A DNA stretch of 59,648 nucleotides from a virus (lineage: Duplodnaviria; Caudoviricetes), in IMG/VR virus record IMGVR_UViG_3300037264_000296, positions 1-59,648 of that record, one strand, 5' to 3'. This document shows positions 1 through 59,648 of this stretch, in pieces. Both the position numbers and the translations under genes were made by a program. Every line of letters begins with the position of its first letter. Positions within the stretch are counted from its first letter, which is position 1. The notes beneath the pieces were generated by a model. That model worked only from the letters and a program-made list of their open reading frames with translations, had not been told where the DNA came from and ran no database searches.

Positions 1-749
1 TAGATATGCATGTTCATCGTGAGATGATTTTTGGTGCAAACGAGTTGTGTGAAGATATGTTGCAAATGGATATTCTTGCATCTGCTGGTGTTATTCGTTA
101 TGGTGGTTCTGCTACAAGTAAAGCTACTATTTCAGGTGAAACTGGTTCAGTATCTGCTGTTACTTATGATGACTTTGTAGCATTAGCATTATCTTTGGAT
201 ACTAACCGTTGTCCAATGAATACTACTGTAATCACTGGAGATAGAATGGAAGATACTCTTACCATTAATGCTGCTAGATTTATGTATGTATCTCCTGCTT
301 TAGTACCTACTCTGAAACGTATGGTTGATAACTTTGGTAATCAAGCATTGATTGAAGCTCGTCATTACGGTGGTCAAACTACTATTATGAAAAATGAGTT
401 AGGTTCTATTGATAACTTCCGTATTATCGTAGTTCAAGAGATGTTATATTGGGCTGGTGAGGGTGCTGCTGTATCAACTAATGCTGGTTATAGAACTACT
501 GCTAACAAATATGATGTATATCCTATGTTGGTAGTTGGCGATAAATCATTTACTACTATTGGTTTTAAAACTGGTGGTAAAGGTTCTAAGTTTGATATTC
601 AGCATCATAAACCAGGTTCTCCTGCTGCTATGGGTATTACTCAAGATCCTTATGGTAAAATTGGTATTGAGTCTATCCAATGGTGGTATGGTTTTATGGT
701 ACTTAGAAGCGAACGTATAGCTCTCATGCTTACTGTAGCAGAGATGTAA
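1..749 (+). CDS. Major capsid protein, C-terminal part (N4 gp56-like), truncated by window start
   Basis: ELGSIDNFRIIVV, KYDVYPMLVVGDKSFTTIGF and DPYGKIGIESIQWWYGFMVLRSERIA resemble the N4-like MCP C-terminus; synteny upstream of vRNAP. Confidence 0.9.
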   Translation, partial: DMHVHREMIFGANELCEDMLQMDILASAGVIRYGGSATSKATISGETGSVSAVTYDDFVALALSLDTNRCPMNTTVITGDRMEDTLTINAARFMYVSPALVPTLKRMVDNFGNQALIEARHYGGQTTIMKNELGSIDNFRIIVVQEMLYWAGEGAAVSTNAGYRTTANKYDVYPMLVVGDKSFTTIGFKTGGKGSKFDIQHHKPGSPAAMGITQDPYGKIGIESIQWWYGFMVLRSERIALMLTVAEM

Positions 750-766
750 GCTGTAAATTGTAAGTC

Positions 767-793
767 AGGGAGTAGGCTATGCTTACTCCCTTT
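767..793 (+). terminator. Intrinsic terminator after capsid gene
   Basis: AGGGAGTAGGC-TAT-GCTTACTCCCT hairpin followed by a short T run. Confidence 0.7.
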
Positions 794-841
794 GCCTATA
801 AATAGAAGTGTTGTCTTCTAAAATAATAATGAGAATATAAA

Positions 842-1363
842 ATGAGTATTAAAACTGAATTAGAATCCCTTAAACAAAAAGCTGATTTAATGGGAGTTTC
901 ATACCATGCTAATATTGGTGTAGAGAAGTTAAAAGCTAAAATTGAATCTTATACGGGTGGTGCAGTAGAAGAAATTGAAGTACCCAAAGGACAAGAAACA
1001 TTAGGACAGAAGAAAGCTAGATTAAGAAAAGAATCTGATATAAGAAGTCTTCAAAAAATAAATTGTTTAAATCCTGCTAAACAATCTTATGATGGTGAGA
1101 TATTTGAAGCAGGTAATAATTTTATTGGTGCTATTAAAGTGTTTGTTCCATTTAATGTAGAATCATGGCATTTACCTAAAATCATTATTGATTTGCTTAA
1201 AGAGAAACTGTATCAACATCATTATGAAGAAACTGTTAATGGTAAAAAAATTAGTAAACGAAAATGGGTTAAAGAGTTTAATGTTGTAGAACTTGAACCA
1301 TTAACTAAAAAAGAACTAGAAGAACTAGCTGCTACTCAAAGAGCTAATCATAGCATTGACTAA
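842..1363 (+). CDS. N4 gp55-like protein
   Basis: LKQKADLMGVSYHANIGVEKLKAKI N-terminus and LEPLTKKELEELAATQ C-terminus; follows MCP. Confidence 0.75.
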   Translation: MSIKTELESLKQKADLMGVSYHANIGVEKLKAKIESYTGGAVEEIEVPKGQETLGQKKARLRKESDIRSLQKINCLNPAKQSYDGEIFEAGNNFIGAIKVFVPFNVESWHLPKIIIDLLKEKLYQHHYEETVNGKKISKRKWVKEFNVVELEPLTKKELEELAATQRANHSID

Positions 1364-1372
1364 GGAATAATT

Positions 1373-2515
1373 ATGGCTCATTTGGATAGACAAGTAGATG
1401 CTGAAGAGGTAATGTGTTTATTTACCCCAATAATGCAAAGTATTGAAGCTAAAATTGACGGACAACTTGTTAGAAATAAAGTTACAGGTAAAGAAGCTGC
1501 TGACATATATCTTAAAGCATTGGGATTGACTTTACATGAAGTTGTACTACTTCTACTTGGTGCTGATCAAAGGAAATTAATTCTAGCTCAAACAGGTAAA
1601 GAGAATGCTGGTACTAATTTAGTTGTTCAGCAAACTGAAAATGCTGCTTTAGATGCGAATAATATCCCTAAACAAGGAGCTATATTAGATCAAGACTTGC
1701 TTAAGTTAATTGGTGAAACAAATCTATTACCTAAGCAAGGAAACTTAATAGATGCACAAGTAAATAAAGAAATTGCAAACACAGCTAATACAACACAACA
1801 AACTTACAACCTTACTTTAGATGCAGTAAACATACCTAAAGAAGGTGTAATTCTGGATCAGAACTTACTTAAACTAGTAGCAGAAACAGTTATCATACCT
1901 AAGCAAGGTAATTTGATTGATGCTCAAGTTGCTAAAGAGAATGCTGGTACATCTTACACCACACAACAAACGTATAATCTTGGCTTAGATGCATTAAATA
2001 CCCCTAAACAAGGTGCTCAAATAGATCAACAAACTGCTAAATTATTAGGTGAAACTAATTTAATCCCTAAACAGTCTGAATTAATGGATGCTCAAATAGT
2101 TAAGTTATTAAGAGAGAATGAAAATCTTATTTGGCAAGAAAGATTATTAGAATTACAAGGAGATAATTTAGTTATTGAAGGAACTAACTTAGGTAAACAA
2201 ACCGAGTTAATTACTGAGCAAATTAAAGCTATGAAAGAAGATGTCGCTGGGAAAGCAATGGATGTTAAAGTTAAAGGTACTCAAGCCGAGCTGAATAGAG
2301 CACAAGCTTATAAAGTAGCTGCTGAACAAGCTGCTATGAAAGGTAGAGCTTTTGCGGAAATACTTTCTATTATGGTTGGTTCATGGAATACTGCTATAGC
2401 ACATTCATTAGATTTAGAATCTGCATTTGATGAAAGTGCTATAGGTTCTGCTGCTACTGATGCTCTTACTGCGATTAATGATTATAATGAAATTGTTACA
2501 TTCACTTCACCATAA
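1373..2515 (+). CDS. Structural protein (N4 gp54-like) with internal coiled-coil repeats
   Basis: KVTGKEAADIYL N-terminal motif; synteny; three 56-aa repeats. Confidence 0.65.
   Translation: MAHLDRQVDAEEVMCLFTPIMQSIEAKIDGQLVRNKVTGKEAADIYLKALGLTLHEVVLLLLGADQRKLILAQTGKENAGTNLVVQQTENAALDANNIPKQGAILDQDLLKLIGETNLLPKQGNLIDAQVNKEIANTANTTQQTYNLTLDAVNIPKEGVILDQNLLKLVAETVIIPKQGNLIDAQVAKENAGTSYTTQQTYNLGLDALNTPKQGAQIDQQTAKLLGETNLIPKQSELMDAQIVKLLRENENLIWQERLLELQGDNLVIEGTNLGKQTELITEQIKAMKEDVAGKAMDVKVKGTQAELNRAQAYKVAAEQAAMKGRAFAEILSIMVGSWNTAIAHSLDLESAFDESAIGSAATDALTAINDYNEIVTFTSP
1586..2089 (+). repeat. Three tandem ~168-nt (56-aa) coding repeats
   Basis: AQxxKExAxT...QQTxNxxLDAxNxPKxG...PKQ...D repeated three times. 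Confidence 0.85.
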
Positions 2516-4629
2516 TGCCTTATTACGAAGATGTATATCCGTTAAGTAAATTAACTGGAATCAACTTATGCAATAATGTAAGAGATCCATGGAAGGATGC
2601 TTTACTTAAAAATACTAATGGCTTTGATGTTACAGAATCATTAATTCATGCAGCTAATACTAGATATGGGTTCAAAGTAGAAAGAACTAAAGAAATTGCT
2701 AAAGCTAAATTATTAGGTGGATTATTTAAATCTTACTATAAATCTACTAATATAAATAAGACTATATTATTAGAAGAATTAGAACAATATACTAGAGCCA
2801 AACAAAGTAATGTTTTAGTGGAATTTGCTACTTTAAAAGATATTGCTCAAGAAAATTACAATAATAATCCAACTACACCTAATGAAATCTTACTAGATGC
2901 TGCTACAGCAAAAGTTAATGCTCAAATAGCATTTATGGCTTTACCTGTAGTTTCAAGAATTACTTCTATACAATTATGTAAACCGTACTCTTCATTTTAT
3001 GTAGCTAGGCATACTTTAAATAAGTATGGTCATGCTGTATTTTATGGTTTTAATAAACCTTATAATGGATTACAGTATTCTTCTCACGCTATTAATGTAG
3101 TAGATTCTACTAAAGTATTAATTTACTATAATACTTTTGAAGAAGAAATCACTATTCCTTCTACAGAAGATTTTCATGTAATTTATGAAGTACAAAATGC
3201 TGTAGGTAACTATGTTCCAGTTTACATTACGTCTGAAGATAGTACTTATTTACAATCATTACTTGGTTTAACTCCTTTAGATATAGAGTTTCATCCTAGT
3301 CAAGGTATTAAACAAAGAGGATTAACTGTAAGAGATTTACCTAATGATCCTGCTAATATTTTAATAGAAGAATTATTAAGAAATTTATATATTAGTGTTT
3401 ATACTTTAACTGATGAGTTTACTAAACATAACTCTAACAATATAAAAGAAATATACTTTACTCAAGGTATTGCTCTAAATACTAAAGAACACGCTTCTAT
3501 TCATTATTTATATGAATTTTTTAAATGGGCAAATTCTTTATCTACAATAACTAAAGAAGTTTTTGATGCGTATAAGAACGATCAAACTAACTCATATTTA
3601 ACTAACCCCTATACTCAATTATTAGAAAATATTATCAGTATAAAGAGTTTTGATTATGAATCACAGATAATATTTAATTTTATTGACTCAGAAACTATTG
3701 ATGGTGTACTAGGTAGGATAGGATTTGCTAAAACTGAAATTATTGAAGGTACTAAAGTAGAAGTTAAGTACAATAATATTAATCAGCAGATTAGTCAGAA
3801 TTTAAATTTAGGTGGATCTCCTGGAAGTAATTCATTTGAATTTGGAGTGCATGGTGATTCTATATATTATGATACTTCTGTGTTAGAGATATTCTTACAA
3901 ACCAGTAAAAAACAATATACTAAGCTATCTATTCATGGTTTAAAACTTAAGAATATACTTAGACCAGGTATTACATTAAGACCTGTTAAAGATCTTATAT
4001 GGGGAATAGACCTTTATAATACTGAAAATATTGATCCAGATGCTGTATATCAAAAACAACAGAATACATGTATAACTGCTTTATTAGATGATTTATCTGG
4101 ATTTATAATTCCTTTATTTGATCATAAAATAAGAACTAATAGTTACTTTTATAATTCAATATATAACATAAGAGTAGTTGAAAGAGTGTATTATGATAGT
4201 CTTAATATTGCTATATTTGCTGAATTTGAGGATAAACAAATAGATCCTTATCTAGTAGAAACACCTGATCCTTGGATAGCTAAAGTAGACAGAGAAGCTA
4301 AATTAAAAGAATATTTATCTTTCTATACTGATTTAGAAACTGATGAATATAAGCAGTTTAAAGATGATATAACAGTGGCTGTTAATGTAGCAGCATACAG
4401 GGTAATACCAAGAAAAAAAAGTGATGGTACTGAACCAGTATTTCTCAAGAATCAAGCTAGAATAAGTAAAGAGATAGTAATGCTTACTCAAGGTAATAAA
4501 TCTAATCTTTATAACGATAGAGATAGTCACACTAATAATGCTCTTACTGGAGTATATAAACCAAAAGTATTTATAGAACCTTTTATTAACATAGGTGATA
4601 AATACAAAAAACCAATGTTTAATAACTAA
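2515..4629 (+). CDS. Structural protein (N4 gp53-like)
   Basis: 704 aa; GIALNTKEHASIHYLYEFF resembles gp53-like proteins; synteny. Confidence 0.55.
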   Translation: MPYYEDVYPLSKLTGINLCNNVRDPWKDALLKNTNGFDVTESLIHAANTRYGFKVERTKEIAKAKLLGGLFKSYYKSTNINKTILLEELEQYTRAKQSNVLVEFATLKDIAQENYNNNPTTPNEILLDAATAKVNAQIAFMALPVVSRITSIQLCKPYSSFYVARHTLNKYGHAVFYGFNKPYNGLQYSSHAINVVDSTKVLIYYNTFEEEITIPSTEDFHVIYEVQNAVGNYVPVYITSEDSTYLQSLLGLTPLDIEFHPSQGIKQRGLTVRDLPNDPANILIEELLRNLYISVYTLTDEFTKHNSNNIKEIYFTQGIALNTKEHASIHYLYEFFKWANSLSTITKEVFDAYKNDQTNSYLTNPYTQLLENIISIKSFDYESQIIFNFIDSETIDGVLGRIGFAKTEIIEGTKVEVKYNNINQQISQNLNLGGSPGSNSFEFGVHGDSIYYDTSVLEIFLQTSKKQYTKLSIHGLKLKNILRPGITLRPVKDLIWGIDLYNTENIDPDAVYQKQQNTCITALLDDLSGFIIPLFDHKIRTNSYFYNSIYNIRVVERVYYDSLNIAIFAEFEDKQIDPYLVETPDPWIAKVDREAKLKEYLSFYTDLETDEYKQFKDDITVAVNVAAYRVIPRKKSDGTEPVFLKNQARISKEIVMLTQGNKSNLYNDRDSHTNNALTGVYKPKVFIEPFINIGDKYKKPMFNN

Positions 4630-4643
4630 TTAAGGAATTTATT

Positions 4644-5444
4644 ATGGCTTATTCAAAGCAGTATTTAGATCAGATCAAACAATTTGGGTTTACAGATCCA
4701 AACGAGTATAAAAATGCATTTAATTCTTTGCGTGAACAAAAGATAGCTAATGCTACAAATGGATCTCAAATGAATCCGTTTAGTAAAGATTTTAGTGTAT
4801 CAAATAATCAATTAAGTATTCACAATAATCCAATGGATTTTATGGGTAGTTTTGCTCCTAAAGAAGCTCCACCAATTGATATGAATAATCCTTTTGGTTC
4901 TAATCAAAATACAGAAGTACAAGCTCCTATATTAAAACCTGCTAATAATCCTGATGATGGTAAAAGTAATTTTATACAACAGTATTTAGAACAATCTGCT
5001 AATAATGCTATGGGAATGCAAGGAGCTAATTCACAGAATGCTGCTATTGATTATAACAACAGATTAACAGCAGGTATTGCTAGAGGAGCTAATTCAAGAA
5101 GTAAAGGTAGTTTTACTCCTGAATATCAAAAAGCTGTAGCATATACTCCACAGTCAATGAATTTTGGTAATCAACAATCTATGTCTCCTATGAGTTTTGG
5201 TAATACTCCTATGGAAGGAGTGCCTAGAGGAGGAACTATTAATGGTGTCCCTGTAGTTGATAACCAAGGAGCTAGATTAAATGTAAGTATGGATTCTTTA
5301 AGACAAGCAGGTACAAATTTACAAGCTAATAACCAGTTTGTAGATATGAATAACAAGATTCAAACTAAATCAAATCCTCTAGGATTTACTGCTAACAATC
5401 CTAACTACAAGCAGTTAGATAACTTAATACGTATGGGATATTAA
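4644..5444 (+). CDS. Putative internal virion/ejection protein, N/Q/M-rich
   Basis: 266 aa, no Cys seen, AAGGA RBS, upstream of vRNAP. Confidence 0.5.
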   Translation: MAYSKQYLDQIKQFGFTDPNEYKNAFNSLREQKIANATNGSQMNPFSKDFSVSNNQLSIHNNPMDFMGSFAPKEAPPIDMNNPFGSNQNTEVQAPILKPANNPDDGKSNFIQQYLEQSANNAMGMQGANSQNAAIDYNNRLTAGIARGANSRSKGSFTPEYQKAVAYTPQSMNFGNQQSMSPMSFGNTPMEGVPRGGTINGVPVVDNQGARLNVSMDSLRQAGTNLQANNQFVDMNNKIQTKSNPLGFTANNPNYKQLDNLIRMGY

Positions 5445-5446
5445 TT

Positions 5447-6409
5447 ATGGACTTTGGATATAATCAAGTACAAGCAGCTAACTTAGCTCCTTATTTAGAG
5501 ATGATGCAGAAGCAACAACAACAACCTATGATAGATGCTTTGAATAGACAAAAGCTTCAAGAAGGTATGTTGAATATGGGTTCATTAGAGTATAAAGCTA
5601 GAAAAGAGCAACAAGATGAATCTGATAGAAAGAATGCTTTAGCAACATTACAAAACTATATAGTAGATAAACCATCTTTAAATGGTAAATTTTACGATGA
5701 TAACGGTAAACCAATTACTGCTGATACTCCTGGGATGGAATTAAGAAAATCTTTAGATAAAGGTGGATATACAACTGAAGGAATTAAACAAGGGTATGAT
5801 CCAAGAATTCTTGCTGAGATAATGAAAGGAGTTGGTGATGCTTCTGGAATGAATATGGAAGAGAAACAAGGTAATGTTTTAGAGACTTTACTAATGAAAC
5901 AAATGGCAAATGGTAACAAGTCTGATTTAGCAGAAGAAAAACTTAAACGTATGATGACTAAAGATCCTTTAAAAGATGCTGAAGCTGCTACATTAGGAGT
6001 ATCTACTGATTGGATTGGTACAGCAGATAGAGATGCTGCTAAACAACAAGTATATGAACAATTATTATCTGCTCAAGATAATCCTGATAGATATAAGCAA
6101 GTACAACAGTCTGCTGTAGGAGCTATACAAAAACCAGCAGAAACTTTAGATTATTTATTTGCTGGTTTAGATGCTGCTGGATTAGCTGCAAGTATTCCTT
6201 CAGGCGGTACAAGTGCTGTAGGAGCACAAGGAGCTAAGAAAGGACTATTAGCTGCATTAAAAACTCCTACAGGAAAAAAGATTGCACAAGGTTTAGGATT
6301 AGGAAGTGTTGTAGGGCAATTAAATAGAAGTGATTATGGCTCAGTATTTGGAGATAAAGATTTTAATAGTGAAAAATTTATAAAAGCTTTAACAGCAAAC
6401 CAAGAATAA
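5447..6409 (+). CDS. Putative internal virion/ejection protein
   Basis: 320 aa, no Cys seen, Gly/Ala-rich hydrophobic C-terminal segment; immediately upstream of vRNAP. Confidence 0.5.
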   Translation: MDFGYNQVQAANLAPYLEMMQKQQQQPMIDALNRQKLQEGMLNMGSLEYKARKEQQDESDRKNALATLQNYIVDKPSLNGKFYDDNGKPITADTPGMELRKSLDKGGYTTEGIKQGYDPRILAEIMKGVGDASGMNMEEKQGNVLETLLMKQMANGNKSDLAEEKLKRMMTKDPLKDAEAATLGVSTDWIGTADRDAAKQQVYEQLLSAQDNPDRYKQVQQSAVGAIQKPAETLDYLFAGLDAAGLAASIPSGGTSAVGAQGAKKGLLAALKTPTGKKIAQGLGLGSVVGQLNRSDYGSVFGDKDFNSEKFIKALTANQE

Positions 6410-6447
6410 TCAGATATACTAAGTAAAACCACTATTAAGGACTAAAT

Positions 6448-9400
6448 ATGCCATCTTTACTATCAGATAATCCATTATTATCATTCAATTCATTATTACC
6501 AGATGATGCTTCTAATAAAGCTAATGAACTGTTAGATAAGCTTAACCAAAAGAAAGTAGCTTTAGGTAAGCAATATGTTGACTATGATAATCTTGAAGTA
6601 GTTGATGGTGATACTGTACATAAGAAAGATACAGGTGAACAGTTTAGACTACAGTTTGATAAGTCAGGTTATTCAATAGATCCTTATGAAACTAATCATG
6701 GGGATATATTTACTGCTAAAGAAGATACTCAAAAGAAATTAGCAAGACAAAGACAGTATTTATTAGAACAAACTAATAAAGATAAATGGTTTGATTTTAC
6801 TAAAGCTAACCCAGAAGATATTACTAATGAAATGATCTTTGCTAAAGGGGAAGAAGCTAAACAAAGATTAAATAATGCTCTAAAAGGTAAGAAAGGTATT
6901 GAGTTAAATACTTGGGGTGAAGATATATTTCATAGAGGATTAACTGATATTAGATTAGATGGTTCACAGGATAGTTTATTAAGTGAAATTAATACCCCTG
7001 AATTAAATACAGGATATAACCAGAAATATAACTCAATTCAAAAACTTAAAGATAGTTTAAATAAAAATGCTGTAATGCAAGATGTAGGAGATATAGCTAC
7101 TAACATTGCAAGTAGAACTGTTGGTTTAACTGGTTTACCTGCTGAATTAATTGATATGGGTTCTGGTGCTGTAACAGCTATTGCTAACAAGTTAGGAGCT
7201 GATTTAAATGAACCGTTATCTTATACAAAAGCATTAGCTGATGGGGTAGAGATTCCCTTTACAGATGGATTTAGAGTAGGATTTGATCCTAATAGAGCAG
7301 CTAAAACTATTAAAGAAACACTGCAAAGTAATGAAGCTGTTGCTAATGAAGTTGAATATGCTAAACGTAAAGCTGATGCTATAAGAACTAAAGGGGATGA
7401 ATTATCTTTTGGTGAAGAGTTTGGTTTATCAATGAAGTTTATGGGAGATCATCCTAAGTATGCTATTGATGCTGTTGCTGAAAGTATTCCTGACTTCTTC
7501 TTAATGGGAGCAGCAGCTAAAAGAGTTGCTGGTAAAGTAGCTGAAACAGCTCTTAAAGAAGCTGGTTTAACTATTACTGATGTAGGTGCTAAAGATGTAT
7601 TAGCTACTGCATATAAAGCTAACAAAGGTAGAATATTAGGAGCTAGTGCATTATCAGAAGGTATTATATCTGCTGGTTCAGATTATCAAGGATTAATAGA
7701 TGAAGGTGTTAAATCAACTAAAGCAGCATTACCTTCTATTGCAGCAGGTGCAGCAGTTAGTTTAATTAATCTTGGTTTGGGGCATTCTCCTTTAGGTGAT
7801 GCTATTACTAAGTTTGTAACTAAAGATGCTTCTAATGCAGCTAAAGAAACTCTTAAAGGAGCACTAACTAAAACATTAGTATCTGTTGGAAGTGAGAGTA
7901 TTGAAGAAGGATTACAATCTCCAGCAGAAACTATTCTTACTAACGTAGCTAGAGAGAAAGCTAATTTATTAGAAGGAGCAGGATATTCTGCTGCTGAAGG
8001 TACTGTTTCTGGAGGTATATTAGGTGGAGGAATGACTGCATCACATACTTCATTAGATGCTCTTAAATCATCTTTAAATGCTCGTAGAGAAGCAAAACAA
8101 GAAGAGTTAGCTAAAGCTACAGCTAATCCAATGAAAGATGCTACAGATGCTTTAAATTCATATAACAGTGTAGATACTCCTTCACCTGAAATGAATGATT
8201 CATTAGTTAAAGCAGCTACTGATTTAGGTATTGATATTAAAGATAAACCAATAAATGAAATACATGATGAAGTAACTAAAGCTACTAAATATTCTTCTGT
8301 AGAGGATTATCAAGCTATTAAAGGAATGGATAGTGATACTGATTTAAATGAACATATTACTAAAGTAGTTGGTTCTAAAGTATCAAATGATGTTCAGATA
8401 GATGTATTAGAACAATTACAAAAGAAAGATCCTACAAGTTTTGAAACTCGTAAAGAAGAACTACAACCTAAATTAGATAAATTATATCAACAATCTACTA
8501 CTAAAGATGATCCTAATTTAATTGCAGATAATATTCATACAAGTAAGTTATCTCCATTAGCTACTGCTAGTATTCAAGCAATAGATAAAGAAGCTAATAA
8601 GCTTACATCTAAAGATCCTGAAGTAATATCTAAAATTGAACCAACATTATTATTAGAGCATACTGCTAGGATTGTTAATGAAGCAGGTAAAGTAGATCTA
8701 AAAGACACTACTACTAAAGAAGAATATAGAAATGCTGTAAATGTGTCTTTAAATGGGTATTGGGTTGTTGCTGCTAGTACAGGTAATATAACTGAAGAGA
8801 AAGCTCAAGAACATCTTAATAGAGTTCAACGTACATTAGCTAATTTAGAAAGTCACATAGTAAACAATACTGATATGACTAATAAGGAAGATATTAATTT
8901 ATTAATTAAAAGTAATTATGGTTCAGTAGCTCCTGAAGAATTAACCCCTGAAAATAAGAAATCTGTTCCTACTGAAGATTTAATAAAAGCAAGTAAAGAT
9001 ACCACTGATAAAATTAAAGCTGCTAGAGCTACTACTACATTGAAATTAAGAGGTGTTTATTCGCAATTAGAAGATAAGCTTAAAAAAGTTCCTGGAATAT
9101 TTAATCAAGTAATTAAAGAAGTATTTGAGGGTACTGGTGATAAACCTGCTATTAAAGAACATCAATTACTTATTATGGCAGCAATGGATAGTGATAAACT
9201 AAGCTCTAAAGCTGCTACTAAAACTGCTTTAAATGATTTTGGTAAATGGATTAATTATCATTCTGAGAAACAAATAGAATTAACTAAAGTAAATCAAGCA
9301 ATTATTAAACATGGTGTTGATTCACAGCAAGCTATAGATGCTTTAGTTGATTTAAATACTTGGGCTAAATCTAAAAATGTAGTAGATATTGAAGGTAATG

Positions 9401-12400
9401 CTAGAGAATATAAAATCTCTAAAAAGAATGGTAAATTAAAATTTGGTAATTTAACTGAACAAGTTACTTTAGAAGCTAAAGCTATGCAAATAGCTTTTCA
9501 TGCTTTAAAAGATGAAGCTAGTGCTAAGTTTGGTAAAGAAGATTTACCTGATGCTATGAGTCATTTACTTGATACTGAAGTAGTTACTACTCCTGTAGTA
9601 TCAGAAGAAGATAATTCTACTGTACAAACTGAAGAGGATTTAGCTAATAGATTTAATGAAGAACAACCTTCTAATACTACTGAACCAAGCAACCCAAATA
9701 AAAATAAGGATAAGTTTACCCCAACACACACTTTAACGAACTCCAAAGGTACTAGAACTATTGTTGTACAAGAAATTAAAGATGATTACTTAAATACTGT
9801 ATGGCGTACTGAAGATGGTGGAAACATACATAATATTGAAAATTGGATTGGAGATGGTTGGGTTATTTCAAAAATTAAAACTGAAACTAAATCTAAAGAA
9901 GAGTCTATCTTTTCTAAATTAAAAAAAGAACTTGCTGGTTTAAAAGCATACATTCTTGTAGATATTTTATCTGGATTAAAGACATTCAAAGCTATATATA
10001 GAGGAGAAAGAGTTTCATTACTAGATTTAGAAAATGAAATTTTACGTTTAAGAAAAAAAGCTAATAAAGGGGAATTAACTAAACAAGATTTAATTAATAC
10101 ATACATTTTATGGGTTACAGATACTAGAATACAAATGAGTATATCTGAAGAATCTGTAAAAAATAATCAACAATTATATGTTGATATGCTTGATGAAATA
10201 GTATCTTCATTAAAAGAATCAGATTTTGCATCTGATACTGAAGTAGAAATTATAAATGTACAGGAACAAATTTCAGCAAATGAAAGCTTTGGTAAACAAA
10301 CAAACACTGCTGAAGAAGTAGAATTGTATGTAAAAACAAAAGAAGAATTAAAAAATAAATTAGCTAGTTTAAAAGAAAAACTTACTTTAGAAACATCAAC
10401 AGAAGAAGTAACACCTACTGAAGAAGCTAAACCAGTAGAAGATAATTCTACTGTTACAGAAGAAACTACTCAATCAGAACAAGATACATTACAAGATGAA
10501 TCTGAAATACCTCCTATAACTGATGAAGAATTTCAGTCTATGTATGATTCATATCAAGAAGAAATACAAGATGAAGAGTCTAATGTAGAACCATTAACAG
10601 CGAAGCAACTGCAAAGTATATTTAATAATATCATTGGTTTAATTAAAGCAAATAAAATAGCTACAACTAATCCAATTGAAATGGCTAGTAAGATTCTTAC
10701 ACACTTATTTAAAACAGATTTATCTCTATCAGATGTTAAAGATAAGATGGAGAATTACATTCTTCCAGGTATTAATGACAAAACTATTAAAGATAACACT
10801 AATAAAGATTATTTGTTTGGTTTAGAACTTGGTAGAGAAGAAGCTAATAATAAATTCTTAGAATGGCAAGACAAAAGACTTAATGAATTAGCTAATGCTA
10901 AAACTGATACTCAAGAAGCTAATCCTGATGTTAATCCTGAATTCTTTAAAGAAAAATTAAATAGTAAAGGTGGTAAATTCAGATTATTTTTTACAATAAA
11001 AGGAAGTAAAAAATATATTCCTTTTATAAAAGTAGAATCACCTATTAAAAATGTAACAAATCTTGTGCCATTAGAAACTGTTGTAGATTCTAAAAATAAA
11101 GAATTACCTATTAAATATTATTTATTTAATAAATTTGTCAATACAGCAGGTGTAGGAAGACTTTATTCTAAAGCCCTTGGTTTACTAAAAGATTCTACTA
11201 AAGAAACAGTATTTACTAAGTACCCAGACTTATTTAGAAACTTAGAGAATAATGTTCATATTATTAGTCAACTTAAATCTATTGAAGGTAAAGTTGCTAT
11301 AGATACTATTGCTGAGTTTGTAGAACAATTTCATAATGAATATGTTAAAGCTAATACCAAAATATCAGACACTATTGATAGAAAGAAATTTACTTCTGAA
11401 GTAGGTAAAAAGTTTAGTAAAGATATTCAAGCACAGTTAGCAGTATTTAACAAAGATAATTCAGAAGTAGATTTAAATGTAGAAGCTTTGCTTAAACACT
11501 TTGAAGGTAATTCTGATGTAACAAGATTTATAAATAAATTTGCTAAAGTATTATTGAATGTAGAATCTAATCCTTCATTACTTTTACATAATGATGATGA
11601 AGTAATAGATAGAAATATCACTGCTCAATTAGCATTACATGCTTTAAGTTGGATGATTAATACAGGAACTAAAACTCTCTATACTGAAAGAGAAATGACT
11701 CTTCACATGCTTGGTAAAGAAGAAGCTACTGCTCCAAGTGATGAAGCTATGGCTGCATTATCTACTATGGGATTGGTAAGAGGTTATGTAGCTAATCAAA
11801 TGTCAGGCTCTATTGTTAATTATATGGGTTTTAAACCAAATGATTATATTCCTAAAGAGATGTTTCCTAAGTTTGAAACAGCATTAGGATTAAGTGCTAT
11901 TGATACTTTAGAGAGAATGGGTTATGTAGAATATAAAGGTATTCCACAAGCTTCTATGAATGCATTTATGACTGGAGAAGATACTGTCAGTAGAGGTTAC
12001 ACAAGTGAATCTTCTATATTAAAAGATGCAACTATATTTGTAAGAATTAAATCTGATTTAGCTAAAAACAATGAACCAATATTAGTTAAACATGTAAGAG
12101 AGTTGTTTGATAAAGTTAGACCAGGTAATAAAGAAATACAAGATATATTCAGTATTGAATTAGTTGAAACAGAATATTCTGCTACTCCTTGGGAAAGATC
12201 TAAGTTATTACAGATGCTTGGAGAAAGAAATGGAATACTTACATTTGGTAATTCAAGAACTCAGTATGCTAAAGATGATAGAAAAGCTGCATTGAATGGT
12301 GCTAAGTCAGCATTTGACAATAGAACTGCTGCTAATGATTTAGCTAATAAATTAGGCGATGAGTTTCTTAAAGAGATTAATTTTGAAAAGAAATTAGATG

Positions 12401-15400
12401 CTGAAGATCATATTGGTAATATTGAATCTAATAAAGGATTATTGTCTTCTACAATGTCTATGCTTGATTCTTGGAAAGAATTAAATAGTTTAGGTGCAGT
12501 AGTTTATTTCTATTATAAAAAAATGTATCAAGGCAGATACCAAGGAGTTGGTTCAGGACATCCACAAACTAATAAATTAGTTAGATGGACTAGATCATTA
12601 TGGAAAGGTGAAGTTAAAAAAGATTATTCAGATCCAGTATTTAAACAGTTTATGCAAGCTGTTATAGAAGGATTTAAAAAGAAACCTTCTCAAATGACTG
12701 ATGCTGAAATACAGGATTCTTTTATTGAAATATATGAAAAACATATTCCTGTATTAAATTTAATTAATGAAGATACTCTTACTGAAGAAGAGAAAGATAC
12801 TATTGTACAAGCTATACATGCTGGTGGTGAGAAGTATCATACTATGGCTGTATTAGCTGCATTGTCTGAGTATCATTCAACTATTGGAGATACATTTACA
12901 ACTACACTAATGAGAGAGATTGATGGTATTACTAATGGTCCTCTTATCTCATTAATTATGATGTCTGGAGTAAAACAAACTTTTTTTGAAGGAAAACCTG
13001 TAGCTGTACATATTGAAGAATTACAAGCAGGAGGTGTATCTATTACAGGAGAATCCTACTTAGATTTTGTTAAAAACAACCCTGATACTAATGATATGTA
13101 TAAGATTGTCGCAAGATATATTAATATATATATATCTGAATTAAATGAAACATTACCTTTAATAATTAGAGAAGGTAAAAATAGATTTTTAAAAGATGTG
13201 CGAACTCCGTTACAACAACGTATTGCTATTATGGATGCACATCCTAATAGAATAGAACCTCAAGTATGGTTAAATGCAGTTCATAATCTTGTAGGTATTA
13301 TTGATAGAGGATTTGCTAAGAATCCTACTACAGTATTTATCTTTGGTGGTTCAACTATTAAAATTGCTGCTAATGTAGCAAGTAAAGTATTATTTGATAT
13401 TAATAATAAATTATTAGCAATATCTAAAATAGAAGATGAAGTAACTCAATTAGATGCTGTAAAAGAATTACATGCTAACTTATTTAATAGTATTGGTTTA
13501 CCAATTAATCTATTAACTGAATATACTAAAGCTCCTAATAAGAAAACATTCTTACTAAACTGGCAATTAACTAAACCACAAAAAACTATACTTAGAAATA
13601 GTGTAATAGCTACTTATACTCCTGTAATTGATAATGCAGTTAAAACTGTATTTGCTAGATTATTAGAGAATAGAAAGTTAGTAAACAATGTTTATCAATT
13701 AACTAATAAAATATTCAAACATGAGTTTGAAAGAAAAATAGATGAGTTAGTTAAACAAGGTATTACTATTACTGCGGAAGATATTGATAATATTCTTTTA
13801 GAGTTACAACCTCTAATGCCTGATATTGCTATATTCAATGCTGAAGATATTAAAGAACAGAGACTTCAATTATGGAAACCTGAATCAGCTAAACAAGGTA
13901 AAGCAGATTATAAAGTACAAATAAACAGTCCTAAAGATTCTAAACCAATGACTATGATGGGATTAGATGAACAAGGAAATGTATTTGAGTCTTATATTAT
14001 CAATGAAGGTACTGATAACGAAATAGAAATTCATGTACCTCAATCTGCTTCTGCTTATGCTAAAGATATGATTATTGCTGCTATGAGTGTAAGAGCACCA
14101 ATTACTTCTACACATAATGCTGATAGTCATGTAATACAACAACTACTTAAACTAAACCAACAAGTATTAGGAATACATGATGCTTCTATGATGGGATTAG
14201 ATAGAGTAGAAGAAGTATCAAGAGGAATGAATGAAGCATTGTTTAATTTACTTGCTAACTATAATTACTTTAATGAAGTATATAAGCATTTAGAAAGAGT
14301 CAAATCATATAATAAAAAGAATATTAATTCTTGGTTTAATGGTACGGTAAACAGAGTTAATGCTAAAGCAGAAGGATTACTTAGTGAAGTAAATGAAGAA
14401 GCACGTCCTGTAGATATTACTCGTGAAATAGTAGGTTCTTGGAATACTGTTTGGGTTAGAGATCCAGAGACTAGAAGAAATGTACAACGTATTGCATATA
14501 ATTCATTTGATGAGTTTATTGCTTATTTTAAAGATAAATCTGAAGAGTTATATAAAGAATTACAAGACAATGTAATCACTCCTATTAAACAAGGAGGTTC
14601 ATTTGGTAACTATAGTGGTCAATATCCATTTGTACCTGTATATACTCCTACAGGTAGTACAGAAGAACAAATAGTATCTATTATTGAATCTGGATTAAAT
14701 CAAGGTAATACAAATACTAAACCAGAAATTAAACCAAGTGAAAGTAATGAAATATATTCTCAGTTAGGTAACAAAACTAAATCTACAAATGTAGTTATTA
14801 CATCTTGGAGTAATTTAAAAGGAGTAACTAAAGCTATTACACCTAATGGTGTTGTAGCTACAAGAATATATAATTCTAATGAACATTTTGGTAATCCTTT
14901 TAGTCATGATCCTGCTGGTAAAACACAAGGACTTATTCAAACAGAAACTATACAAGAAGCTGTTGAAAGATATATTGATTGGGTAATTAACTCAAGTGAT
15001 ATTAGAGCTAATTGGATTAGAGCACAGTTGCAATCTGGAGTACTAAAAGGTAAACCAATTCTATATTACAAAGAGTTAGGAGAACCATCTCATGCTACAG
15101 CTTTAGATTATTTAATCAATAAGTATGATTGGGGTAATAAACCAAGTGAAGATACTTCTACTAAAGTAGGATTTACACTTAAAGGTAAGCCAGGAATATA
15201 TGCTAGTTTGCTTAGAAAAGACCAAGGTAAAGCGAATATAGTTAATGCATACATTGGGTATGGTATTAAAGGATCGTCTACTGAAGCTTATTTAAATGAT
15301 GCTCAAGGTAATGTTCCAACTAATGAAAGCATTAATCCAACTAAAGATACTATTGCATTTGTAAGTATTAATGGTAATAAACAATTAACTCCAGAAAATA

Positions 15401-18400
15401 AAACTAAAACATTAGAACAAATTAAAAGAGTTTTAAATGCAGGTGGAGTTATTGTTATGGATAATTCTAGGATTGCTAATAGTATTCATAACAAATCTGG
15501 TGAAGGGGTTATTCAACAAGAGATTCAATCTATTCCTGGAATAGGTATGATGGAAGTAAACGGTAATAATCAATATAAGATGATTAATACTTCTACTCAA
15601 ACCAATGAAGATAATAACTTTGTTTTAACTAAAGATAAAATTCAAAAATTAAAAGATTTTATTAATAAGTATATTAATTCTTCTGATACTTATAAAGTAT
15701 CTGATTTAATAGATAAAGTTAAATTATTAAATCCTGAGTTTAAAGATTTAGATATTTTAAAATATATGTATGGCAGTCTGTTATCTACATATTATTCTGA
15801 TGAGAATCAAAAGAAAGATTTTAATGTTGGAAACAAAACTCCTGATATGTTTTATCAACATAAAAACTATTGGGAGAGTAGAAAGAATTATGGACTTAAA
15901 TTAGTTAAAGATAATCAATCTGGAAAAGCTAAGATTATTTCTATAAACAATAATCCTAATCTTGGTTCACAAGAATCTACTACAACTAATTTATTTCAAA
16001 ACCCATTAGGTAATATTGACTCTACTAATGTGTTAGATACTGCTGAGAGATTAGAGAATTTAGGTAATGTAAGAGATGAAGATACTCATACAACGCATTT
16101 AAAGAGCATTCTAGGAGGCTTTATATCTAAGGTACTACAACCATTGCAGTACTTTGAAATGACTTCACCAGAAGCGAATATAGGCGAATATGATCCATCA
16201 GGTAAAATAGGTTTAAACATATCTAATGCTCCTATAGCTCCTACAGTTAAAGTACCTATGAGTGCATTAACTACATTCGTACATGAGTTAGTTCATGGTG
16301 TTACTGCTAGTGCTTTATTCGATCCTAAGAATAGTATCTTAAGAAGTAGAGTACAAAAGATATTCAATCATATTGAAAGGAATATATCTAATGAAGATAA
16401 AGAAAAGTATTCTCATATCTTTGCTAATAAGAATAAAACACAATTAGCAAATGGTACATTTGTTAATCATGGTTTAGCTGAATTAATAGCATTTGCTGAA
16501 ACTGAACCAATGTTTAGAGAATTACTTAATTCATTACCTAAAATGACTGTAGGTAAGATTACAGAGACTTGGGATGAATCTAAAGAGAAGTTTATAGAAG
16601 CTAATCTATTAGAGATTATATCTAATGTATTTAATAAGATTATGGTTTGGTGGAATGATAAAATTAAAGGTGAACATTCTACGGATGTATTAACTCAGTT
16701 ACATACTTTAACAGTACAGTTATCTACAGCACATCTTAAAGCTAAAAGTACTATTTATGACTTTAAATTACTTTCTGATAAGTCAGATAACTTTGTATTA
16801 AATAAATTACATAGATTATTAGTAGAACCATTACTTAAATTATTAGGTAATAATTACTTTACTTTAAATCCAAATAAGAATGCAGCAGCAATGTCTAACT
16901 CTGCAAGAGACTTACTTAATGCTCCTGGTAGTGCTAAAGCAAAAGTAGATAAGCTATTTGAATTCACAGATATTATGAAGAAGAATTTAAATATATCTGA
17001 AGAGCATTGGCTTACTTATTCATTAAATGAAATTACAGGACAGATAGCTGTAGGTAACTTTACTCAAGCTCTTAATATGACTAAGAAGTTAAGAGATAAA
17101 GTTGTAGCTATTATTCAGAATACAATCTCTTCTAATTTAAGAGCTGGATTTAAAACCAATCTAACTAAACAATTAGATAGAGTTGTTTACAACACTTTAT
17201 TAAAAACAGATTTAAGTTCATTACAAGATTATTATAAAGATGATTTATTAAATATGTTTGATGGTTCTAAACGTAAAGTAGAACAAGAGAAACTTAAGAA
17301 AGAAATTCTTAATAATAAGAATGGTAAATTGTACTTAGGACATACTTACAATACAGCATTCTTTATGGTTCATAACCAAGCTACTAAATCATTCCAGCAT
17401 AGTACATTAATGAATGCTACTCAGATTTATAATATGTATGGTTCAAACTTTAAACCAGTAGGCGATAAAGATAGTACAGTAGAGTTGATAGATAAATTGA
17501 TTGGTTTGTATACTTTAGATCTTGTAAACCAAGAAGAATTAAATACTCTTAAAGATTTGTTTAATACTGATAGTCATGGTTTAAATATGTCTATGGAAGT
17601 TCATAGACAACAGAAAGAACATCACTTAAATGATATTCTTAAAGGTAATAAGAGTTTAGTTGTTAAAGGTTCTACTAAAGAATTAACTAATCCAAATAGA
17701 CAAATTATTATTGCTACTGCTGCTGAAGAAGAGAAACTTAAGTTAAACCATTACACTAAAGGTAATAAGATTGTTTATGAAGGTAAAGAGTTATATGTTT
17801 ATCATTCTAAGTTTAGATTAATGCAACCTTGGGTTCAAGGTATTATCTCATATACTCACATGAATAATATCTTAAGTGATATGAAAGGAGTAATGAAGCA
17901 ATCTGATGGATTAGATCAAATTATTCAAGATGGAAAATTAGATGCTTCAGCTAAGATTAAAACTATGAAAGAGAATGAAGCTAATGCTAATAAAACAGTA
18001 TTTGATACTACTGAAGCTGACTATACTCTTAATCCAGTATTCAATGGTAAAGGATATGTAAGTAAACATTCATTTATGTTAAGTAATCAAGATAAAGAAA
18101 ACTTACTTGATATGAATACTAACTTTACTCATGTATTAGGAGCTATGGTAGCTAATATTACTGATAAACTTAATACACAAAGACTTAATGATGAATCAGC
18201 TAAGATGCTTATTAAGAATAGAATGGATAATCTTGAGACTAAAGGTATTCAATGGATTACTTTAAGTAAAGATGCTAAGACTAAGAATGAAAGAGATATT
18301 TGGAATAAATTAACACCTGAATTTAAGAAAACTATATTAGATTTGTCTGGTTCAAATGAAGTAGTTGTTAATGCTAAGTTATTAAAGATGATATTTGGAC

Positions 18401-19446
18401 AACGTAAGTTATCTTTATCAGATTTCTTTAGACCTGCTGATGAACAAGAGTTAAGTACATTTGTTAAATACTTTGGTTCACAGCTATATCCATATATTAA
18501 GAAAGTTAATTTAGATAGAGGTACTCAAATATGGCAAGAAGGAATTGGTTATCTTAAAGATCAATTGGTTGTTAAATCTGGTACTGTATTAGGTGGTAAT
18601 GAAGTAAGTAATGCATGGATAGCTTACATGGAAGGCATGACACTTATACAGTACTTTAAAGCTAAGATTGAAGCACTTAGATTAGTTATTGGTTATCATA
18701 AATTACAATCTCAAATAAATGATATTGAGTATTTACTTAAATATGATAAAGAAATGAGTTCTACTATGAGAACTAACCTTGAAACCAAGTTAAGTAATAT
18801 TTCTAGTCTAGCTAATAATAGCTTAGTTAAAAAATATGACATTGCTGGTCAAATGAAAACTATTGTTGATGAGATTGGTGAAGATGAGAATTTGTGGAGT
18901 TTTAGAAATGAAGTCTTTGAGAATAGAATTAAATCTGTTACTGATAAACTACCTAAACCAATAAAAACTATTGGTAGAGAAGTATTTATGACACATGATA
19001 CAAAAATGTATCAGTTAATGAGAGACCTAACTCAGATGTCTGATTTAACGTCTAGGATTGCTGTAGGCGAGTTTAAACAGTCACATGGTATGACTGAGAA
19101 GGAAGCATTACAATTGGTTGATGAAGCGTTTATTAACTACGATATACCATCACATCAGAATGTACAATTTGCTGCTGATATGGGATTGTTTATGTTTAAT
19201 AAATTCTTCTTTAGGATTCAGTCAGTAATAGCTAGAGAAGTAGGACAACATCCTGCTAGATTCTTAACATTACTTGGTATGGAACAAGTGTTTGGAGCAC
19301 AAGAAGCAATCCATCATTCTCTTATGACTCCAGATGAGTTAATAGGACATGTTAGTAACCCATTGAAACTTCCTTATGCAATATGGGATTCTAACTTTTA
19401 CAACTGGTTATTTAGTTTTCATGCTCCTGTTTATCAACCTGTGTAG
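6448..19446 (+). CDS. Virion-encapsidated RNA polymerase (N4 gp50-like) with extra domains
   Basis: 4332 aa, no Cys found on reading; motif A REIDGITNG, motif B RGFAKNPTTVFIFG, motif C GIHDA; HELVH motif; C-terminal AFINYD...GLFMFNKFFFRIQ. Confidence 0.95.
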   Translation: MPSLLSDNPLLSFNSLLPDDASNKANELLDKLNQKKVALGKQYVDYDNLEVVDGDTVHKKDTGEQFRLQFDKSGYSIDPYETNHGDIFTAKEDTQKKLARQRQYLLEQTNKDKWFDFTKANPEDITNEMIFAKGEEAKQRLNNALKGKKGIELNTWGEDIFHRGLTDIRLDGSQDSLLSEINTPELNTGYNQKYNSIQKLKDSLNKNAVMQDVGDIATNIASRTVGLTGLPAELIDMGSGAVTAIANKLGADLNEPLSYTKALADGVEIPFTDGFRVGFDPNRAAKTIKETLQSNEAVANEVEYAKRKADAIRTKGDELSFGEEFGLSMKFMGDHPKYAIDAVAESIPDFFLMGAAAKRVAGKVAETALKEAGLTITDVGAKDVLATAYKANKGRILGASALSEGIISAGSDYQGLIDEGVKSTKAALPSIAAGAAVSLINLGLGHSPLGDAITKFVTKDASNAAKETLKGALTKTLVSVGSESIEEGLQSPAETILTNVAREKANLLEGAGYSAAEGTVSGGILGGGMTASHTSLDALKSSLNARREAKQEELAKATANPMKDATDALNSYNSVDTPSPEMNDSLVKAATDLGIDIKDKPINEIHDEVTKATKYSSVEDYQAIKGMDSDTDLNEHITKVVGSKVSNDVQIDVLEQLQKKDPTSFETRKEELQPKLDKLYQQSTTKDDPNLIADNIHTSKLSPLATASIQAIDKEANKLTSKDPEVISKIEPTLLLEHTARIVNEAGKVDLKDTTTKEEYRNAVNVSLNGYWVVAASTGNITEEKAQEHLNRVQRTLANLESHIVNNTDMTNKEDINLLIKSNYGSVAPEELTPENKKSVPTEDLIKASKDTTDKIKAARATTTLKLRGVYSQLEDKLKKVPGIFNQVIKEVFEGTGDKPAIKEHQLLIMAAMDSDKLSSKAATKTALNDFGKWINYHSEKQIELTKVNQAIIKHGVDSQQAIDALVDLNTWAKSKNVVDIEGNAREYKISKKNGKLKFGNLTEQVTLEAKAMQIAFHALKDEASAKFGKEDLPDAMSHLLDTEVVTTPVVSEEDNSTVQTEEDLANRFNEEQPSNTTEPSNPNKNKDKFTPTHTLTNSKGTRTIVVQEIKDDYLNTVWRTEDGGNIHNIENWIGDGWVISKIKTETKSKEESIFSKLKKELAGLKAYILVDILSGLKTFKAIYRGERVSLLDLENEILRLRKKANKGELTKQDLINTYILWVTDTRIQMSISEESVKNNQQLYVDMLDEIVSSLKESDFASDTEVEIINVQEQISANESFGKQTNTAEEVELYVKTKEELKNKLASLKEKLTLETSTEEVTPTEEAKPVEDNSTVTEETTQSEQDTLQDESEIPPITDEEFQSMYDSYQEEIQDEESNVEPLTAKQLQSIFNNIIGLIKANKIATTNPIEMASKILTHLFKTDLSLSDVKDKMENYILPGINDKTIKDNTNKDYLFGLELGREEANNKFLEWQDKRLNELANAKTDTQEANPDVNPEFFKEKLNSKGGKFRLFFTIKGSKKYIPFIKVESPIKNVTNLVPLETVVDSKNKELPIKYYLFNKFVNTAGVGRLYSKALGLLKDSTKETVFTKYPDLFRNLENNVHIISQLKSIEGKVAIDTIAEFVEQFHNEYVKANTKISDTIDRKKFTSEVGKKFSKDIQAQLAVFNKDNSEVDLNVEALLKHFEGNSDVTRFINKFAKVLLNVESNPSLLLHNDDEVIDRNITAQLALHALSWMINTGTKTLYTEREMTLHMLGKEEATAPSDEAMAALSTMGLVRGYVANQMSGSIVNYMGFKPNDYIPKEMFPKFETALGLSAIDTLERMGYVEYKGIPQASMNAFMTGEDTVSRGYTSESSILKDATIFVRIKSDLAKNNEPILVKHVRELFDKVRPGNKEIQDIFSIELVETEYSATPWERSKLLQMLGERNGILTFGNSRTQYAKDDRKAALNGAKSAFDNRTAANDLANKLGDEFLKEINFEKKLDAEDHIGNIESNKGLLSSTMSMLDSWKELNSLGAVVYFYYKKMYQGRYQGVGSGHPQTNKLVRWTRSLWKGEVKKDYSDPVFKQFMQAVIEGFKKKPSQMTDAEIQDSFIEIYEKHIPVLNLINEDTLTEEEKDTIVQAIHAGGEKYHTMAVLAALSEYHSTIGDTFTTTLMREIDGITNGPLISLIMMSGVKQTFFEGKPVAVHIEELQAGGVSITGESYLDFVKNNPDTNDMYKIVARYINIYISELNETLPLIIREGKNRFLKDVRTPLQQRIAIMDAHPNRIEPQVWLNAVHNLVGIIDRGFAKNPTTVFIFGGSTIKIAANVASKVLFDINNKLLAISKIEDEVTQLDAVKELHANLFNSIGLPINLLTEYTKAPNKKTFLLNWQLTKPQKTILRNSVIATYTPVIDNAVKTVFARLLENRKLVNNVYQLTNKIFKHEFERKIDELVKQGITITAEDIDNILLELQPLMPDIAIFNAEDIKEQRLQLWKPESAKQGKADYKVQINSPKDSKPMTMMGLDEQGNVFESYIINEGTDNEIEIHVPQSASAYAKDMIIAAMSVRAPITSTHNADSHVIQQLLKLNQQVLGIHDASMMGLDRVEEVSRGMNEALFNLLANYNYFNEVYKHLERVKSYNKKNINSWFNGTVNRVNAKAEGLLSEVNEEARPVDITREIVGSWNTVWVRDPETRRNVQRIAYNSFDEFIAYFKDKSEELYKELQDNVITPIKQGGSFGNYSGQYPFVPVYTPTGSTEEQIVSIIESGLNQGNTNTKPEIKPSESNEIYSQLGNKTKSTNVVITSWSNLKGVTKAITPNGVVATRIYNSNEHFGNPFSHDPAGKTQGLIQTETIQEAVERYIDWVINSSDIRANWIRAQLQSGVLKGKPILYYKELGEPSHATALDYLINKYDWGNKPSEDTSTKVGFTLKGKPGIYASLLRKDQGKANIVNAYIGYGIKGSSTEAYLNDAQGNVPTNESINPTKDTIAFVSINGNKQLTPENKTKTLEQIKRVLNAGGVIVMDNSRIANSIHNKSGEGVIQQEIQSIPGIGMMEVNGNNQYKMINTSTQTNEDNNFVLTKDKIQKLKDFINKYINSSDTYKVSDLIDKVKLLNPEFKDLDILKYMYGSLLSTYYSDENQKKDFNVGNKTPDMFYQHKNYWESRKNYGLKLVKDNQSGKAKIISINNNPNLGSQESTTTNLFQNPLGNIDSTNVLDTAERLENLGNVRDEDTHTTHLKSILGGFISKVLQPLQYFEMTSPEANIGEYDPSGKIGLNISNAPIAPTVKVPMSALTTFVHELVHGVTASALFDPKNSILRSRVQKIFNHIERNISNEDKEKYSHIFANKNKTQLANGTFVNHGLAELIAFAETEPMFRELLNSLPKMTVGKITETWDESKEKFIEANLLEIISNVFNKIMVWWNDKIKGEHSTDVLTQLHTLTVQLSTAHLKAKSTIYDFKLLSDKSDNFVLNKLHRLLVEPLLKLLGNNYFTLNPNKNAAAMSNSARDLLNAPGSAKAKVDKLFEFTDIMKKNLNISEEHWLTYSLNEITGQIAVGNFTQALNMTKKLRDKVVAIIQNTISSNLRAGFKTNLTKQLDRVVYNTLLKTDLSSLQDYYKDDLLNMFDGSKRKVEQEKLKKEILNNKNGKLYLGHTYNTAFFMVHNQATKSFQHSTLMNATQIYNMYGSNFKPVGDKDSTVELIDKLIGLYTLDLVNQEELNTLKDLFNTDSHGLNMSMEVHRQQKEHHLNDILKGNKSLVVKGSTKELTNPNRQIIIATAAEEEKLKLNHYTKGNKIVYEGKELYVYHSKFRLMQPWVQGIISYTHMNNILSDMKGVMKQSDGLDQIIQDGKLDASAKIKTMKENEANANKTVFDTTEADYTLNPVFNGKGYVSKHSFMLSNQDKENLLDMNTNFTHVLGAMVANITDKLNTQRLNDESAKMLIKNRMDNLETKGIQWITLSKDAKTKNERDIWNKLTPEFKKTILDLSGSNEVVVNAKLLKMIFGQRKLSLSDFFRPADEQELSTFVKYFGSQLYPYIKKVNLDRGTQIWQEGIGYLKDQLVVKSGTVLGGNEVSNAWIAYMEGMTLIQYFKAKIEALRLVIGYHKLQSQINDIEYLLKYDKEMSSTMRTNLETKLSNISSLANNSLVKKYDIAGQMKTIVDEIGEDENLWSFRNEVFENRIKSVTDKLPKPIKTIGREVFMTHDTKMYQLMRDLTQMSDLTSRIAVGEFKQSHGMTEKEALQLVDEAFINYDIPSHQNVQFAADMGLFMFNKFFFRIQSVIAREVGQHPARFLTLLGMEQVFGAQEAIHHSLMTPDELIGHVSNPLKLPYAIWDSNFYNWLFSFHAPVYQPV

Positions 19447-19681
19447 TAATGTTATATTTTTCTTTAATAGCTAAAGCTATTCTAACTTGAGATTCTAATT
19501 TAAGGATTTTATCTAGGAAACGTCTTGCTAGATAATTCCCTTGCATTAATGAAGTACCATTAGGAGAAGCTAATAGTTTATTTAAATCATCTGCAAATTC
19601 ATGCATTAATGGTTTATAAACTTTAGCTTCTGTTGGTTCAACATCAAGTATTCTTAAAAATTCAGGTGAAAATATTTCCAT
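19412..19681 (-). CDS. Hypothetical protein; 3' end overlaps the vRNAP 3' end
   Basis: 89-aa ORF coupled to the upstream ATPase stop. Confidence 0.6.
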   Translation of the reverse strand: MEIFSPEFLRILDVEPTEAKVYKPLMHEFADDLNKLLASPNGTSLMQGNYLARRFLDKILKLESQVRIALAIKEKYNITTQVDKQEHEN

Positions 19682-20298
19682 TATATTATCTCCACTAAGG
19701 AATCTCTACTTAATCCAGCTCTTGACTTAACTATTTGTGCTGTTAAGTTACCTTTATCTCTATTAAAAATAAATCCACTATCACATTGTTCTTCCAATGC
19801 TCTAGCACCATAAAAGTGTTGTTCAGCAGATTTAAGCTGTTTATTTTTATACACATGATGAACTAATATAATAGTACATTGTGTTTTAGTAATGATAGCT
19901 TTTAAGCTATTTATAATGTTTAACACATCTGAATTACTATCAGTATCTTTATTCATAAATGATGCCATCATTTTGAATGAATCAATAATAATGATTGTAT
20001 TTGGTTCACTGTTTAACATTAGAGTGCTAAAAAATTCTTCATATTCATCTTCGTTTACAGGAACATTGTACATTTCTTTATCATAGCAAGGAGTTGAGTC
20101 AAAATTAAAATGAACTACTTCATATCCTTCACTTCTCCATTGTTCTGATTTAGCATGTAAAAATGAAGTTTTACCTGTACCTGCTAAAGATGCAATAACA
20201 TTAATACCTGCTTTTATAAACAGATTTTCTTTATCTAAACATGTTACAGGTTTCAAAACACACTTCCCATATTTGCTTTCTACTGGTGGAATTAACAT
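19681..20298 (-). CDS. RecA-fold (DnaB/RepA, AAA_25-like) P-loop ATPase
   Basis: Walker A ASLAGTGKTS, Walker B IIIIDS, ILVHH, YGARALEEQCD, KSR arginine finger. Confidence 0.75.
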   Translation of the reverse strand: MLIPPVESKYGKCVLKPVTCLDKENLFIKAGINVIASLAGTGKTSFLHAKSEQWRSEGYEVVHFNFDSTPCYDKEMYNVPVNEDEYEEFFSTLMLNSEPNTIIIIDSFKMMASFMNKDTDSNSDVLNIINSLKAIITKTQCTIILVHHVYKNKQLKSAEQHFYGARALEEQCDSGFIFNRDKGNLTAQIVKSRAGLSRDSLVEII

Positions 20299-20449
20299 AA
20301 ATTTCCTTAAGACATAAAAAACCTCTAAAATGAGAGTAGTGGTCTCAAATATAGAGGTTTAAAAGTTTTACCTTTTGAATTAAGTCCCCACTACAGGCAT
20401 ACTTCAAAAGACATAAGGATTCTGATATTAGGTAGAATCCTTCCGAAGG

Positions 20450-20478
20450 ATTCTACTATTTTTTTAGTTGAAAGTCAA
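20450..20478 (-). promoter_or_regulatory. Sigma70-type promoter for the ATPase gene
   Basis: Minus strand TTGACT-17 nt-TAGAAT; the -10 lies inside the inverted repeat GTAGAATCCTTC-C-GAAGGATTCTAC. Confidence 0.6.
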
Positions 20479-20479
20479 T

Positions 20480-20517
20480 AAAAAAAACACCTATCAAATA
20501 TTACTCTGATAGGTGTT
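20480..20517 (-). terminator. Intrinsic terminator ending the replication operon
   Basis: AACACCTATCA/TGATAGGTGTT stem followed by a T run on the minus strand. Confidence 0.7.
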
Positions 20518-20523
20518 AAATAT

Positions 20524-20694
20524 TTAGTCCTTATTCTCCTGTTTTTCAGCCTGCTTAATCTCTTCTTCATAAGAAGCTAAAACACAAACTAAAATAATAA
20601 TATCTATAAATGGAGATGCTAGGAAGCCTATACATAAAGCTCCTAGCATTAAACCAACAAAGAAACATGTTTCTACTTTGCTGATAATTTCCAT
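20524..20694 (-). CDS. Small membrane protein (56 aa, not in ORF track)
   Basis: MEIISKVETCFFVGLMLGALCIGFLASPFIDIIIFSLCVLASYEEE...; two hydrophobic stretches. Confidence 0.55.
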   Translation of the reverse strand: MEIISKVETCFFVGLMLGALCIGFLASPFIDIIILVCVLASYEEEIKQAEKQENKD

Positions 20695-21015
20695 TTAGAA
20701 ATCCGTATGTAATACAGAGGTATCATCAGGAATTGTAGGTTCTACTTCTGTTACTTCACCTACTTCTTGTGGATCATCATCAGGAATTGGTGGTGGATAT
20801 GCTTTTGATACTTCACATTGAGGATATGTTTCAGGATCTGCATCTGTTACATCACATACTGGTAGTGGTTTAATATCAATAGCTGCACTATTTCCGTTTG
20901 ATCTTCCAGCAGTAAGTTCTACTACAGCCGCTTTATCCTTAAGATCAATACCTTGTTTAGCTACCCAGTCTACAATAGCTTCGTTAATTTCTTCATGGTT
21001 TAAATTCATTTTCAT
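20695..21015 (-). CDS. Conserved N4-like hypothetical protein with acidic/Pro tail
   Basis: LNHEEINEAI...QGIDL...ELTAGRSNGNSAAIDI resembles genes downstream of SSB in N4-like phages. Confidence 0.55.
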   Translation of the reverse strand: MKMNLNHEEINEAIVDWVAKQGIDLKDKAAVVELTAGRSNGNSAAIDIKPLPVCDVTDADPETYPQCEVSKAYPPPIPDDDPQEVGEVTEVEPTIPDDTSVLHTDF

Positions 21016-21296
21016 TTATCTAATACCTCATTCCAATCTTCTGAAAGTACATCAGTTTGTGATGCTAACCAAGGTACAAAACAATTATCTGCTGTTTTCA
21101 TACCAATCCAAGGAGATAATCTAAGTTCCTTATCTACTCTTGAATTCATTAAAATATGTTCAGGTTTAACTAAAGATAAGTACATACCTTTACCATTCCA
21201 ACCTTCACGCGCTACTTTCTTTTCTTCTTTTAATGCTTTAATAGCATCACCAAAAGTATATATTTTAAGATACAATTCATTATCTAAATTTTTCAT
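21012..21296 (-). CDS. DUF2829 / Tad2-like anti-defence signal sponge
   Basis: FGDAIKALKEEKKVAREGWNGKGMY...PWLASQTDVLSEDW signature. Confidence 0.8.
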   Translation of the reverse strand: MKNLDNELYLKIYTFGDAIKALKEEKKVAREGWNGKGMYLSLVKPEHILMNSRVDKELRLSPWIGMKTADNCFVPWLASQTDVLSEDWNEVLDK

Positions 21297-21698
21297 TTAT
21301 TCTTTTCCTGTTTTTAGTAAAAATTCTTGTTCAAAATATCTACGCAAATGATGTTCAGCATTTCCTAGAATAATGTTCATTCCTTGAATTGCTTTAAGTA
21401 AATCATCACTTAAATCTACACAAGCATTAGCATTAGTTTCTTTTAGTAAAGAATCTTGTAAATGTCTAATAACATGCTGCTGTCTTTCTACAATTGAATA
21501 CGCTTTTTTCATTTATTCTTCCTCTGTTAAAAACGAACCTGTGTTACAAAAATGAACTAATGAATCTAATTTCACTTGTTCATACTCTACTGCTGATTGA
21601 ATTACATGATCTGTAATATCTTCAATAGTATCTAACAATTCTTCATTAGATACATAGCTAAACATGTTTGGTGCTAATACGATTGTCAATTCTGACAT
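21297..21698 (-). CDS. Two small hypothetical proteins (21297-21512, 21513-21698)
   Basis: Tightly packed ORFs with RBS-like sequences. Confidence 0.55.
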
Positions 21699-21700
21699 TG

Positions 21701-22087
21701 TTACTCCTTTATTTCAGTAATTATAATTTCTACTCGTGGGTTAAGTTTATCAACTGCACCAAAACGATTATTTGAACCAATAATAAATTTATAGTTATCA
21801 TCTTTTATAAGACCTAAGTTTTTTAAACAGTCTTGAAAGAACTTTGCATGAATAGAAGTTACATTGTCTAAATCAAACAATACTAATGACTTAGGATATA
21901 CAACATATTCAATAGTAATTCTATCAAACTGAGGTAATAACATTAGTTGGTTTAAAATATCTTTACCATATTGAATCTTGGCATTGTTTAAAGTGAATTT
22001 TTCAGTATTCCGATATAACCCTAAATTCAATGTCCATAGTTTCTTTTTAGTAACAAGTACTCGTAATGGTGAGTTGATAGTGTACAT
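21701..22087 (-). CDS. RusA-like Holliday junction resolvase
   Basis: DLDNVTSIHAKFFQDCL...IKDDN...PRVEI pattern. Confidence 0.75.
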   Translation of the reverse strand: MYTINSPLRVLVTKKKLWTLNLGLYRNTEKFTLNNAKIQYGKDILNQLMLLPQFDRITIEYVVYPKSLVLFDLDNVTSIHAKFFQDCLKNLGLIKDDNYKFIIGSNNRFGAVDKLNPRVEIIITEIKE

Positions 22088-22815
22088 TAGAATGATGATG
22101 CTGATGTTTGTTTAGGAACTCCAGTAGTTACTCCACCAGTTACAGGTTTGAATTTATCAACTAAGATACCTGCTTTCTTTTCAACCCATAAATCTCTAAA
22201 TGTAGCTGGTTTATTAGAAGCTAATTCTTCTGTAGTAAATCCTACTTCATTAAAGATTTTAACATGAACATTTTCTAAACGATCTTCGTTAGTAGGAACA
22301 TAAAGTTTTGTACCATTAGGTTTCAGTTGACCTGAATCAGCAGTTTTATTCACACGTCTTTCTTCAATAGCCATTTGAATCTTAGCACCAATAACATCCA
22401 TAAACATTTCTACATTAATCTTTTCTTGATCTTTGGAGAATTGTTTAATAACTGTTTTGGTTTGAGCAGAGTCTTGCACTTCTACTAATGATTTACCTAC
22501 TGCAAGTTTACAGATAGTATCTAATTGGTCATACCCAATAGTATTTACTCGTTTACCTTTAGTATCACCATAAGTACTGATAGTAGTGTAATCACCTGTT
22601 TTATCCATGAAGTAAATACTTGGACTAAATAATTTTTTATCAGGAGTTTCTAATACTAATTGCATTGAATAACTACCACCAGCATTTTGAACCATGTACA
22701 TTTGTCTAATAGTTAAATCGTATACACCTGTATCAAGTGTAAATTTACCACCGCCTAACACATCTTTTTCTACTACTGCTACTACATCTTTATGTTGTGT
22801 TTGTTGAATCTTCAT
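22087..22815 (-). CDS. Single-stranded DNA-binding protein (N4 gp45-like)
   Basis: EKDVLGGG..LDTGVYDLTI N-terminus, C-terminal F, synteny. Confidence 0.8.
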   Translation of the reverse strand: MKIQQTQHKDVVAVVEKDVLGGGKFTLDTGVYDLTIRQMYMVQNAGGSYSMQLVLETPDKKLFSPSIYFMDKTGDYTTISTYGDTKGKRVNTIGYDQLDTICKLAVGKSLVEVQDSAQTKTVIKQFSKDQEKINVEMFMDVIGAKIQMAIEERRVNKTADSGQLKPNGTKLYVPTNEDRLENVHVKIFNEVGFTTEELASNKPATFRDLWVEKKAGILVDKFKPVTGGVTTGVPKQTSASSF

Positions 22816-22838
22816 CTTTAATTATTTCTCGTTTTGGT

Positions 22839-23561
22839 TTAGTTAAAATATTTATGTAATCTATCAATTACAAGTTGTACATCATTGTTGACATAAATTT
22901 CATTTGTACTCCACATACCTAATGGACTACGAATTCTTTCATTAACAGTATCTTTAGTTAGCTTGGTTTGAAATACATATTTGTAACCAAGTAACTCTTC
23001 TTCTTCAGTGAATGTTAGTAATTCACTTTCATAAGCTCTAAGTTTAGTAATAGGTAATTTCTTAGAAGCGATTACATTACAGAAGAATGCTTCTACACCT
23101 GTATTCATTAATGACCCTTTAACTTTTACAAGTGTTTCATTAATCATTTCAGCTTCATTCATTACATCCATTGTATGAGCCATCATAATAATATTCTTAG
23201 TAGATGCTGCTACAGTATGTTGCATTAATTTCTTAAAGAACTGAGCATAGTCGCCCCAAGCTTTCATACCATTAGAAGCTGTAAGAACATAGTTAGTTTC
23301 ATACTGATCCATCATAAATGTAATAGTATCTATGATAGTAGTATGAATGTCAGGTCTTGATTCAAGTAATTCAATATTAGCAGGAACTACTAATGGATCA
23401 ATTACTGTTACTTCTTTAAACTTACTCTTAAAAGGTAATCGTTTATTACTCTCACAATTTTGATATAACACTCCTTCTGGGTTAGATAAATTTCTAAGAC
23501 TAGAACTTTTACCAGTTGCGCTCTTACCAACTATAAGTACTACATTATTGTTTTCATGCAT
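22839..23561 (-). CDS. Sak4-like AAA ATPase (N4 gp44-like)
   Basis: GKSATGKSSSL, NCES, IIDTITFMMD, ERIRSPLGM. Confidence 0.85.
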   Translation of the reverse strand: MHENNNVVLIVGKSATGKSSSLRNLSNPEGVLYQNCESNKRLPFKSKFKEVTVIDPLVVPANIELLESRPDIHTTIIDTITFMMDQYETNYVLTASNGMKAWGDYAQFFKKLMQHTVAASTKNIIMMAHTMDVMNEAEMINETLVKVKGSLMNTGVEAFFCNVIASKKLPITKLRAYESELLTFTEEEELLGYKYVFQTKLTKDTVNERIRSPLGMWSTNEIYVNNDVQLVIDRLHKYFN

Positions 23562-23799
23562 TTAATTCCTCTTGTATTAATTTTAATTTATGGTTTATTG
23601 GTAATGTTTTACTATGTTTATTTACAAACAAAATTGCTTTATGTAAAAGATGGTTTAAATCAGAATAAACACTTGCTTCAAATTCACTAACATTTACATC
23701 TTTAGGTGTATGTAATGTAAACTTTAAACAATGTGTAGCACCATTATTTGTGAATTCTAACTTATCTGTTTGCCAAAGTAAGTACTCTAATTCTTTCAT

Positions 23800-25947
23800 T
23801 TAATTTCTCTTTTGGATTGCTTTTGATACAGTAATAAATATAGTTGAATGAATTTCTCCTTCATCTAATTTATTAGATAATTTTTCATTTAAGTCTAATA
23901 CTTTAGACTGTACTTCTTGTTCAGATAAACCAGAATCAACTAATAATAATGCATACTTAATCATTTGATTACTGCGATTACCATCTTTAAATTTATCTAC
24001 AAACCATCTTTCTATATTAGATAATGATTGTGTATCTAACAGTCTTTTCTTCTTTTCCTCAGCCTTAGAGGTTTTAGGAATAAATTGTAATGCATCTAAT
24101 AAAATACCTTCATTGTATTCATAATGTCCTTTATTAGCTAACCACTTTTTACTACGCTGATGAGTATCGTCAACTGTTTTAAATGGAAGCCAATTAACTA
24201 CGTTATACATGAATTCTTTGTACTCTTCAGCATTAAGATTTAACTCATGGCTTATAGGCATAACAAGTCTAAATCTATTATGTTCAGAAGTGTGTCTTTT
24301 AGTTATATAAACCAAGTAAGTATAATCTTTCATAAGTAATTTAGCAGTAGCTAAATCTATCCCTTCATCAATATCTAGTACAAGCATATTAAATCTAGGT
24401 ATAGCATCACATTCTTGCCTATAATTATTAAGAAAATGATGGTTACACCAATGTAGATTTTCTATCTGAGTACCTATATAAACCTCATTCCATTGTTTAA
24501 ACCTTGGTTCAAATCCTGCTGCTTGAGCATCACCAGGAGCAATAATAATAGACATAATCATATTACTTAAGTCAGTCTCTTTTAATGATTCACCACTTAA
24601 GAATTCAATACCATCAAGATAATTCTTTTTAATGATTGTATTGTTTTTATATCCCCATGCTATAGCAAGTGTTAATTGATCTCTTCTAAATGCTTCAGTA
24701 CCTTTAAACCAAGGAATCTCAGATACCATATCTGCTTGAGTAACTTCAGTTTTATTAGATAGATACTTTGCTAATCTTACATAAGACTTATCTCTAGTCA
24801 TCATTCTTTCAAATGCTTTACCAGAATCTTCTGTAGCTAACACTGCTGCATTCCACAATTCTTCAGTAATTTCATGTGAACCAACTATAAATGCATAAGT
24901 ACCTGCTAGTTTAGTTGCTTTAAAGTATCTATGGCTTAATTCTGCTTTACGAGCTACTTCATTAGTACCTAATAGTTTTGCTTTTTCTTGACAATCTATC
25001 ATGTACTGAATACGTCTAATAGCTTGTTCTTTAGACTCATAAATCTCTTTATTGAAATTTATCATATCTGCTAATTGACCTAATGTTTTTAATGTAGCAG
25101 CTAGATTGTTTCTCATGGTTGGGTCTGTTGCTACATTGTATATTTCTTCAGCAGATAGTTGTTTTGTTATTGATTGCTCTACATAACTAAAGAAACATCT
25201 TCTTGCATAACCAGTTACTAATAAGTCATCAAACTCTTTTTCAAGTTTTGAACCATCGAACAGAATATCATGTGTTCCAAATAACATCATATTAGTTGGA
25301 ACAGCTCCATGAATTTCTTTTACTCTTACAGATTCCTTAGTGTTTTTAATTAACTTAGTTCCTATCACTCCAACATCGAATGTCTCTAAATAATTAGTTA
25401 GTAGTTCCTGGTTTCCAGTCATATTCTTAGCAATCTCATCCATTTCAAATGACAATGCTCCCGCTCCAATTAATAATCCTTTATGTCTTTGCTGTTTAAA
25501 TGCTGCACTTGTTCCACTATCAAAATTAAATAAGAATTCTCCTGTACCACGATACTCTTCAGTTAATTTCTTAAGTTCTTCTTCAAAGTCAGAACCAGTT
25601 TTAATACTTCTTTTAGTTGCTAAATCAAATAATTTTTTATCTGCAATTGCTGGTAAAGTATTTTCTATGAAGTTATCTCTAAAAGTTTCAATTACATTAT
25701 CTCTAATAATGTTTAAAGAATGCCCTTTACTATACCCAGATCCTGCTAATCCAATAAGATACATATTTACAGGTATAACTCCTCTATCAGCAGTAATAAC
25801 TACACATCTCATTGTTGATGCTAGTTTTGTAAGCTGATAGTTAGCAACATTCCTGAAGTATCCTCTGTCATAATTCTGAGTAATAGCACAAACACCATTT
25901 ACTATTATTTCTGTTGGTTTAAAATATCCTTCAGGAGTTACATTCAT
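23800..25947 (-). CDS. DNA primase-like replication protein (N4 gp43-like)
   Basis: GSGYSKG, FEMDEI, TGYARR, VLDIDEG, TKRHT...RFRLVMP, GNRSNQMIKYA. Confidence 0.85.
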   Translation of the reverse strand: MNVTPEGYFKPTEIIVNGVCAITQNYDRGYFRNVANYQLTKLASTMRCVVITADRGVIPVNMYLIGLAGSGYSKGHSLNIIRDNVIETFRDNFIENTLPAIADKKLFDLATKRSIKTGSDFEEELKKLTEEYRGTGEFLFNFDSGTSAAFKQQRHKGLLIGAGALSFEMDEIAKNMTGNQELLTNYLETFDVGVIGTKLIKNTKESVRVKEIHGAVPTNMMLFGTHDILFDGSKLEKEFDDLLVTGYARRCFFSYVEQSITKQLSAEEIYNVATDPTMRNNLAATLKTLGQLADMINFNKEIYESKEQAIRRIQYMIDCQEKAKLLGTNEVARKAELSHRYFKATKLAGTYAFIVGSHEITEELWNAAVLATEDSGKAFERMMTRDKSYVRLAKYLSNKTEVTQADMVSEIPWFKGTEAFRRDQLTLAIAWGYKNNTIIKKNYLDGIEFLSGESLKETDLSNMIMSIIIAPGDAQAAGFEPRFKQWNEVYIGTQIENLHWCNHHFLNNYRQECDAIPRFNMLVLDIDEGIDLATAKLLMKDYTYLVYITKRHTSEHNRFRLVMPISHELNLNAEEYKEFMYNVVNWLPFKTVDDTHQRSKKWLANKGHYEYNEGILLDALQFIPKTSKAEEKKKRLLDTQSLSNIERWFVDKFKDGNRSNQMIKYALLLVDSGLSEQEVQSKVLDLNEKLSNKLDEGEIHSTIFITVSKAIQKRN

Positions 25948-26043
25948 AATTTACCTATTCACCAAAAAACAGAATATTCCTAAGCCAATCATTGTTATAG
26001 CAAATCCTATGCTATCTTTCCATTCTAATAATACTGTACACAT

Positions 26044-26763
26044 TTACTCACCTTTAGGTAAAGATTCTCTATCAACACCACCACACCAAATCTTAGAATA
26101 AACAGATCTTGATTTATTTAAACCATATCTACTATTTAATAATTCTGCGAATTGTTGAGTAGTTCTAACTCCGCCAATTCTACCTATACAATACTCAGAA
26201 TACATAAACTGAATATCATCATACTGTTTCTGAGTAATTTTAGTAGTATCAGATTGTTTACGAATTTTTTCATTGCGGATAAGTTCTCTTGGATATACCT
26301 TACCAGCTTTAAGTTGAGCAATAGATTCTGTTAGATGATTGGCATTAGCAAGTGAACCCAATAGATAGTTAGTTTCTTGGTTTAATGAATCATCAATAAT
26401 ACGTTCTTTAGCTACTTCAGTACAATGATTTAAAATACCTTCTTTTTGTAAGAAGTCATCAAAATTAGAACCTACATGTGTAGGATTTATCTCAATAGAT
26501 GCTTTAAGATATTTCTCAAATACTGCATAAGCATCTTTAAGATCTTGAGGAGCATCATCTGGTAATACTGGATAAGTAAACGGTACAACTGTTTCAGGTA
26601 ATTCAGTTACTGATTCAACTTCATATCTGAATTCTGGTAATTCTAATGGAGACATCATTGGATCAAAACTACTTGCTAAAGTATCTGCTTCATTAGCATC
26701 TATAGCATCTACTTCAAATTCAAAAGGATAGACTACATCTACCTTACATTTATATCTAGGCAT
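26044..26763 (-). CDS. Mosaic protein containing two antitoxin-like segments
   Basis: HVGSNFDDFLQKEGI and QETNYLLGSLANANHLTESIAQLKAGK segments. Confidence 0.6.
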   Translation of the reverse strand: MPRYKCKVDVVYPFEFEVDAIDANEADTLASSFDPMMSPLELPEFRYEVESVTELPETVVPFTYPVLPDDAPQDLKDAYAVFEKYLKASIEINPTHVGSNFDDFLQKEGILNHCTEVAKERIIDDSLNQETNYLLGSLANANHLTESIAQLKAGKVYPRELIRNEKIRKQSDTTKITQKQYDDIQFMYSEYCIGRIGGVRTTQQFAELLNSRYGLNKSRSVYSKIWCGGVDRESLPKGE

Positions 26764-26792
26764 ATTATTTCCTTTGTTAATTATTTATTAAG

Positions 26793-26870
26793 TGTAGCAG
26801 GATAGGACTCGAACCTATATGAAGACACTCTAGCTGCATCTCTTGTCTACCATTCCAACACTACTGCTAC
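26793..26870 (-). tRNA. Aberrant tRNA-like element (Leu-type D arm, non-canonical anticodon arm)
   Basis: Acceptor GTAGCAG/CTGCTAC, GGAATGGTAGAC D loop, ATAGG-TTCGAGT-CCTAT T arm; no encoded CCA. Confidence 0.6.
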
Positions 26871-26911
26871 ATAATTATTTATTCAAAACAATGTGCGTAA
26901 GCACATTAAGA

Positions 26912-27883
26912 TTATTCTTGAATTAAACCTTTAGATTTAAGGTCTAAGTATTGTTCACAGATTGTACTGCAAGGACAGTAACCACATCTTTTAGCATAGG
27001 CTTTATATTCTACAACTAAACCAACATTACCATCTTTAATAAGTCTCATATTAGCTTCTGATTGTGAAGTAAAGTTCTTTGTACTTCTAGCAGTTTTAGT
27101 AGGATCTTTATAATATTTCCATACTGGATCATCCATCCATAAATCTTCTTTAGTACAGTCAGGTAATTCGCTTTCAGGTCTATCAAGTAACTTATCAATA
27201 GAATTAAGTTTATTAACAATATACTCTTCAATTACTTCTACTGGTTTAAGACTATATTTCTGTTCCATCCATCTTTTTTGAGGATAGTCTCTGTTTTGTC
27301 TAGCTTCTTTCTTACTCCAATCTGTAAATAACCAGAGAATACTAAAATCTTCTTGAGTTACTTTATCTTGGTTTAACCATCTGTAAATACTTGCTTGTAG
27401 AATATCCTTTTCAGCATTAGATTGAAAGATATAAGCATAAGCTTGTCTATTTTTTAAATCATTTAATCTACCATCAATAATGATGTCAAATTTACCTGTA
27501 ACAGTCCAACCTGCTATTTGTTTACTAGCACGTTGCTCTACATATACAGGTATAGTTCCTTCGGGTATATCCCAATGAGGATTGATTCTAATATTGTTTA
27601 TAACATCTTTATGATAACCTAAAGATTCAAATATTTTCTCTGGGTTACTTGTCCAAGCTTGTTCAAGTGCAGTATGAATAGCACTTCCTAAACTACTAGC
27701 AATTCTATCTGAAACATCCTCAATACCTTCACCAGTTAGTCTCTGTAACAAGATAATCTGTTTGGTAGTGTCTAATAAGGATGTTGCTGATATTGTCTTC
27801 TCAGAACGATTGTAATCATAATTACTGTGCAGAAACAATACACACAATGCTAGAGGAATTTGTTCTTTGTTTGTATATTGCAT
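26912..27883 (-). CDS. PD-(D/E)XK nuclease-like protein (N4 gp42-like)
   Basis: ISATSLL, GSAIH, VEQR, GKFDII...DLK, Q.SIYRWL, C-terminal CGYC...C. Confidence 0.85.
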   Translation of the reverse strand: MQYTNKEQIPLALCVLFLHSNYDYNRSEKTISATSLLDTTKQIILLQRLTGEGIEDVSDRIASSLGSAIHTALEQAWTSNPEKIFESLGYHKDVINNIRINPHWDIPEGTIPVYVEQRASKQIAGWTVTGKFDIIIDGRLNDLKNRQAYAYIFQSNAEKDILQASIYRWLNQDKVTQEDFSILWLFTDWSKKEARQNRDYPQKRWMEQKYSLKPVEVIEEYIVNKLNSIDKLLDRPESELPDCTKEDLWMDDPVWKYYKDPTKTARSTKNFTSQSEANMRLIKDGNVGLVVEYKAYAKRCGYCPCSTICEQYLDLKSKGLIQE

Positions 27884-28526
27884 TAAAATCCTTGATGTTG
27901 TAAATGCATAGCATCCATACCTTTCACATATCCTTCATCATAGAAATCTTTAAGCCTCTGTTCTAAACAAATAAGCATATCTCTTAACTCGGAAGTATTA
28001 TTGTGTCTAAACCAATCACATACTATTTCATCTTGATTTGGTTCTAATAGATTCATCATATTATCCCAGGTATCTTCTGTGTACTCAGTAAAATGATGTT
28101 GTAACGCTGTGTCTTGTGTATCAGTTAATTTATTCATGGTCTAGGGATCTCAGCTTGAACCTGTCCAATATATTTATATCTAAAAATAATTTCTTCTTTA
28201 GTTAAATCACTTATAGTATCCATATCATTTAAATACTTCAAAGGAATATTAATATAACCAGGTTCATTAAACCAGTCTGAGTTAGGTTTATAAATATCAT
28301 CTGGTTCAACATCTGGTAAATCTATTTCAACTAATATTTTCATTTAAACCTTCTTAAGTTTATAAACTTGTTCTACTTCGTAAACCATTTCACCTTTTTC
28401 AGTAACATCTGCTAATGCTAAAGCTTCAGTATCATAAATCATTGCTTTTTGTAATGAACCATAATCCATAAGTCCTTCAGCTTTAACAAATTGTGTTTTA
28501 CTCTTTGGTTTAGCTATTACCCACAT
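27883..28526 (-). CDS. Three small hypothetical proteins (27883-28137, 28134-28343, 28344-28526)
   Basis: Overlapping start/stop packing. Confidence 0.55.
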
Positions 28527-28914
28527 TTAACAACTCCTTAAGATCTTGCATCAATTTCTCTTTACGAGCTTTAGATTCTAGTGATTTCATAATTTTACCA
28601 TTCTCATCTTTAACTACTGTATCAGATACTTTAGCCATATTATTAGCATGAACTAAATTCCAAACATTTTGAGGATTTATTCCCATAGACCAGATTAAAC
28701 CAAGAGTAACAACTAATACATCTGAAGCTTCTTTAAGTACTTCTTCTCCGTTAGTATATTCAGAATCTGAATAAATATTTAGTGCTTCTTGAAGTTCTTC
28801 GACTTCTTCTTCAATTAGATTTTGATATAAGAATATCTGTGAAATATTTAATTCATTTGTAGTTTGGTTTCCTGCTTGCATAAATCTGCGTTGATCTTCA
28901 CTCATTGTATTCAT
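28510..28914 (-). CDS. MazG-like/PRA-PH all-alpha NTP pyrophosphohydrolase
   Basis: LIEEEVEEL...KEASDVLVV...VHANNMAK...DENGKIMK. Confidence 0.8.
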   Translation of the reverse strand: MNTMSEDQRRFMQAGNQTTNELNISQIFLYQNLIEEEVEELQEALNIYSDSEYTNGEEVLKEASDVLVVTLGLIWSMGINPQNVWNLVHANNMAKVSDTVVKDENGKIMKSLESKARKEKLMQDLKELLNVGNS

Positions 28915-28915
28915 A

Positions 28916-29515
28916 TTAATTCTCTATTGGTTTAATAAATTCTGGGTGTTCAAAGACATTAGGTGCAATGCTTTGAAGTAATTTTTCTATTTCTTGAGCA
29001 ACTTCTCTAATTTCCCATTGTGCTGCTTTACACAATCTATTCTTTAAGAAGTCCTTCCATCCTTGAAAGTTTAAGCATAAAGTAATATTTGTTGAACATG
29101 ACTGAGATAATACATATCTAGCATCTTCTTTTTTTATTCCTAATGCTATAGCTTCGTTATAGATAGATAGTCCTTCATTTAAATAATTGTTCCACTTCTT
29201 ATGGAACTCTTTATGTTGTACAACACTGTTTGGAATAACCCAAGATAAATTAGATTGAGACACATATCGTTGACTCTCTTGTAGAATACCTGCATGAGCA
29301 ATCCTTACAAGTTGATGTGAACAAACTCTGCTAATACCTAGTACTTCTATAGTTGCATAAGCAAATCTTAAAGTAGCTAAATGACCTACATCTTTACAAT
29401 GTACAGCTCTTTTAATATTAGATTCTCTATCAGATTTACCGTTGTAACATTTACTTGCAGCTAAACCAATTTTATTTTCAGCATCAGTTGTATGGTCTAT
29501 TAAGTTTACTTTCAT
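28916..29515 (-). CDS. thyX: Flavin-dependent thymidylate synthase
   Basis: ISRVCSHQLVR, QESQRY, EDARYVL, R.CKAAQWEIR. Confidence 0.9.
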   Translation of the reverse strand: MKVNLIDHTTDAENKIGLAASKCYNGKSDRESNIKRAVHCKDVGHLATLRFAYATIEVLGISRVCSHQLVRIAHAGILQESQRYVSQSNLSWVIPNSVVQHKEFHKKWNNYLNEGLSIYNEAIALGIKKEDARYVLSQSCSTNITLCLNFQGWKDFLKNRLCKAAQWEIREVAQEIEKLLQSIAPNVFEHPEFIKPIEN

Positions 29516-29518
29516 GGT

Positions 29519-29857
29519 TTAATAAAATGTATGATGACCTATGATAATAGATCGTTTATGTTTACCTAAACTATTCTCATGGAAATATAATTTAGATCCT
29601 ATTGGATTGTGTGTACAAGAATTAAGAATATCTTGTGCTACTTTGATTGACTCTTTGTTAGGGTATTTAGCTTTCTTTATATAACTAAACTGGTGTGGTT
29701 TATAAATGGTTTCACATATAGTCTGTGCTCCCATAAACTCTTCATTAGTTCTATTTAGTATTACATGTCCTACTGCTAACTTACCTTCTAATGGTTCACC
29801 TCTTGCTTCATTATTAATTGCAATAGCTAAACACATTACTGCTGTTGTCATAATCAT
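29519..29857 (-). CDS. SleB/Hydrolase_2 cell wall hydrolase
   Basis: CLAIAINNEARGE...AVGHVILNR...QFS...LYFH...IGHHTFY. Confidence 0.85.
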   Translation of the reverse strand: MIMTTAVMCLAIAINNEARGEPLEGKLAVGHVILNRTNEEFMGAQTICETIYKPHQFSYIKKAKYPNKESIKVAQDILNSCTHNPIGSKLYFHENSLGKHKRSIIIGHHTFY

Positions 29858-29915
29858 TTGTTTTTACTCATAATTTAAAATTACATTATGTAGTAATTTA
29901 TATTTTGAATCAAGG

Positions 29916-31271
29916 TTACACCACTGAACTGCGTTCAGTGTCGTGAGGGATAATAATCTTATACCCATCTTTATATTCTTCTAATGGTGTACTTGCTGAT
30001 AAATGAACTATACAACCTTTTCCATTAGTACAATATGAATATGCACCATCTATTTTTTCAAATATAAATACTGTGTATTCTTCAGAATTAGGATTAAGAA
30101 TGTAAATCTTACTCTTTTTAGGTATTTGATAAAGATTTTTCATAATAGTCTGCTTTTTTATATCCAAGCTCTTCTAACATTTGCTTATTAAGAGGACGTT
30201 TACTGTTACAGATTGCTGCTATGTATGATTGAGCACACTTATAATGTTCAGCAGCTTCAGCTTGTGTTTTAAAAGTTACACTGATATATTTTGAAAACTT
30301 CTTAGCTAAATCATCTCTTTTAATTAGTGTTTTCATTTTGTTTATTGTATGGATGCAGGTTAAGTTTTTGATACTCGTGCTCATATTCAAACCATCTCTG
30401 AGCAAAGATAAGTATCTTTCCTACTTCTGATATAGGTAAATCTTTTTTACCCATTCTAGCTAAGTATGCTTCAATATGAGCAGACATCTTAGCTCTAAAG
30501 ATACCAGGAGATTCTTCTCTAAACCATCTAGCTATTAAATCTTCACCTGATTGTGTTTTATAATTTTCATTCATGCTAATAAATCCTCTGGTTTATAATC
30601 TGGTTGAGAATCTAAGAATGCTCTTAATTGTTGTTTGTATAAATCCTTTACTTTTATAGAAGGAATTGGAATTATAATTTCACACCCATCTTTAGCTATC
30701 TCAGATATAAATGCTATTGCATCTTTAAAGTAAGGTACGTTCATTTAATACTCCTTGAATAATTAATTCAATTTCATCATCTTTTTTAACTTGTAACATG
30801 GCTAAAGCAATATTAAAGTTATTATTAACAGAACCAGCATAAAATACACATAATTGAATATAGAATCTCCAGTCTCTAATTCCATAATGCATTATTAAAC
30901 CAATATCAATAATAATACTTCTAAGTTCTTTAAACTCTTCTTGTGTTAATCCTTTAAATAGTTCCATTTTAGTGTATTAAGATATAAACGATGTTCAATC
31001 CTAGAACTAAACCTAAACAATAAAAAGCATTAGTTTTTCTTTTTATTTGTGAATATAAGTTTTGGTTGTCTTCATATAATTTAGTGTTTTTATTATGCAA
31101 ATCTGTGTTATTAGCTTCTCTATTTGAAATAGTAGAAGATAATTGTGAAATCATTGTATTTTTAGATTCTACTAAAGTTTCTAAATCTACAACTTGTTTT
31201 AATAATTTAGGATAGTCTAATGATTTATCCCAAATAACTGTTCCTAATTTAGAAATGTTAATTACTTTCAT
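29916..31271 (-). CDS. Cluster of small hypothetical genes, including an HTH protein (30118-30336) and a coiled-coil protein with C-terminal TM segment (30969-31271)
   Basis: TQAEAAEHYKCAQSYIAAICNSKR is HTH-like; ORF track. Confidence 0.5.
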
Positions 31272-32382
31272 TCTCTTTCCTCTTTTTAAGTTCTGTTGAT
31301 ACTGTTTCCAGTATTTGTTGTTTAGTTAAATTATTCATAAGAGGGATGGCAACATCCCACGTTTTAAACACTTCTAAGTTGCTCCCTAATTTAACTATAT
31401 CGTGCTGTAGCTCAGGTAAATCACACCATTGCATACATTCTATTAGATTATTATTTACGAAGCTTAAACAGCCAATAGAATCAGTACAGAGTATATATGC
31501 AGCATCATGTATCATTGCACATATTTGAATTTCATGCCTGTACTCTGAATCATATACGCGTTGCATAAATTCAATTACAGCTCTTAATAATAACTGTCCA
31601 TAACTTTGACCACCTATCATATTACCTGCTGTTCTTGATTCAGCAGCAGCTTCTCTAGGAGTATTTCTTTCACCTAACATACATTGATGAAGTATTGGTG
31701 TACGAAGTCTTAAACCAAATGCACTTGTTACATACCCATCTTTAGTTGCTTGGATTAGTTTATCTTGAGTCCATTGATCTGATACTTTGTATAGTTCATG
31801 GTAATTGGTTTCAATTGCCTTAGCTTCATTTACAGGAATACCACAGTTATTAACTAACGTAGCGAAACTACCCATATAAGTAAGTGCAAATGTGATTGGT
31901 TTAGATGCTTGTCTATATTTAGGGTATTTATCTTTAATACTGTTAATAGATTCTTTTGTATCAACAATATCTGTTAATTTATCTTTGTAATAATAGGCTG
32001 TGTTAAAACAATGTGAGTCTAAATCTTCAATTAAAGGTCTTAATTTATTTGGGTCTTTAGTAATTAAAGCATTAATCACGCTCTCTAAAGATGAATAATC
32101 AGCTCCACAATAAATCATTCCTTTAGGTGAAGGAAAACATTTCTTAATAATCTTTCCATACACAGAATTACTAGGAATAGTCATTAACAATGGACTACTC
32201 ATTCTTCCTGATACTGTACCTCCTAATTTAAAACTAGAATGAAGATAGTAATTACCATCTTCTTTCTGTATTGATTGTTTATAAAAAGTATTAATGAACG
32301 TCCCAAGTATTTTTTCTACTTGAGACAATTCAATTAAAGCATTTAATAGTTTACATATTTGTATGGCTTCTTGTCGTGTCAT
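31258..32382 (-). CDS. Family A DNA polymerase, C-terminal (palm/fingers) part
   Basis: GTVSGRMSS, motif A GADYSSLE, motif B RQASKPITFALTYMG, motif C MIHDA. Confidence 0.9.
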   Translation of the reverse strand: MTRQEAIQICKLLNALIELSQVEKILGTFINTFYKQSIQKEDGNYYLHSSFKLGGTVSGRMSSPLLMTIPSNSVYGKIIKKCFPSPKGMIYCGADYSSLESVINALITKDPNKLRPLIEDLDSHCFNTAYYYKDKLTDIVDTKESINSIKDKYPKYRQASKPITFALTYMGSFATLVNNCGIPVNEAKAIETNYHELYKVSDQWTQDKLIQATKDGYVTSAFGLRLRTPILHQCMLGERNTPREAAAESRTAGNMIGGQSYGQLLLRAVIEFMQRVYDSEYRHEIQICAMIHDAAYILCTDSIGCLSFVNNNLIECMQWCDLPELQHDIVKLGSNLEVFKTWDVAIPLMNNLTKQQILETVSTELKKRKENESN

Positions 32383-34420
32383 TACATATTAGCTAGAGTT
32401 GCTGCAATATCACTAAGCTGATTAGCTTTCTTTCTTTCTTCAGATACTAAATTATCTAATGTAGTTTCTAAAGATTTAATTTGTTTAGCTTTCTCAGTAT
32501 AAGTAATATCTTTAATTTTATTGTCAATATCGTTAATCCAATTTACTATGTTATACCCAGCTAATTGTAGTTCTACTGGTATATCTACTAAAGTAGATCT
32601 AATAGCGTATAAGTCTATTAAAGACAATGTAAGAATATTGTATTCTTGATTTAACAAAGTAAATTTACATGAAGTTATTGGTTTAAATACTTCACGTTTA
32701 TTTTCTTCTTTAAGTTTAGTTATCTTAGCTTTTAATGTATCAATTACATCATCTGTGTTTGTTTCTTTATTCATGGTATCTTTGTCCTGTAGTTAAATAT
32801 TGTTCAAGCCAGTAAGGTTTTATTCTATTGTAAAAATCTTCTATTGTTTCAAAAGTGTATTGTTTATTTTGATAGTTACCATTCCATCTACAATTGTAAA
32901 CCAATTCATTTTCATGTGTTATAGGTCTAATTTCTTCATTACTATTTAAACTATCTGACCTTACTTTTGGTTTATGATTCCAATAACATTTAGCTAATTC
33001 TTTTGTAACTTCTTTGAATCCTTCTAAAGTATAATAATGTTTAATTGTTTTACTAGAATCAATCTTATACCAGTTACTATCTGCTTCAAATTTTAATCTA
33101 GCTTCCACATAATTCTCATATATCTCTTCTACAGAAGAAACTAATAATTTATTTACTGAAGCAAAATGTTTTACATAGCAATACTTAGAAGATTCTTTTG
33201 GATCTATAAATACAAATCTAGGTTTTACATTATCATAAGAAGTCCCTGACTGCCTTCCCATATAGATTAGTTTTAAACCTTTATTAGTAGTGTATGAAAA
33301 TCCTATTTGTAATTCTTTTGGTTTAATCCAATCAAATGCTTTATTAAATAAAACATTTGATTGTTGTTTCCATACTTTATAATCAGGAGAGCTAATAGGT
33401 ATTAACCATAAATCTGTTCCTTCCCATCCATATACGAATTCACCTTCTAACCCCTTGCCTTTAATAGAGTTAGTATTCTCTAAGATAAATAATAAATTAG
33501 GGATTGTAATTTCAAATTCAAATCCTCTAGGATCAAATACTCTTGTGTATGTTGCTCTATGATTCCAATCTGATTTATATCCGCCTACTTTCTTATTTAA
33601 TACAAAACCTTCTGTAGGTTCATTATTAAAATCATTTGGTTCAATAGATTTACTTCTCCATGAATTCCATGAAGGTTCTTTTCTTACTTTACCTAATTGG
33701 TCTAAGTAAATTATGTAGGCAAGTTTACCTGTGTAAGTATCTTTTCTTTCTTGATACCCTACTTTAAGTTGTTGTGGTATGAACAATTAATTCCTCCTCT
33801 GCTAACCTAGCTCTCATGTAAATATGGTTTACTATTTCAATATTCTTTTTAATCCAATCAATATCTTGTATTTGAATTGTAAAATCTACATCATCTTGAG
33901 TAAGATGTGTAAAGTCATTACATATATGTTCATAGTAATGACCAAATTCTGAATCTAACACATACCCTAAACATTCAGCAATATTACTCATTTACTTCCT
34001 CTTCACTATGCATGTGTATATCATGCTCAGTAGTATATTGTAATTCTTCAGATACTGCATGTATAAAAGGTATAAATTTAGGAAATGATCTTATTGCTGC
34101 TACAAATATTGTAGGATCATTCTCTTCTAAAGCATCTTGTAAAGCTAAAGGTAATAACTCTAAAGGGTTCTTAGTATCTACTTGTTTCCAATTAATCATT
34201 CTATTTCCTCTTCAAATAATTCACCAGTATTTACAAATACAGTAAGTAAAGGAATTAGTTTTTTAACCTGTTGTTGTGATAAATGCATTCTTGAATCTTC
34301 TACTCCTAACCATATTCTGTCTTCATTTGCTGATGATGATTTTTGTAAACTACAATTATCACCATAGCAATCTTTAAAGGAATATAGTAAGAATCCTCTG
34401 CTTGTTGTTGTTTTATTCAT
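32382..34420 (-). CDS. Five hypothetical genes between the polymerase halves (130, 339, 75, 71, 74 aa)
   Basis: ORF track; translationally coupled; no homing endonuclease motif seen. Confidence 0.65.
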
Positions 34421-36027
34421 TCCATTCCCTCTTCTTCAAATAATTCAGGAATAAATTCTGTTAAAGTTAATTCCTCCGGTTTAATATCAAATTCAGCTAT
34501 AAGCTGATTCATTTTCTTCTTAATTACTTTTGTACCTGTTGCTGGTTGTTTAGTATCAGTATAATCAGTTACTTCTAAACCAAGATAGTTATACAGTAAA
34601 TGTTGTAAGTGTCTACCTGAACCAGGATTAAACTTTAACTTATGAAACTCTACAATATCTTTAGTCTTAATCTTCTTAGTTTTAGATTTAGATAATCTAT
34701 CTTCATAATCCTTACGCCAAGCTAACTCAATTAATTCATTCTCTACATAAACAATTAAAGGATTAGATTCAACCTCTTTAATCATTGTATTCTTAGTTTG
34801 AGTAAGTTCTTTTTCAGTTACTTTAACTTGTTCAATATCAATACATAAACCAGTTAATTCCATACCAATTACTATTCTAATACTTGGTTTAAAGATAGTT
34901 TCATAAACACTTAACTGATCATCCTTAATCATTATTGGCTCATATTTTTCTTTTACATACCATGTTGCACATGTATCGTACAAGTTATATTCAAGTAATT
35001 GTTGCTTAGGAATTAATCTAATATCGTTAATATCCTCTTGTGCATAAGAACCAGTAAAATTATGTGATAATGGTTTTAAACCTAATACATTACCTGCACA
35101 TGAGTTAGTTGCTAAATAAGCAATTAACATAGTGTCATCAATGTTTCTAGTTAATATATCTAATCCGTAGGTTAAACCAACTTTATCTAATTTATTCTCC
35201 ATAAACAGTTCATAAACAAGTATCTTGAGGTCATAACACAATCCATGTCCTATTAGCTTACCTTTATAGTTTATAAAGAATTCTTTGAGTAATCGTTTTA
35301 TTTTAGAATTATTGCATTTAAACCCTCTTCCTGTTTCATTAAAATCTATAATTTCAGATTCATAATCAACACAAAATGCAATACCATTATGTTCATCCCA
35401 ATTAAATGCGATAGTTCCTATTCCAGCATTCCAGAAGTTTAATGAGAATGCTTCCAAATCTATTGTTAATTCAGGATATTGATGTAAGCTTTCTAATGCT
35501 AAAGTAATCTCTTCATAAGTCTCAGGGTATTGAGCTGAATGAATTACATTCTTACCTATATCATTTTCTAAACCAAGTGTATGATTACTTAATGTAGTTA
35601 ATGATAAATCAATCTTATTTTGTAATTTATTATCATAAAACAATGCTTGATAGTTAATAGATAGAATACAATTAAACTCTTCATACCCTTTAATCATACA
35701 AGGAAATACATATCCATAACTAGATTCTACTTTAGTCAGTTTACATAATTGTTTAAAGTATTCACTACTTGCTACTAATAAAGTAGTAATACCTAATGAT
35801 TTAAGTGCTGGTAATAGTTTAGTAAGATACTCTTTACATTGTGTAGCTGTAACTTTGTTATTAAAGTAATCCAAAGAAAATGTAATAATACTTTCTTTAT
35901 CAGCACCTAATTTAACTAAAGGATTAATATAGTGTTTAAGAATGTTTTCTTGATTTAGACTACTTTCTTTAATTAGTATTGCTATTCTCAGTTGGTTTGG
36001 TGTTTGAGATGTTTGAATGTGTTTCAT
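34417..36027 (-). CDS. Family A DNA polymerase, N-terminal part (N4-type N-domain, 3'-5' exonuclease, start of thumb)
   Basis: ExoI IDLEAF, ExoII HGLCYD, ExoIII YNLYD, FNPGSGRHL, TDTKQPATG. Confidence 0.9.
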   Translation of the reverse strand: MKHIQTSQTPNQLRIAILIKESSLNQENILKHYINPLVKLGADKESIITFSLDYFNNKVTATQCKEYLTKLLPALKSLGITTLLVASSEYFKQLCKLTKVESSYGYVFPCMIKGYEEFNCILSINYQALFYDNKLQNKIDLSLTTLSNHTLGLENDIGKNVIHSAQYPETYEEITLALESLHQYPELTIDLEAFSLNFWNAGIGTIAFNWDEHNGIAFCVDYESEIIDFNETGRGFKCNNSKIKRLLKEFFINYKGKLIGHGLCYDLKILVYELFMENKLDKVGLTYGLDILTRNIDDTMLIAYLATNSCAGNVLGLKPLSHNFTGSYAQEDINDIRLIPKQQLLEYNLYDTCATWYVKEKYEPIMIKDDQLSVYETIFKPSIRIVIGMELTGLCIDIEQVKVTEKELTQTKNTMIKEVESNPLIVYVENELIELAWRKDYEDRLSKSKTKKIKTKDIVEFHKLKFNPGSGRHLQHLLYNYLGLEVTDYTDTKQPATGTKVIKKKMNQLIAEFDIKPEELTLTEFIPELFEEEGME

Positions 36028-37645
36028 AAAATTTTGATAATGGTTCTATTAAATCTATTTCTTTTAATTCTACAATCCATGTTCTAAATGAATCATAGGT
36101 GTATTCAATACCATCACATCTTCTCCACCATGTATTAGATTTTTTACTAATACACTCCCAGTGAGTTAAATTATTTTCTATAAGTAATTCTTTCATTTAT
36201 TACTCCAACATGTTAAGTAAGTAGATTTCTTTTATCTCTTCTAATATACGAATATTATTATTAAGATAATCTTGTATTGGTTTAGGTACTTCAGTATGTT
36301 TCTTTATATCTCTAATATTCACAGATTTAATTTGGTAAAATAAGAAATCTGGAATAACTGCAATACAATCTTCTAAGCAATAACATAAGTTAAATCCATT
36401 ATTAATATAATTAAAATGAATCGTGTTGTAAAGATATTGATACTTCGTAGTCTTTACAAGCTTTTTCTGTTTGAAAAATACTTCCATCTTCTGCTTGCCA
36501 TACTTGTTTCATTTTATTCTCCAAATATTTGTTTACCAAATTTAAGTATTTCAGTTAAGTTAAGTTTATGACAACCTACTGTAAGTATGTTATTCTCAAT
36601 TGATAACACTCTAAATTGTTCTATCTTTAAACCAATAACATCTTCTTTATTACTTAATTTTTCATACAACTCTTTTACTTTATCTTTATGAAGCTTAATT
36701 CCTAAAGTAGTTTCAATACATTCAGTTTTAGAGTTATATCTTAATCTGGTTAAACCTGAATAGTTATAACAATTATCTATTTCAAAGTTTAGCCATTTAA
36801 TTAACTGTTCATCTCCTTTAAGTTTACGGATAACAGCTTCAGCTTCTTCTTTAGCTTTACGTTTAGCTTGTTTCTCTTCTTGTTTCTTAAACCAATCTTG
36901 AGAAATATAATCTTCTGGTTTAAACTCATATTCTATGAACTGATAATCCTTTAAACTAATTTGTTCAGGATATAAGTCAGCTAATTTGATGATATTTCTA
37001 GCTTCTTGGTTTGCACTGCTTAAGTAATGTAATTTATTACTTGTAGCTCTAGGTATTTTAGAAAGACATTCTTTAATCTTACCGATACTTCTTTGGATTA
37101 ATACTCTAGGAGTTTGTTTAGGATCTTCTACATAAATTCTAATGTAGTTATTTGGTACAGCTCTTGATAATAAAGATTGCTGTTTACTTGTTGTGTTTGA
37201 ATATGTATTACTGTTTAAAAGAATATACGTTTGATTATCATGTACTTCTTTCTTGGCTAACATGAAATGATAACCATAAGAATAGATTTCATTTCCTTTA
37301 GCAAATACATTAGAACTTCTTCCTTTAAATGATTCATCACCATACATAAATGCATGAAATAAATCTATTTGAGATTTGTATGTTTTAATCATTTATTCTC
37401 TCCAAGAATTGTTTATGTAATTGTGTCTCAACTTCTTCTATATAATCTTCTTGGGTTAATAGGTTAAGTAATTCATGTCCAGTATTAGCTATCCATTCTA
37501 ATTCTTCTGGTTCACTAGGAAAACATCTTTCAGGTTCTCCAAAGTATCTTCCAGGAATCTTAGGAATAAATACTGTTACTGTAATAGGTATTCCTGAAAT
37601 TCCTTTTAAGGATACTAAGTAATTACCTATCACTTTGTACACCAA
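35969..37645 (-). CDS. Four hypothetical proteins (75, 95, 292, 86 aa)
   Basis: ORF track only. Confidence 0.55.
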
Positions 37646-37720
37646 TAGATGATTAATACTATTGATACGATTACTATTGTTTGTATAAATTCTTTCATGT
37701 TATCTCCTAAATTTTAGACA

Positions 37721-37759
37721 ATAAAAAACCTAAGCAATATTTCTACTACTTAGGTTTAT
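37721..37759 (-). terminator. Intrinsic terminator
   Basis: AAACCTAAG/CTTAGGTTT stem with T run on the minus strand. Confidence 0.6.
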
Positions 37760-37977
37760 GGTTTACTAAGATGCAACACTTACTTTGTAAGTTTTCTTTT
37801 GATTGCAAATACTTATTCACATCGACAATATTCTTTCATTCATTCCACCCATTCAGTTTGAATTACTTGTTTATTGTTGGAGGTAAAACTTATAGGACTA
37901 ATATATTACTGATGCATAAGCTGTACTGATATTATCCCCTCTGAAGTACGATGGGTCATGCTCTCATTACTGAGTTG

Positions 37978-39258
37978 TTAAATAAATACAAACCATCTGT
38001 GATGAATTACTTCATGCAATGTAATTTCTTTACTTGCATCTTTAACAGTTTTACCTGTAGCTCTTGCTTCATTTCTTGTTTTAAATGATTGCACAGCTTT
38101 ACCATTAACAGTTTCTTTTGGTTTATGTTGTACAGGAACAGGTGATTTAGTAGGAGTTGTTTTACCTTTAACAGCAGGTAATTCAACTACACCATTAGCA
38201 TTCTTCTTTGGTTCATCATACTGATGTAAATCTTCTTCTGTAAATGGTACACCAATTTCTTCCCAATACAATACACCAGAACCTCTTGGAAGTAATCTGT
38301 TGTAACTTGTACTTTGAATAAATACATCATAGTTACCGTGATCTCCAGGATGTAATCTTACATTCTGAATTTTAGATAAACCAAGCATATCTCTTGCATT
38401 GTTACCTGCAAATACTTTACCTGTAGTTCTGTCTCTAATAAGGATTAACTTACTAGGTTGAACTTTTGCTTCTGTTTTAATCAATTGATAGAATGCAGAA
38501 CCTTTAAGGAATTTCATTCTATGTTCAAGAATGAATGGCATAATTTCAGTACGAGTATATTTTTCAATATCAGGTACGACATATAAAGATACTTTTGAAG
38601 TAATATCTTCTAATTGTTTAGTATCTACATTTTCTGTTGAAGAATAGAAACTTGATGATGATTTAACTCCAGAATTTCTTTGTTTAAAGTAAGTAGTTAA
38701 GGCTTGTTCATTAGCTTGTGTAGCTTTTTCCATACCTTCAGAAGTAGTATCCCAAATTTGAATATTACCTTTAGGAATACCTAATCTATTCAAACCAGAT
38801 TTAGCAGTTGGTACTCGGCATACAATAGTCCATCTATCATCTAAAGATTTAATAATAGATGTTAAATCTGAGTGTTTAATACGAGAACTATTTTCTTCTC
38901 CGTCTGTTGTAATCATTAATAAGAATGATACATGTTGTTCTAAAGAATCAGGTAACGAATTCATTAAGTTAATAGCTTCATTAATGCTATCGAATAAAGG
39001 TGTTCCACATCCTGCAATCCAATCAGTAATTGGTAATAATACATGAGGATTAGAGTTTACAACTGTTCTTGTAATATCGTGATTACTTCTAGCTCCAAAA
39101 TCAATAACAGACACAATAGTATCTAATTTCTCTTGGTTTGCTGCATTAACTACAGCACTAATATTTCTGTTGTAATCTTTAACTGCTGCCATTCTTAAAT
39201 CACACATACTTCCTGAATGATCATTAATAAAGCAGATATATTGCTTATTTTGTTTCAT
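37978..39258 (-). CDS. von Willebrand factor A domain protein
   Basis: MIDAS DHSGSM, TPLFDSI, ITTDGEEN. Confidence 0.85.
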   Translation of the reverse strand: MKQNKQYICFINDHSGSMCDLRMAAVKDYNRNISAVVNAANQEKLDTIVSVIDFGARSNHDITRTVVNSNPHVLLPITDWIAGCGTPLFDSINEAINLMNSLPDSLEQHVSFLLMITTDGEENSSRIKHSDLTSIIKSLDDRWTIVCRVPTAKSGLNRLGIPKGNIQIWDTTSEGMEKATQANEQALTTYFKQRNSGVKSSSSFYSSTENVDTKQLEDITSKVSLYVVPDIEKYTRTEIMPFILEHRMKFLKGSAFYQLIKTEAKVQPSKLILIRDRTTGKVFAGNNARDMLGLSKIQNVRLHPGDHGNYDVFIQSTSYNRLLPRGSGVLYWEEIGVPFTEEDLHQYDEPKKNANGVVELPAVKGKTTPTKSPVPVQHKPKETVNGKAVQSFKTRNEARATGKTVKDASKEITLHEVIHHRWFVFI

Positions 39259-39299
39259 GGTTCTCTCTTGTGAATAACATAGTTTCTTAGGCTATGGAT

Positions 39300-39341
39300 A
39301 AAAAAAAAAAAATCCCCTATAGAGTCAACTATAGAGGATTT
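39300..39341 (-). terminator. Intrinsic terminator
   Basis: AAATCC.CTATAG/CTATAG.GGATTT stem followed by a long T run on the minus strand. Confidence 0.7.
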
Positions 39342-39347
39342 AGTATA

Positions 39348-39622
39348 AATTATAGTAAAAGACTATATTTTGTTCTTGTAAATGTATTTATTCGCGATTC
39401 AATACAAACTACTCACCATTAACTGAACCAGGTTATATTTTCATGGTTGATCAATTTCCACATAGTTTTATGGATATAGTCTTTTAATATAATTATAAAG
39501 AAGTGTTATTGGTTTCCTTAACGCCCGTACAATAATACCTTGTGCACAAGTAATATTCCCATAGTGTAAGTGAGTCAGTTAGCGTCCCAATTCAATGCAG
39601 TCAATAACACTTCCATATAATT
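39348..39622. ncRNA. Two tandem candidate structured RNAs closed by ~21-bp stems
   Basis: AATTATA-nn-AAAAGACTATAT...ATATAGTCTTTT-nn-TATAATT and AATTATA-nn-GAAGTGTTATTG...CAATAACACTTC-nn-TATAATT; no ORF in track. Confidence 0.5.
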
Positions 39623-39660
39623 GATACTTTTTTATAGTAGAGTATCTAACTACTTATTAT

Positions 39661-39810
39661 TTAACCTTTAGATTTATTTCTTGCTAAAGATTGTTCATAT
39701 CTTGTTCTACCTTTAGAACCTTGAGTCATGTATCTAGTTCTAGCAGAGAAGTAATTCTTTCTTGAACTACCTGTTTTTTGTTTACTTCCTTTACGACTTG
39801 CTTTACTCAT
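39661..39810 (-). CDS. 49-aa highly basic peptide (not in ORF track)
   Basis: MSKASRKGSKQKTGSSRKNYFSARTRYMTQGSKGRTRYEQSLARNKSKG; ATG overlaps upstream stop. Confidence 0.55.
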   Translation of the reverse strand: MSKASRKGSKQKTGSSRKNYFSARTRYMTQGSKGRTRYEQSLARNKSKG

Positions 39811-40378
39811 TATAATTTTACTCCAAAAATAATTTCTTCATCTTCTTCACGAATTTCTAATCTACGAATTTCCCAATCTAAAGTAGATTTAAATTCATTA
39901 GATAGCTCACCAGTAGAAGCATTATAATATTTAAAAGCTTCAGGTAATACTTTTACAACTTGTAAGTTAGTAGAGTATTCTTGCGTTTTAATTAAATCAC
40001 CTTCTTTCACATCAGACTCTGTGTTAAAAGAATATCGCTTATTTTTAGCAATATCTTTCTTAGATTCTAATTTTGAGTTAGTATAAATTACTAATATTGT
40101 TTTCATTTTAATTCTCTTTAAGTTAAGTTAAGTTAAATTTATCTTTTTTTAGGATAACCATCACCTTTATTTTTAGGTGGTCGTGAACCATAATGTGTTT
40201 TCTTGTTTTTAGCAAAATCTTTATGATCCTTACCTTTACTAACAATACCTCCATGAATATCTCTGAATGCTTTAGCATCCATTTTATTATCAAAAGGTGT
40301 TCCGTTTACTGTAAATAAACATTTCATAGAATAATCTCCGTGTTTTAAAAATAAAGATAGTTCTTTCCTATCTGTCAC
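39810..40378 (-). CDS. Two hypothetical proteins (39810-40106, 40139-~40330)
   Basis: ORF track. Confidence 0.55.
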
Positions 40379-40431
40379 AATTTAAGCTCTTAGTTTGAGT
40401 TTTTTCAAAACAAAGTGCGAAGCACTTCAGG

Positions 40432-41032
40432 TTATTTAATAGGACACACTCCATTTACACATTCACCAGAATCTATTTCATTATCATTAGAATCTAAATT
40501 CGGTAATACAAATTCTTTTAACGTTGAAACATATTCTTCGTACATTTCTTTAGTAACCACTTCTTGTGGTAAATAAGCATAGCCTAAATCTTGTGCTGTT
40601 TTAGTTGGATCAGCTTTATATAGAAAACTTACTCCTACATAAATATCCCAATTAGCTAATAACCAATTAATAATATCTTTTACTTCTTTTGGTTCATAAG
40701 AAATAGTACAAGATACATTTTGTTGACACCAATGTACTTGATACTTCTTATATCTTTCTAATTGATCTATAGCTGTTTCAGTGTTAAGTTCTACAGTTCC
40801 TTTATCTGTTTTAACTTTAGTAAATGGTACATTATCCCATTTAGCTGGAAATGCTACTAAGATTCCTTCTGGATCAGATGGATTAGGGTAAACTTTATAG
40901 TTCGCTTCTCTTAATGCAGGTAATAAAGGGTCATGTTTACCAAAGTTAATATTGTTAAAAATGTATTTTCCTAATGGTGCATTTACTCCTTCAGTACATT
41001 GAAAAACTTTACTTAGTGTACCTGATGGTTTA
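40432..41032 (-). CDS. nrdJ: Class II ribonucleotide reductase, exon 2
   Basis: Resumes KPSGTLSK...QQNVSCTISY...YLPQEVV...ECVNGVCPIK-stop; absent from ORF track because it has no start codon. Confidence 0.9.
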
Positions 41033-41896
41033 CGTTTATATTCAACTAAGTTCGTTAGACTTAGCTCGTTTTAAAAGTCTATAATAATGTGTTTTACTTA
41101 TACCATATTTCTTATTTGCAGCAGTAAATCCTATTTCTAACGGATTTAATTCTGGATATGTAGGAATTTTTCTTTTATTACATTCACTAAAGAATTTTTT
41201 ATTTTCTTCTGAATGTTTCATTCCTAATGCTGGTTTTCTTCCATGTCTTTTTATAGATAATTTTTTTTGCCATTCTTCTTTTTGTGCTTCAGGTATTATA
41301 TAACCACCTTCACCACCATCAGCTAAGTTTAACAAATTCCAATTATTTTTTCTTCCAAAAGAAATCCAGTATTTTTCTGCTAAACAACACTCTTCCTTAG
41401 TTAAAAAAGAGTTTCGTAAACAGATGATAAAATTATCTATACCATGTTTACGCATACAATCATATAAAGGTGATTTCTTACCTTTTAAAGCCGAACTTTT
41501 ATGTTGTATTAATCTTGTATTTAAGTTGTTTTTAGTCATACCTATATACATGCGATTAGTTTCAGCTGAAACTAAAAAATATATGTTATACATTATTTAT
41601 TCTTATAAACTGCTTATACTTTCATATAAGACTAGACTATATCATCATCCTCATTTGTAGGATGTTCTGTACTTCCACCCACTTGAGTGTACTCCTTAAA
41701 AGGATAGTCGTTGAACCTTCAAAAGTAACTGCATTATATCACTATGTTAAACCTAATGGTACAGTTATTTAAGCTTGGCTGCTGATTGCCCAATCTTTAC
41801 AATTATTACTCTTTGGTATGTAAAGCTCTAAGGGTGTTCCAGCAATTCACAGAATTTTCTTACATAAATTACTTTATGTAGGTGCTATATTAATTA
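41033..41896 (-). mobile_element. Group I intron in nrdJ (864 nt)
   Basis: P/Q/R/S-like elements AATTGCTGGAA, AATCAGCAG, CAACGACTA, GATATAGTCT; exon ends in U pairing with G in AGCAC; intron ends in G; splicing restores TCV-KPSGT in frame. Confidence 0.9.
41042..41593 (-). CDS. Intron-encoded GIY-YIG homing endonuclease
   Basis: NIYFL...MYIG...RLIQH...E...LLNLADGG; NUMOD3-like GMKHSEENKK. Confidence 0.9.
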   Translation of the reverse strand: MYNIYFLVSAETNRMYIGMTKNNLNTRLIQHKSSALKGKKSPLYDCMRKHGIDNFIICLRNSFLTKEECCLAEKYWISFGRKNNWNLLNLADGGEGGYIIPEAQKEEWQKKLSIKRHGRKPALGMKHSEENKKFFSECNKRKIPTYPELNPLEIGFTAANKKYGISKTHYYRLLKRAKSNELS

Positions 41897-43260
41897 ACAC
41901 AGGTAATATTCTTTGGACGTTGTAACCCTAAATCATCAGCCATAGAATATGCTGCTGATATAGCTTCACGTTTTATAATTTCAAGATCATATTCAGATAA
42001 ATCAGGTCTTTGAGCAATACCTGTTAAACCAATACCACATAATCTAAAGAATTCGTTATTAAGATGCCATGCTTCTTGTAAGATACCATCTTTTAGATTA
42101 ACAAGAGTTTGTCTATAATTAGCTCTAGCAGCATAGTAAATAGTTTTAAGTAAACCTGATGTATCTCCTATAAATTTTGATAAATCAATTTCTGTTAAGT
42201 TACAAAATCCTTTATTAGGTAAAAGAATTTCCATACATGGATTTCCGGTATTAAACCAAGGTGCTTTAGTTAAAGCGGATTCTCCATTGATAAATCCTGG
42301 TTCACTACCACCAGCTTCTTCCATTAAAGTAAAAATAAATTCTAATTCTTTCTTACTTGGTTTGTTATAAAATACTAATGAATTATTAGATTGGAATCTT
42401 TGAGGATTACCTTCACATCTGTTTTGTTTAGCTACAGCAAATTCTTCCCATTCAGGTTGATCATATTCAAATAATGCAATCTGAGCACTTCTACGACTTG
42501 ATAAGATAGTGCCTAACCAATTCACTATATCAAGAATATCAATGCGTGAGAGTAATTCTCCTGCTTTCTTATTCATAATATTAGCAATAGCAACAAATGC
42601 TTTACTAATAGCTTCATCACCAGAACTAATCCAGCCATATCCTTTAAGTCTACTTCCTGCTGGTCTTAATTCAGAGAAGTCAAATACAAGCTTATCTGCT
42701 GGATATTTACCTGCAAGAATTTTACCTATAGATTTACTCCAAGCTTCTGCACTATCACCTATTTTGATAGTCCAGACACCATTTATAAATGATTCTTCAT
42801 TATTCTCTAAACCACCTTTAGCAGTGCGTTTAGTTCTAATAACTTCAATAGCTTTTATTGGTTTAAAGAATCCATTAAGTGTACCTACTTTTGGTTTAAA
42901 CCCTACTCCACAACCCTGCATGAGTAACCACAATACATCAACCATGTCATATACTGTTTCAACAACAATACCTGAACAGTTGAACATTGATGACTCTCTT
43001 ACTTTAGATAAATCAGTACCACCTAACCATAAAGTTCTACCCGATACAGAACATTTTTTAGCTATCATTAATTCACAGAATTCATCTAATTCTAAAATTT
43101 CTGTAGCAAAAAGTTCTCTACCTAAAGCTCTTTCCCATAACCATATTTGATGTAACCTTACTCTTGAACAAATATCTTCCCAAGATTCATACTGAGTTTC
43201 TTCTTCGTTTAAAGGTCTAGCATAAGTACGTCTTATAACTACATCACTTCTTGTTTTCAA
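41897..43260 (-). CDS. nrdJ: Class II (B12-dependent) ribonucleotide reductase, exon 1
   Basis: RRTYAR, SGRTLWLGG, FNCS, GCGVG, RRSA, NPCMEILL...CNL. Confidence 0.9.
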
Positions 43261-43270
43261 ATTATTTTCC

Positions 43271-44317
43271 TTATACCATTAATGATTTAAAACTAAATAT
43301 ATCTAATACTTTAGGAGTAAGAGTTACTTTAATACCATCTACTTCGTATACAAATATTTCTTTTGCTAATGAAGTTTCTTTTGTAAACATAGAAGGTGTT
43401 AAATACAAATCTAACCAATTTGATTCTTTATCATCTTGAGTTAAATCTTCTTCAATATATTCTACGTTAATTGTTTTATATACATTACCTCGTACAGTTA
43501 AATCCCATCTAATTAATTTATGTACAGAAGATTCCATTGATACATCAAATGTAGTATCTAAAGTATCTGGCTTAATATTAAGCATATCTAATGTATCTAC
43601 TGGTTCAATAGAGTATCTCAAACATTCTTCTACTAAAGCTTTTAACATATCAAAGTTAAAATTAGTACAAATTTTAGATACTAAAATTACTTTATCAGTA
43701 AGATGTTCTGCATTGTCTTTACAGTAATCAATAATAAATGCTTCATCTAAACCAGTGTATTTAATGTTATAAAACACTCTTCCTGGTCTATTAATCATAT
43801 TAACATCTAAAGCATGTTCGTTATTACATGTAATTAGAAATAAAGTATTACTCGTTACATTACCATCTAATAAAGATAGTAATTGTTCTTGATACTCTTT
43901 CTTATATACCTTTTCAAACTCATCAAAGAATATAATTACTGGTTCAGTTATAGAAGCTATGAATTGATTAAATCCTGAACCATAGAAGTTTTCATTAACA
44001 AGTAATACAGGTAAACCACTATTGATACAACATAGTTTAGCTAATTGTGATTTGCCAGAACCTTTCTCACCTACTAATAATACTCCTGTAGATTTAGCTC
44101 TATCTTTAAAAGTATTTAAAATTCTTTCTGCTTTAAAAGAAATATCTCCATACAGTTTTTTAGGTAGAGTAAACATTTCTGTTTTTTCTAAGCTATATTG
44201 ACCAGTCATTTCATTAAATTTAACTATATAGTTTACTGGTTCAAGTTTACTTCTAATATCTAAAGCACCTTCTGGAGCAATAGATACATTATTTCCATTA
44301 TAAATATAATGTGTCAT
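43271..44317 (-). CDS. AAA+ ATPase
   Basis: GEKGSGKS, FFDEFEK, NRPGR; likely start MTHYIY after AAGGA. Confidence 0.85.
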   Translation of the reverse strand: MTHYIYNGNNVSIAPEGALDIRSKLEPVNYIVKFNEMTGQYSLEKTEMFTLPKKLYGDISFKAERILNTFKDRAKSTGVLLVGEKGSGKSQLAKLCCINSGLPVLLVNENFYGSGFNQFIASITEPVIIFFDEFEKVYKKEYQEQLLSLLDGNVTSNTLFLITCNNEHALDVNMINRPGRVFYNIKYTGLDEAFIIDYCKDNAEHLTDKVILVSKICTNFNFDMLKALVEECLRYSIEPVDTLDMLNIKPDTLDTTFDVSMESSVHKLIRWDLTVRGNVYKTINVEYIEEDLTQDDKESNWLDLYLTPSMFTKETSLAKEIFVYEVDGIKVTLTPKVLDIFSFKSLMV

Positions 44318-44327
44318 TATTATTTCC

Positions 44328-45263
44328 TTAATTTTGTTTTGATAAAAACCATTGTTTAGCTTGTTTTGACAATGCTGAACCAACATCTTTAATAGTTAAA
44401 TTAGAAGCTACTAAAGTATCAGATTCTTCTTTAACAATATCGTTATTAATCCATTTTAAAAACAAACCAAGTTCTTTAATAGTAGGTTGGTTTAATTCAT
44501 TCCATGCTTGTTGTAATCTTGATTCTGTTAATACAGTATCTACAAATTCAGCAATAGAATTAACTTTTTCAATATCTACATTTGCTAATACTTTTACTTT
44601 ACTAGATGAATGTTTTTCTCCTTTAACTTTAAAGGATAGCATTTGACCATCTTCAGTAATATGTTCCCATACAATACCTTCACCAATACCTGATACTTCA
44701 AACACCTTAGATACAGGACATTCTTGTTCTACTTCTAAAGTTAATTCTTGTAATTCAGGAACTGACAATTCTGGATGATTAAAATCTACATCAATTTCAT
44801 AATTTTTAATTAAATGTAAATCATATATATTATTATCTGGAAAGTTTAAAAAGAAATTACCTGAAATCCAATAATGAGAATCTTCTCCTGTAATTACTTT
44901 AATACCAAAAATATAAAATGCTCTATCTAGTTTAGATATAGCTACACCTTGTTGAATTCCTTTACCTGCCCATTCACCATAAATAACTACTGGTAAGTCT
45001 AAACCAAGTGAATCATATATCTGTTGGAATATTTCTTTTCTTTCTTTATGGAATGTATAGAAACCATAAGAATCATTACCTTCTGCTAATACTTGATTTC
45101 TTGATTGAGGAATATTTGCAGGTAATTCTACTCCAGCATTAGTTCCATGAAGTTTTACACTACCAGTAAATGTTAAAGTAGGTAACTTAGGTTGGTCTTT
45201 AAATAGAAATTGTACTTCTTTGATACAGTTTCTAAATTGTTCTATTGAATGATATTTATACAC
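44328..45263 (-). CDS. Rnl2-family RNA ligase
   Basis: KLHGTN (motif I), YGEWAG, EGIVW, FKVKG. Confidence 0.85.
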   Translation of the reverse strand: MYKYHSIEQFRNCIKEVQFLFKDQPKLPTLTFTGSVKLHGTNAGVELPANIPQSRNQVLAEGNDSYGFYTFHKERKEIFQQIYDSLGLDLPVVIYGEWAGKGIQQGVAISKLDRAFYIFGIKVITGEDSHYWISGNFFLNFPDNNIYDLHLIKNYEIDVDFNHPELSVPELQELTLEVEQECPVSKVFEVSGIGEGIVWEHITEDGQMLSFKVKGEKHSSSKVKVLANVDIEKVNSIAEFVDTVLTESRLQQAWNELNQPTIKELGLFLKWINNDIVKEESDTLVASNLTIKDVGSALSKQAKQWFLSKQN

Positions 45264-45674
45264 TTAGTTTTCCTTATATTTTATTGTTGTTGAAAGTTCT
45301 ATTAACTCATCAAATTCATAAGATTCATCAGAATTAAATATTGTTTTTACTGTTAAAATTCTTAATTGTTTAGTGTTAGAGTAAGAAATTTGAATAGCTA
45401 TTCGTAATATACCTAATTGAATTAAGTAACATCTTTCAGTATATGTTGATGGTAAAAAGAAATTTACATAAAAATAATCAATTATTTGTGATATAGTAAA
45501 TGTTTCAGATTCTAAGTTTCTTTCAATAACTCTTTCTAAAAAATGATTAGAAAAATGAATTTCATGTTTATCTTTTAGATAATTCCATGAATTAAAAGGA
45601 TTGAATTGTTTTTGAAAATAACTTCTTAATTTTTTCTTTTTAAAAGAAAATACTTCTTTTGAATAATTACTCAT
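45264..45674 (-). CDS. Hypothetical protein, possible RNase-like fold
   Basis: FSNHFLERVIER motif and C-terminal VKTIF; very AT-rich. Confidence 0.4.
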   Translation of the reverse strand: MSNYSKEVFSFKKKKLRSYFQKQFNPFNSWNYLKDKHEIHFSNHFLERVIERNLESETFTISQIIDYFYVNFFLPSTYTERCYLIQLGILRIAIQISYSNTKQLRILTVKTIFNSDESYEFDELIELSTTIKYKEN

Positions 45675-45855
45675 AATAAATTATGTCTCCAAATGTTATT
45701 GAATCAGAATACTCAGATGTTAGTATCCTTTCTTAATTTGTTTATGTTGATAATCTTCTATACGTCTTTTATCTTCAAATTCGTATAATTCAGATTCTGT
45801 TTTCTTTGGTTCAAAGATTTGTTTATTCTCAGGTTTATGCCAGCCTTTAAGCACT

Positions 45856-46197
45856 TTATCTTTCATACCAATACTCCTCTAAAAATTCTATTTGTTCTTC
45901 AGTTAAATCACCTATAAATTCAGTATCAAATGAAGTATGTTTAAATTCATAGTCTTCAATCTCTATAGATGTAGTACAGGTAATTTTAAGTAATGCTCCT
46001 AGAATGCTCTCAAATCCCATACCTGAATCAATAGTCTCATTAGCTAAGGCTTTATTAGCTTCATCAATTAAACCTTCGTATGAGTTATTCTGGAAGGATA
46101 TAGAAGGATATGTACCATAGTTAAATCCCCAATTTCTTCCATAGACTAAACCAGTAGCATTCCATGTTTCTGTTGTTTCAAAACCTTGTAATTTCAT
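45856..46197 (-). CDS. Hypothetical protein
   Basis: ORF track. Confidence 0.55.
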   Translation of the reverse strand: MKLQGFETTETWNATGLVYGRNWGFNYGTYPSISFQNNSYEGLIDEANKALANETIDSGMGFESILGALLKITCTTSIEIEDYEFKHTSFDTEFIGDLTEEQIEFLEEYWYER

Positions 46198-46625
46198 TTC
46201 TGTTTACTCAATCTGTCATATAAAACTACATTTACACATGCACTTAAATTCATGCATATACTTGTAGGCACATAAACTTTATGTTTACATCTTTCTAAAG
46301 TAAGTTTTCCTAATGTAGCATCTTCTGCTCCAAAGAAATAAAAAGCATTCTTAGGATGAATAAAATCAATTAATGATTCTGCATCATCACATAGTTCTAC
46401 AGCTACTGGAACTAAACCATAAGGAATTACATCCCATAAGCTATCACAGAACACTGTAGGAATACGTTTAATTGCCTTTGTAGTATCACAACATGAAGTT
46501 GCTTTACGATTACCTGAGTAAGCAACAAACGATGCACCATAAGCATCTGCTGCTCTTAAAATATGACCTATATTCTGACTGAATTTAGGATTATGTACAC
46601 CTAATGCAAACATGATATTCTCCAA
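46194..46625 (-). CDS. SpoU/TrmH-family (SPOUT) RNA 2'-O-methyltransferase
   Basis: NIGHILRAADAYG, FGAEDATL, VYVPTSICMNLSACVNVVLYDR. Confidence 0.85.
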   Translation of the reverse strand: MENIMFALGVHNPKFSQNIGHILRAADAYGASFVAYSGNRKATSCCDTTKAIKRIPTVFCDSLWDVIPYGLVPVAVELCDDAESLIDFIHPKNAFYFFGAEDATLGKLTLERCKHKVYVPTSICMNLSACVNVVLYDRLSKQK

Positions 46626-46639
46626 TAATTAATATTTAT

Positions 46640-47657
46640 TCACAACAATGAGCGTAGCTCATTTACTTTATTAAATTCACAATTACCACAATTAACTTCT
46701 CTATTTTCTTCAATAGCTTTTGTTATACTCCAGCATAGTAATAATGATTCTAAATGTTGTTCTACTATTTGAAATTCACAGCATTTAGGTATCTTATCTT
46801 GATACTCTTCTTTAGTTAAGTTCATTCACTTTCCTTTAGACATAAAAATACCCTACTGAAAGGGTATTAGTTAAATTACAAATCAACATAACCTAACATT
46901 GCTTGTGCATGAATATAAGCATTCTCTGAATTAGAATGAATACCTTCTTCAATAAGTAAATTAGCTAGTTTAAATTCATTTAATTCTTTAATCGGTTTAG
47001 GAACTTGAAAACCATTAACAGTTATATATTCAGGTTCTTTGTATTTAGTAAATTCAGATGAATTACTTGTATTCAAATTTGAAATAATATTCCTTGAAAA
47101 ATTCCATAAAATACTATCTTTAAATCCAATAATTACTTTGTTATCCCATAAACACTTATTACCTTCATTAGAAGATAACCATTGCCATACTTCTTGTTGT
47201 GAATTGAATGCATCAGATTCTTCTTCAATAATTTCTACCATAATAGACGTATATGCTTGATTAAACCACTCATCTTTAGGAGCTGAATTAGTGTACCAAC
47301 CTTCATATAATCCTTTAGAATTTGTTCTAGCATACCTAATATCAGGTATATCTGCCCTATTTAAATTAAAAGCAGTGATAACTCTTTCTGCTTGATGTGG
47401 TTTAACTTCAAAAGCAATATTAGGTGTTTTTAAAGCTTGTTCAAGTGTTAATTTTTTCATTTTAATCACATTCCAAAGTAGTAATAAGCTAAGTAAATAG
47501 AATCTAACAACCACACTATCATAGTAAGTTTATGCTGTTTTAAACAATCACCAGTGTAATATATTTTAGCTCTAACAAGTTTTACTTGAGAAAGAGTTTC
47601 AGATATACATAAAACAATAAATATAAACCAAGCTAAGTAATGCATAATAATCTCCAA
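46640..47657 (-). CDS. Three hypothetical proteins; terminator-like hairpin at ~46845-46868
   Basis: ORF track; AATACCCT/AGGGTATT stem. Confidence 0.5.
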
Positions 47658-47730
47658 TAAGAAAAGAAAATAAAAGTAATAATAAACATATCACTTTTTT
47701 CACAATACTGTGCGAAGCACAGTATTTTAA

Positions 47731-48162
47731 TTAAAAAGAAACATGAACCAAATAAGTAATACATCTACTATTTGAAACATACAAACCATGAGAAAGATAA
47801 TCATTAAAAGAATAAATCATTCCTACTTGTAAACATTTATCTTTATAGTCTTCACTAAAGTAATTATTTTTATGAATTCTAACGGGAATAATAAAACAAG
47901 TATTAGATAATTTATCTGTATGGTTTAAGATACTTCCTTCACATATTAAGAATCCTAAAGTTAATTTAGATTTTGAAATATGCATAGGTAATCTATTAAA
48001 GATATGTTCTTTTATATCTCGCATGTTTTCATTGTAAAAGAATTGTCTACATAGACCTTCTACTTCAAAATAATAATCTTCTACTTCAGGTTCTATTTGC
48101 TTAAAGAATCTAAGCAACTTAGATATATTAAATTTATGTTTTGGTTTATAAGTTCTTATCAT
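47731..48162 (-). CDS. Possible 2OG-Fe(II) oxygenase / cupin
   Basis: NHTD ... FND..SHGL (HxD...H). Confidence 0.5.
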   Translation of the reverse strand: MIRTYKPKHKFNISKLLRFFKQIEPEVEDYYFEVEGLCRQFFYNENMRDIKEHIFNRLPMHISKSKLTLGFLICEGSILNHTDKLSNTCFIIPVRIHKNNYFSEDYKDKCLQVGMIYSFNDYLSHGLYVSNSRCITYLVHVSF

Positions 48163-48478
48163 AAAAATCTCCCATAGCTTCAATAGAAGGAATTGTAATA
48201 GGACTATCATCAATCCAAATATCTGCTTTAAAACAAGTAGATTTTTGTTTACCTTCAGTAAATACTATTTCAATACCTAATTGTTTAGCATCAGCAATAA
48301 TATCTTCATTATTTAATGATTTATGTCTGTAAGTAACAAATGTTACTTTATATCCTTTGTTAATAGCAGCAAATACAAATAGAGTCCATAATTCTCTATC
48401 TGCTGTAAATGTTTCATCATAATCTAATGCAATAGATAATTGATATTTCTTTGGTTCAAAACTTAATGAGTTATACAT
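48146..48478 (-). CDS. HAD-superfamily phosphatase
   Basis: ALDYDETFT, VTYR, K, IWIDD. Confidence 0.75.
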   Translation of the reverse strand: MYNSLSFEPKKYQLSIALDYDETFTADRELWTLFVFAAINKGYKVTFVTYRHKSLNNEDIIADAKQLGIEIVFTEGKQKSTCFKADIWIDDSPITIPSIEAMGDFYDKNL

Positions 48479-48529
48479 ATCTAATCCTAAAAAATAAAAC
48501 CCCAATAGCATAAGCTAAAGGGGTTAATG

Positions 48530-49570
48530 TTAATTTAATGCATAATTAGCATCACGGATTAGATCGCCTAATCCAAGTTCTTTTTGTTTATAATCATAAT
48601 CAATTCCCATTAAGTCTTTGACTAATTGAGACATGACATTGCCTTCGTAATAATCAGCAGTAATGTTGTTATAGTGTCTTCTCATTTTGTTTACATTAGG
48701 TAATTGACATCCATACGCATCATGTATAGTTAAAATATTAAATCCAGTACCCTCACATCTAATAATCATTTCGTCAGTAAGATCTGCATCTCCTCCTTGA
48801 ACAACATTAGCTACAATCGGTACTGCATAATTAGTTGGTTCACCTCTTGAATCTAATAGATAACTAAAACTACCTTTCAAACCATATATGTTTTGTATCC
48901 TATGAGGATCTCTAAACTTATCTGGTTTAGTTAAACATCTAGCTTTTACTTTACTAAAGAACTTACTCCATTGATATTCACCTGATTCCGTATTCCACAT
49001 GTTTATAAGTTCATCTGGAATGTCTAATAATGCAGGCATATTCTTTTTAATAGCAGCAAAGAATGCTTTTAACTCTGGAGTATTATAACCAAATATTTCT
49101 ATTGGTTTAGCTTTACTTTTATATCCAAGAGTCATTGTTGCAGGTTTAACATGATCCTTTCTATTTAAGTGTCCTGGTTCATTACCTAAAGTAATCCAAT
49201 TCTCTTTAGGCAACATTTCATTCATCGTTGGTATAACATTAGTATATGGATCTTGACATACTCCAGTGTCAATTAAATTACATTGTTCCATAGACTTTCT
49301 ACATCCTTGCATTAAGGACATAACTTGTAAGCCACTAAAAGTTGCATCAAGATAAATAATATGATTAATCATATTACCTCTTTGTACATTCCTAATAGCT
49401 CTTACATCCTTCATAAACATAGGATGATTATCAGCAGCTACTTCATAATCTTCTAACTGAGATAAGTTATCTTCAGTCCAAGTCATTAGTTCTTCGTAAC
49501 TTCCTTTTAAACCCGCATTTTGAGCTGTACTATATAATAACCATTCGTAAGGTGTATATTCTTGAAACAT
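48530..49570 (-). CDS. RNA polymerase II subunit 2 (N4 gp16-like)
   Basis: MFQEYTPYEWL, LDATFSGLQ, KPATMTLGY, ANVVQGGD, TIHDAY, C-terminal YALN. Confidence 0.9.
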   Translation of the reverse strand: MFQEYTPYEWLLYSTAQNAGLKGSYEELMTWTEDNLSQLEDYEVAADNHPMFMKDVRAIRNVQRGNMINHIIYLDATFSGLQVMSLMQGCRKSMEQCNLIDTGVCQDPYTNVIPTMNEMLPKENWITLGNEPGHLNRKDHVKPATMTLGYKSKAKPIEIFGYNTPELKAFFAAIKKNMPALLDIPDELINMWNTESGEYQWSKFFSKVKARCLTKPDKFRDPHRIQNIYGLKGSFSYLLDSRGEPTNYAVPIVANVVQGGDADLTDEMIIRCEGTGFNILTIHDAYGCQLPNVNKMRRHYNNITADYYEGNVMSQLVKDLMGIDYDYKQKELGLGDLIRDANYALN

Positions 49571-49611
49571 AGTAAATCTCCAATTAAGTTAAACATCCTT
49601 GTTGTTAAATC

Positions 49612-49983
49612 CTATTGTATTAAATCCACTAATTCATCAAACTCATTTGCTACAGATTCATACCCTGATGAATGTCCTTTTTCCCAAGCCATAGAGAAAC
49701 ATTTCTCTGCTTTAGGATTGTCAGTTACGTAATATTCCTCTAACAGGTCTTGTTTAAATTGATTGTAACAACGTGATTCTTCTTCGTTGTATTCTTTCTG
49801 CATTTGCTTATACGCAACTTCATTAAATTCTTTTTCAAATACAAGATTAGTATCTTTGTATTTTTTACGAAAGTCTTCTAAAGATAAATAATCAACTTTA
49901 CTACCTTTAGAATACACATATACCCAAGTAAATTCATCTTTACTTAACCAAGGTTTGTTATTTTTGTAATCAGCATAATTCAT
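49612..49983 (-). CDS. Hypothetical protein between the RNAP subunits
   Basis: FKQDLLEEY...AWEKGHSSG. Confidence 0.6.
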   Translation of the reverse strand: MNYADYKNNKPWLSKDEFTWVYVYSKGSKVDYLSLEDFRKKYKDTNLVFEKEFNEVAYKQMQKEYNEEESRCYNQFKQDLLEEYYVTDNPKAEKCFSMAWEKGHSSGYESVANEFDELVDLIQ

Positions 49984-49984
49984 T

Positions 49985-51196
49985 TTAAATCTCCATTAAT
50001 TGAAATGATCTTGTTGTAGGAATTGTATATTCCTTTTTAATGTTTACTAATGAGCGTTTATATTTACAACTCATATAGTTTAAATGATACCCTAATGGAT
50101 ATAACCTTAATCTAGCATCAAATGAATGTGCTAGATAAAAGAGATTACCTCTTTCTATTACATCATGGTAAATATCCCATGATTGTAATTTCTGTTTCTC
50201 AAAGTTCTCCTTTAAATCAATCTTTTGTTTCTCATTAAGTTTGTCATGCTTAGGTTTCCATTCAAATTCTTCGTCATACTCTAAACCAGGAATATCAATA
50301 CATAACTCAATAGAGTTCTGAATATTAAGTACATCCAAAGGAATAGGTAAATCATGTTGATTATGTTTCTTCAATAAACAATGTTGTTTAATTGTATAGA
50401 ATCCACAATCACTATTATTTATTACATGTTTTGGTTTAGTAATGAATGGTGGAATATACATTGTCTTTTGAATAAAGTTCTGTAACTTATCACTAAACTC
50501 AATCATTGATTCAACATGTAATGTTCCATCTCTATGAGTAACTATATTAAACAAGTCACTCTTAGATAATGCAGAGATAATATCTGCTGCTATCTTTACT
50601 TTAGACAACTCAGAATTAAACTTAACTATATTAGTTAAATCTTTAATTACATCTTCAAAGCTTTTTACTTTAACAGAACTAACTAATGCATTAACAACAC
50701 TAGCAAGTTCTTCATCATGCACAACTCTTTCTTTTGTTTGGTTTAAAATAGATTCATAAGTAAGAACCCATTTCTTTTCTTTTTTAAGATAAATCTCACA
50801 AGCTAATACTTGTTTAACAGCATTAACCATATTTGAATCCAAACTAATTAAATTCTTAATTCTACCTACTACAGCTTGAAATGATTGTTTATCAGTATCA
50901 CAACAAGCTAATAGAACTTCAATAATATAATCATCTGGATTAATCTTTTCTTTAAATAAAGATAAGATTCTTGTACAAAACATTTTCTTTTCAGTATATT
51001 TAACCTCTCCTTCTTTATCGAGATAAGAATGACTATCTAATAAATAATCAATTACTAATTGTTTACATTGTTCAATCTTACTAGGAAAGGATAAGACTAA
51101 TTCTTCTCTTACCTTCCAACAAATATTCTTCCTTGAATAAGTATCCTCTTGTAACATTTGTTCAACAACTAACTCTAAAGTATCTAAGTCACTCAT
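49985..51196 (-). CDS. RNA polymerase II subunit 1 (N4 gp15-like)
   Basis: MYIPPFITKP, NNSDCGF, LDVLNIQN, FYLAHSFDARLRLYPLGYHLN. Confidence 0.85.
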   Translation of the reverse strand: MSDLDTLELVVEQMLQEDTYSRKNICWKVREELVLSFPSKIEQCKQLVIDYLLDSHSYLDKEGEVKYTEKKMFCTRILSLFKEKINPDDYIIEVLLACCDTDKQSFQAVVGRIKNLISLDSNMVNAVKQVLACEIYLKKEKKWVLTYESILNQTKERVVHDEELASVVNALVSSVKVKSFEDVIKDLTNIVKFNSELSKVKIAADIISALSKSDLFNIVTHRDGTLHVESMIEFSDKLQNFIQKTMYIPPFITKPKHVINNSDCGFYTIKQHCLLKKHNQHDLPIPLDVLNIQNSIELCIDIPGLEYDEEFEWKPKHDKLNEKQKIDLKENFEKQKLQSWDIYHDVIERGNLFYLAHSFDARLRLYPLGYHLNYMSCKYKRSLVNIKKEYTIPTTRSFQLMEI

Positions 51197-51261
51197 AAAC
51201 TATCTCCAATTGATTGTAAGAAAGTGTGCGTGAGCACACTCTCTATTACTGTTAAATACTA

Positions 51262-51763
51262 CTAATTAATTGTTTTAATTCCTTCAAAATAAGGAGTCAT
51301 ACCCGATTTACAATATACAATTGTAATAGTTGGTTTAACCTTAAGATGTCTATGTAAGATTTTTAATGCTTCACTTCTTAAAAAAGCTCTTACATAATAA
51401 ACTTTACCTGTTAAGGTTCTAAATCCAAATGTAAATATAGTTAAACTATTCATTTTAAATACCTATTTGTTCTTGGTTTAATTCATTTAAGATAGCAATT
51501 CTATTACCATCAGTTTCATTCCATTTCATAATCTTATTAGTTGTTAAACTAATAATTAATCCTTTAGCAGTAGTTAAGTAATTAGAATCTCTATAAGAGA
51601 CTATCTTAGCTGGTTCATGGTTTAATACTTCAACACTCTTAATTCCTACTTGAAGAGTATTAGCTGTAGGTGAAACAATCATTAGTTTAGTATCATTAAT
51701 AGCACTAACAATGTATGTTTTATTTTTATAGGATACATACGACCCTAGTTGAATTTGTGACAT
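51262..51763 (-). CDS. Two early hypothetical proteins
   Basis: ORF track; TTGGAGA RBS before 51763. Confidence 0.55.
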
Positions 51764-51806
51764 GGTTTATTCTCCAATTTAGTTAAGCCATCCTTGGCAT
51801 TGATTC

Positions 51807-52208
51807 CTAATAAGTTGATAATTCAATTTCTCTTGCTTGGTTTAAGATATGAATATCTTCTTCAGCTTCATCCAATTGTTGTTCAATGTAAGCTTTAATC
51901 GTTTCAGTATGACATTTTTTCTTTACTGCATCTTTAGGTGATTGACAGAAACAAGCTAATTCAATGTCTTGAATTTTAGCTATTTCAACTAACTCATTAA
52001 GTTTACTAATAAGTACTGGATTATTACATTCCAGTTGAAAATCAAAATAGATTTGATACTTGTCACATACTTCATCTCTATTACTGTGATCTACATTAGC
52101 TGCAAATGGATTACCTAATAATCCTTCTTGACCTTTACCTGCTCTTCCACAGTAGCAACGATATGTATTTTCTTTTTGTTTATCACTTACTCTTACGATG
52201 GTTATCAT
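51807..52208 (-). CDS. DUF4326-family protein
   Basis: YCGR...LGNPF...RDEVCDKY...LACFC...CHTETIK. Confidence 0.8.
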   Translation of the reverse strand: MITIVRVSDKQKENTYRCYCGRAGKGQEGLLGNPFAANVDHSNRDEVCDKYQIYFDFQLECNNPVLISKLNELVEIAKIQDIELACFCQSPKDAVKKKCHTETIKAYIEQQLDEAEEDIHILNQAREIELSTY

Positions 52209-52246
52209 TACTATCTCCAATGAAAGACATCCTTGTCTGTGAATTC

Positions 52247-53147
52247 CTAATACAATGGATCAACAACTAAGTTTTTAATCCAATCTAATACAACTTGTTT
52301 AGATGTGAACTTAGTTATTTTAATGTTTGGTTTATTATCAATAGCAAACATTAATTTACCTGTACTACGAGCTAATACCTTTAACTCTTCAATGAACTTA
52401 TTATTAACATATACATCTAATGATGTATGACTAACTGCACTAATTATCTTTACTGATTGATACATAGCTATCTCCAACTACTGATTAATATAAGCACTCC
52501 AGAAGTTTACAACTTCTGCATCATCGTTACGTTCTTTATCTCCAATAACACCTGGATGAATATCTAAGTGTCTGCTATTAGGAGTATATTCATCGGTTGA
52601 ATAAGTAACTCCAGAATGTACAAACCAAATATTGCTACCCTTTAATACCATTTTTGAAATGTTTGTTAAATTGAATGCCATCAATTCATTTGTTAATTTT
52701 AATACTGATACTGACATGAGACTATCTCCAATGAAATTTAAGTTTTTTATTAGGAAAGTATTTAATAAATACCTTCTCAATACCTGTTTTATTTAATTCT
52801 TCTCTTTTAATAGAAGCTTTTTGATTTACAGCAGACGCTATTACTGTATTAATACATGAATGAATTGAACACATTTCATGTGGATAGTAATAGCATTCCA
52901 TAAAGTTAGTATCATTTCCGTATCTGCGCATATCTTCGTTAAAGACAAATTCTTCTAACACTTTTAGTGTTATTTTATTTTCACCAAAAGCTTCTAACAT
53001 ATTTAACCAAATCATTCCTGACTTAGATATTACATGATCAAATACATGTAATGCTTCAGCACTTACAAGTGCTATCTTATTTAAATCGTTATTACATAGA
53101 TTTGTTAAATCTAAACCAAATAGTTCAACATGAGCATAACTAAACAT
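52247..53147 (-). CDS. Three early hypothetical proteins
   Basis: Each preceded by a TTGGAGATAG RBS. Confidence 0.55.
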
Positions 53148-53197
53148 AACTATCTCCAAAAATGGAAGCGAAAAGGAAGTGAGAATGCAAACAAGCA

Positions 53198-53227
53198 TTT
53201 CATTATATAAAAACATGCTTTTAGAGC
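53198..53227 (-). promoter_or_regulatory. Repeated promoter-like element (other copies 53703-53732, 54301-54326, 55223-55247, 55652-55676)
   Basis: Minus strand CTAAAAGCATGTTTTTATATAATGAAA; first two copies identical over 30 bp; each 29-51 nt upstream of a start codon. Confidence 0.75.
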
Positions 53228-53299
53228 GTTTGACTATCTAACAACGCAACAAAAAGAAAAAGAACTTCCCAAACCAATGAAGGTAAGGGAAGTGATTTG

Positions 53300-53668
53300 T
53301 TACAAGTCGAAAATAGCGTCCAACTCTTCGACAGAAGTTTGTGGATGTACAACACGGAAGCTGTATTTAGAAGCTTTTGGTTCTAAACCAAATTGAGGAT
53401 TCAAAGTCATACGAATTGCGTGTTCACCTTGAGCAGTGATAAGGAATGTGGCTTCCATACCAGGTTTGCAAGAGATAGGAACAGTGATGGTTTTAACACC
53501 ATCAGTTGCAGTGATGTACTGATAGCTGTTTTTAGCAGCATTAGTAATAACACCAACATTGATAACTTTAAAGTCTTTGTATTTAGCATTAGCAACTTCA
53601 TCAATAGTTGTACTAACAGGAGCTGCTTTCAGTGTAGCTAAAGCTTTGATTTGATTTTCTTGTGACAT
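53300..53668 (-). CDS. Early protein, possibly an N4 gp2/Drc-like ssDNA-binding RNAP II cofactor
   Basis: 122 aa, own promoter and terminator, beta-rich with acidic-hydrophobic tail; function inferred from position only. Confidence 0.3.
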   Translation of the reverse strand: MSQENQIKALATLKAAPVSTTIDEVANAKYKDFKVINVGVITNAAKNSYQYITATDGVKTITVPISCKPGMEATFLITAQGEHAIRMTLNPQFGLEPKASKYSFRVVHPQTSVEELDAIFDL

Positions 53669-53770
53669 GATATTTCTCCAAAATAGGAATTAAAGTGATA
53701 TTTTTCATTATATAAAAACATGCTTTTAGAGCTTTACAACTACCTACACCTTTCGATGTAGGTAAGAATG

Positions 53771-54001
53771 TTATTGATGAACATGTTTTAAGTTGTTGTA
53801 ATGTGCATGTTCCCATACACACATTTTAAGAAGTGACTTAGCAGACCATTCTCTTACTAAGTCTTTAGATTCACAATATGCTACTGCTACTAAAGCATTA
53901 GCTCTTGCTTGAAGCATTGCTTTGTGATTAGCAATACGTTGTTGACACAATACTAAGTATTGCGCATTAAAGAGATTTTCTCTTATTTGAACTGTTTTCA
54001 T
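53771..54001 (-). CDS. Hypothetical protein
   Basis: ORF track. Confidence 0.5.
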   Translation of the reverse strand: MKTVQIRENLFNAQYLVLCQQRIANHKAMLQARANALVAVAYCESKDLVREWSAKSLLKMCVWEHAHYNNLKHVHQ

Positions 54002-54389
54002 TTTGATTCTCTAATTGTTTTTGAATACGTTTGTTTTCTAACTCAACATGTTTATCTTTAGCATATTGTTCAGATTCTTTAAGCCATAAAGCTATATCTT
54101 CTTCATTTTTAGGAAGATGAGTCTCTGTAAATAAGGACATAATAATACCTCTTGGTTTATAGAGTATCTATAGTAATAAATACTCTAAAGTAATGAAATA
54201 GGGTTTAGTGTTACAAAGCAGATAATAGACGTTCTAATTCTGCTAATTCTTCGTCAGTAAGGAACATTGTAATTCTCCAAAGTTAGAATAAGTGATTATT
54301 TTCGTTATATAAAAACATGCTTTTAGTGAATTTCAATATAAGTGAAAGTTGAAATTTTAAAGAAAGAGAAAAAGAGGATTTTGTTTAGA

Positions 54390-54671
54390 TTATTCATCAT
54401 GATATTGCCATAAAACAGCGTTACATTCACAATGCACAGCTCCAATAGTTAGATCTGTGTTGTGATCGTGATGTAAATGAATTGGATAATTAAAGAAGTT
54501 TTTAGGAAATAACCTTTTGTTTATACTAAGGTTTAATATATCTAAACTTGGTTTAGAATCTAATGGATTATTACAATGACAACATAAGTTGTTTTGTAAT
54601 TTTATATATTCTTCTCTAACAAGTTTTCTTATTGAGTAATGTGTTTCAGAGTATTTAATAGGTAATTGCAT
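54390..54671 (-). CDS. Endonuclease VII/HNH-like Zn-finger protein
   Basis: QNNLCCHC...LHHDHNTDLTIGAVHCECN. Confidence 0.7.
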   Translation of the reverse strand: MQLPIKYSETHYSIRKLVREEYIKLQNNLCCHCNNPLDSKPSLDILNLSINKRLFPKNFFNYPIHLHHDHNTDLTIGAVHCECNAVLWQYHDE

Positions 54672-54830
54672 AGTGTTTAGTGTGTGTTTAGGAAAGAGAG
54701 ATAAAGTTACTATTTTATTAAAACTTGGCATGATTATTGTATGATTAATTACTATGCCAACTTTAATATAAATACATAAATAATTGTAAGTAAGTGTGTG
54801 AAACACACAAATATATATTTACTTCACCTA

Positions 54831-54860
54831 TTGACAATAGTAAATATTGGTTTATATAAT
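54831..54860 (+). promoter_or_regulatory. Consensus sigma70 promoter, opposite to the early genes
   Basis: TTGACA-18 nt-TATAAT; -35 inside the palindrome CTATTG-A-CAATAG. Confidence 0.55.
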
Positions 54861-55000
54861 GTATTACCCCAAAGGGTAAAGTAGTATATTAATATATAAG
54901 TATTACTTCCTATCTTAGGTATCTTACTATCTTATGTGTAAGTGTAATCAGAAGAAATTAATACTCTATGCATCCAATTAAGGACACATAGAGCTTTGGT

Positions 55001-55186
55001 TTAGAATGGATCTTGTCCAATATCAACTCTGGTGATGTAACCATCACGAGTTTTGTATGCAAGGTCTTTTTTTAGATGTAATCTGAATGCAATCAAAGTT
55101 AAATAATTATTGATGAATTCAGTTAGATTTGCAGCTAATGCGAATAGACCTGCAATGATGCACATGGTTTGTTTGAAGATGTTCAT
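55001..55186 (-). CDS. Small early membrane-associated protein
   Basis: Hydrophobic N-terminus, AGGAG RBS. Confidence 0.55.
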   Translation of the reverse strand: MNIFKQTMCIIAGLFALAANLTEFINNYLTLIAFRLHLKKDLAYKTRDGYITRVDIGQDPF

Positions 55187-55293
55187 GGTAATACTCCTGA
55201 TCAGAGATAGAATCGAATTTGATTCATTATATAAAATATTGCTTTTAAAGAACTTAAATACCTACACCCAATTAAGGATGTAGGTAAGTTGGT

Positions 55294-55623
55294 TTAAGAC
55301 TTCATTGGTGCAGTAAGTAGAGCTTTGATTTGTTCAGCTTCCTCTTTGGTAATGCCTGCTGCTTCGAGCTTATCGTTAGCAGCTTTGATTGACAATGCAG
55401 CATTAGCAACAGCATCTGACATACGAACTAAGTTCTTAGCACGAGCTTCAACATGATCAATGGCTTGATCTTCAGAAGCAACCTTCATTTCTTTTAAGGC
55501 ATAACCTAAGCCTTCATTAACCAACTCGAAAGTTGTATCAATGGATTTACCACCGTTGATGATAGTTGAACCAACAGCACCAGTCACAGCACCTAACATT
55601 TGTTTAATACTCATAATACTCAC
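55294..55623 (-). CDS. First early protein (N4 gp1-like)
   Basis: 109-aa Ala/Gly-rich helical protein heading the early cluster; similar size and style to N4 gp1. Confidence 0.45.
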   Translation of the reverse strand: MSIMSIKQMLGAVTGAVGSTIINGGKSIDTTFELVNEGLGYALKEMKVASEDQAIDHVEARAKNLVRMSDAVANAALSIKAANDKLEAAGITKEEAEQIKALLTAPMKS

Positions 55624-55915
55624 CTTTGCAAAGGAAACAGATCAACATTGATCCAGTATATAGAAACATGCTGTTAATAGCAGTCATACATACACCATAC
55701 ATAGCTCATATAGCTCATACAATGACCATAGCGACATGATATGAGTACAAGAGCTACGGTAGTACCAGTAGGTACAGTATCAATCAATGGTGGGGAGTAT
55801 GTTGAGAATTAGGAATGTAGATTGATATGGGGGGATATGTTTAAAATAAACTTACTCTGGTGTGTGTAATGCATTCATACATAATTTATAAAAATCTTGA
55901 AAACTTTTCTAAAAA

Positions 55916-56482
55916 TTATTTTAATAATTCCTCTAATCTTTTTTCTCCTTCTTCTGTAAGCCAACCAGATCTAAGAGTTACTCCACAATCTATTAACTTA
56001 TTAAATCTTGATTTATTCCATAAAGTATAAACTTGTTTTATATGACAATTCCATCTAAGAGCCATACGCTCATCTCTAGGAATATCATCTACTATAAACT
56101 CCTCTTTAAAACCAAGTAATACTTCTAAGTCTGTTGCTATTTGTTTACCGTGTGACATGTTAATTCTCCTATGCATTGATACATAATTTATATTTTTTAC
56201 TAAAACTTTTTCCTAAAAACTTTTCTAAAATTTTAAAAGTTCTTTCCTTAAACCTATCTCAAATTAATATTCTTGGTTTACTACTCCTAGTAATTTCATC
56301 TCTTCTAAAGCTTCTTCAATACGTTCTAAACTCTCCTCAGTAAACCCTTCCACATCATTATTTTCTTTAAATAATAAATATATTGCATGGTTTAAATGTG
56401 TATTTGCACTACATGGTGCATCATATTTCTTAGCTTCATAGCTAAGTATGTGACTTAATATTTGCTTGTAATTATTTGTCAT
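55916..56482 (-). CDS. Two hypothetical proteins near the strand switch
   Basis: ORF track. Confidence 0.5.
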
Positions 56483-56554
56483 GGTTTAAATTCCTAAAAA
56501 ATGCTGGACTATCTTAATTTTTATAGATTATACTATACCCTTACTAAACCTTAA

Positions 56555-58621
56555 GTGATTATTATGAAAATTACCTTAGAATTTAAACATCCTTGTGAGT
56601 TAATTGACTTACTTGAAAAGTTAGCTCAGTGTTATGTATCACCTAATACAAGCATAGTGCCAACTGCTTTACCTTATGATGGGCTAATTACTTGGGAATC
56701 TGCTTATAAAATATTTAAAGAAAAAGGGATCTTATAATGCATGATTCTAAATTTGAAGAAGTACCTTCTACAATACATGAAGTTAAACTAACTGATAAAC
56801 ATTTATCATTGGTTTATAGATGTGTTAAACATGGTTTACTTAATTCACATCCTGTATGGACTGATGAAGAGTATATGAATTTAATTGTTATTAGGGAATT
56901 ATTGGAGAGTTATAAATGAAATATGTAGTTGTAGAAGAATCTGTATCAAATCATTGTTGTTTTGAAGCTTCGGTTATAGATACAACAATTGAAGAACGTA
57001 AACCTGGTCATATTATTTGTGAGTGTTTTGATATTTCACAAGCTAATAAATTAAAGGACTTGTTAAATAACACTATTTATACTAAAGAAGAATTCTTTAA
57101 ATTAGAGAAACTTTGCTTAAGTCTTATTACTAATGTAGATTCTAGCGAGTTTTACTGTGATACTCCTAGCGGAACTATTGAAGCTATTGTCCGTAGTTTA
57201 GTAGAGAAGCTTGAACATATTAAAGAAGGCATTAATAAATGATTTATTATACTGATTTTAAATTTCCTCCTATTAATTTATGGAATTATCCTAAACAAGA
57301 AAGAGATTACAAATGAAAGTAATAGATAAATATGGGTATCCTGTAGAAACATTTAAAGAAAAATATGTTAAAAACTTTATTAGAAAACTTATTCATGGAA
57401 ATATTATAAATACATTTATTTATTGGTTTACAAAATGATTCATATTAATTGGGAATATAAAGGTAGGATTGTTAAAGTAGAACCTATTGATAGGGAACAT
57501 ACTTATGAGAATCTTAATTGGATTGAATGGAAGTTAAATCAAAGTAAACATACTCATCCTAAGAAATGGGATAGATGTTATTTAACTGGTTCAGATAAGA
57601 AGATACCAAAATATGAGGTAGAGTTTGATGTTTAACATTACTATTACATTACAAGAATTACAAAATCAAGGCATACTAAAGCAAGTATTAAATAAATTAA
57701 ACTTAGAGCATGATTATACTAATGTGCATTTATGGCTTACTAAAGATTACTTAAATAATAGTTTACCTGAAAAATACTCATTGTTTATTCCTGATTTAAG
57801 CAAAGAAATACTTTTAGAATTACCAGATGAATGCTTATTAAAAGGTATTCAAGTATGGTTATATAACTAATCTTTTTCACAATATTGACCGAAGGTCAAT
57901 TTGTAGGAGTATAAAATGAATTTTAAAAGAATATACAAATGTAAATGTTGTAATTTAATATTTGAATCCCTTACTTTGATAAAAAAAGAAAATCCACATA
58001 CAGGTATTCCACATGAACATATATGCGATAAAGATACTATCGGGTTAGGTGAGTATATTGGCTATAGAAAATATAGTAATAATGAGGATTAAGATGAATT
58101 TAAATAGACAAGTTACTGAAGAAGAATGGAAAAAGTTAGCTAATGATACTAAGTTACCTGAGAAGGATATTGATGAAGTATTTGATGATGATAAAGAAGA
58201 TGAAAATAATAAAGGAATGGGTGAGAAATAATGAATATATTTGCTGATGAAGAGTTAAATATTAATTTAACTAAGGTATATAATCCAGTAATATTAAAAA
58301 CTGATGAGGGGTTTGAACTAAGCATTTGTATGAGAGATTGGGGGTACGATATTATTATACCTAAACTAGAAAAACATATTCATATTAATGATTCTGGTAA
58401 AGTACTTGTTTTAAGAGAAGGAAAAAGTAATGAATAATGTACCTGAGTTTGATATACCTGTATTAGCTAAGATGAGTAAAGGATTAACTACTTGGTTTGA
58501 TGTATTAGTATTTTGTAAAGGTAATGTATGGAAGTATCAGTTTGATTTAAGTTATTTAACTAATAATGAATCTATTATTGATTGGGTTTATTGTGAGAAT
58601 GTAGAGTTTAATAATGAGTAA
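56555..58621 (+). CDS. Cluster of small hypothetical proteins
   Basis: Eight or more packed ORFs of 60-108 aa. Confidence 0.5.
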
Positions 58622-59312
58622 TGATTTAATTAGTGAAGAACAATTTAAAGCTTTATTACCTAAACAGTTTAAAGGTACTGTTACTCAAGAGGTTATGGAT
58701 GAGATTAATAATGCTTTAAGTGATCCTATTGCTAATGAAGCTTTTAAGGAGAATTTACTTAGTTATACAGGAGTTATGAGAGATGGTAAGTTTAAGATAG
58801 GTGATTATTTAAAAGCTGTTAAGTATGTTAGTTTTAAGTTGCTCGGTGAAGGTAACTTACAAGCATATTTAAAAACATTTCCTGATAGACATCAAGAGTT
58901 TATTAATAAAAATACAACTCCTAAAGATATGAGTTCGTATGCTGCAATGTACAATAAGAATAAATTAGTTAATCTTATATTTGCACAGACCCTTATACCT
59001 CACCATGTATTACACCAAGAGTTGTACACCAAATCATTGTATGGTTTGTTTGAAATAGCTAATGATCCTAAAGCTCCTGCAAGAGATAGAGCATTCTCCT
59101 ATGATAAGGTTATGTCTCATTTAAAACCACCTGAGAATACTAAGATAGAGTTAGATATTGGTATTAAGAGTGATAGTATGGTTGAACAGTTAAGAATTAC
59201 TATGGCTGAGTTTAGTGCTCAACAGTTAAAAGCTATTACTTTAGGTACTCAAAGTGTTACAGATATTGCTCATCAGAAGTTAGTTATTGATGGAGAGTTT
59301 ACAAGTGTGTAA
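58614..59312 (+). CDS. N4 gp69-like protein (putative terminase small subunit)
   Basis: EQFKALLP...ENLLSY...FKIGDYLKAVKYVSFKL...TFPDR...HLKPPE..KIELDI. Confidence 0.8.
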   Translation: MSNDLISEEQFKALLPKQFKGTVTQEVMDEINNALSDPIANEAFKENLLSYTGVMRDGKFKIGDYLKAVKYVSFKLLGEGNLQAYLKTFPDRHQEFINKNTTPKDMSSYAAMYNKNKLVNLIFAQTLIPHHVLHQELYTKSLYGLFEIANDPKAPARDRAFSYDKVMSHLKPPENTKIELDIGIKSDSMVEQLRITMAEFSAQQLKAITLGTQSVTDIAHQKLVIDGEFTSV

Positions 59313-59352
59313 TTTAGTGGTAGTCTTTAGTAAAAATTATTAAGGAATTATT

Positions 59353-59648
59353 ATGACTATAGTTGCTCCAGGAAGTTTATTAGACCAGTTAAGTGTTATT
59401 GCACCTTCAGGAGGATCTGCTTCTTTTAATGAACAAGTTTTACAAACTGCGCATCTAAACAACATTGAAACTGCTGTCGAACAAATTGGAGTTACACGCT
59501 ACGTTGCGATAAGCAACTGGATTTCAAAGATAGCTTTTACAGGTGTAGCTGCTGCTGGACTAACAATCCAGAACTTTAGGGTTATTGACTTATCCACCAG
59601 CGCAACGATCTCAAGCGTTTGGACAAACTTGTCTACTGGGCTAGACTT
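59353..59648 (+). CDS. Partial ORF, possibly structural, truncated by window end
   Basis: AAGGA RBS, MTIVAPGSLLDQL... open to the end of the window. Confidence 0.55.
   Translation, partial: MTIVAPGSLLDQLSVIAPSGGSASFNEQVLQTAHLNNIETAVEQIGVTRYVAISNWISKIAFTGVAAAGLTIQNFRVIDLSTSATISSVWTNLSTGLD

Follow-up and report, generated by a model that had tools for sequence, protein, structure and literature searches.

A Common Junction Element in a Modular Virion RNA Polymerase

We found that P0001, the giant virion RNA polymerase (vRNAP) encoded in the window (the whole stretch of viral DNA analysed, 59,648 nucleotides), carries copies or parts of one linker element at five of its six module junctions. 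The element, about 25 nt long, reads approximately T AAA CCA RGT GAA GAT AMT TCT ACT and encodes KP-x-E-D-N/T-S-T. The best explanation for these data, to which we assign a probability of roughly 55%, is that P0001 is a polyvalent vRNAP with two cargo slots, in which the junction element acts as a short-homology adapter.

The gene (6448..19446, plus strand) is an open reading frame of 4332 aa. Judged by its sequence, P0001 is an N4-like vRNAP of the polyvalent-protein kind: it matched phrog_2206 'virion RNA polymerase' (E 5e-249), was colinear with N4 gp50 (aa 2019-2460 against N4 1410-1870, E 2.5e-14; aa 3271-4283 against 2448-3458, E 1e-21), and lies in an N4-like gene neighbourhood. The polymerase core (11347..14709, plus strand; approximately aa 1634-2754) was delimited by tblastn, the N4 alignment and identity to the relative P0002. 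In tblastn with the annotated vRNAPs of 156 phage records, query aa 735-1566 were covered, corresponding to P0001 aa 1634-2465, and the Pfam model N4_RNAP_helical matched weakly at aa 2285-2342 (18.5 bits; cut-off 27). Downstream of the core, an HELVH (HExxH) motif at 16282..16296 (plus strand) marks a metallopeptidase-like C1 domain; it is conserved in P0002, P0003 and P0027, and N4 gp50 has HELVH at aa 2228. The HExxH domain is called MPTase in Iyer 2017 (PMC5512222) and CTD-C1 in the N4 structure paper (PMC13434306). None of the Pfam polyvalent-domain models reached its threshold against P0001.

Modules at Two Sites and Their Replacement in a Close Relative

Site A, upstream of the core, holds the cassette M1 (9589..10461; aa 1048-1338), and site B, which separates the core from the HExxH C-terminal domain, holds M2 (14743..15135; aa 2766-2896), M3 (15163..15586; approximately aa 2906-3046) and M4 (15616..15951; approximately aa 3057-3168), all on the plus strand. 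The three segments bounded by repeats in the preliminary description proved to be real, discrete modules on both sides of the core, and they do account for much of the additional length, namely 558 of the 832 aa by which P0001 exceeds N4 gp50 (about 700 aa when M4 and the whole cassettes are included). M1 had one match among 1.84 billion representatives, and its single-sequence fold was poor (pLDDT 46). M3, whose fold confidence was also low, gave no reliable family in family searches; its homologues are found in P0003 (50% identity), where it is sited before the polymerase core, in P0006 (42%) and in P0018 (34%), where its order relative to M2 is reversed. For M4, of which the model was helical with low confidence, homology searches found no match beyond the window's own protein. 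The remainder of the window yielded no orphan cassettes.

The single close relative found, P0002, has a backbone 77-90% identical to that of P0001, with aa 1048-1338 and aa 2761-3170 of P0001 replaced by other cassettes, and the breakpoints could be placed at residue level. At site A, homology stops at aa 1047 and restarts near aa 1338-1340, with a different cassette of about 550 aa in P0002. The two proteins are 86-90% identical through the core up to aa 2760, and site B of P0002 carries ART-PolyVal. Colinear retention of the three segments is not seen in P0002, the nearest relative, where different modules occupy both sites. Filled and empty states could be compared at the protein level: KPSEDNNLGSQEST is unbroken in P0002 where P0001 has M3 and M4; LGSQESTTTNLF is unbroken in P0001 where P0002 has the ART cassette, flanked by SQEST and SSEST and placed inside the linker corresponding to junction B4; and TKPEIKPSE is unbroken in P0001 where P0002 has M2', flanked by KPE on both sides.

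Repeats Are Clustered at Module Borders

The three repeat pairs described previously were confirmed as exact, and all lie inside the 4332-aa frame: AGAAGATAATTCTACTGT (18-mer) at 9606 and 10437, TAAACCAAGTGAA (13-mer) at 14730 and 15138, and ATACTTCTACT (11-mer) at 15152 and 15587, with in-frame spacings of 831, 408 and 435 nt, respectively. A third, unrelated copy of the 13-mer occurs at 45000. One reading of such pairs is that a low-complexity gene with an AT-rich sequence and biased codon usage ordinarily yields short in-frame matches, of which these happened to catch the eye, and that their proximity to borders is a coincidence aided by similar linker composition. Gene-wide counts lend this some support. 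The frame contains 227 maximal exact direct pairs of at least 11 nt (144 +/- 13 in codon shuffles), and since 198 of them are in frame, in-frame spacing is uninformative. At 13 nt or more, 32 pairs were observed as compared with 16 +/- 4 in codon shuffles, which routinely give repeats of 13 nt, and the longest repeat reached at least 18 nt in 4.7% of 300 codon shuffles and 24% of 300 synonymous shuffles. On these results the 11-mer and 13-mer alone are expected and the 18-mer is borderline. In addition, a 17-mer pair (13952/14186) lies within the polymerase core, where there is no module border, and the same 24 nt coding for KPSEDNST also occur in other AT-rich contigs, where they belong to an unrelated protein family.

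Position, however, argues strongly against coincidence. All three pairs lie 0-7 residues from the independently defined P0001/P0002 borders. With the six junctions set from homology only, the junction windows contained 2-3 exact matches of at least 11 nt, as compared with 0.07 in random windows (P 0.0014) and 0.14-0.27 when the codons of these windows were pooled and shuffled (P <= 0.003). Of the 15 junction pairs, 6 had a gapped local score of at least 11 against 0.4-0.5 expected, a count reached in 0 of 1000 replicates of either null. For the element and the peptide motif ED[NT][SN], both defined after inspection of the junctions, the 24-nt element pattern had 3 matches in the window against 0.02 expected, and the motif had four copies in P0001, all 3-7 aa from a junction, and one in P0002, at a junction. 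Taken with the locus survey described below, the tests conditioned on junction position largely refute the chance reading, which we regard as very improbable: gene-wide shuffles do expect the two shorter repeats, but chance is rejected once border position is considered.

The pairs had been presented as three separate microhomologies; instead, they turned out to be parts of one junction-linker family. At site A, the left junction (9598..9623, SEEDNSTV) has a partial copy with three mismatches to the 24-nt pattern and the right junction (10428..10454, KPVEDNSTV) a full copy with none, each holding the 18-mer. At site B, B1 (14730..14742, (I)KPSE) is the 5' half of the element and the first copy of the 13-mer, starting directly after E2760, the last backbone residue common to P0001 and P0002. 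B2 (15138..15162, KPSEDTST) is a full copy, in which the 13-mer occurs for the second time and the 11-mer for the first, and is identical to the right copy of site A at 20 of 24 nt. B3 (15587..15615, NTST-QTNEDN) consists of the second 11-mer followed by the 5' part of the element with a 1-nt deletion, in another frame (AAACCAA-TGAAGATA against AAACCAAGTGAAGATA). The remaining junction, B4 (15961..15981, LGSQEST; all plus strand), where backbone homology with P0002 restarts, lies outside the family, and the element is absent from it and from four of the five P0002 junctions.

The junction copies are alike as DNA rather than as peptide. The shared repeat residues use identical codons throughout (codon-usage probability 0.04-0.10 per pair), and B3 matches B2 across the 1-nt indel in a different reading frame, giving QTNED in place of KPSED. 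These observations bear on another explanation, that KPxED(N/T)ST is a cleavage site for the downstream HExxH metallopeptidase-like domain, so that individual modules would be released from the injected polyprotein and selection for the peptide would maintain the repeats. This is in keeping with the conserved HELVH about 100 aa after site B, with the presence of the motif at junctions only, with the retention of the KPS flanks of M2 in the vRNAP of locus L030 from the same polymerase family, and with the proposal of Iyer 2017 (PMC5512222) that MPTase domains release polyvalent-protein domains. Nevertheless, B3 keeps the DNA and not the peptide, P0002 has the motif at only one of five junctions despite an HExxH domain 88% identical, and the repeat words around M2 in its other hosts are unrelated. 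Furthermore, the N4 vRNAP is packaged unprocessed according to Iyer 2017 (PMC5512222), and the accessible text of the N4 structure paper (PMC13434306) describes no proteolysis. We therefore consider cleavage sites quite unlikely.

M2 Is a Widely Shared Module with an Enrichment of Flanking Direct Repeats

M2 recurs in more than 75 other proteins. It was present in 17 of 19 other giant proteins (52-66% identity) at varied positions and was matched in 60 of 60 shorter proteins, about a dozen of the matches covering part of M2 only; the borders in full-length matches fell at aa 2764-2769 and 2891-2902. Both M2 and M3 occur in other giant proteins at other positions and in another order. The M2 model had a pLDDT above 90, and Foldseek gave a probability of 1.00 to two BFVD entries (E ~0.01), including a phage protein named as DUF4326 (TM 0.48), with probabilities of 0.95-1.00 to DUF4326 phage proteins. 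DUF4326 was also its only Pfam match, below the cut-off (15.6 bits against 25), and 8 of 48 M2 family members matched that model at E <= 1, all below the cut-off. The DUF4326 pattern presumably has cysteines at positions where M2 has tyrosine and lysine. The matches suggest that M2 is a distant DUF4326-like domain, a relative below the family threshold. DUF4326 has been described as a rhodanese-phosphatase clade with a proposed role in processing the ribose phosphates of ADP-ribose derivatives (PMC9503650). Elsewhere, M2 is partnered by NADAR, AlkB-like, SLOG and zeta-like kinase domains.

The direct repeats flanking modules were enriched around M2 across independent loci. A peptide of at least 4 aa was common to both flanks in 7 of 54 copies, as compared with 1.75% across proteins, a count reached in 0 of 200 shuffles. 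At the DNA level, with two 75-nt windows per locus, an exact repeat of 11-27 nt was found in both flanks at 8 of 41 non-redundant IMG/VR loci; the rate was 1.9% across loci and 1.5% in non-adjacent windows of the same genes (binomial P 1e-7), and eight positives were reached in 0 of 300 codon shuffles. Three of the eight (L037, L039 and L040) have one repeat word in common and may represent a single event.

Proposed Mechanism of Module Exchange

We propose that the junction element most likely serves as a short-homology adapter. In their order along the chain, the two slots match the two flexible linkers between the domains of N4 gp50, and they are filled by modules that differ among close relatives and are common to unrelated giant virion proteins. 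Copies of the element in the same gene, or in the genes of relatives infecting the same cell, would recombine by an annealing-type mechanism, so that modules would be gained, lost or swapped without a change of reading frame and each would end up between two direct repeats. A candidate enzyme for such exchange could be the Sak4-like single-strand annealing protein encoded at 22839..23561 on the minus strand (phrog_124, E 3.5e-35), near an SSB (22087-22815) and an exonuclease (26912-27883). The modules may enter the cell with the polymerase and act as early effectors; the anti-defence role raised in the preliminary description is hypothetical for M2, a sub-threshold DUF4326 relative, as it is for M1, M3 and M4, for which no family could be assigned. 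Precise repeat-to-repeat deletions, of which three had been predicted, were absent from the 13 joints listed in the contigs of four runs, a search based on contigs only, from which rare variants drop out.

Alternatively, the linkers may be passive: the modules would carry their own linker (e.g., an N-terminal KPSE...), or the linkers would be duplicated from an ancestral one, so that the repeats are by-products of descent with no part in module movement. Modules would then be exchanged through illegitimate events or through conventional homologous recombination over the long stretches of conserved backbone. Exchange over long homology clearly does take place, since the P0001/P0002 backbone is a mosaic of stretches of 85-90% and 25-40% identity. 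The unit 'repeat-M2-repeat' is unchanged in three surroundings (L037, L039 and L040). Moreover, the match of a 615-nt contig from run X2 is confined to 15138-15614 (96%), its flanks being different; the match begins at the first base of B2 and finishes inside B3, borders that also speak for the adapter hypothesis, and the contig shares M3 plus both its linker copies. The KPS flanks of M2 are retained in L030, a distant vRNAP with a core 23-25% identical, which indicates long-term conservation and also fits a peptide function. On the other hand, the element is also found at site A, 4.7 kb away, beside an unrelated module (20/24 nt), and the empty state has a single linker copy in the filled/empty comparisons. 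The repeat words of M2 also vary by host (EIKSS, NTVEQ, QPTVDIVEE, PVST and others), which fits recipient sequences rather than a module-borne linker. We thus regard passive linkers as an unlikely alternative, and prefer the adapter hypothesis.

Comparison with Known Systems

The cargo-scaffold concept of the preliminary description is sound as to the modules, which are real, but is not new, as it was published for polyvalent proteins (Iyer 2017, PMC5512222). These occur in phages and conjugative elements and include N4-like vRNAPs fused to MPTase, ART, lysozyme or PBECR domains (PMC5512222). P0001 resembles them as a giant polypeptide delivered with DNA that joins a virion RNA polymerase and an HExxH domain to unrelated small domains. 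The accessible text of Iyer 2017 (PMC5512222) does not contain the words 'linker' or 'shuffling', a conserved junction element or a flanking-repeat signature, and discusses variability through recombination only in connection with adjacent cassette ORFs in a different system. What is new here is the common junction element and the general flanking-repeat signature.

N4 gp50 (3500 aa) has a beads-on-a-string build with extended linkers at residues 907-1007 and 2102-2123 (PMC13434306). P0001 shares its order of NTD, RNAP core, HExxH C1 and C2, with significant alignment of core and C2 and the same gene neighbourhood, but is 832 aa longer and only about 21% identical. About 700 aa of the excess lies in the two cassettes, which by order correspond to these two linkers.

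In T-even tail-fibre adhesin genes, short conserved motifs flank variable segments and mediate their swapping. P0001 similarly has short conserved in-frame words between variable segments as proposed recombination points, although it belongs to another protein class with another function, in which host range plays no part. Polymorphic toxin loci (Rhs, CdiA) combine a conserved pre-toxin motif with exchangeable C-terminal cassettes. As in these loci, a short conserved sequence at the border of a variable module is usable as homology for cassette replacement; in contrast to them, P0001 carries several modules, each within the chain of a virion enzyme and with a border on either side. A parallel between polyvalent proteins and polymorphic toxins is also drawn in Iyer 2017 (PMC5512222).

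An N4-like virion RNA polymerase with two variable sites

The record is a complete, linear IMG/VR entry with an estimated completeness of 80% and 29% G+C. Its open reading frame at 6448-19446 on the plus strand, which contains all three repeat pairs of the preliminary description, encodes a virion RNA polymerase (vRNAP) of 4332 aa (P0001) that matched phrog_2206 of PHROGs with an E value of 5.3e-249. Residues 2019-2460 aligned with residues 1410-1870 of N4 gp50 (E 2.5e-14), a homology to the N4 mini-vRNAP that identifies a T7-like single-subunit core. The core is followed by a HELVH motif at aa 3279, colinear with HELVH at aa 2228 of N4 and kept in three relatives (P0002, P0003 and P0027), and by a large C-terminal domain (residues 3271-4283 against 2448-3458 of N4, E 1.4e-21); the HExxH region found no match among PDB sequences. 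No Pfam model exceeded its cut-off in P0001 itself, N4_RNAP_helical scoring 18.5 bits against a cut-off of 27. Annotated vRNAPs in 156 phage records were matched by tblastn, with an identity of ~20-25% confined to aa 1634-2465; no close relative was found in public phage genomes by megablast, and none in a scan of IMG/VR with the whole protein as the query. Judged against the N4 gene map, the genome context is likewise N4-like: the major head protein and virion proteins lie upstream of the vRNAP gene, and then come a primase (phrog_2135), an exonuclease (phrog_2139), a Sak4-like annealing protein, an SSB, a DNA polymerase and small N4-type RNA polymerase subunits. By analogy with N4, as described in the available portions of PMC13434306 and PMC5512222, the vRNAP is probably carried within the capsid and ejected into the host. 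Elsewhere in the genome, the DNA polymerase is split between ORFs at 34417-36027 and 31258-32382 (both phrog_17, within 31258-36027 on the minus strand), which are separated by an ORF at 32767-33786 (phrog_2475, function not assigned), and a GIY-YIG homing endonuclease ORF (41042-41593, minus strand) adjoins the ribonucleotide reductase gene (41890-43260).

Only one close relative, P0002 (4499 aa), was found in a large protein collection. In the global alignment of the two proteins, the backbone was 77-90% identical and two cassettes were replaced. At site A, before the polymerase core, homology ends at LLDTEVVT (aa 1047) and restarts at TQSEQDTLQDESE (about aa 1338); P0001 carries the module M1 here, as compared with a different cassette of ~550 aa in P0002. 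At site B, between the core and the HExxH domain, homology ends at NTNTKPE (E2760) and restarts at LGSQEST/TTT (about aa 3172), and the modules M2, M3 and M4 of P0001 are replaced by another small domain (M2') and an ART-PolyVal domain, the latter scoring 32 bits against a cut-off of 31.2. A further variable patch, at 10879-11175 (aa 1478-1576), comprises 99 aa in P0001 and 49 aa in P0002, and contigs from two environmental sequencing runs (X2 and X3) skip from 10884 to 11177. Other patches diverged between the two proteins are aa 209-533, 820-1047, 1635-1694, 2183-2248 and 3479-3504.

The modules differ in their distribution. M1 had one match among 1.84 billion representatives, a protein of 3875 aa (P0089) in which 16 stretches resemble M1 residues 138-199 and thus form a repeated helical unit. 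Of the 19 other giant proteins returned, 17 contain a segment 52-66% identical to M2 (aa 2766-2896), located anywhere from residue 966 to residue 4700. Each of the 60 shorter proteins returned by a further search also matched M2; the full-length matches among them had borders at aa 2764-2769 and 2891-2902, and about a dozen matches covered part of M2 only. M3 (about aa 2899-3041) recurs before the polymerase core of P0003 (50% identity), in P0006 (42%) and, ahead of the M2 copy, in P0018 (34%). Protein searches found no homologue of M4 (about aa 3057-3168), and elsewhere in the window there was no stand-alone copy of M1-M4 or of the P0002 modules. Proteins sharing M2 carry ART-PolyVal, NADAR, AlkB-like, SLOG, UDG, PIF1-type helicase and zeta-like kinase domains, which is the polyvalent-protein repertoire; LPD3 and MuF_C domains also occur among the proteins with which M2 and M3 are shared. 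In six proteins (P0006, P0036, P0052, P0057, P0058 and P0060), M2 seemingly lies inside AAA_33/zeta-toxin-like kinase domains, where the flanks KDKEIY and VVFDTTNLTKDKR give the appearance of a domain nested in a domain. Five M2-bearing proteins (P0004, P0029, P0031, P0034 and P0035) end in CK (as in FECK, FKCK and RFCK), which may be a C-terminal signal.

Structure prediction for aa 2755-3181 was confident for M2 only (pLDDT >90 over model residues 11-140). The only Pfam match of M2 was DUF4326, at 15.6 bits (E 0.026), below the gathering threshold of 25, and 8 of 48 aligned DUF4326 members matched it at E <= 1 (best 0.011). In Foldseek searches of BFVD, phage DUF4326 proteins matched M2 with probabilities of 0.95-1.00 and TM scores by target of 0.33-0.48; they included K4RI33 (probability 1.00, TM 0.48) and A0A8S5M3Y5 (probability 0.95). 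Two unnamed BFVD entries gave TM scores of 0.63-0.65; for A0A075DXT3, the probability was 1.00 and the TM 0.63. E values were about 0.01-0.25 overall, and about 0.01-0.05 for K4RI33, A0A075DXT3 and A0A8S5M3Y5. The predicted fold offers a lead towards DUF4326 rather than established membership of this family, a rhodanese-phosphatase clade proposed, in the available text of PMC9503650, to act on phosphates of ADP-ribose derivatives. Foldseek against the PDB returned nothing at E <= 0.001, a profile search against PDB sequences nothing meaningful, and the best Z score of a VIA-wide fold search, 4.9, fell on low-confidence parts only. The single-sequence model of M1 was unusable (pLDDT 46), and the best ESM Atlas score for M3 (0.83) was under the useful range. 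A methyltransferase identity for M3 was rejected, as its matches (E 0.03-0.09) were below the cut-off.

Short repeats at the module junctions

The preliminary description had proposed that three modules are bounded by perfect direct repeats at in-frame distances. All three words were found at their positions, an 18-mer at 9606 and 10437, a 13-mer at 14730 and 15138 and an 11-mer at 15152 and 15587, spaced by 831, 408 and 435 nt. Whether such words are expected by chance in this AT-rich gene was tested by shuffling. The ORF contains 227 maximal exact direct pairs of at least 11 nt, 198 of them in frame, as compared with 144 +/- 13 after codon permutation, and 32 pairs of at least 13 nt as compared with 16 +/- 4. 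Codon shuffling produced a longest match of at least 18 nt in 4.7% of cases; the proportion was 24% when the protein was kept and synonymous codons were redrawn. Since words of this kind are common throughout the gene, the 11- and 13-mers taken alone are no more than chance would provide, and the 18-mer nearly so. The 13-mer occurs once more, at 45000, in an unrelated place, and a 17-nt exact in-frame pair (13952-13968 and 14186-14202, encoding MMGLD twice) lies within the polymerase core, away from any module border; both copies of the latter are kept in P0002. No domain-scale duplication was detected with a tandem-repeat finder or a generic repeat finder.

The position of the repeats gave a different picture. 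With the module borders set from homology and the repeats not consulted, the 18-mer copies (EDNSTV, aa 1054-59 and 1331-36) lie just within both edges of cassette A. Directly after the last backbone residue shared with P0002 comes the first 13-mer ((I)KPSE), the second (NKPSE) stands between M2 and M3, and one copy of the 11-mer is located at each of the M2/M3 and M3/M4 borders. Six junction windows (+/-10 to 13 aa) were compared: A-left and A-right at the edges of M1, and B1 to B4 before M2, at M2/M3, at M3/M4 and after M4. They shared 2-3 exact matches of at least 11 nt, versus 0.07 in random in-frame windows (P 0.0014) and 0.14-0.27 when the codons of the junction windows were pooled and re-dealt (P <= 0.003). 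By gapped local alignment, 6 of the 15 junction pairs scored at least 11, against 0.4-0.5 expected, a result reached in 0 of 1000 replicates under either null. Chance, which the abundance of similar words in the gene might have favored, is therefore rejected for the position of the repeats, and as an account of the whole we consider it highly improbable. The repeats are ordinary as words and non-random in place.

Alignment of the junctions shows that the three repeat pairs are parts of one element of ~25 nt, T AAA CCA RGT GAA GAT AMT TCT ACT (GT). It is complete at A-right (10428-10454, plus strand) and at B2 (15138-15162, plus strand), two copies 4.7 kb apart that are identical at 20 of 24 nt, partial at A-left and B1, and rearranged at B3. 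With up to 3 mismatches, three occurrences of the 24-nt pattern were counted over the 59.6 kb of the window, where 0.02 would be expected, and exact copies of its halves are found at junctions only. The peptide ED[NT][SN] occurs four times in the 4332 residues of P0001, always at a distance of 3-7 aa from a junction; its single occurrence in P0002 lies between M2' and ART. The P values for this motif are optimistic, since it was defined after the junctions were seen. Searched for in IMG/VR and JGI metagenomes, the 24-nt element was found at seven loci, six in one unrelated protein family and one in a short frame, with no vRNAP among them. In that family of ~700 aa (L002-L007, from AT-rich contigs), an identical 24 nt encodes KPSEDNST in an acidic linker.

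At every residue common to the repeat copies the codon is identical (probability 0.04-0.10 per pair from the codon usage of the gene), as compared with identical codons in only 17% of the repeated tetrapeptides of the whole protein. The B3 copy, AAACCAA-TGAAGATA, differs by one base from AAACCAAGTGAAGATA at B2, and its first half is read in another frame (QTNED, against KPSED in B2), so that the DNA is kept and the peptide is not. The codon identity and the frame change point to a likeness at the level of DNA. The junctions might instead be passive linkers, a reading that we consider unlikely. Delivery at invasion and possible autoprocessing have been proposed for polyvalent proteins in the available text of PMC5512222, and the junctions might be processing sites. 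Such a role would call for a conserved peptide rather than conserved DNA, and with B3 in mind we regard it as improbable.

P0001 and P0002 were also compared, at the residue level, as filled and empty sites. P0002 reads KPSEDNNLGSQEST unbroken where P0001 has KPSED-[M3]-NEDNN-[M4]-LGSQEST; P0001 reads LGSQESTTTNLF unbroken where P0002 has LGSQEST-[ART]-SSESTTTKLF; and TKPEIKPSE of P0001 corresponds to TKPE-[M2']-IKPEVKPSE of P0002. Taking each protein as the empty site of the other, one finds a short stretch of linker residues duplicated at the borders of every insert, in some cases just 2-3 aa, in low-complexity linkers whose alignment is ambiguous. Part of the stretch was present in 13 environmental runs, and contigs of four were compared at 80% likeness. 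None of the 13 joints listed from these contigs was a repeat-to-repeat deletion (9606 to 10437, 14730 to 15138 or 15152 to 15587), which says little, since contigs drop rare variants. One X2 contig of 615 nt matched the window at 15138-15614 only, with 18 differences, and the match opens with the initial nucleotide of B2; the terminal 90 and 48 nt of the contig are unlike the window, indicating that M3 with both linker copies lies in other surroundings there. As a single contig of low depth, it is a hint rather than proof. Contigs of run X1 showed coverage holes over M2, and X1 contig breaks at 15133 and 15616, like an X2 contig end at 14739, are only weak hints of graph branches.

Direct repeats flanking M2 in other proteins

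An HMM was built from M2, and the flanks of its copies in other hosts were tested for common words. At the protein level, 56 full-length copies were obtained, 54 with both flanks, and an identical peptide of at least 4 aa occurred within 25 aa on either side of M2 in seven of the 54 (EIKSS, NTVEQ, KPSE, EIKP, PPPPS, QPSTQ and VQEQ). Flank pairs taken across proteins gave 1.75% (n=2862), shuffling expects 1.1 cases, and 0 of 200 shuffles reached seven; the rows were not de-replicated, and the seven words differ. At the DNA level, 54 IMG/VR loci yielded 48 full copies with 75-nt flanks, of which 41 remained after near-duplicates were dropped. In eight of these 41, M2 stood between the copies of an exact direct repeat of 11-27 nt, as compared with 1.9% across loci (n=1640), 0.75 expected from codon shuffling (0 of 300 shuffles reached eight) and 1.5% when the same genes were sampled at non-adjacent in-frame windows (n=3810; binomial P 1e-7). 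Module borders thus meet direct repeats above the control rate in the window, in the 54 proteins and in the 41 loci.

Three of the eight positive loci (L037, L039 and L040) have the word Q(S/P)STSV in common and may represent one event, which leaves about six independent cases. In all three, M2 lies at about 3010-3405 within the unit Q(S/P)STSV-NSND-[M2]-NTQ(S/P)STSV, and the surroundings differ; one unit in three different surroundings suggests that module and repeats travel or persist together. In a distant vRNAP (L030, 1-5189) whose core is 23-25% identical, M2 stands at the equivalent post-core place between KPSES and KPSKS, both coded TAAACCAAGT as in the window. After M2, this protein has an HSGGAKGAD stretch that is SLOG-like by eye.

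Discussion

The best explanation of these data, to which we assign a probability of about 0.55, is recombination at the junction element. The modules themselves are real and exchangeable, as the preliminary description had proposed in calling the vRNAP a cargo-delivery scaffold; that idea is not new, because the account of polyvalent proteins by Iyer et al. (2017), who defined them, already puts it in print in the available text (PMC5512222). According to the same text, nearly every N4-like virion RNAP carries a fused zincin-like MPTase, and some carry ART, lysozyme or PBECR domains. P0001, with its core, its HExxH domain and four extra modules, shows the polyvalent pattern of several unrelated domains in one virion polypeptide with an MPTase hub. 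What is new is the element common to the junctions, together with the general signature of repeats that flank a widespread module. Open-access article texts, those on Schitoviridae included, yielded nothing on a junction element or microhomology in polyvalent proteins; the word linker is absent from the available text of PMC5512222, whose external files might list related vRNAP architectures.

A structural study of N4 from 2026 (PMC13434306) describes gp50 as beads on a string: residues 907-1007 and 2102-2123 form extended linkers, and the sub-domains, about 250-300 aa each, have a size suited to the tail channel. In their order along the protein, the two cargo sites of the window correspond to these two linkers, and modules of about 110-290 aa fit the sub-domain size; since the linkers of N4 and the window do not align, we infer the correspondence of sites to linkers from order. 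The two sites would be permissive insertion sites in N4-like polymerases, and laboratory phage work could exploit them to deliver proteins of choice into bacteria.

The first counter-measures of a phage, ahead of any gene expression, are believed to arrive in polyvalent virion proteins, and the free reshuffling of their domain sets has, to our knowledge, lacked an explanation. The junction element and the repeat signature offer a concrete, testable mechanism for this reshuffling and a practical rule to locate module borders in giant phage proteins. More tentatively, and with less confidence than we place in recombination at the element, we suggest that M2, and probably other small domains, may be in-frame mobile cassettes that spread among giant injected phage proteins by recombination at very short linker words, the "house adapter" of each gene multiplying with each insertion. 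If so, virion-delivered effectors would have a cassette system that operates at the level of domains. Its logic would resemble that of integron or polymorphic-toxin cassettes, with the difference that it works inside a single reading frame.

Follow-up and report, generated by a model that had tools for sequence, protein, structure and literature searches.

The window analysed here, a 59,648-nucleotide stretch of viral DNA (IMG/VR record IMGVR_UViG_3300037264_000296), is an AT-rich (29.5% GC) fragment of an N4-like phage genome that is ~80% complete and derives from freshwater or sediment metagenomes. Its N4-like gene set includes a major head protein, an N4-type primase (E 2e-265), an exonuclease, an SSB, Sak4 and both RNAPII subunits. 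The phage also carries its own DNA polymerase gene in addition to the primase. A promoter-like motif occurs in five copies between 53.2 and 55.7 kb, a region in which a stable hairpin was not demonstrated. The following features of the giant virion RNA polymerase (vRNAP) gene and of its RNAPII relative are used below.

6448..19446, + strand: giant virion RNA polymerase gene, an ORF for a 4332-aa protein with 0 Cys
11311..14628, + strand: polymerase (mini-vRNAP-like) domain, residues 1622-2727 (AlphaFold2 model, Foldseek)
12523..12537, + strand: T/DxxGR-type motif MYQGR, R2030 corresponding to N4 R424 (alignment, translation checked)
12901..12963, + strand: motif A TTLMREIDGITNGPLISLIMM, catalytic D2159 at 12922-12924 corresponding to N4 D559 (alignment)
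13306..13347, + strand: motif B RGFAKNPTTVFIFG with R2287, K2291 and F2299 (alignments, translation)
13342..13344, + strand: TTT codon of F2299 (alignments, contigs)
14113..14115, + strand: codon of H2556 in APITSTHNADSH, probable counterpart of T7 H784 (weak local hhalign match)
14152..14208, + strand: motif C LNQQVLGIHDASMMGLDRV, catalytic D2578 at 14179-14181 corresponding to N4 D951 (alignment)
16282..16296, + strand: HELVH (HExxH) motif at residue 3279, downstream of the polymerase domain; N4 gp50 carries HELVH too
48530..49570, - strand: homologue of the N4 RNAPII large subunit, motif B NRKDHVKPATMTLGYKS with Tyr (PHROG 2051)

A distant N4-like virion RNA polymerase

The C-terminal part of the giant protein (residues 3191-4288) matched PHROG 2206, 'virion RNA polymerase', at E 5e-249. 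A tblastn search matched 277 phage records at ~20-23% identity, and these were vRNAPs wherever they were annotated. An AlphaFold2 model of the polymerase domain (mean pLDDT 75.6, pTM 0.75) retrieved N4 vRNAP structures at all of Foldseek ranks 1-10 (E 9.5e-27 to 9.5e-23, TM ~0.6), led by the N4 mini-vRNAP 3c3l_B (E 9.5e-27, TM 0.60). T7 RNAP followed from E 2.8e-11, together with mitochondrial RNA polymerases. The distance from known members is considerable: phmmer with the whole protein returned 0 matches among PDB sequences, and N4 was reached through the fold search only. Similarly, blastn with 4 kb of the vRNAP gene gave no match in the phage collection, and the sole Pfam match was a sub-threshold hit to N4_RNAP_helical (E 0.0019). 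An IMG/VR search with the single vRNAP protein found no relative, but an alignment-based scan of the same resource did find loci.

The polymerase motifs are those of N4. R2030, D2159, R2287, K2291 and D2578 align with N4 R424, D559, R666, K670 and D951, which we take to be the catalytic sites of that enzyme; the numbering agrees with the legend in PMC3715699. The Arg column of the T/DxxGR motif is at least 90% conserved in a 47-row alignment. The protein has no cysteine in 4332 residues, as is also true of N4 gp50 (0/3500) and of P0003 (0/4499), a related protein from an independent contig. According to PMC3821669, the absence of cysteine from vRNAP is thought to be needed if the protein is to traverse the tail and periplasm. 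An HEXXH zincin-like metallopeptidase module fused to N4-like RNAPs has also been described, and the architecture of the window protein, a vRNAP-type C-terminal domain plus HExxH, fits that description (PMC5512222). The best fold match is the N4 mini-vRNAP, the other catalytic residues are kept, cysteine is absent and the genomic context is N4-like; the window protein is a true, though remote, member of the N4-like virion RNA polymerases. The initial annotation had made this assignment, and fold search, motifs and alignment all bear it out. Judged from the model, the polymerase is functional-looking, with a predicted T7-like right-hand fold and all catalytic residues other than the motif B Tyr present.

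A phenylalanine in motif B

Motif B (13306..13347, +) reads AGAGGATTTGCTAAGAATCCTACTACAGTATTTATCTTTGGT, translated RGFAKNPTTVFIFG, and has the pattern R-x3-K-x7-F-G. Its Phe, F2299, is encoded by TTT at 13342-13344 (+), inside the 4332-aa ORF at 6448..19446 (+); both codon and residue had been read correctly from the DNA, as translation and alignments confirm. In phmmer and MAFFT alignments, motif B runs column for column with that of N4 gp50, RGIAKNPLTITIYG, with 9/14 residues identical. The F2299 column corresponds to Y1675 of full-length N4 gp50, which is Y678 in mini-vRNAP numbering. An hhalign comparison of a 15-row profile with T7 RNA polymerase (E 0.0055) placed F2299 on Y639; T7 residues 627, 631 and 639 were checked and are R, K and Y. 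These alignments show that the motif B match is homology and not chance, and they agree with the earlier motif B call and its equation of F2299 with N4 Y678 and T7 Y639.

The window departs from the strict motif B consensus, Rx3Kx7YG, in having Phe where Tyr is expected. However, this consensus does not define the family: the accepted members LIT1, AM.P2 and phCDa have Phe, and Humphriesvirinae have Y-S versus Y-G. The RNAPII large-subunit homologue of the same phage has Tyr, which falls on the Tyr of KQAIMTALYGS in the N4 RNAP2 chain 6dt7_B (phmmer, E 4e-23).

The window is a metagenome assembly, and Phe could in principle stem from faulty sequencing or assembly, or from a polymerase gene that is inactive and decaying; no evidence supporting either was found. 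The codon at 13342-13344 is identical in Logan contigs from 4 runs and 3 studies, in a contig-level comparison that leaves room for rare read-level variants. In one of these contigs 11/124 bases differ from the window elsewhere, yet the codon is the same. P0003, at 84% identity, has the same motif B. The 13-kb frame is open, the remaining catalytic residues are intact and cysteine is absent. Sequencing error, which the initial annotation had named as a way in which its reading could fail, is effectively excluded as the source of Phe by this agreement between contigs of four runs, and an artefact of any of these kinds is extremely improbable.

Phe is an inherited state of two large clades

A 47-row maximum-likelihood tree (LG+G4, short search, with a long-branch warning attached) contains 21 Phe rows and 26 Tyr rows. 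The window's own clade of 10 rows (SH-aLRT 100) has nine Phe and one Tyr. A second clade of 12 rows (SH-aLRT 100), which takes in the cultured Pseudomonas phages LIT1, AM.P2 (Luzseptimavirus) and phCDa, is Phe throughout. At least 3 Tyr/Phe changes are needed on this tree. The AU test does not reject a tree that unites all the Phe rows in one clade (p-AU 0.279), and one origin of Phe and two are both compatible with the data.

Broader sampling gave the same two residues. Among 80 IMG/VR vRNAP loci, a non-random set found with a single motif A pattern and ordered by similarity to the window, 53 have Phe and 27 have Tyr, with no other residue at this column; the codons are TTT (34), TTC (19), TAT (18) and TAC (9). 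A phmmer search of a 1.84-billion library listed 150 proteins, only ~30 of them vRNAPs, as a promiscuous domain at the query end drew most of the matches. Phe was present in 21/32 database proteins among the matches listed (18/28 aligned, plus 3/4 by pattern). Among 21 cultured Schitoviridae, chosen by hand for diversity from 245 matching records, three have Phe (LIT1, AM.P2 and phCDa) and 18 have Tyr.

In the deep clade to which the window belongs, and in a second large one, Phe is thus fixed and inherited; it has been maintained through synonymous codon changes (TTT, TTC). The initial annotation had presented it as a remarkable substitution while allowing that Phe might prove common in this clade; the motif B alignment and tree show that it is common, in nine of ten clade rows, and 53 of the 80 IMG/VR loci carry it too. 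Nor is it new. As early as 2010, the legend of supplementary Figure S2 in Ceyssens et al. (PMC3715699) spoke of 'the Y678F substitution' in N4-like Pseudomonas phages. That paper covers LUZ7, LIT1 and PEV2.

A histidine at the probable second sugar-sensing position

T7 RNA polymerase carries a second selectivity residue, H784. In T7, changes at H784 are reported to affect selectivity as well, and Y639F/H784A is more permissive than Y639F (PMC4538805, PMC4551944). When the 47-row sub-alignment was compared with T7 residues 730-883 by local hhalign, H2556 fell on the His of T7 VHSQDG, colinear with motif C, in a weak match (E 0.029, probability 1.7%). An hhalign of the profile against the C-terminal part of T7 aligned motif C alone (E 0.28), and global-mode hhalign was discarded for this column because its alignment was meaningless. 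On this alignment evidence, H2556 is probably the T7 H784 counterpart, a second sensor of the ribose and the minor groove.

His occupies the H784-like column in 29/47 rows, including 21/21 Phe rows, and in 51/51 callable Phe loci from IMG/VR. It is absent from 18/26 Tyr rows and 19/27 Tyr loci. These counts raise the possibility of full compensation, in which the 2'-OH check is performed by other residues, such as His2556 or altered positions elsewhere in the fingers, and Phe is without functional effect. Phe has also stayed stable along the very long branches of both large clades, which suggests no fitness cost and is in keeping with such compensation. However, the association loses its significance when phylogeny is taken into account, because the tree needs only 3 inferred changes of His state. 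Every one of these changes lies on a Tyr background; tree length amounts to 16.5 units on Phe branches and 22.2 on Tyr branches, which gives this pattern a chance of ~0.19. A coupling between Phe and His was therefore set aside as not established, striking as the raw counts are. Furthermore, a scan of all columns found no hydrogen-bond-donor residue that is common to both Phe clades and missing from Tyr enzymes, and T7 Y639F is reported to be relaxed although H784 is present (PMC4551944). Full compensation is unlikely.

Three combinations were seen: Tyr plus His (T7; also the cultured Vibrio phage PG11), Tyr lacking His (N4) and Phe plus His (the window, LIT1 and others). Phe without His, which would correspond in nature to the engineered T7 Y639F/H784A, was found in 0/21 Phe rows and 0/51 Phe loci. 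We tentatively suggest, with doubt outweighing confidence, that these are three natural sugar-sensor states. If selection lies behind the pattern, at least one ribose check must stay, and the Phe-plus-His group would be a source of relaxed 2'-selectivity.

Proposed consequence of the Phe state

The initial annotation had reasoned from the principle that Tyr-to-Phe relaxes 2' discrimination. For T7, the motif B change is reported to loosen discrimination of the 2'-group, and Syn5 Y564F is likewise relaxed at this group (PMC4538805, PMC4551944), so the principle holds for both enzymes. In the window's enzyme, Phe would retain the aromatic stacking role at the O helix end but would have no hydroxyl to form a hydrogen bond with the incoming nucleotide's 2'-OH. 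The N4 residue Y678 presumably contacts the 2'-OH of the substrate, and a phenotype of an N4 Y678F mutant was reportedly described by Kazmierczak et al. in 2002. With Phe lacking the hydroxyl, as in T7 Y639F and Syn5 Y564F, the purified enzyme would probably be less selective than N4 vRNAP in rejecting dNTPs and 2'-modified NTPs. By this analogy, relaxed sugar selectivity of the window's enzyme is plausible. Our literature search found no sugar-selectivity test for any natural Phe-type vRNAP. Within the cell, relaxed selectivity would probably be tolerated, because rNTPs are more abundant than dNTPs, early transcripts do not last long and H2556 is kept.

A stronger proposal is that Phe was selected for dNTP use or for mixed ribo/deoxy products, such as nuclease-resistant early transcripts or primers. 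Its appeal lies in the analogy with engineered Y639F-type enzymes and in the long conservation of Phe. However, the window holds no sign of a second role for the enzyme, and the phage has N4-type primase and DNA polymerase genes of its own. The gene set is common to Tyr-type and Phe-type phages, and in LUZ7 the injected vRNAP is reported to have a conventional role, starting early transcription at hairpin promoters (PMC9163698). Selection for such products is highly improbable. We consider it probable instead that the RNA polymerase works and has Phe as a commonplace trait of its lineage, neither a recent nor a special mutation, and that Phe brings with it the relaxed selectivity described above.

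For the window alone this means little, as Phe is the norm of its lineage and had already been noted in 2010 for N4-like Pseudomonas phages. More broadly, Phe-type virion polymerases are common among environmental phages, at about two thirds of the loci in our non-random sample. Comparing Phe-type with Tyr-type enzymes could show how single-subunit RNA polymerases cope when their main 2'-OH sensor is lost. Phe-type vRNAPs could also be screened as natural enzymes for the synthesis of 2'-modified RNA. If at least one ribose check is indeed needed, the Phe-plus-His group would offer ready natural polymerases with intrinsically relaxed 2'-selectivity.

Comparison with known systems

The closest characterized system is coliphage N4 gp50 (PDB 2PO4, 3C3L, 9PNQ), likewise a giant Cys-free virion protein whose polymerase domain is T7-like. 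Motifs T/DxxGR, A, B and C occur in both, and their catalytic residues (Arg; Asp; Arg and Lys; Asp) are identical. A downstream HELVH, a homologous C-terminal domain and N4-like neighbouring genes are further common features. However, identity between the two is only about 16-22%. At 4332 aa the window protein is longer than N4 gp50 (3500 aa), and its polymerase domain is followed by an additional mobile module of ~150 aa. It also has Phe in place of Y678, and His where N4 has Gly at the H784-like column.

In its motif B residue, the window protein resembles the vRNAPs of LIT1, LUZ7 and PEV2 (Migulavirinae) and of phCDa, which have a natural Phe at the Y678 position (PMC3715699, legend; confirmed by us in LIT1, AM.P2 and phCDa). 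The His at the H784-like column is shared with them too. Nonetheless, their 12-row clade (SH-aLRT 100) is separate from that of the window, and motif B differs, being KGRN[VI]IKKPLTA[ML]MFGSN in the Pseudomonas phages and IDRGFAKNPTTVFIFGGS in the window.

T7 Y639F and Syn5 Y564F carry Tyr-to-Phe at the homologous O-helix end position. In both, activity is reported to be kept and discrimination against 2'-F, 2'-NH2 and deoxy NTPs to be lowered (PMC4538805, PMC4551944). Those enzymes are laboratory mutants of small promoter-specific polymerases, whereas the window's Phe is a natural, ancient state of a giant, putatively injected enzyme. The window protein keeps its His, as T7 Y639F does and unlike the more permissive T7 Y639F/H784A.

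Motif B and the TTT codon

The stretch of the window at 13306-13347, AGAGGATTTGCTAAGAATCCTACTACAGTATTTATCTTTGGT, translates to RGFAKNPTTVFIFG and reads TTT at 13342-13344, codon 2299 in one uninterrupted plus-strand frame of 4332 aa (6448..19446). Re-reading and translating the window bore out the coordinates, residue number and motif string of the initial annotation. The record comprises 59,648 bases, with a G+C content of 29.5% and a completeness estimate of 80%. Logan contigs from four runs in three studies cover the codon and show no difference there, so that TTT stands up to the sequencing error that the initial annotation had itself raised. The nearest differences lie at 13359 and 13362, and one of the covering contigs is from a relative with 11 differences in 124 bases. 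The identical motif also occurs in P0003, a database protein 84% identical to the window enzyme and derived from another contig. Together, P0003 and the contigs of the four runs (a contig-level comparison that rare variants could escape) effectively rule out an assembly or sequencing error at TTT. Sequence, alignments and contigs thus all confirm a Phe at the motif B Tyr position.

A divergent N4-like virion RNA polymerase

The encoded protein, P0001, is a true N4-like virion RNA polymerase (vRNAP), albeit a highly divergent one. A PHROG search assigned its C-terminal quarter to PHROG 2206, ‘virion RNA polymerase’ (E 5e-249). A tblastn search with its middle part reached 277 phage records at only ∼20-23% identity, and annotated records carry the vRNAP label under the match. 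A PDB sequence search with P0001 returned no matches. However divergent in sequence, residues 1622-2727 could be modelled with AlphaFold2 from 27 sequences (pLDDT 75.6, pTM 0.75), and Foldseek placed N4 vRNAP structures at ranks 1-10 (E 9.5e-27 to 9.5e-23, TM ∼0.6), followed by T7 and mitochondrial RNA polymerases. In a 47-row alignment of polymerase domains, R2030 (T/DxxGR), D2159 (motif A), R2287 and K2291 (motif B) and D2578 (motif C) are all kept. P0001 thus has all catalytic residues and the right fold. Cysteine is absent from all 4332 residues of P0001, as it is from the 3500 of N4 gp50, the coliphage N4 vRNAP, and the 4499 of P0003; a passage of PMC3821669 remarks on this absence in the N4 enzyme. 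Downstream of the polymerase domain, P0001 and the N4 protein both carry HELVH, which in P0001 fits the HEXXH metallopeptidase module said in part of PMC5512222 to go with N4-like RNAPs. The strict YG motif B consensus is missed by the window enzyme and by accepted members of the vRNAP family alike; every other membership test run agreed with the assignment.

F2299 is the counterpart of N4 Y678 and T7 Y639, as the initial annotation rightly held. The window motif aligns without gaps to motif B of N4 gp50 (translated from NC_008720), RGIAKNPLTITIYG, with 9/14 residues identical. The N4 Tyr is residue 1675, which we take to be Y678 of the mini-vRNAP, an offset that agrees with the motif B legend of Ceyssens et al. 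With hhalign, a 15-row vRNAP profile set DRGFAKNPTTVFIFGGS on TRSVTKRSVMTLAYGSK of T7 RNA polymerase and F2299 on Y639 (E 0.0055). The AlphaFold2 model has motif B at a helix end (segment residues 666-677; block pLDDT 77-87).

Genomic setting

The gene has N4-like neighbours: a major head protein, N4-type primase, exonuclease, SSB, Sak4, a split DNA polymerase and both RNAPII subunits. Features discussed below are as follows.

48530-49570, minus strand: RNAPII large subunit, aligned with N4 RNAP2 (6dt7_B; E 4e-23)
31258-32382 and 34417-36027, minus strand: DNA polymerase encoded by two distinct ORFs, which cover consecutive stretches of PHROG 17 (profile 513-922 and 932-1257)
32382-32774 and 32767-33786: ORFs between the DNA polymerase parts, one of 339 aa (PHROG 2475, no assigned function) and one of 130 aa
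41042-41593, minus strand: GIY-YIG homing endonuclease-like ORF, adjoining the ribonucleotide reductase gene (41890-43260)
53201-53223, 53706-53728, 54303-54325, 55225-55247 and 55654-55676, minus strand: five copies of the motif TAAAAGCATGTTTTTATATAATG

The phage's own RNAPII large subunit retains Tyr in motif B, so that Phe is peculiar to the virion enzyme.

The two DNA polymerase ORFs may be the parts of a split gene, or a mobile insertion may separate them. All five TAAAAGCATGTTTTTATATAATG copies are located upstream of the RNAPII genes, in what is presumably the early region, and resemble promoters that contain a TATAAT-like box. An ATG follows ∼30-40 nt downstream of the copies at 53706, 54303, 55225 and 55654, preceded by a GGAG-like site in three cases; the copy at 53201 has GGAG and no ATG in the 121 bases aligned. 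A stable hairpin like those of N4 early promoters was not apparent at any of the five copies.

Directly after the polymerase domain, a module of ∼135-150 aa (window 14677-15147; P0001 residues ∼2744-2900) shares 50-80% identity with stretches of well over 100 proteins that are otherwise unrelated and range from 117 to 6244 aa; these make up most of the 150 matches listed. In Pfam, nothing beyond a DUF4326 match below threshold (E 0.037) was obtained for the module, which appears to be a domain of polyvalent phage proteins, highly mobile and strongly conserved. Three proteins of 4654-5213 aa found via the mobile domain (P0054, P0096 and P0120) carry an R-x3-K-x7-Y-[GS] string without the vRNAP motif A pattern, and may contain another polymerase-like module.

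Distribution of Phe in motif B

Phe is an ordinary lineage trait. Among 28 database proteins aligned over the position, 18 have Phe and 10, including N4, have Tyr; four further vRNAPs lacking a phmmer alignment were read by pattern (three Phe, one Tyr), and all other members of the 160-protein database set were matches to an unrelated mobile domain. Cultured Schitoviridae, sampled as 21 records picked for diversity among 245 matching records, yielded Phe in three, namely LIT1 (Litunavirus), AM.P2 (Luzseptimavirus) and phCDa (Shizishanvirus), and Tyr in 18, of which three Humphriesvirinae read Y-S rather than Y-G. Phe predominates in 80 IMG/VR loci, a non-random environmental sample collected via the motif A pattern: 53 carry Phe, 27 Tyr and none any other residue, with 34 and 23 distinct 19-residue motif strings, respectively. 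TTT (34) and TTC (19) are both in use beside TAT (18) and TAC (9), and Phe has therefore been maintained through synonymous change. Since only Phe or Tyr was ever found at the position, Phe is held in the window's lineage under purifying selection.

A maximum-likelihood tree of the 47 polymerase domains (LG+G4, short search, SH-aLRT support) places the window enzyme and P0003 inside a 10-row clade (support 100) with nine Phe rows, the sole Tyr row being P0140, a 1239-aa fragment. Branch lengths of ∼1 change per site within this clade indicate that Phe has been stable over a very long time. A second clade of 12 rows (support 100), all Phe, contains LIT1, AM.P2 and phCDa. The tree requires at least three Phe/Tyr changes, and a single clade uniting all Phe rows was not rejected (p-AU 0.279). 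The substitution was in print by 2010: the legend of supplementary Figure S2 in Ceyssens et al. (PMC3715699), a paper on LUZ7, LIT1 and PEV2, names the Y678F substitution in N4-like Pseudomonas phages. The initial annotation, which had treated the substitution as remarkable, was thus wrong about its rarity; database, cultured, IMG/VR, tree and literature evidence make Phe common in this clade, an outcome it had named as counting against its reading.

One IMG/VR record, IMGVR_UViG_3300020045_002218 (107,578 nt), holds two distinct vRNAP-like polymerase domains ∼70 kb apart, both Phe-type with unlike motif B strings. These could be two vRNAP genes in a single phage or the product of a chimeric or concatenated assembly.

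A His at the T7 H784-like position

The segment APITSTHNADSH, which precedes the motif C Asp by 22 residues, is similar to T7 APNFVHSQDGSH, which precedes D812 by 28. When the 47-row sub-alignment was compared with T7 730-883 by hhalign in local mode, H2556 (window 14113-14115) fell on H784, colinear with motif C, with weak statistics (E 0.029). This column is His in all 21 Phe rows; the 26 Tyr rows have His (8), Gly (10; the N4 type), Gln (7) or Ile (1). IMG/VR loci behave similarly, with His in 51/51 callable Phe loci (two gave no call) and His (8), Gln (10), Gly (7), Leu (1) or Thr (1) in the 27 Tyr loci; no Phe enzyme without His occurred among these rows and callable loci. Yet the His state changed only three times on the tree, always on a Tyr background. 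With tree lengths of 16.5 under Phe and 22.2 under Tyr, the chance of this is ∼(22.2/38.7)^3 = 0.19, which is not significant given the phylogeny; common descent can thus account for the pattern. We treat the Phe/His coupling as a lead rather than a finding. No residue able to donate a hydrogen bond emerged from a general scan for residues common to both Phe clades and absent from Tyr enzymes.

Sugar selectivity

The initial annotation had proposed relaxed sugar selectivity. Passages of PMC4551944 describe a hydrogen bond from the T7 Y639 hydroxyl to the ribose 2′-OH, acceptance of 2′-fluoro and 2′-amino NTPs by Y639F, termination after a modified nucleotide that H784A is thought to abolish, and use of 2′-F pyrimidines by G542V/H784S, its wild-type Y639 notwithstanding. 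Syn5 Y564F behaves like Y639F according to a passage of PMC4538805. LUZ7, among the three phages treated in the 2010 paper that names Y678F, injects a vRNAP that starts early transcription at hairpin promoters, as part of PMC9163698 describes. By analogy, the window enzyme would transcribe normally but scrutinise the incoming sugar less strictly than the N4 vRNAP does. The literature searched, a single paper library, yielded no sugar-selectivity assay of any natural Phe-type vRNAP.

Comparison with known vRNAPs

The window enzyme is predicted to work like N4 gp50, which is 832 aa shorter overall. Its natural Phe repeats what the 2010 paper on LUZ7, LIT1 and PEV2 had already described. Only two points go beyond that paper: Phe also occurs in a separate, deep, uncultured clade from freshwater or sediment, and it outnumbers Tyr in a non-random environmental sample.

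Follow-up and report, generated by a model that had tools for sequence, protein, structure and literature searches.

The window, by which we mean the whole 59,648-nucleotide stretch of DNA analysed, is AT-rich (G+C about 29–30%) and is judged to be 80% complete as an IMG/VR virus record. From its gene content we assign the contig to an N4-like podovirus phage, because it holds a 4332-aa ORF and a phrog_2135 primase and gives weak DNA matches to N4-like phages only; the primase shares 46% identity with its counterparts in N4-like phages of Vibrio and Erwinia. The gene of interest (26044..26763, 239 aa plus stop in the ORF list) encodes a phage accessory protein and lies between the primase gene (23800–25947; phrog_2135, E 2e-265) and a PD-(D/E)XK exonuclease gene (26912–27883; phrog_2139, E 3e-111), all three being on the minus strand. 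The window contains no tRNA according to ARAGORN, and PADLOC returned no match. An initial annotation had placed the toxin-binding segments of two different type II antitoxins at 26278–26487, and these coordinates do correspond, on the minus strand, to aa 93–162 of this ORF.

Four parts can be delimited within the protein, all encoded on the minus strand. The N-terminal domain (aa 1–92; 26488..26763) is common to all homologues in an alignment of 15 family members (A1), and the C-terminal domain (aa 165–239; 26047..26271) shows the strongest conservation within the family, with invariant columns in the same alignment. Between these scaffold domains lie a HigA-type toxin-binding module (aa 93–126, with a profile match to aa 131; 26386..26487), defined by motif matches and a profile, and a YefM-type toxin-binding module (aa 127–164, with a profile match over aa 129–164; 26272..26385), defined by NF008499, PDB chains, the database protein P0016 and a YefM profile.

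The likeness of the second module to the YefM C-terminus, as claimed in the initial annotation, is evident in each of these comparisons. The NCBIfam YefM model NF008499 matches aa 129–162 (E 1.6e-5) at model positions 49–82 of 83, and a PDB search returns YefM chain 2a6q_A (E 0.07) together with five other YefM/antitoxin chains, all aligned on aa 127–162. Among short proteins, a search yielded P0016, which is 96 aa long and contains a complete PF02604 domain (E 7e-20); its C-terminus is identical to aa 129–164 at 28 of 36 positions (78%), a match with an E of 1e-6 when 5.8 billion proteins are searched and of 3e-16 in a pairwise comparison. A profile built from P0016, six genomic YefM sequences and one viral YefM scores 37.0 bits on aa 129–164, the best of 5000 shuffles reaching 9.1 bits, and it matches at positions 51–86 of 86 only, with positions 1–50 unmatched. 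Alignment A7 compares four YefM-tail sequences, and the phage protein keeps all 13 columns that these share. The N-terminal Phd/YefM fold, which serves dimerisation and operator binding, was not found, a Pfam search with the whole protein reporting no family, and the tail alone scores 13 bits with PF02604, below the cut-off of 29.8. Directly downstream of five of the six genomic P0016-like YefM genes is a YoeB_toxin gene. By homology, we identify aa 129–164 as the YoeB-binding C-terminal tail of Phd/YefM antitoxins.

The HigA-like segment was less accessible to standard libraries, and on its own it gave no Pfam or PDB match, as did an early and untidy profile (A2) in the PDB. When aa 86–130 were used in an exhaustive HMMER scan, 1.84 billion representatives yielded 23 non-self matches at E ≤ 1e-3, of which 17 were retrieved for a motif check, the remaining six being long repetitive proteins of 291–2235 aa. 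All 17 contain the motif H-[IV]-G-S-x-F-D-D-F-L-x-E-E-G-I-L, mostly at the N-terminus, and one of them (P0039) runs on into an HTH_3 domain; many of the 56–73-aa database matches consist of the motif only, and some of these may be truncated gene calls. In a pattern scan of 185,579 species genomes at least 266 of the 600 matches listed were confirmed, and 80 loci were kept. A typical motif gene among these encodes 93–97 aa and has the motif near residue 10; an upstream ORF of 111–130 aa abuts it. All 35 upstream ORFs submitted to Pfam belong to PF05973 (Gp49), and Gp49 profile matches occur in 72 of the 80 loci: directly upstream in 60 by a strict distance rule, upstream of an antitoxin whose start was called too early in about nine more, and on the other strand in three, while eight loci have none. 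Gp49 is described as a family of ribosome-dependent mRNases of the RelE/ParE superfamily, with the toxin first in the gene order (PMC11980606).

A structural reference for this pairing is provided by the Streptococcus pneumoniae HigBA complex (6af3/6af4), the nearest solved one. The Gp49 toxin profile matches S. pneumoniae HigB (6af3_A, E 4e-16), and the profile of the HigA-type antitoxins aligns end to end, although weakly (E 0.02), with HigA (6af3_B); this weak match would place the motif on HigA residues of about 5–35, comprising strand 1 and helices 1–2. In S. pneumoniae HigA, strand 1 (residues 6–9), helix 1 (10–17) and helix 2 (20–42) form the interface with HigB, and the contact residues fall between 10 and 34 (PMC7984235). 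A profile of 34 bacterial antitoxins (A4), recruited by their likeness to the query segment itself, scores 40.2 bits on aa 93–131 (E 1.8e-14), the best of 5000 shuffles reaching 7.0 bits, and is matched at positions 3–41 of 94 only. Seven of the eight invariant N-terminal HigA columns are kept in the phage protein; the exception is a Lys invariant in the 34 bacterial sequences (position 30 of L004), which is Glu120 here. The XRE HTH/dimerisation part was not found, profile positions 42–94 being unmatched and Pfam reporting no HTH_3, HTH_31 or HTH_37. By the same kind of argument from homology, aa 93–131 are the N-terminal toxin-binding region of the XRE-type HigA antitoxins that pair with Gp49/HigB.

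Judged by these scores, both antitoxin resemblances lie far beyond chance, and each is limited to the toxin-binding end of its family. The segment-by-segment searches thus returned antitoxins in both cases, and the proposed XRE/HigA-like and YefM-like identities stand, as does the statement that neither cognate DNA-binding domain is present. The initial annotation had named RelE-family toxins as targets; for the HigA-like part the RelE superfamily holds, and the assignment can be refined to its Gp49/PF05973 branch. It had also reported no adjacent toxin, which proves true well beyond the immediate neighbourhood: the gene upstream of the 239-aa ORF is the exonuclease and not a Gp49 toxin, and within the 59.6-kb record (80% complete) we found neither a PF05973 (Gp49) toxin gene nor, at E ≤ 1, a PF06769 (YoeB) toxin gene. 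The protein is phage-encoded, with no cognate toxin gene found in the record as it stands at this completeness.

Comparison with homologues puts the two modules in a different light from that of a free-standing chimera. Fourteen database homologues of 171–193 aa (137 aa if cut) share the N-terminal domain (aa 1–92) and the C-terminal domain (aa 165–239), which are joined by short and variable linkers, and all 14 lack both modules. The only relative available as DNA, a locus from the JGI metagenomes (L082), has the same order of exonuclease followed by this gene, and likewise lacks the insert. Its DNA stays almost identical to that of the window as far as the Glu91 codon and becomes so again at the codons of E-K-I-R-K-Q; between them is a linker of 19 residues compared with 73 in the 239-aa protein, and therefore the two modules make up essentially the whole of the extra linker. 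The DNA of the gene is a mosaic, some of its blocks being near-identical and others highly diverged. The modules abut with no spacer, the HigA match ending at aa 126–131 and the YefM match starting at aa 127–129. On these alignments the two modules have been inserted into the variable linker that joins the domains of a conserved phage protein; what stands of the proposed chimera is the tandem of toxin-binding segments from two families, and what does not is its independence from a larger scaffold. We rejected the idea that all the homologues carry a decayed YefM tail, as P0016 matched the 14 of them at E ≥ 0.59 in a database of those 14 sequences. A nine-residue junction piece, I-I-D-D-S-L-N-Q-E, is all that is shared, with the linkers of P0010 and P0013, and it could either be left over from an earlier insert or belong to the native linker.

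Scans for further family members gave none in IMG/VR and one, L082, in the JGI metagenomes; tblastn of 50,697 phage records with the whole 239-aa protein gave no match, and in the same records the HigA-like segment matched only at E ≥ 6 and P0025 not at all. A word-indexed search for a second tandem in the 131–419-aa class of 5.8 billion proteins recovered the protein itself only. In an AF2 model the N-terminal domain (pLDDT about 76–92) and the C-terminal domain (86–95) are well defined, and aa 95–168 fall below 50 with helical propensity, which is the usual picture of the disordered toxin-binding region of an antitoxin. Foldseek found no match to the scaffold in the PDB or BFVD at E ≤ 0.001, its C-domain matches having E > 0.5, and an ESM Atlas structure search showed that the N-domain resembles small viral hypothetical proteins only, with no feature matches. 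VIA-align gave matches on the C-domain only and none above Z 5, pairing residues 171–234 with CENP-B, Tc3, Myb and homeodomains at Z 4–5. The model thus hints weakly that the scaffold C-domain is a small three-helix, homeodomain-like HTH, and because of this possible HTH a total absence of DNA-binding domains is not established, notwithstanding the absence of both cognate ones.

We considered whether the tandem could be an assembly chimera. One Logan unitig (453 nt, depth 23.4) from run X1, which is possibly the source sample, spans 26096–26548, including both junctions, with zero differences, and third-position G+C is 0.125 in the insert and 0.117 in the gene; the single spanning unitig without differences together with the matching GC3 values rules such a chimera out. 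A second contig of run X1 (depth 9.9) joins 26274 to 26492 through 55 other letters and represents an insert-less allele, which is also present in run X4. Run X3, from another study, contains a 122-nt contig covering 26400–26521 with 8 differences, in which the HigA-type module is joined to 31 nt of scaffold. Its seven listed changes are N100D, K107E, I110S and N112D plus three silent ones, of which I110S alters a nearly invariant Ile and could reflect relaxed constraint in this variant. Other contigs of run X3 match the YefM-like part over 81 nt with about 86% identity, and translation of their flanks resembles the end of a real, P0016-like YefM gene, so that such habitats do contain a close bacterial source. 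P0016 relatives are present in four of the five searched bacterial genomes that hold the HigA-type module. The best identity to P0016 in these five is 47%, which rules out each of them as the donor.

Several phage-encoded antagonists of toxin-antitoxin (TA) systems are known from the literature, among them T4 Dmd, which acts against RnlA/LsoA, and the orphan DarG-like AdfM (PMC13716836), as well as anti-DarTG1 enzymes and a vibriophage mimic (PMC11825919, PMC11481870), and cyanophage S-CREM1 carries whole orphan YefM, TacA and MazE genes (PMC9964418). The 239-aa protein resembles these factors and orphan antitoxins, which are proposed or shown to neutralise host toxins, in being phage-encoded with no cognate toxin. 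They differ from it in being whole proteins or enzymes directed at one TA system each, whereas here just the disordered toxin-binding pieces of two unrelated antitoxin families stand in tandem in an unrelated scaffold. It is related to YefM (PF02604; 2a6q) by aa 129–164, homologous to the C-terminal tail through the last profile position, but the tail sits inside a 239-aa protein without the N-terminal Phd/YefM fold and without an adjacent yoeB. Similarly, aa 93–131 carry the N-terminal HigB-interface motif of HigA, but the XRE HTH/dimerisation part and an upstream Gp49 gene are missing and the invariant Lys is replaced by Glu120. Another candidate, Dap2 of phage PaoP5, was set aside as a related case since it is a different gene (orf004) and its description leaves YefM unmentioned (PMC13083879). 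In full-text searches confined to main texts and largely to papers outside the subscription journals, we found no published description of tandem toxin-binding segments from two antitoxin families inside a phage protein, in agreement with the initial annotation, which knew of none, and none of grafts of a single module. Phages are thus already known to carry orphan antitoxin genes and anti-TA factors, and what is apparently new is the combination of toxin-binding segments of two families in one phage protein.

We propose, with a little better than even confidence, that the 239-aa protein is a bivalent antitoxin mimic of the phage, a toxin sponge directed against host YoeB and Gp49/HigB toxins, each module presumably binding its own toxin family. 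The sequence shows that a conserved two-domain phage protein has acquired, within its disordered linker, two short modules of the fold-on-binding kind captured from bacterial type II antitoxins: the N-terminal toxin-binding region (aa 93–126/131) of HigA-type antitoxins, which neutralise Gp49/HigB ribosome-dependent mRNases, and the C-terminal tail (aa 129–164) that YefM wraps around YoeB to inactivate it. In our model the phage protein would be produced alongside the replication (middle) genes, and as the labile host antitoxins decay in infection, the YoeB-type and Gp49-type toxins so freed would be bound by it, with the result that mRNA cleavage and abortive infection would not occur, while the host TA operons would be left unrepressed by the protein. 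The folded scaffold domains may add a stability that free antitoxin tails lack. The occurrence of YefM–YoeB in four of the five searched genomes with the HigA module means that one host can present both targets.

We count in favour of the mimic that only toxin-binding ends are present, the orphan status of the protein, the nature of the modules as an insert, their natural variants, the recurrence of such grafts (see below), the predicted disorder, the toxin partners of the source families, the alignment of the motif region with the HigB interface of HigA, and the co-occurrence of both targets in single genomes. Counting against it are the single full-length tandem known, Glu120 in place of the invariant Lys, I110S in run X3, the weak profile match (E 0.02) by which the motif is placed on the solved HigA, and the purely bioinformatic case so far made for anti-phage roles of YefM–YoeB or Gp49–HigA (PMC11980606); in addition, the insert-less allele in the same sample indicates that the insert is dispensable for the role of the scaffold. 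Complex prediction is of no help in either direction: E. coli YoeB (YOEB_ECOLI), a Gp49 toxin (L012) and aa 88–170 together gave 0.89 in three runs and partner-swapped controls gave 0.00 and 0.01, yet a chain-2-swapped control gave 0.91, so that nothing specific can be read from it and nothing on the Gp49 chain. Overall, the interpretation in the initial annotation is partly supported: its anatomical part holds, and the neutralisation of several toxins is what homology would predict.

The absence of the insert from all 14 homologues, from L082 and from one allele of the same sample could also be understood if the linker had gained fragments of host antitoxins by illegitimate recombination and these were a neutral scar with no function there. 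The gene is indeed a fast-evolving mosaic in which near-identical DNA blocks stand next to highly diverged ones, a real yefM-like gene (about 86% nucleotide identity over 81 nt) exists in a related environment, and some conserved motif positions are altered. We nevertheless regard this as unlikely, as it needs two independent fragments, each exactly the toxin-binding part, to have landed in frame and abutting without either DNA-binding domain; moreover, other phage proteins with no relation to this one have similar grafts, the HigA module persists in diverged form in a second study, and 7 of the 8 invariant HigA columns and all 13 YefM-tail columns of A7 have been retained. Type II antitoxins are labile substrates of the Lon and Clp proteases, and a rather improbable explanation is that the insert acts through this general lability, either as a decoy that titrates a host protease and spares the host antitoxins, or as a degron that shortens the life of the phage protein. 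The predicted disorder of the insert would suit such a role, as would the Lon dependence of YoeB activation (PMC4554461), but the conserved part is the toxin-contact motif of each family and no known degron, and a decoy would have no need of two different toxin-binding modules.

Two further explanations give the modules a genuine regulatory or antitoxin role. By analogy with conditional cooperativity, an HTH-like C-domain might bind DNA, with the modules making that binding respond to free host toxins; the three-helix C-domain, itself weakly supported as an HTH, and the position of the modules directly before it are in keeping with this, but with the HTH assignment resting at Z ≤ 5 and the homologues working without modules we consider a toxin-sensing regulator of this kind very improbable. 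Harder still to credit is that the protein is a genuine antitoxin for phage-borne toxins whose genes lie in the part of the genome, roughly 20%, that is outside the record, itself estimated to be 80% complete. The Gp49 toxin family takes its name from a phage protein and is common on viral contigs, with a member upstream in 13 of 23 IMG/VR motif loci, but neither toxin family was found in the 59.6 kb, TA pairs are normally adjacent, as in 60–69 of the 80 bacterial loci, and we know of no such pairs from lytic N4-like genomes.

Single modules of the kind proposed for the bivalent mimic are found in other phages. A tblastn search of isolated phages with the insert gave weak matches (E about 0.2–2) to 121 Pseudomonas phage records, and the gene behind them is phrog_7101 of Pakpunavirus, encoding 195–213 aa. 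In the middle of these proteins is a stretch resembling the YefM tail (NF008499, E 1e-5 and 3e-4); like the 239-aa protein they have no Phd fold, but they differ from it in their unrelated scaffold, single module and lack of a HigA-type module. Scanning IMG/VR with the YefM-tail motif gave 11 loci, six of them canonical YefM genes and five (four distinct proteins of 135, 193, 195 and 317 aa) with the tail on unrelated proteins that have no Phd domain. The corresponding scan with the HigA motif gave 23 loci: 13 in which Gp49 lies upstream of the motif gene, eight with no toxin and no Pfam domain, which amount to six distinct proteins on contigs reaching 224 kb in length, and two others, namely a broken copy and a full HigA without a toxin match in the locus. 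A broader generalisation, which we offer tentatively and with somewhat less than even confidence, is that unrelated phage lineages routinely capture short disordered toxin-binding modules of antitoxins and graft them singly or in tandem onto stable phage proteins, or make mini-proteins of them; they would form a modular class of anti-TA sponges whose modules read out which host RelE-superfamily toxins act as anti-phage defences, and among them the protein in the window, with Gp49/HigB and YoeB as targets, would be the first that is bivalent.

The phage-defence role of classical RelE-superfamily TA pairs has so far been argued mostly from genomics, and for YefM–YoeB or Gp49–HigA it has been argued bioinformatically (PMC11980606). 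If the modules do bind toxins, it would be shown that such pairs press on phages strongly enough for dedicated inhibitors to be selected, and the stacking of captured binding peptides in a linker would be a simple route to polyvalent counter-defence. The minimal modules would in that case be the smallest neutralising peptides for two toxin families, and antitoxin tails without DNA-binding domains would serve as a signature for anti-TA genes in phage genomes, of which phrog_7101 of Pakpunavirus and several of the IMG/VR proteins are examples already in hand.

Comparison of the 239-aa gene (window 26044–26763, minus strand) with its counterpart in L082 (1792–2343), a syntenic relative phage from JGI metagenomes in which the gene has no HigA/YefM insert, reveals a mosaic in which near-100%-identical and strongly diverged blocks of DNA alternate. 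The near-100%-identical blocks are situated at codons about 60–91, 165–182 and 214–239, and the strongly diverged blocks at codons about 10–57 and 183–213. As judged from the DNA alignment, this alternation of blocks between the two genes is a cassette-like recombination pattern.

The segments flanking the gene also vary. Between it and the primase gene there is an ORF of 30 codons encoding a hydrophobic mini-protein (25948–26043, minus strand), and exactly its 96 nt are missing from contigs of two sequencing runs, X3 (from another study) and X4, which join 25944 to 26041; L082 has a different ORF, of 65 aa, at this position. On the other side, the 148 bp gap between the exonuclease gene and the 239-aa gene houses a tRNA-like element (26793–26867, minus strand), which matches the Rfam tRNA model at 21.3 bits, short of that model's gathering score (29), and with an anticodon region that is too long; ARAGORN called no tRNA for this element. 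Because the corresponding gap in L082 is just 54 bp, and one contig from run X4 omits 94 nt at 26777–26872, where the element sits, it is a further indel.

Both parts of the insert have relatives in other protein contexts. Proteins that begin with the HigA toxin-binding motif are encoded at the IMG/VR loci L101/L102, L103, L104/L105, L087, L093 and L096, on viral contigs, some of them 125–224 kb long; these proteins lack an HTH as well as any Pfam domain, and they have no neighboring Gp49 gene within the loci examined. The motif also lies mid-protein in the database proteins P0031, P0025 and P0038 (130–173 aa), which carry other sequence at their N-termini, and P0031 gives only faint Pfam matches, UPF0150-like among them, all below threshold.

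Stretches resembling the YefM C-terminus are grafted on unrelated proteins at other IMG/VR loci, where they form the C-terminus of a 317-aa protein (L115/L117, 655–1608), lie ahead of the DUF551 domain of a 193-aa protein (L118, 1276–1854) or end a 135-aa ORF (L108, 1198–1608). A similar stretch is found mid-protein in the Pakpunavirus phrog_7101 proteins of Pseudomonas phages MAG1 (L083, 1309–1896) and SPA05 (L084, 1234–1875), and the tblastn list includes 121 Pseudomonas phage records, which are weak matches to the insert from isolated phages.

Elsewhere in the window, an ORF of 4332 aa (6448–19446, plus strand) is as long as an N4-like virion RNA polymerase would be expected to be.

What the first reader, a model, noticed from the sequence alone, without database searches (positions are those of the whole stretch)
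49571..52250. Covarying CsrA/RsmA-type GGA hairpins in three early-gene leaders, including RNAP II subunit 2
Seen on mRNA: AAC-AAGGAU-GUU (49592-49603), GCC-AAGGAU-GGC (51787-51798) and AGAC-AAGGAU-GUCU (52225-52238): same hexaloop, different compensated stems. Each is preceded by UAGGA (the upstream UAG stop) and followed by a UUGGAGA RBS, giving three spaced GGA motifs. Known: CsrA/RsmA binds CANGGAUG hairpin loops and bridges to SD GGA. Inference: translation of RNAP II and two early genes is tied to the host Csr state, or the mRNA titrates CsrA.
Basis: partly seen in the sequence, partly recalled or inferred. Interest (0 to 1): 0.7.

Follow-up and report, generated by a model that had tools for sequence, protein, structure and literature searches.

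The report
Flagellin-type CsrA hairpins in phage leaders
Three short RNA hairpins in front of early genes of an N4-like phage look the same as the site where the bacterial regulator CsrA binds flagellin mRNA, and the same small cassette turns up in many unrelated phages, so these phages may tie their protein synthesis to a host RNA-binding regulator.

Summary
On the minus strand, three intergenic hairpins share the invariant core CAAGGAUG with different, fully complementary stems. Each follows a UAGGAWU box and precedes a GGAG ribosome site and an AUG.

The window is an incomplete N4-like phage contig, and one hairpin precedes the RNAP II large-subunit gene. They are not N4-type promoters. A separate hairpin family with the architecture of N4's own promoters is present. 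The CAAGGAUG cassette also occurs in at least ten other viral records, none of which gave a match to the T7-like RNA polymerase family.

The core fits both published CsrA/RsmA consensus sites. The whole architecture recurs in front of flagellin genes of Selenomonadaceae/Anaerovibrio genomes that encode CsrA. Flagellin mRNA is the classic CsrA target.

Best reading (about 0.6): a phage-borne copy of the flagellin-type CsrA operator, acting on mRNA.

Untested: CsrA binding, the direction of control, and whether the unknown host has CsrA. Neither the window nor five complete cassette-bearing phages encode CsrA.

The parts
49568..49614 (-). Cassette 1: TAGGATT box (49608-49614), hairpin AAC-AAGGAT-GTT (49592-49603), GGAG (49578-49581), ATG of the RNAP II large-subunit gene (49568-49570)
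   Evidence: Conserved in relative L001: 40 of 46 aligned bases identical, with the box through most of the hairpin unchanged
51761..51809 (-). Cassette 2: TAGGAAT box (51803-51809), hairpin GCC-AAGGAT-GGC (51787-51798), GGAG (51772-51775), ATG of a 102-aa gene (51761-51763)
   Evidence: 41 of 42 aligned bases identical in L001, although the downstream gene differs and the flanking coding DNA is 67% identical
52206..52249 (-). Cassette 3: TAGGAAT box (52243-52249), hairpin AGAC-AAGGAT-GTCT (52225-52238), GGAG (52215-52218), ATG at 52206-52208 of a 133-aa gene (ORF listing starts it at the TTG at 52220)
56587..56596 (-). Possible fourth, weak copy: ACAAGGATGT with only one extra pair and no nearby ribosome site, about 105 nt upstream of the first minus-strand ORF (56264-56482)
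   Evidence: Matched only over model positions 8-17 by the flagellin-leader model, E 4.2. May be chance
48530..49570 (-). RNAP II large subunit gene (N4 gp16-like), downstream of cassette 1
   Evidence: phrog_2051, 5e-67; PF00940
49985..51196 (-). RNAP II small subunit gene (N4 gp15-like). Cassette 1 lies downstream of it and of the 123-aa gene 49612-49983
   Evidence: phrog_2166, 1e-45
51223..51240 (-). Not part of the cassette family. N4-type hairpin AGTGTGC-TCAC-GCACACT, a likely phage-polymerase promoter before the RNAP II small-subunit gene. If so, cassette 1 lies inside a polycistronic mRNA
   Evidence: Same architecture as the hairpins before N4 gp1, gp2 and gp15. The hairpin and its 3' flank are identical in L001; 59 of 64 aligned bases overall

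Best explanation
The three hairpins are RNA elements in the intercistronic leaders of phage mRNAs. Each presents A-A-G-G-A-U in a loop closed by a C-G pair. A single-stranded UAGGAWU lies 14-15 nt upstream, and the GGAG of the ribosome-binding site lies 14-18 nt downstream. This is the architecture of the CsrA operator of flagellin mRNA: a hairpin site (BS1) plus a site over the Shine-Dalgarno sequence (BS2).

Proposed mechanism: a dimer of a host CsrA-family protein binds the loop GGA and bridges to the Shine-Dalgarno GGA (or to the upstream box). This changes 30S access to the downstream cistron. Translation of the RNAP II large subunit and of two small early proteins would then follow the amount of free CsrA, which is set in different hosts by FliW or by CsrB/Rsm-type sponge RNAs. 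Abundant early mRNA could also soak up CsrA.

Shown here: the sequence, the covarying stems, the fixed geometry, the spread among unrelated phages, and identity with flagellin leaders in CsrA-encoding bacteria.

Inferred: binding, repression versus activation, and that the host has CsrA.
For: 1. Motif fit. The core CAAGGAUG is invariant in 18 of 18 aligned phage copies, though 13 of them were found with patterns that fixed this core. It equals CANGGAYG, the RsmA/RsmF consensus presented in a stem-loop. Sites 1 and 3 carry ACAAGGAUGU, which fits the SELEX consensus RUACARGGAUGU with GGA in a hairpin loop.

2. Covariation. The pair next to the core is AU 10, CG 6, GC 2, unpaired 0, of 18. The next pair is GC 9, CG 4, AU 2, GU 1, unpaired 2. 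None of 500 shuffles reached the covariation score. Sliding the partner columns drops paired cells from 80% to 18-44%.

3. A less biased test. Pattern hits were taken without any stem requirement. At least 2 extra Watson-Crick pairs were present in 9 of 22 distinct viral hits against 9 of 120 cellular hits (Fisher p = 2e-4).

4. Context. Of 42 CAAGGATG copies in the window, L001 and ten other viral records, 16 of the 18 with at least 2 extra pairs are followed by a ribosome site and start codon. Only 4 of the 24 with 0-1 extra pairs are.

5. No phage-encoded partner found. The window shares only one weak BLASTP match with five complete cassette-bearing phages. PF02599 (CsrA) gave 0 matches in the window and 0 of 5 in those phages, with positive controls ringing.

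6. Flagellin link. One cellular hit (L111) is the leader of a flagellin gene (Flagellin_N 1e-28, Flagellin_C 2e-13). In 18 of 18 related Selenomonadaceae/Anaerovibrio flagellin leaders, a CA-N-GGA-Y-G motif lies 33-41 nt before the ATG (69 nt in one). All but L241 also have CA[AG]GGAGG over the ribosome site. Six of the 18 carry TAGGATT four bases before a CGACA[A/T]GGATGTC(G) hairpin, and L225 (the same place as L111) carries TAGGATT three bases before its own hairpin. Five of 5 such genomes encode CsrA at about 85 bits.

7. Literature (passages read). Two CsrA sites were identified in the B. subtilis hag leader, the second over the Shine-Dalgarno sequence. The predicted BS1 of C. difficile fliC contains the same ACAAGGATGT.

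8. A covariance model built only from 13 bacterial flagellin leaders ranks site 1 first in the window (17.5 bits, E 0.002). Site 3 ranks fifth (12.9 bits, E 0.08).

9. The loop U after GGA and the closing C-G are invariant, while the real ribosome sites downstream vary (GGAG, AGGAG, GGGAG, GAGG, AGGAA). That fits protein recognition better than simple anti-SD pairing.
Against: - No binding or expression data exist. The host is unknown, so CsrA in the host is untested.
- The hairpins are thermodynamically marginal. Site 1 does not fold on its own at 37 C, and all z-scores are non-significant.
- The flagellin-leader model did not return site 2 at E <= 10. Ranks 2-3, whose alignments were shown, match only the ribosome-site part, so that test is only partly discriminating.
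- The loop is far less variable in phages (N always A, Y always U) than in flagellin leaders (N = A 7, C 4, U 4, G 3 of 18). That could point to a narrower binder or to recent common descent. My viral scans fixed CAAGGATG, and the one relaxed scan used a slightly wrong spacing.
- The 18-row covariation alignment was hand-picked from rows that already showed stems or ribosome sites.
- Some copies are not in leaders. Two lie just before intrinsic terminators and one lies in the spacer of a promoter-like site.
- If active CsrA represses, the phage would be throttled in fast-growing enteric-type hosts, which is not obviously useful.
Confidence: 0.6

Rival explanations
1. Ribosome stand-by or enhancer element. 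The three spaced purine motifs (UAGGA, loop AAGGA, GGAG) each pair with the 3' end of 16S rRNA. Shown in a loop, they hold 30S subunits near the true start, with no regulatory protein involved.
For: All three motifs are Shine-Dalgarno-like and lie 27-33 nt (core start to ATG) from the start codon on the sense strand. The element is found in phages of very different G+C content, 29-48%, which fits a universal partner such as the ribosome.
Against: Positions that do not help anti-SD pairing are invariant: the closing C-G, the A after C, and the U after GGA. The functional ribosome sites next to them vary freely. Stronger SD variants are not used in the loop. The same architecture in flagellin leaders is documented as CsrA sites.
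Confidence: 0.13
2. Operator or processing site for another RNA-binding protein or nuclease, phage-encoded or host. Examples would be a translational repressor of early genes, or an endonuclease that separates cistrons or stabilises the downstream mRNA.
For: The strict invariance of the whole 8-mer plus a fixed-distance box in phages is tighter than the natural CsrA sites seen in flagellin leaders. Many window ORFs have no known family.
Against: No protein is shared between the window and five complete cassette-bearing phages at BLASTP E <= 1e-4, apart from one weak hit. A phage-encoded binder would have to be unrecognisably diverged or different in each phage. No reads were available to look for processed ends.
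Confidence: 0.15
3. N4-type DNA hairpin promoters for the virion RNA polymerase or RNAP II, as in coliphage N4 and LUZ7.
For: N4-like phages use small hairpin promoters placed just upstream of early genes. In N4 one lies before the RNAP II gene gp15 and one only about 12 nt before the gp2 start.
Against: - In N4 the sense strand carries a pyrimidine loop (TTC or TCC) closed by GC, so the template strand shows G-R-A. Here the sense-strand loop is purine-rich and 4-6 nt long.
- A separate hairpin family in the window does have the N4 architecture, with loops at 51233, 47716, 46656, 40421 and 26900, and perhaps 54802.
- The cassette occurs in 10 viral records with no PF00940 match, 5 of them complete. 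The window itself is a weak positive control at 21.8 bits.
- The distance from hairpin to ribosome site varies from 2 to 16 nt.
Confidence: 0.03
4. Recombination linker only. The conserved intergenic cassette persists because it is the homology at which small genes are swapped between phages, without a function of its own.
For: Window and L001 keep cassettes 1 and 2 but have different genes downstream. Contigs of other samples skip gene 49612-49983, with joints at the cassette or ribosome-site sequences (49616 to 49979, 49572 to 49979).
Against: A linker does not explain compensatory stem changes with an invariant loop. It also does not explain the same element in unrelated phages and in bacterial flagellin leaders. 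Gene shuffling is more likely a side effect.
Confidence: 0.05

Closest known systems
CsrA operator of flagellin mRNA (B. subtilis hag BS1/BS2; C. difficile fliC predicted BS1/BS2; FliW-CsrA-flagellin partner switch)
   Same: A hairpin presents GGA upstream and a second site lies over the Shine-Dalgarno sequence. The 10-mer ACAAGGATGT of window sites 1 and 3 is contained in the predicted fliC BS1. Selenomonadaceae/Anaerovibrio flagellin leaders share even the TAGGATT box and its spacing.
   Different: Here it sits in intercistronic gaps of a lytic-type phage, before an RNA polymerase subunit and small ORFs. There are three copies in 2.7 kb. No FliW or CsrA gene is in the phage. The loop is invariant, whereas flagellin leaders vary at N.
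RsmA/RsmE/RsmF sites (CANGGAYG in stem-loops) on mRNAs and on sponge RNAs RsmY/Z/V/W, CsrB
   Same: The consensus is the same and GGA is presented in a loop. Several sites lie on one RNA at short spacing.
   Different: The phage sites lie on coding mRNAs directly before ribosome sites, not on a dedicated non-coding sponge. Rfam found no known family in 47000-57000, only a sub-threshold trpB-motif match at E 0.69.
Coliphage N4 / LUZ7 hairpin promoters
   Same: Both are small hairpins with a conserved loop and variable stems, placed just upstream of early genes of an N4-like phage.
   Different: The strand polarity of the purine loop is opposite, the loop is longer, and the element occurs in phages without a detected phage RNA polymerase. 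The window has its own N4-type hairpins elsewhere.
CsrA repression of the ColE7 lysis gene cel
   Same: It is a precedent for host CsrA controlling a gene of an extrachromosomal element (abstract in the listing, PMC2896534).
   Different: That is a plasmid colicin operon in E. coli, not a conserved cassette shared among phages.
Mobile regulatory cassettes of T4-type phages (promoter-early stem-loops); recalled, not checked in any call
   Same: Both are short conserved intergenic modules that flank small, variable early genes and coincide with gene-swap boundaries.
   Different: As I recall, those combine a host-type promoter with a terminator-like stem-loop. The present cassette has neither and carries a CsrA-type loop.

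Membership tests
CsrA/RsmA-family binding site (mRNA operator) | GGA presented in the loop of a short hairpin | tested here: met
   3 of 3 window sites. The stems covary across 18 phage copies. The energies are weak.
CsrA/RsmA-family binding site (mRNA operator) | Fit to the published consensus (RUACARGGAUGU; CANGGAYG) | tested here: met
   The core CAAGGAUG fits CANGGAYG at 8 of 8 positions in all three sites. By my own count from the sequence, sites 1 and 3 fit 10 and 11 of the 12 SELEX positions. The consensus texts were read.
CsrA/RsmA-family binding site (mRNA operator) | A second GGA at or over the Shine-Dalgarno sequence, within bridging distance for one dimer | tested here: met
   Loop GGA to ribosome-site GGA is 14, 18 and 17 nt. 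The permitted range (about 10-63 nt, best near 18) is recalled, not read in a call.
CsrA/RsmA-family binding site (mRNA operator) | The organism in which the RNA is made encodes a CsrA-family protein | not testable with these tools
   The host is unknown. The window is an unassigned viral contig with no tRNA genes. The phage itself has no PF02599 match.
CsrA/RsmA-family binding site (mRNA operator) | Direct binding and CsrA-dependent expression | not testable with these tools
   This needs EMSA, footprinting and reporter assays.
Flagellin-leader type CsrA operator | Same architecture as leaders of flagellin genes in CsrA-encoding bacteria | tested here: met
   The L111 leader precedes a flagellin gene. 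18 of 18 related leaders carry CA-N-GGA-Y-G. CsrA is present in 5 of 5 genomes checked.
Flagellin-leader type CsrA operator | Recognised by a covariance model built from flagellin leaders only | tested here: inconclusive
   Site 1 ranks first (E 0.002) and site 3 fifth (E 0.08). Site 2 is not returned at E <= 10. Ranks 2-3, whose alignments were shown, match only the ribosome-site part.
N4-type hairpin promoter | 3-nt loop with a central purine on the template strand, closed by C:G (sense strand T-Y-C), with a 5-7 bp stem | tested here: not met
   The sense-strand loop is AAGGAU, so the template strand shows AUCCUU. Features are taken and the N4 sequences.
N4-type hairpin promoter | Confined to phages with an N4-type RNA polymerase | tested here: not met
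   The cassette is present in 10 viral records with 0 PF00940 matches. The window's own match is a weak positive control.
Intrinsic terminator | G+C-rich stem followed by a U run | tested here: not met
   None of the 10 terminator-like sites in 48400-56900 coincides with the three hairpins.
Any Rfam family | Match to a curated covariance model | tested here: not met
   There is only a sub-threshold trpB-motif match at 48489-48579 (E 0.69) and nothing at the sites.

The most novel reading that the evidence does not exclude
A small mobile leader cassette, a copy of the CsrA operator of flagellin mRNA (box, CAAGGAUG hairpin, ribosome site), has spread horizontally among unrelated phage lineages. 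With it, phages plug chosen genes, here the catalytic subunit of the middle-gene RNA polymerase, into the host's CsrA circuit. Phage development would then be gated by the same signal that gates flagellin synthesis (free CsrA, set by FliW and flagellar export, or by Csr/Rsm sponge RNAs). Alternatively, early phage mRNA could act as a CsrA sponge that reprograms the host.
Probability: 0.25. Interest if true: 0.85.

Novelty: new variant of a known kind. Interest (0 to 1): 0.7.

Why it matters
CsrA is one of the most widespread post-transcriptional regulators of bacteria, and its original target is flagellin mRNA. Work on phages and Csr has so far concerned csrA genes carried by phages, or effects of the Csr/Rsm pathway on prophages and defence systems.

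A conserved cis-element that makes lytic-phage mRNAs direct CsrA targets would be a new layer of phage-host coupling. The phage would read host physiological or motility state through translation.

It would also give:
- a simple sequence marker for such phages in metagenomes;
- a possible clue to host type (CsrA-positive, Shine-Dalgarno-using bacteria);
- an explanation for why the same short intergenic module marks gene-swap boundaries.

It can be tested directly with a few RNA oligonucleotides and purified CsrA.

I found no paper describing such sites in phage leaders in three searches. For most papers I saw only listings and abstracts, and supplements were closed.

Tried and rejected
- Nucleotide searches of 48000-53000 against cultured phages, near and distant, found no match. 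The closest cultured RNAP II homologues are below 36% identical.
- The search for related loci in viral contigs found no relative, either with the RNAP II protein or with its alignment. The single metagenome scan gave one relative, L001.
- My first viral pattern scan used a box-to-core gap of 7-8, which does not fit window sites 1 and 2 (gap 6). I corrected it. The relaxed-loop scan kept the wrong gap, so it says little about loop variation. Its 27 loci held only the two CAAGGATG hairpins with stems.
- Sequencing runs: no RNA holder was listed.
- Laying contigs of four runs gave joints but not the base differences at the hairpins, because the table was cut.
- Host inference failed. There are no tRNA genes. 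The protein-atlas look-up of the L001 peptide deformylase gave only viral and Bacillota clusters, with no usable host signal. Capsid and polymerase homologues of other cassette phages are only 27-52% identical to cultured phages.
- Neither CsrA nor FliW is encoded in the window. No CsrA is encoded in five complete cassette-bearing phages.
- The sigma-70 promoter reading is rejected. No promoter-like site lies on the sense strand at the hairpins, and promoter-like matches are fewer than in shuffles (24 against 52.6).
- Hairpin AUG as a start codon, checked by eye on the sequence: it is out of frame with the genes (sites 1 and 3) or is followed at once by a stop (site 2).
Full report
**What the window is.** The window is one whole viral contig, linear and about 80% complete, with about 30% G+C. 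It is an N4-like (Schitoviridae-type) phage:
- a 4332-aa virion RNA polymerase at 6448-19446 (phrog_2206, 5e-249);
- the two RNAP II subunits at 49985-51196 and 48530-49570;
- N4-type primase, exonuclease, SSB and ATPase genes.

The early and middle genes run on the minus strand from about 56500 downwards. The late genes are on the plus strand at both contig ends, so the contig is broken within the late region. No cultured phage is close: there is no nucleotide match and RNAP II identity is below 36%.

**The observation.** Read on the minus strand, the three sites are exactly as described. Each is TAGGAWT, then 6-7 nt that include the 5' stem arm, then CAAGGATG, the 3' stem arm, 6-11 nt, GGAG, 6-8 nt and ATG.
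- The variable stem parts are AA/TT, GC/GC and AGA/TCT.
- The TAG of the box is the stop codon of the upstream ORF in all three.
- CAAGGATG occurs six times, all on the minus strand, against 1.04 expected. None of 100 shuffles reached six.
- The hairpins are weak (about 0, -4.7 and -3.6 kcal/mol), and the leaders do not fold better than shuffles.

**Relatives.** One metagenomic relative, L001, was found (RNAP II large subunit 73% identical over residues 146-346).
- It keeps cassette 2 almost unchanged (41 of 42 aligned bases), although the adjacent coding DNA is 67% identical and the downstream gene is a different one.
- It keeps cassette 1 (40 of 46) with loss of the outermost stem pair, again before a different small ORF.
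- Contigs from other samples skip gene 49612-49983, with joints at the cassette or ribosome-site sequences.

The cassette therefore behaves as a module that outlasts the genes around it.

**Spread among phages.** Pattern scans that fixed the box, the 8-mer core and a GGAG, but not the stem, were run over the viral collection.
- They returned 22 distinct sequences. Nine have at least two further Watson-Crick pairs flanking the core.
- Eight of these nine sit in intergenic gaps directly before a ribosome site and a start codon. The ninth (L071) shows no start codon in the sequence printed.
Only nine have such stems, about the chance rate (Fisher p = 2e-4).
- Five complete cassette-bearing phage genomes (44-89 kb, 39-41% G+C) each hold 1-3 copies, some without the box.
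- Across the window, L001 and ten viral records there are 42 CAAGGATG copies. Of the 18 with at least two extra pairs, 16 are followed by a ribosome site and start. Of the 24 without, 4 are.
- In an alignment of 18 copies the core is invariant, though 13 of them came from scans that fixed it. The adjacent pair is AU 10, CG 6, GC 2, never unpaired. None of 500 shuffles reached the covariation score. These rows were chosen by me, so this count leans towards the structure. The 22-against-120 comparison does not have that bias.

**Not N4-type promoters.** N4-like phages do use hairpin promoters, so this was the main rival. It fails for four reasons.
- In N4 itself the hairpins before gp1, gp2 and gp15 have, on the sense strand, a GC-closed stem and a TTC or TCC loop. 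The CAAGGATG loops have the opposite polarity and are longer.
- The window contains a distinct family with the N4 architecture: AGTGTGC-TCAC-GCACACT before the RNAP II small-subunit gene (identical in L001), and similar TGC-T(N)C-GCA hairpins with loops at 47716, 46656, 40421 and 26900.
- None of ten other cassette-bearing records gave a PF00940 match, five of them complete genomes. The window does match, weakly.
- The hairpin-to-ribosome-site distance varies from 2 to 16 nt.

If the 51223-51240 hairpin is the promoter, cassette 1 is internal to an mRNA that also encodes the RNAP II small subunit. That fits an RNA-level role.

**No shared phage protein.** In an all-against-all BLASTP, the window shares one weak match with the five complete phages. 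No CsrA family member is encoded in the window or in those five genomes, and no FliW in the window. A common partner is therefore more likely a host component.

**The CsrA link.** The invariant core equals the published RsmA/RsmF consensus CANGGAYG shown in a stem-loop (passages). Sites 1 and 3 fit the SELEX consensus RUACARGGAUGU, in which ACA and GGA are fully conserved and GGA sits in a hairpin loop (passage).

The unexpected support came from the cellular control scan.
- One of its stem-bearing hits (L111, a Selenomonadaceae genome) is the leader of a flagellin gene.
- In 18 of 18 related flagellin leaders, a CA-N-GGA-Y-G motif lies 33-41 nt (one at 69 nt) before the ATG. All but L241 have CA[AG]GGAGG over the ribosome site.
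- Most have flanking stems that differ in sequence between leaders (0-5 extra pairs by the count).
- Six carry TAGGATT four bases before the hairpin and L225 (the same place as L111) three bases before, as in the phages.
- Five of five such genomes encode CsrA.

Flagellin mRNA is the classic CsrA target. Two sites were identified in the B. subtilis hag leader, the second over the Shine-Dalgarno sequence. The predicted first site of C. difficile fliC contains the same ACAAGGATGT as window sites 1 and 3 (passages).

A covariance model built only from 13 flagellin leaders ranks site 1 first in the window (E 0.002) and site 3 fifth (E 0.08). It misses site 2, and its other high ranks are plain ribosome sites, so this test is only partly informative.

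**Mechanism and limits.** I read the element as a phage-borne flagellin-type CsrA operator. A CsrA dimer would bind the loop and bridge to the ribosome-site GGA 14-18 nt away, or to the box 14-15 nt upstream. The recalled bridging range is about 10-63 nt. This would set translation of the downstream cistron, and abundant early mRNA could also titrate CsrA.

Nothing here shows binding, the sign of control, or that the host has CsrA.

Points against or left open:
- the loop is invariant in phages but variable in flagellin leaders;
- the energies are marginal;
- copies exist after a capsid gene and just before terminators;
- my scans carry ascertainment bias.

Rivals kept: a protein-free ribosome stand-by site, another RNA-binding protein or nuclease, and a mere recombination linker.

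**Novelty.** CsrA sites are known. A conserved, apparently mobile cassette that places them before genes of unrelated phages was not found in my three literature searches. For most papers I saw only listings and abstracts. I read passages of PMC7366521 and PMC8545117. Supplements were closed.

Noticed in passing
window minus strand: 51223-51240; loops at 47716, 46656, 40421, 26900; perhaps 54802: A family of GC-closed hairpins with TTC, TAC, TCAC or TTAC loops on the sense strand. Several are followed by a T-rich run with GAA (for example GTTTTGAA after 26900). The architecture is the same as the N4 promoters before gp1, gp2 and gp15. They are likely promoters of this phage's own RNA polymerases, spread over the early and middle regions.
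   Followed up: partly
window minus strand: 53199-53226, 53704-53731, 54301-54328: A 28-nt box (CTCTAAAAGCATGTTTTTATATAATGAA) is repeated three times, twice exactly and once with 2 mismatches. The 53704 copy follows a strong ACCTACA...TGTAGGT hairpin. A similar hairpin lies at 55259-55286, followed by a more diverged version of the box. This is possibly a terminator-plus-promoter unit. The ATG inside the box makes the ORF call 52722-53216 doubtful.
   Followed up: partly
window 54831-54860 (+): A perfect sigma-70 consensus, TTGACA-18-TATAAT (12 of 12), lies on the plus strand. It is antisense to the early genes and back to back with a 10-of-12 site on the minus strand.
   Followed up: no
L001 2958-3828: In the relative, the RNAP II large-subunit gene is interrupted by about 870 nt that carry a 186-aa ORF, a likely intron or homing-endonuclease insertion. 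The window's copy is uninterrupted. Database homologues of 201-262 aa (P0005-P0007) fit such split forms.
   Followed up: no
window 31258-36027 (-): The DNA polymerase is in two ORFs (34417-36027 and 31258-32382, both phrog_17), separated by other ORFs including 32767-33786 (phrog_2475). It is a split or invaded polymerase gene.
   Followed up: no
window 41042-41593 (-): A GIY-YIG homing endonuclease gene lies just downstream of a ribonucleotide-reductase-like gene at 41890-43260.
   Followed up: no
window 49612-49983 (-): This 123-aa gene between the two RNAP II subunit genes is skipped in contigs from other samples. The joints lie at the cassette or ribosome-site sequences (49616 to 49979, 49614 to 49975, 49572 to 49979).
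   Followed up: partly
L092 about 17316-17339 (-) and L094 about 19358-19381 (-): In two 44-kb phages, an ACAAGGATGT copy with a G-U-extended stem lies just after a stop codon and just before an intrinsic terminator. It is in a 3'-UTR-like or small-RNA-like position rather than in a leader.
   Followed up: no
L056 7826-7849 (-): A GG-CAAGGATG-CC hairpin sits inside the 17-nt spacer of a TTGACA/CATAAT promoter-like site (the spacer was read by eye).
   Followed up: no
L001 764-1171: The relative carries a peptide deformylase gene between the N4-type hairpin and the RNAP II small-subunit gene. The window has none there.
   Followed up: partly
window 6448-19446 (+): The virion RNA polymerase ORF is 4332 aa, far longer than the roughly 3500 residues quoted for schitovirus enzymes in the abstract listed. 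Only its C-terminal quarter gave the best-scoring match to the family profile.
   Followed up: no
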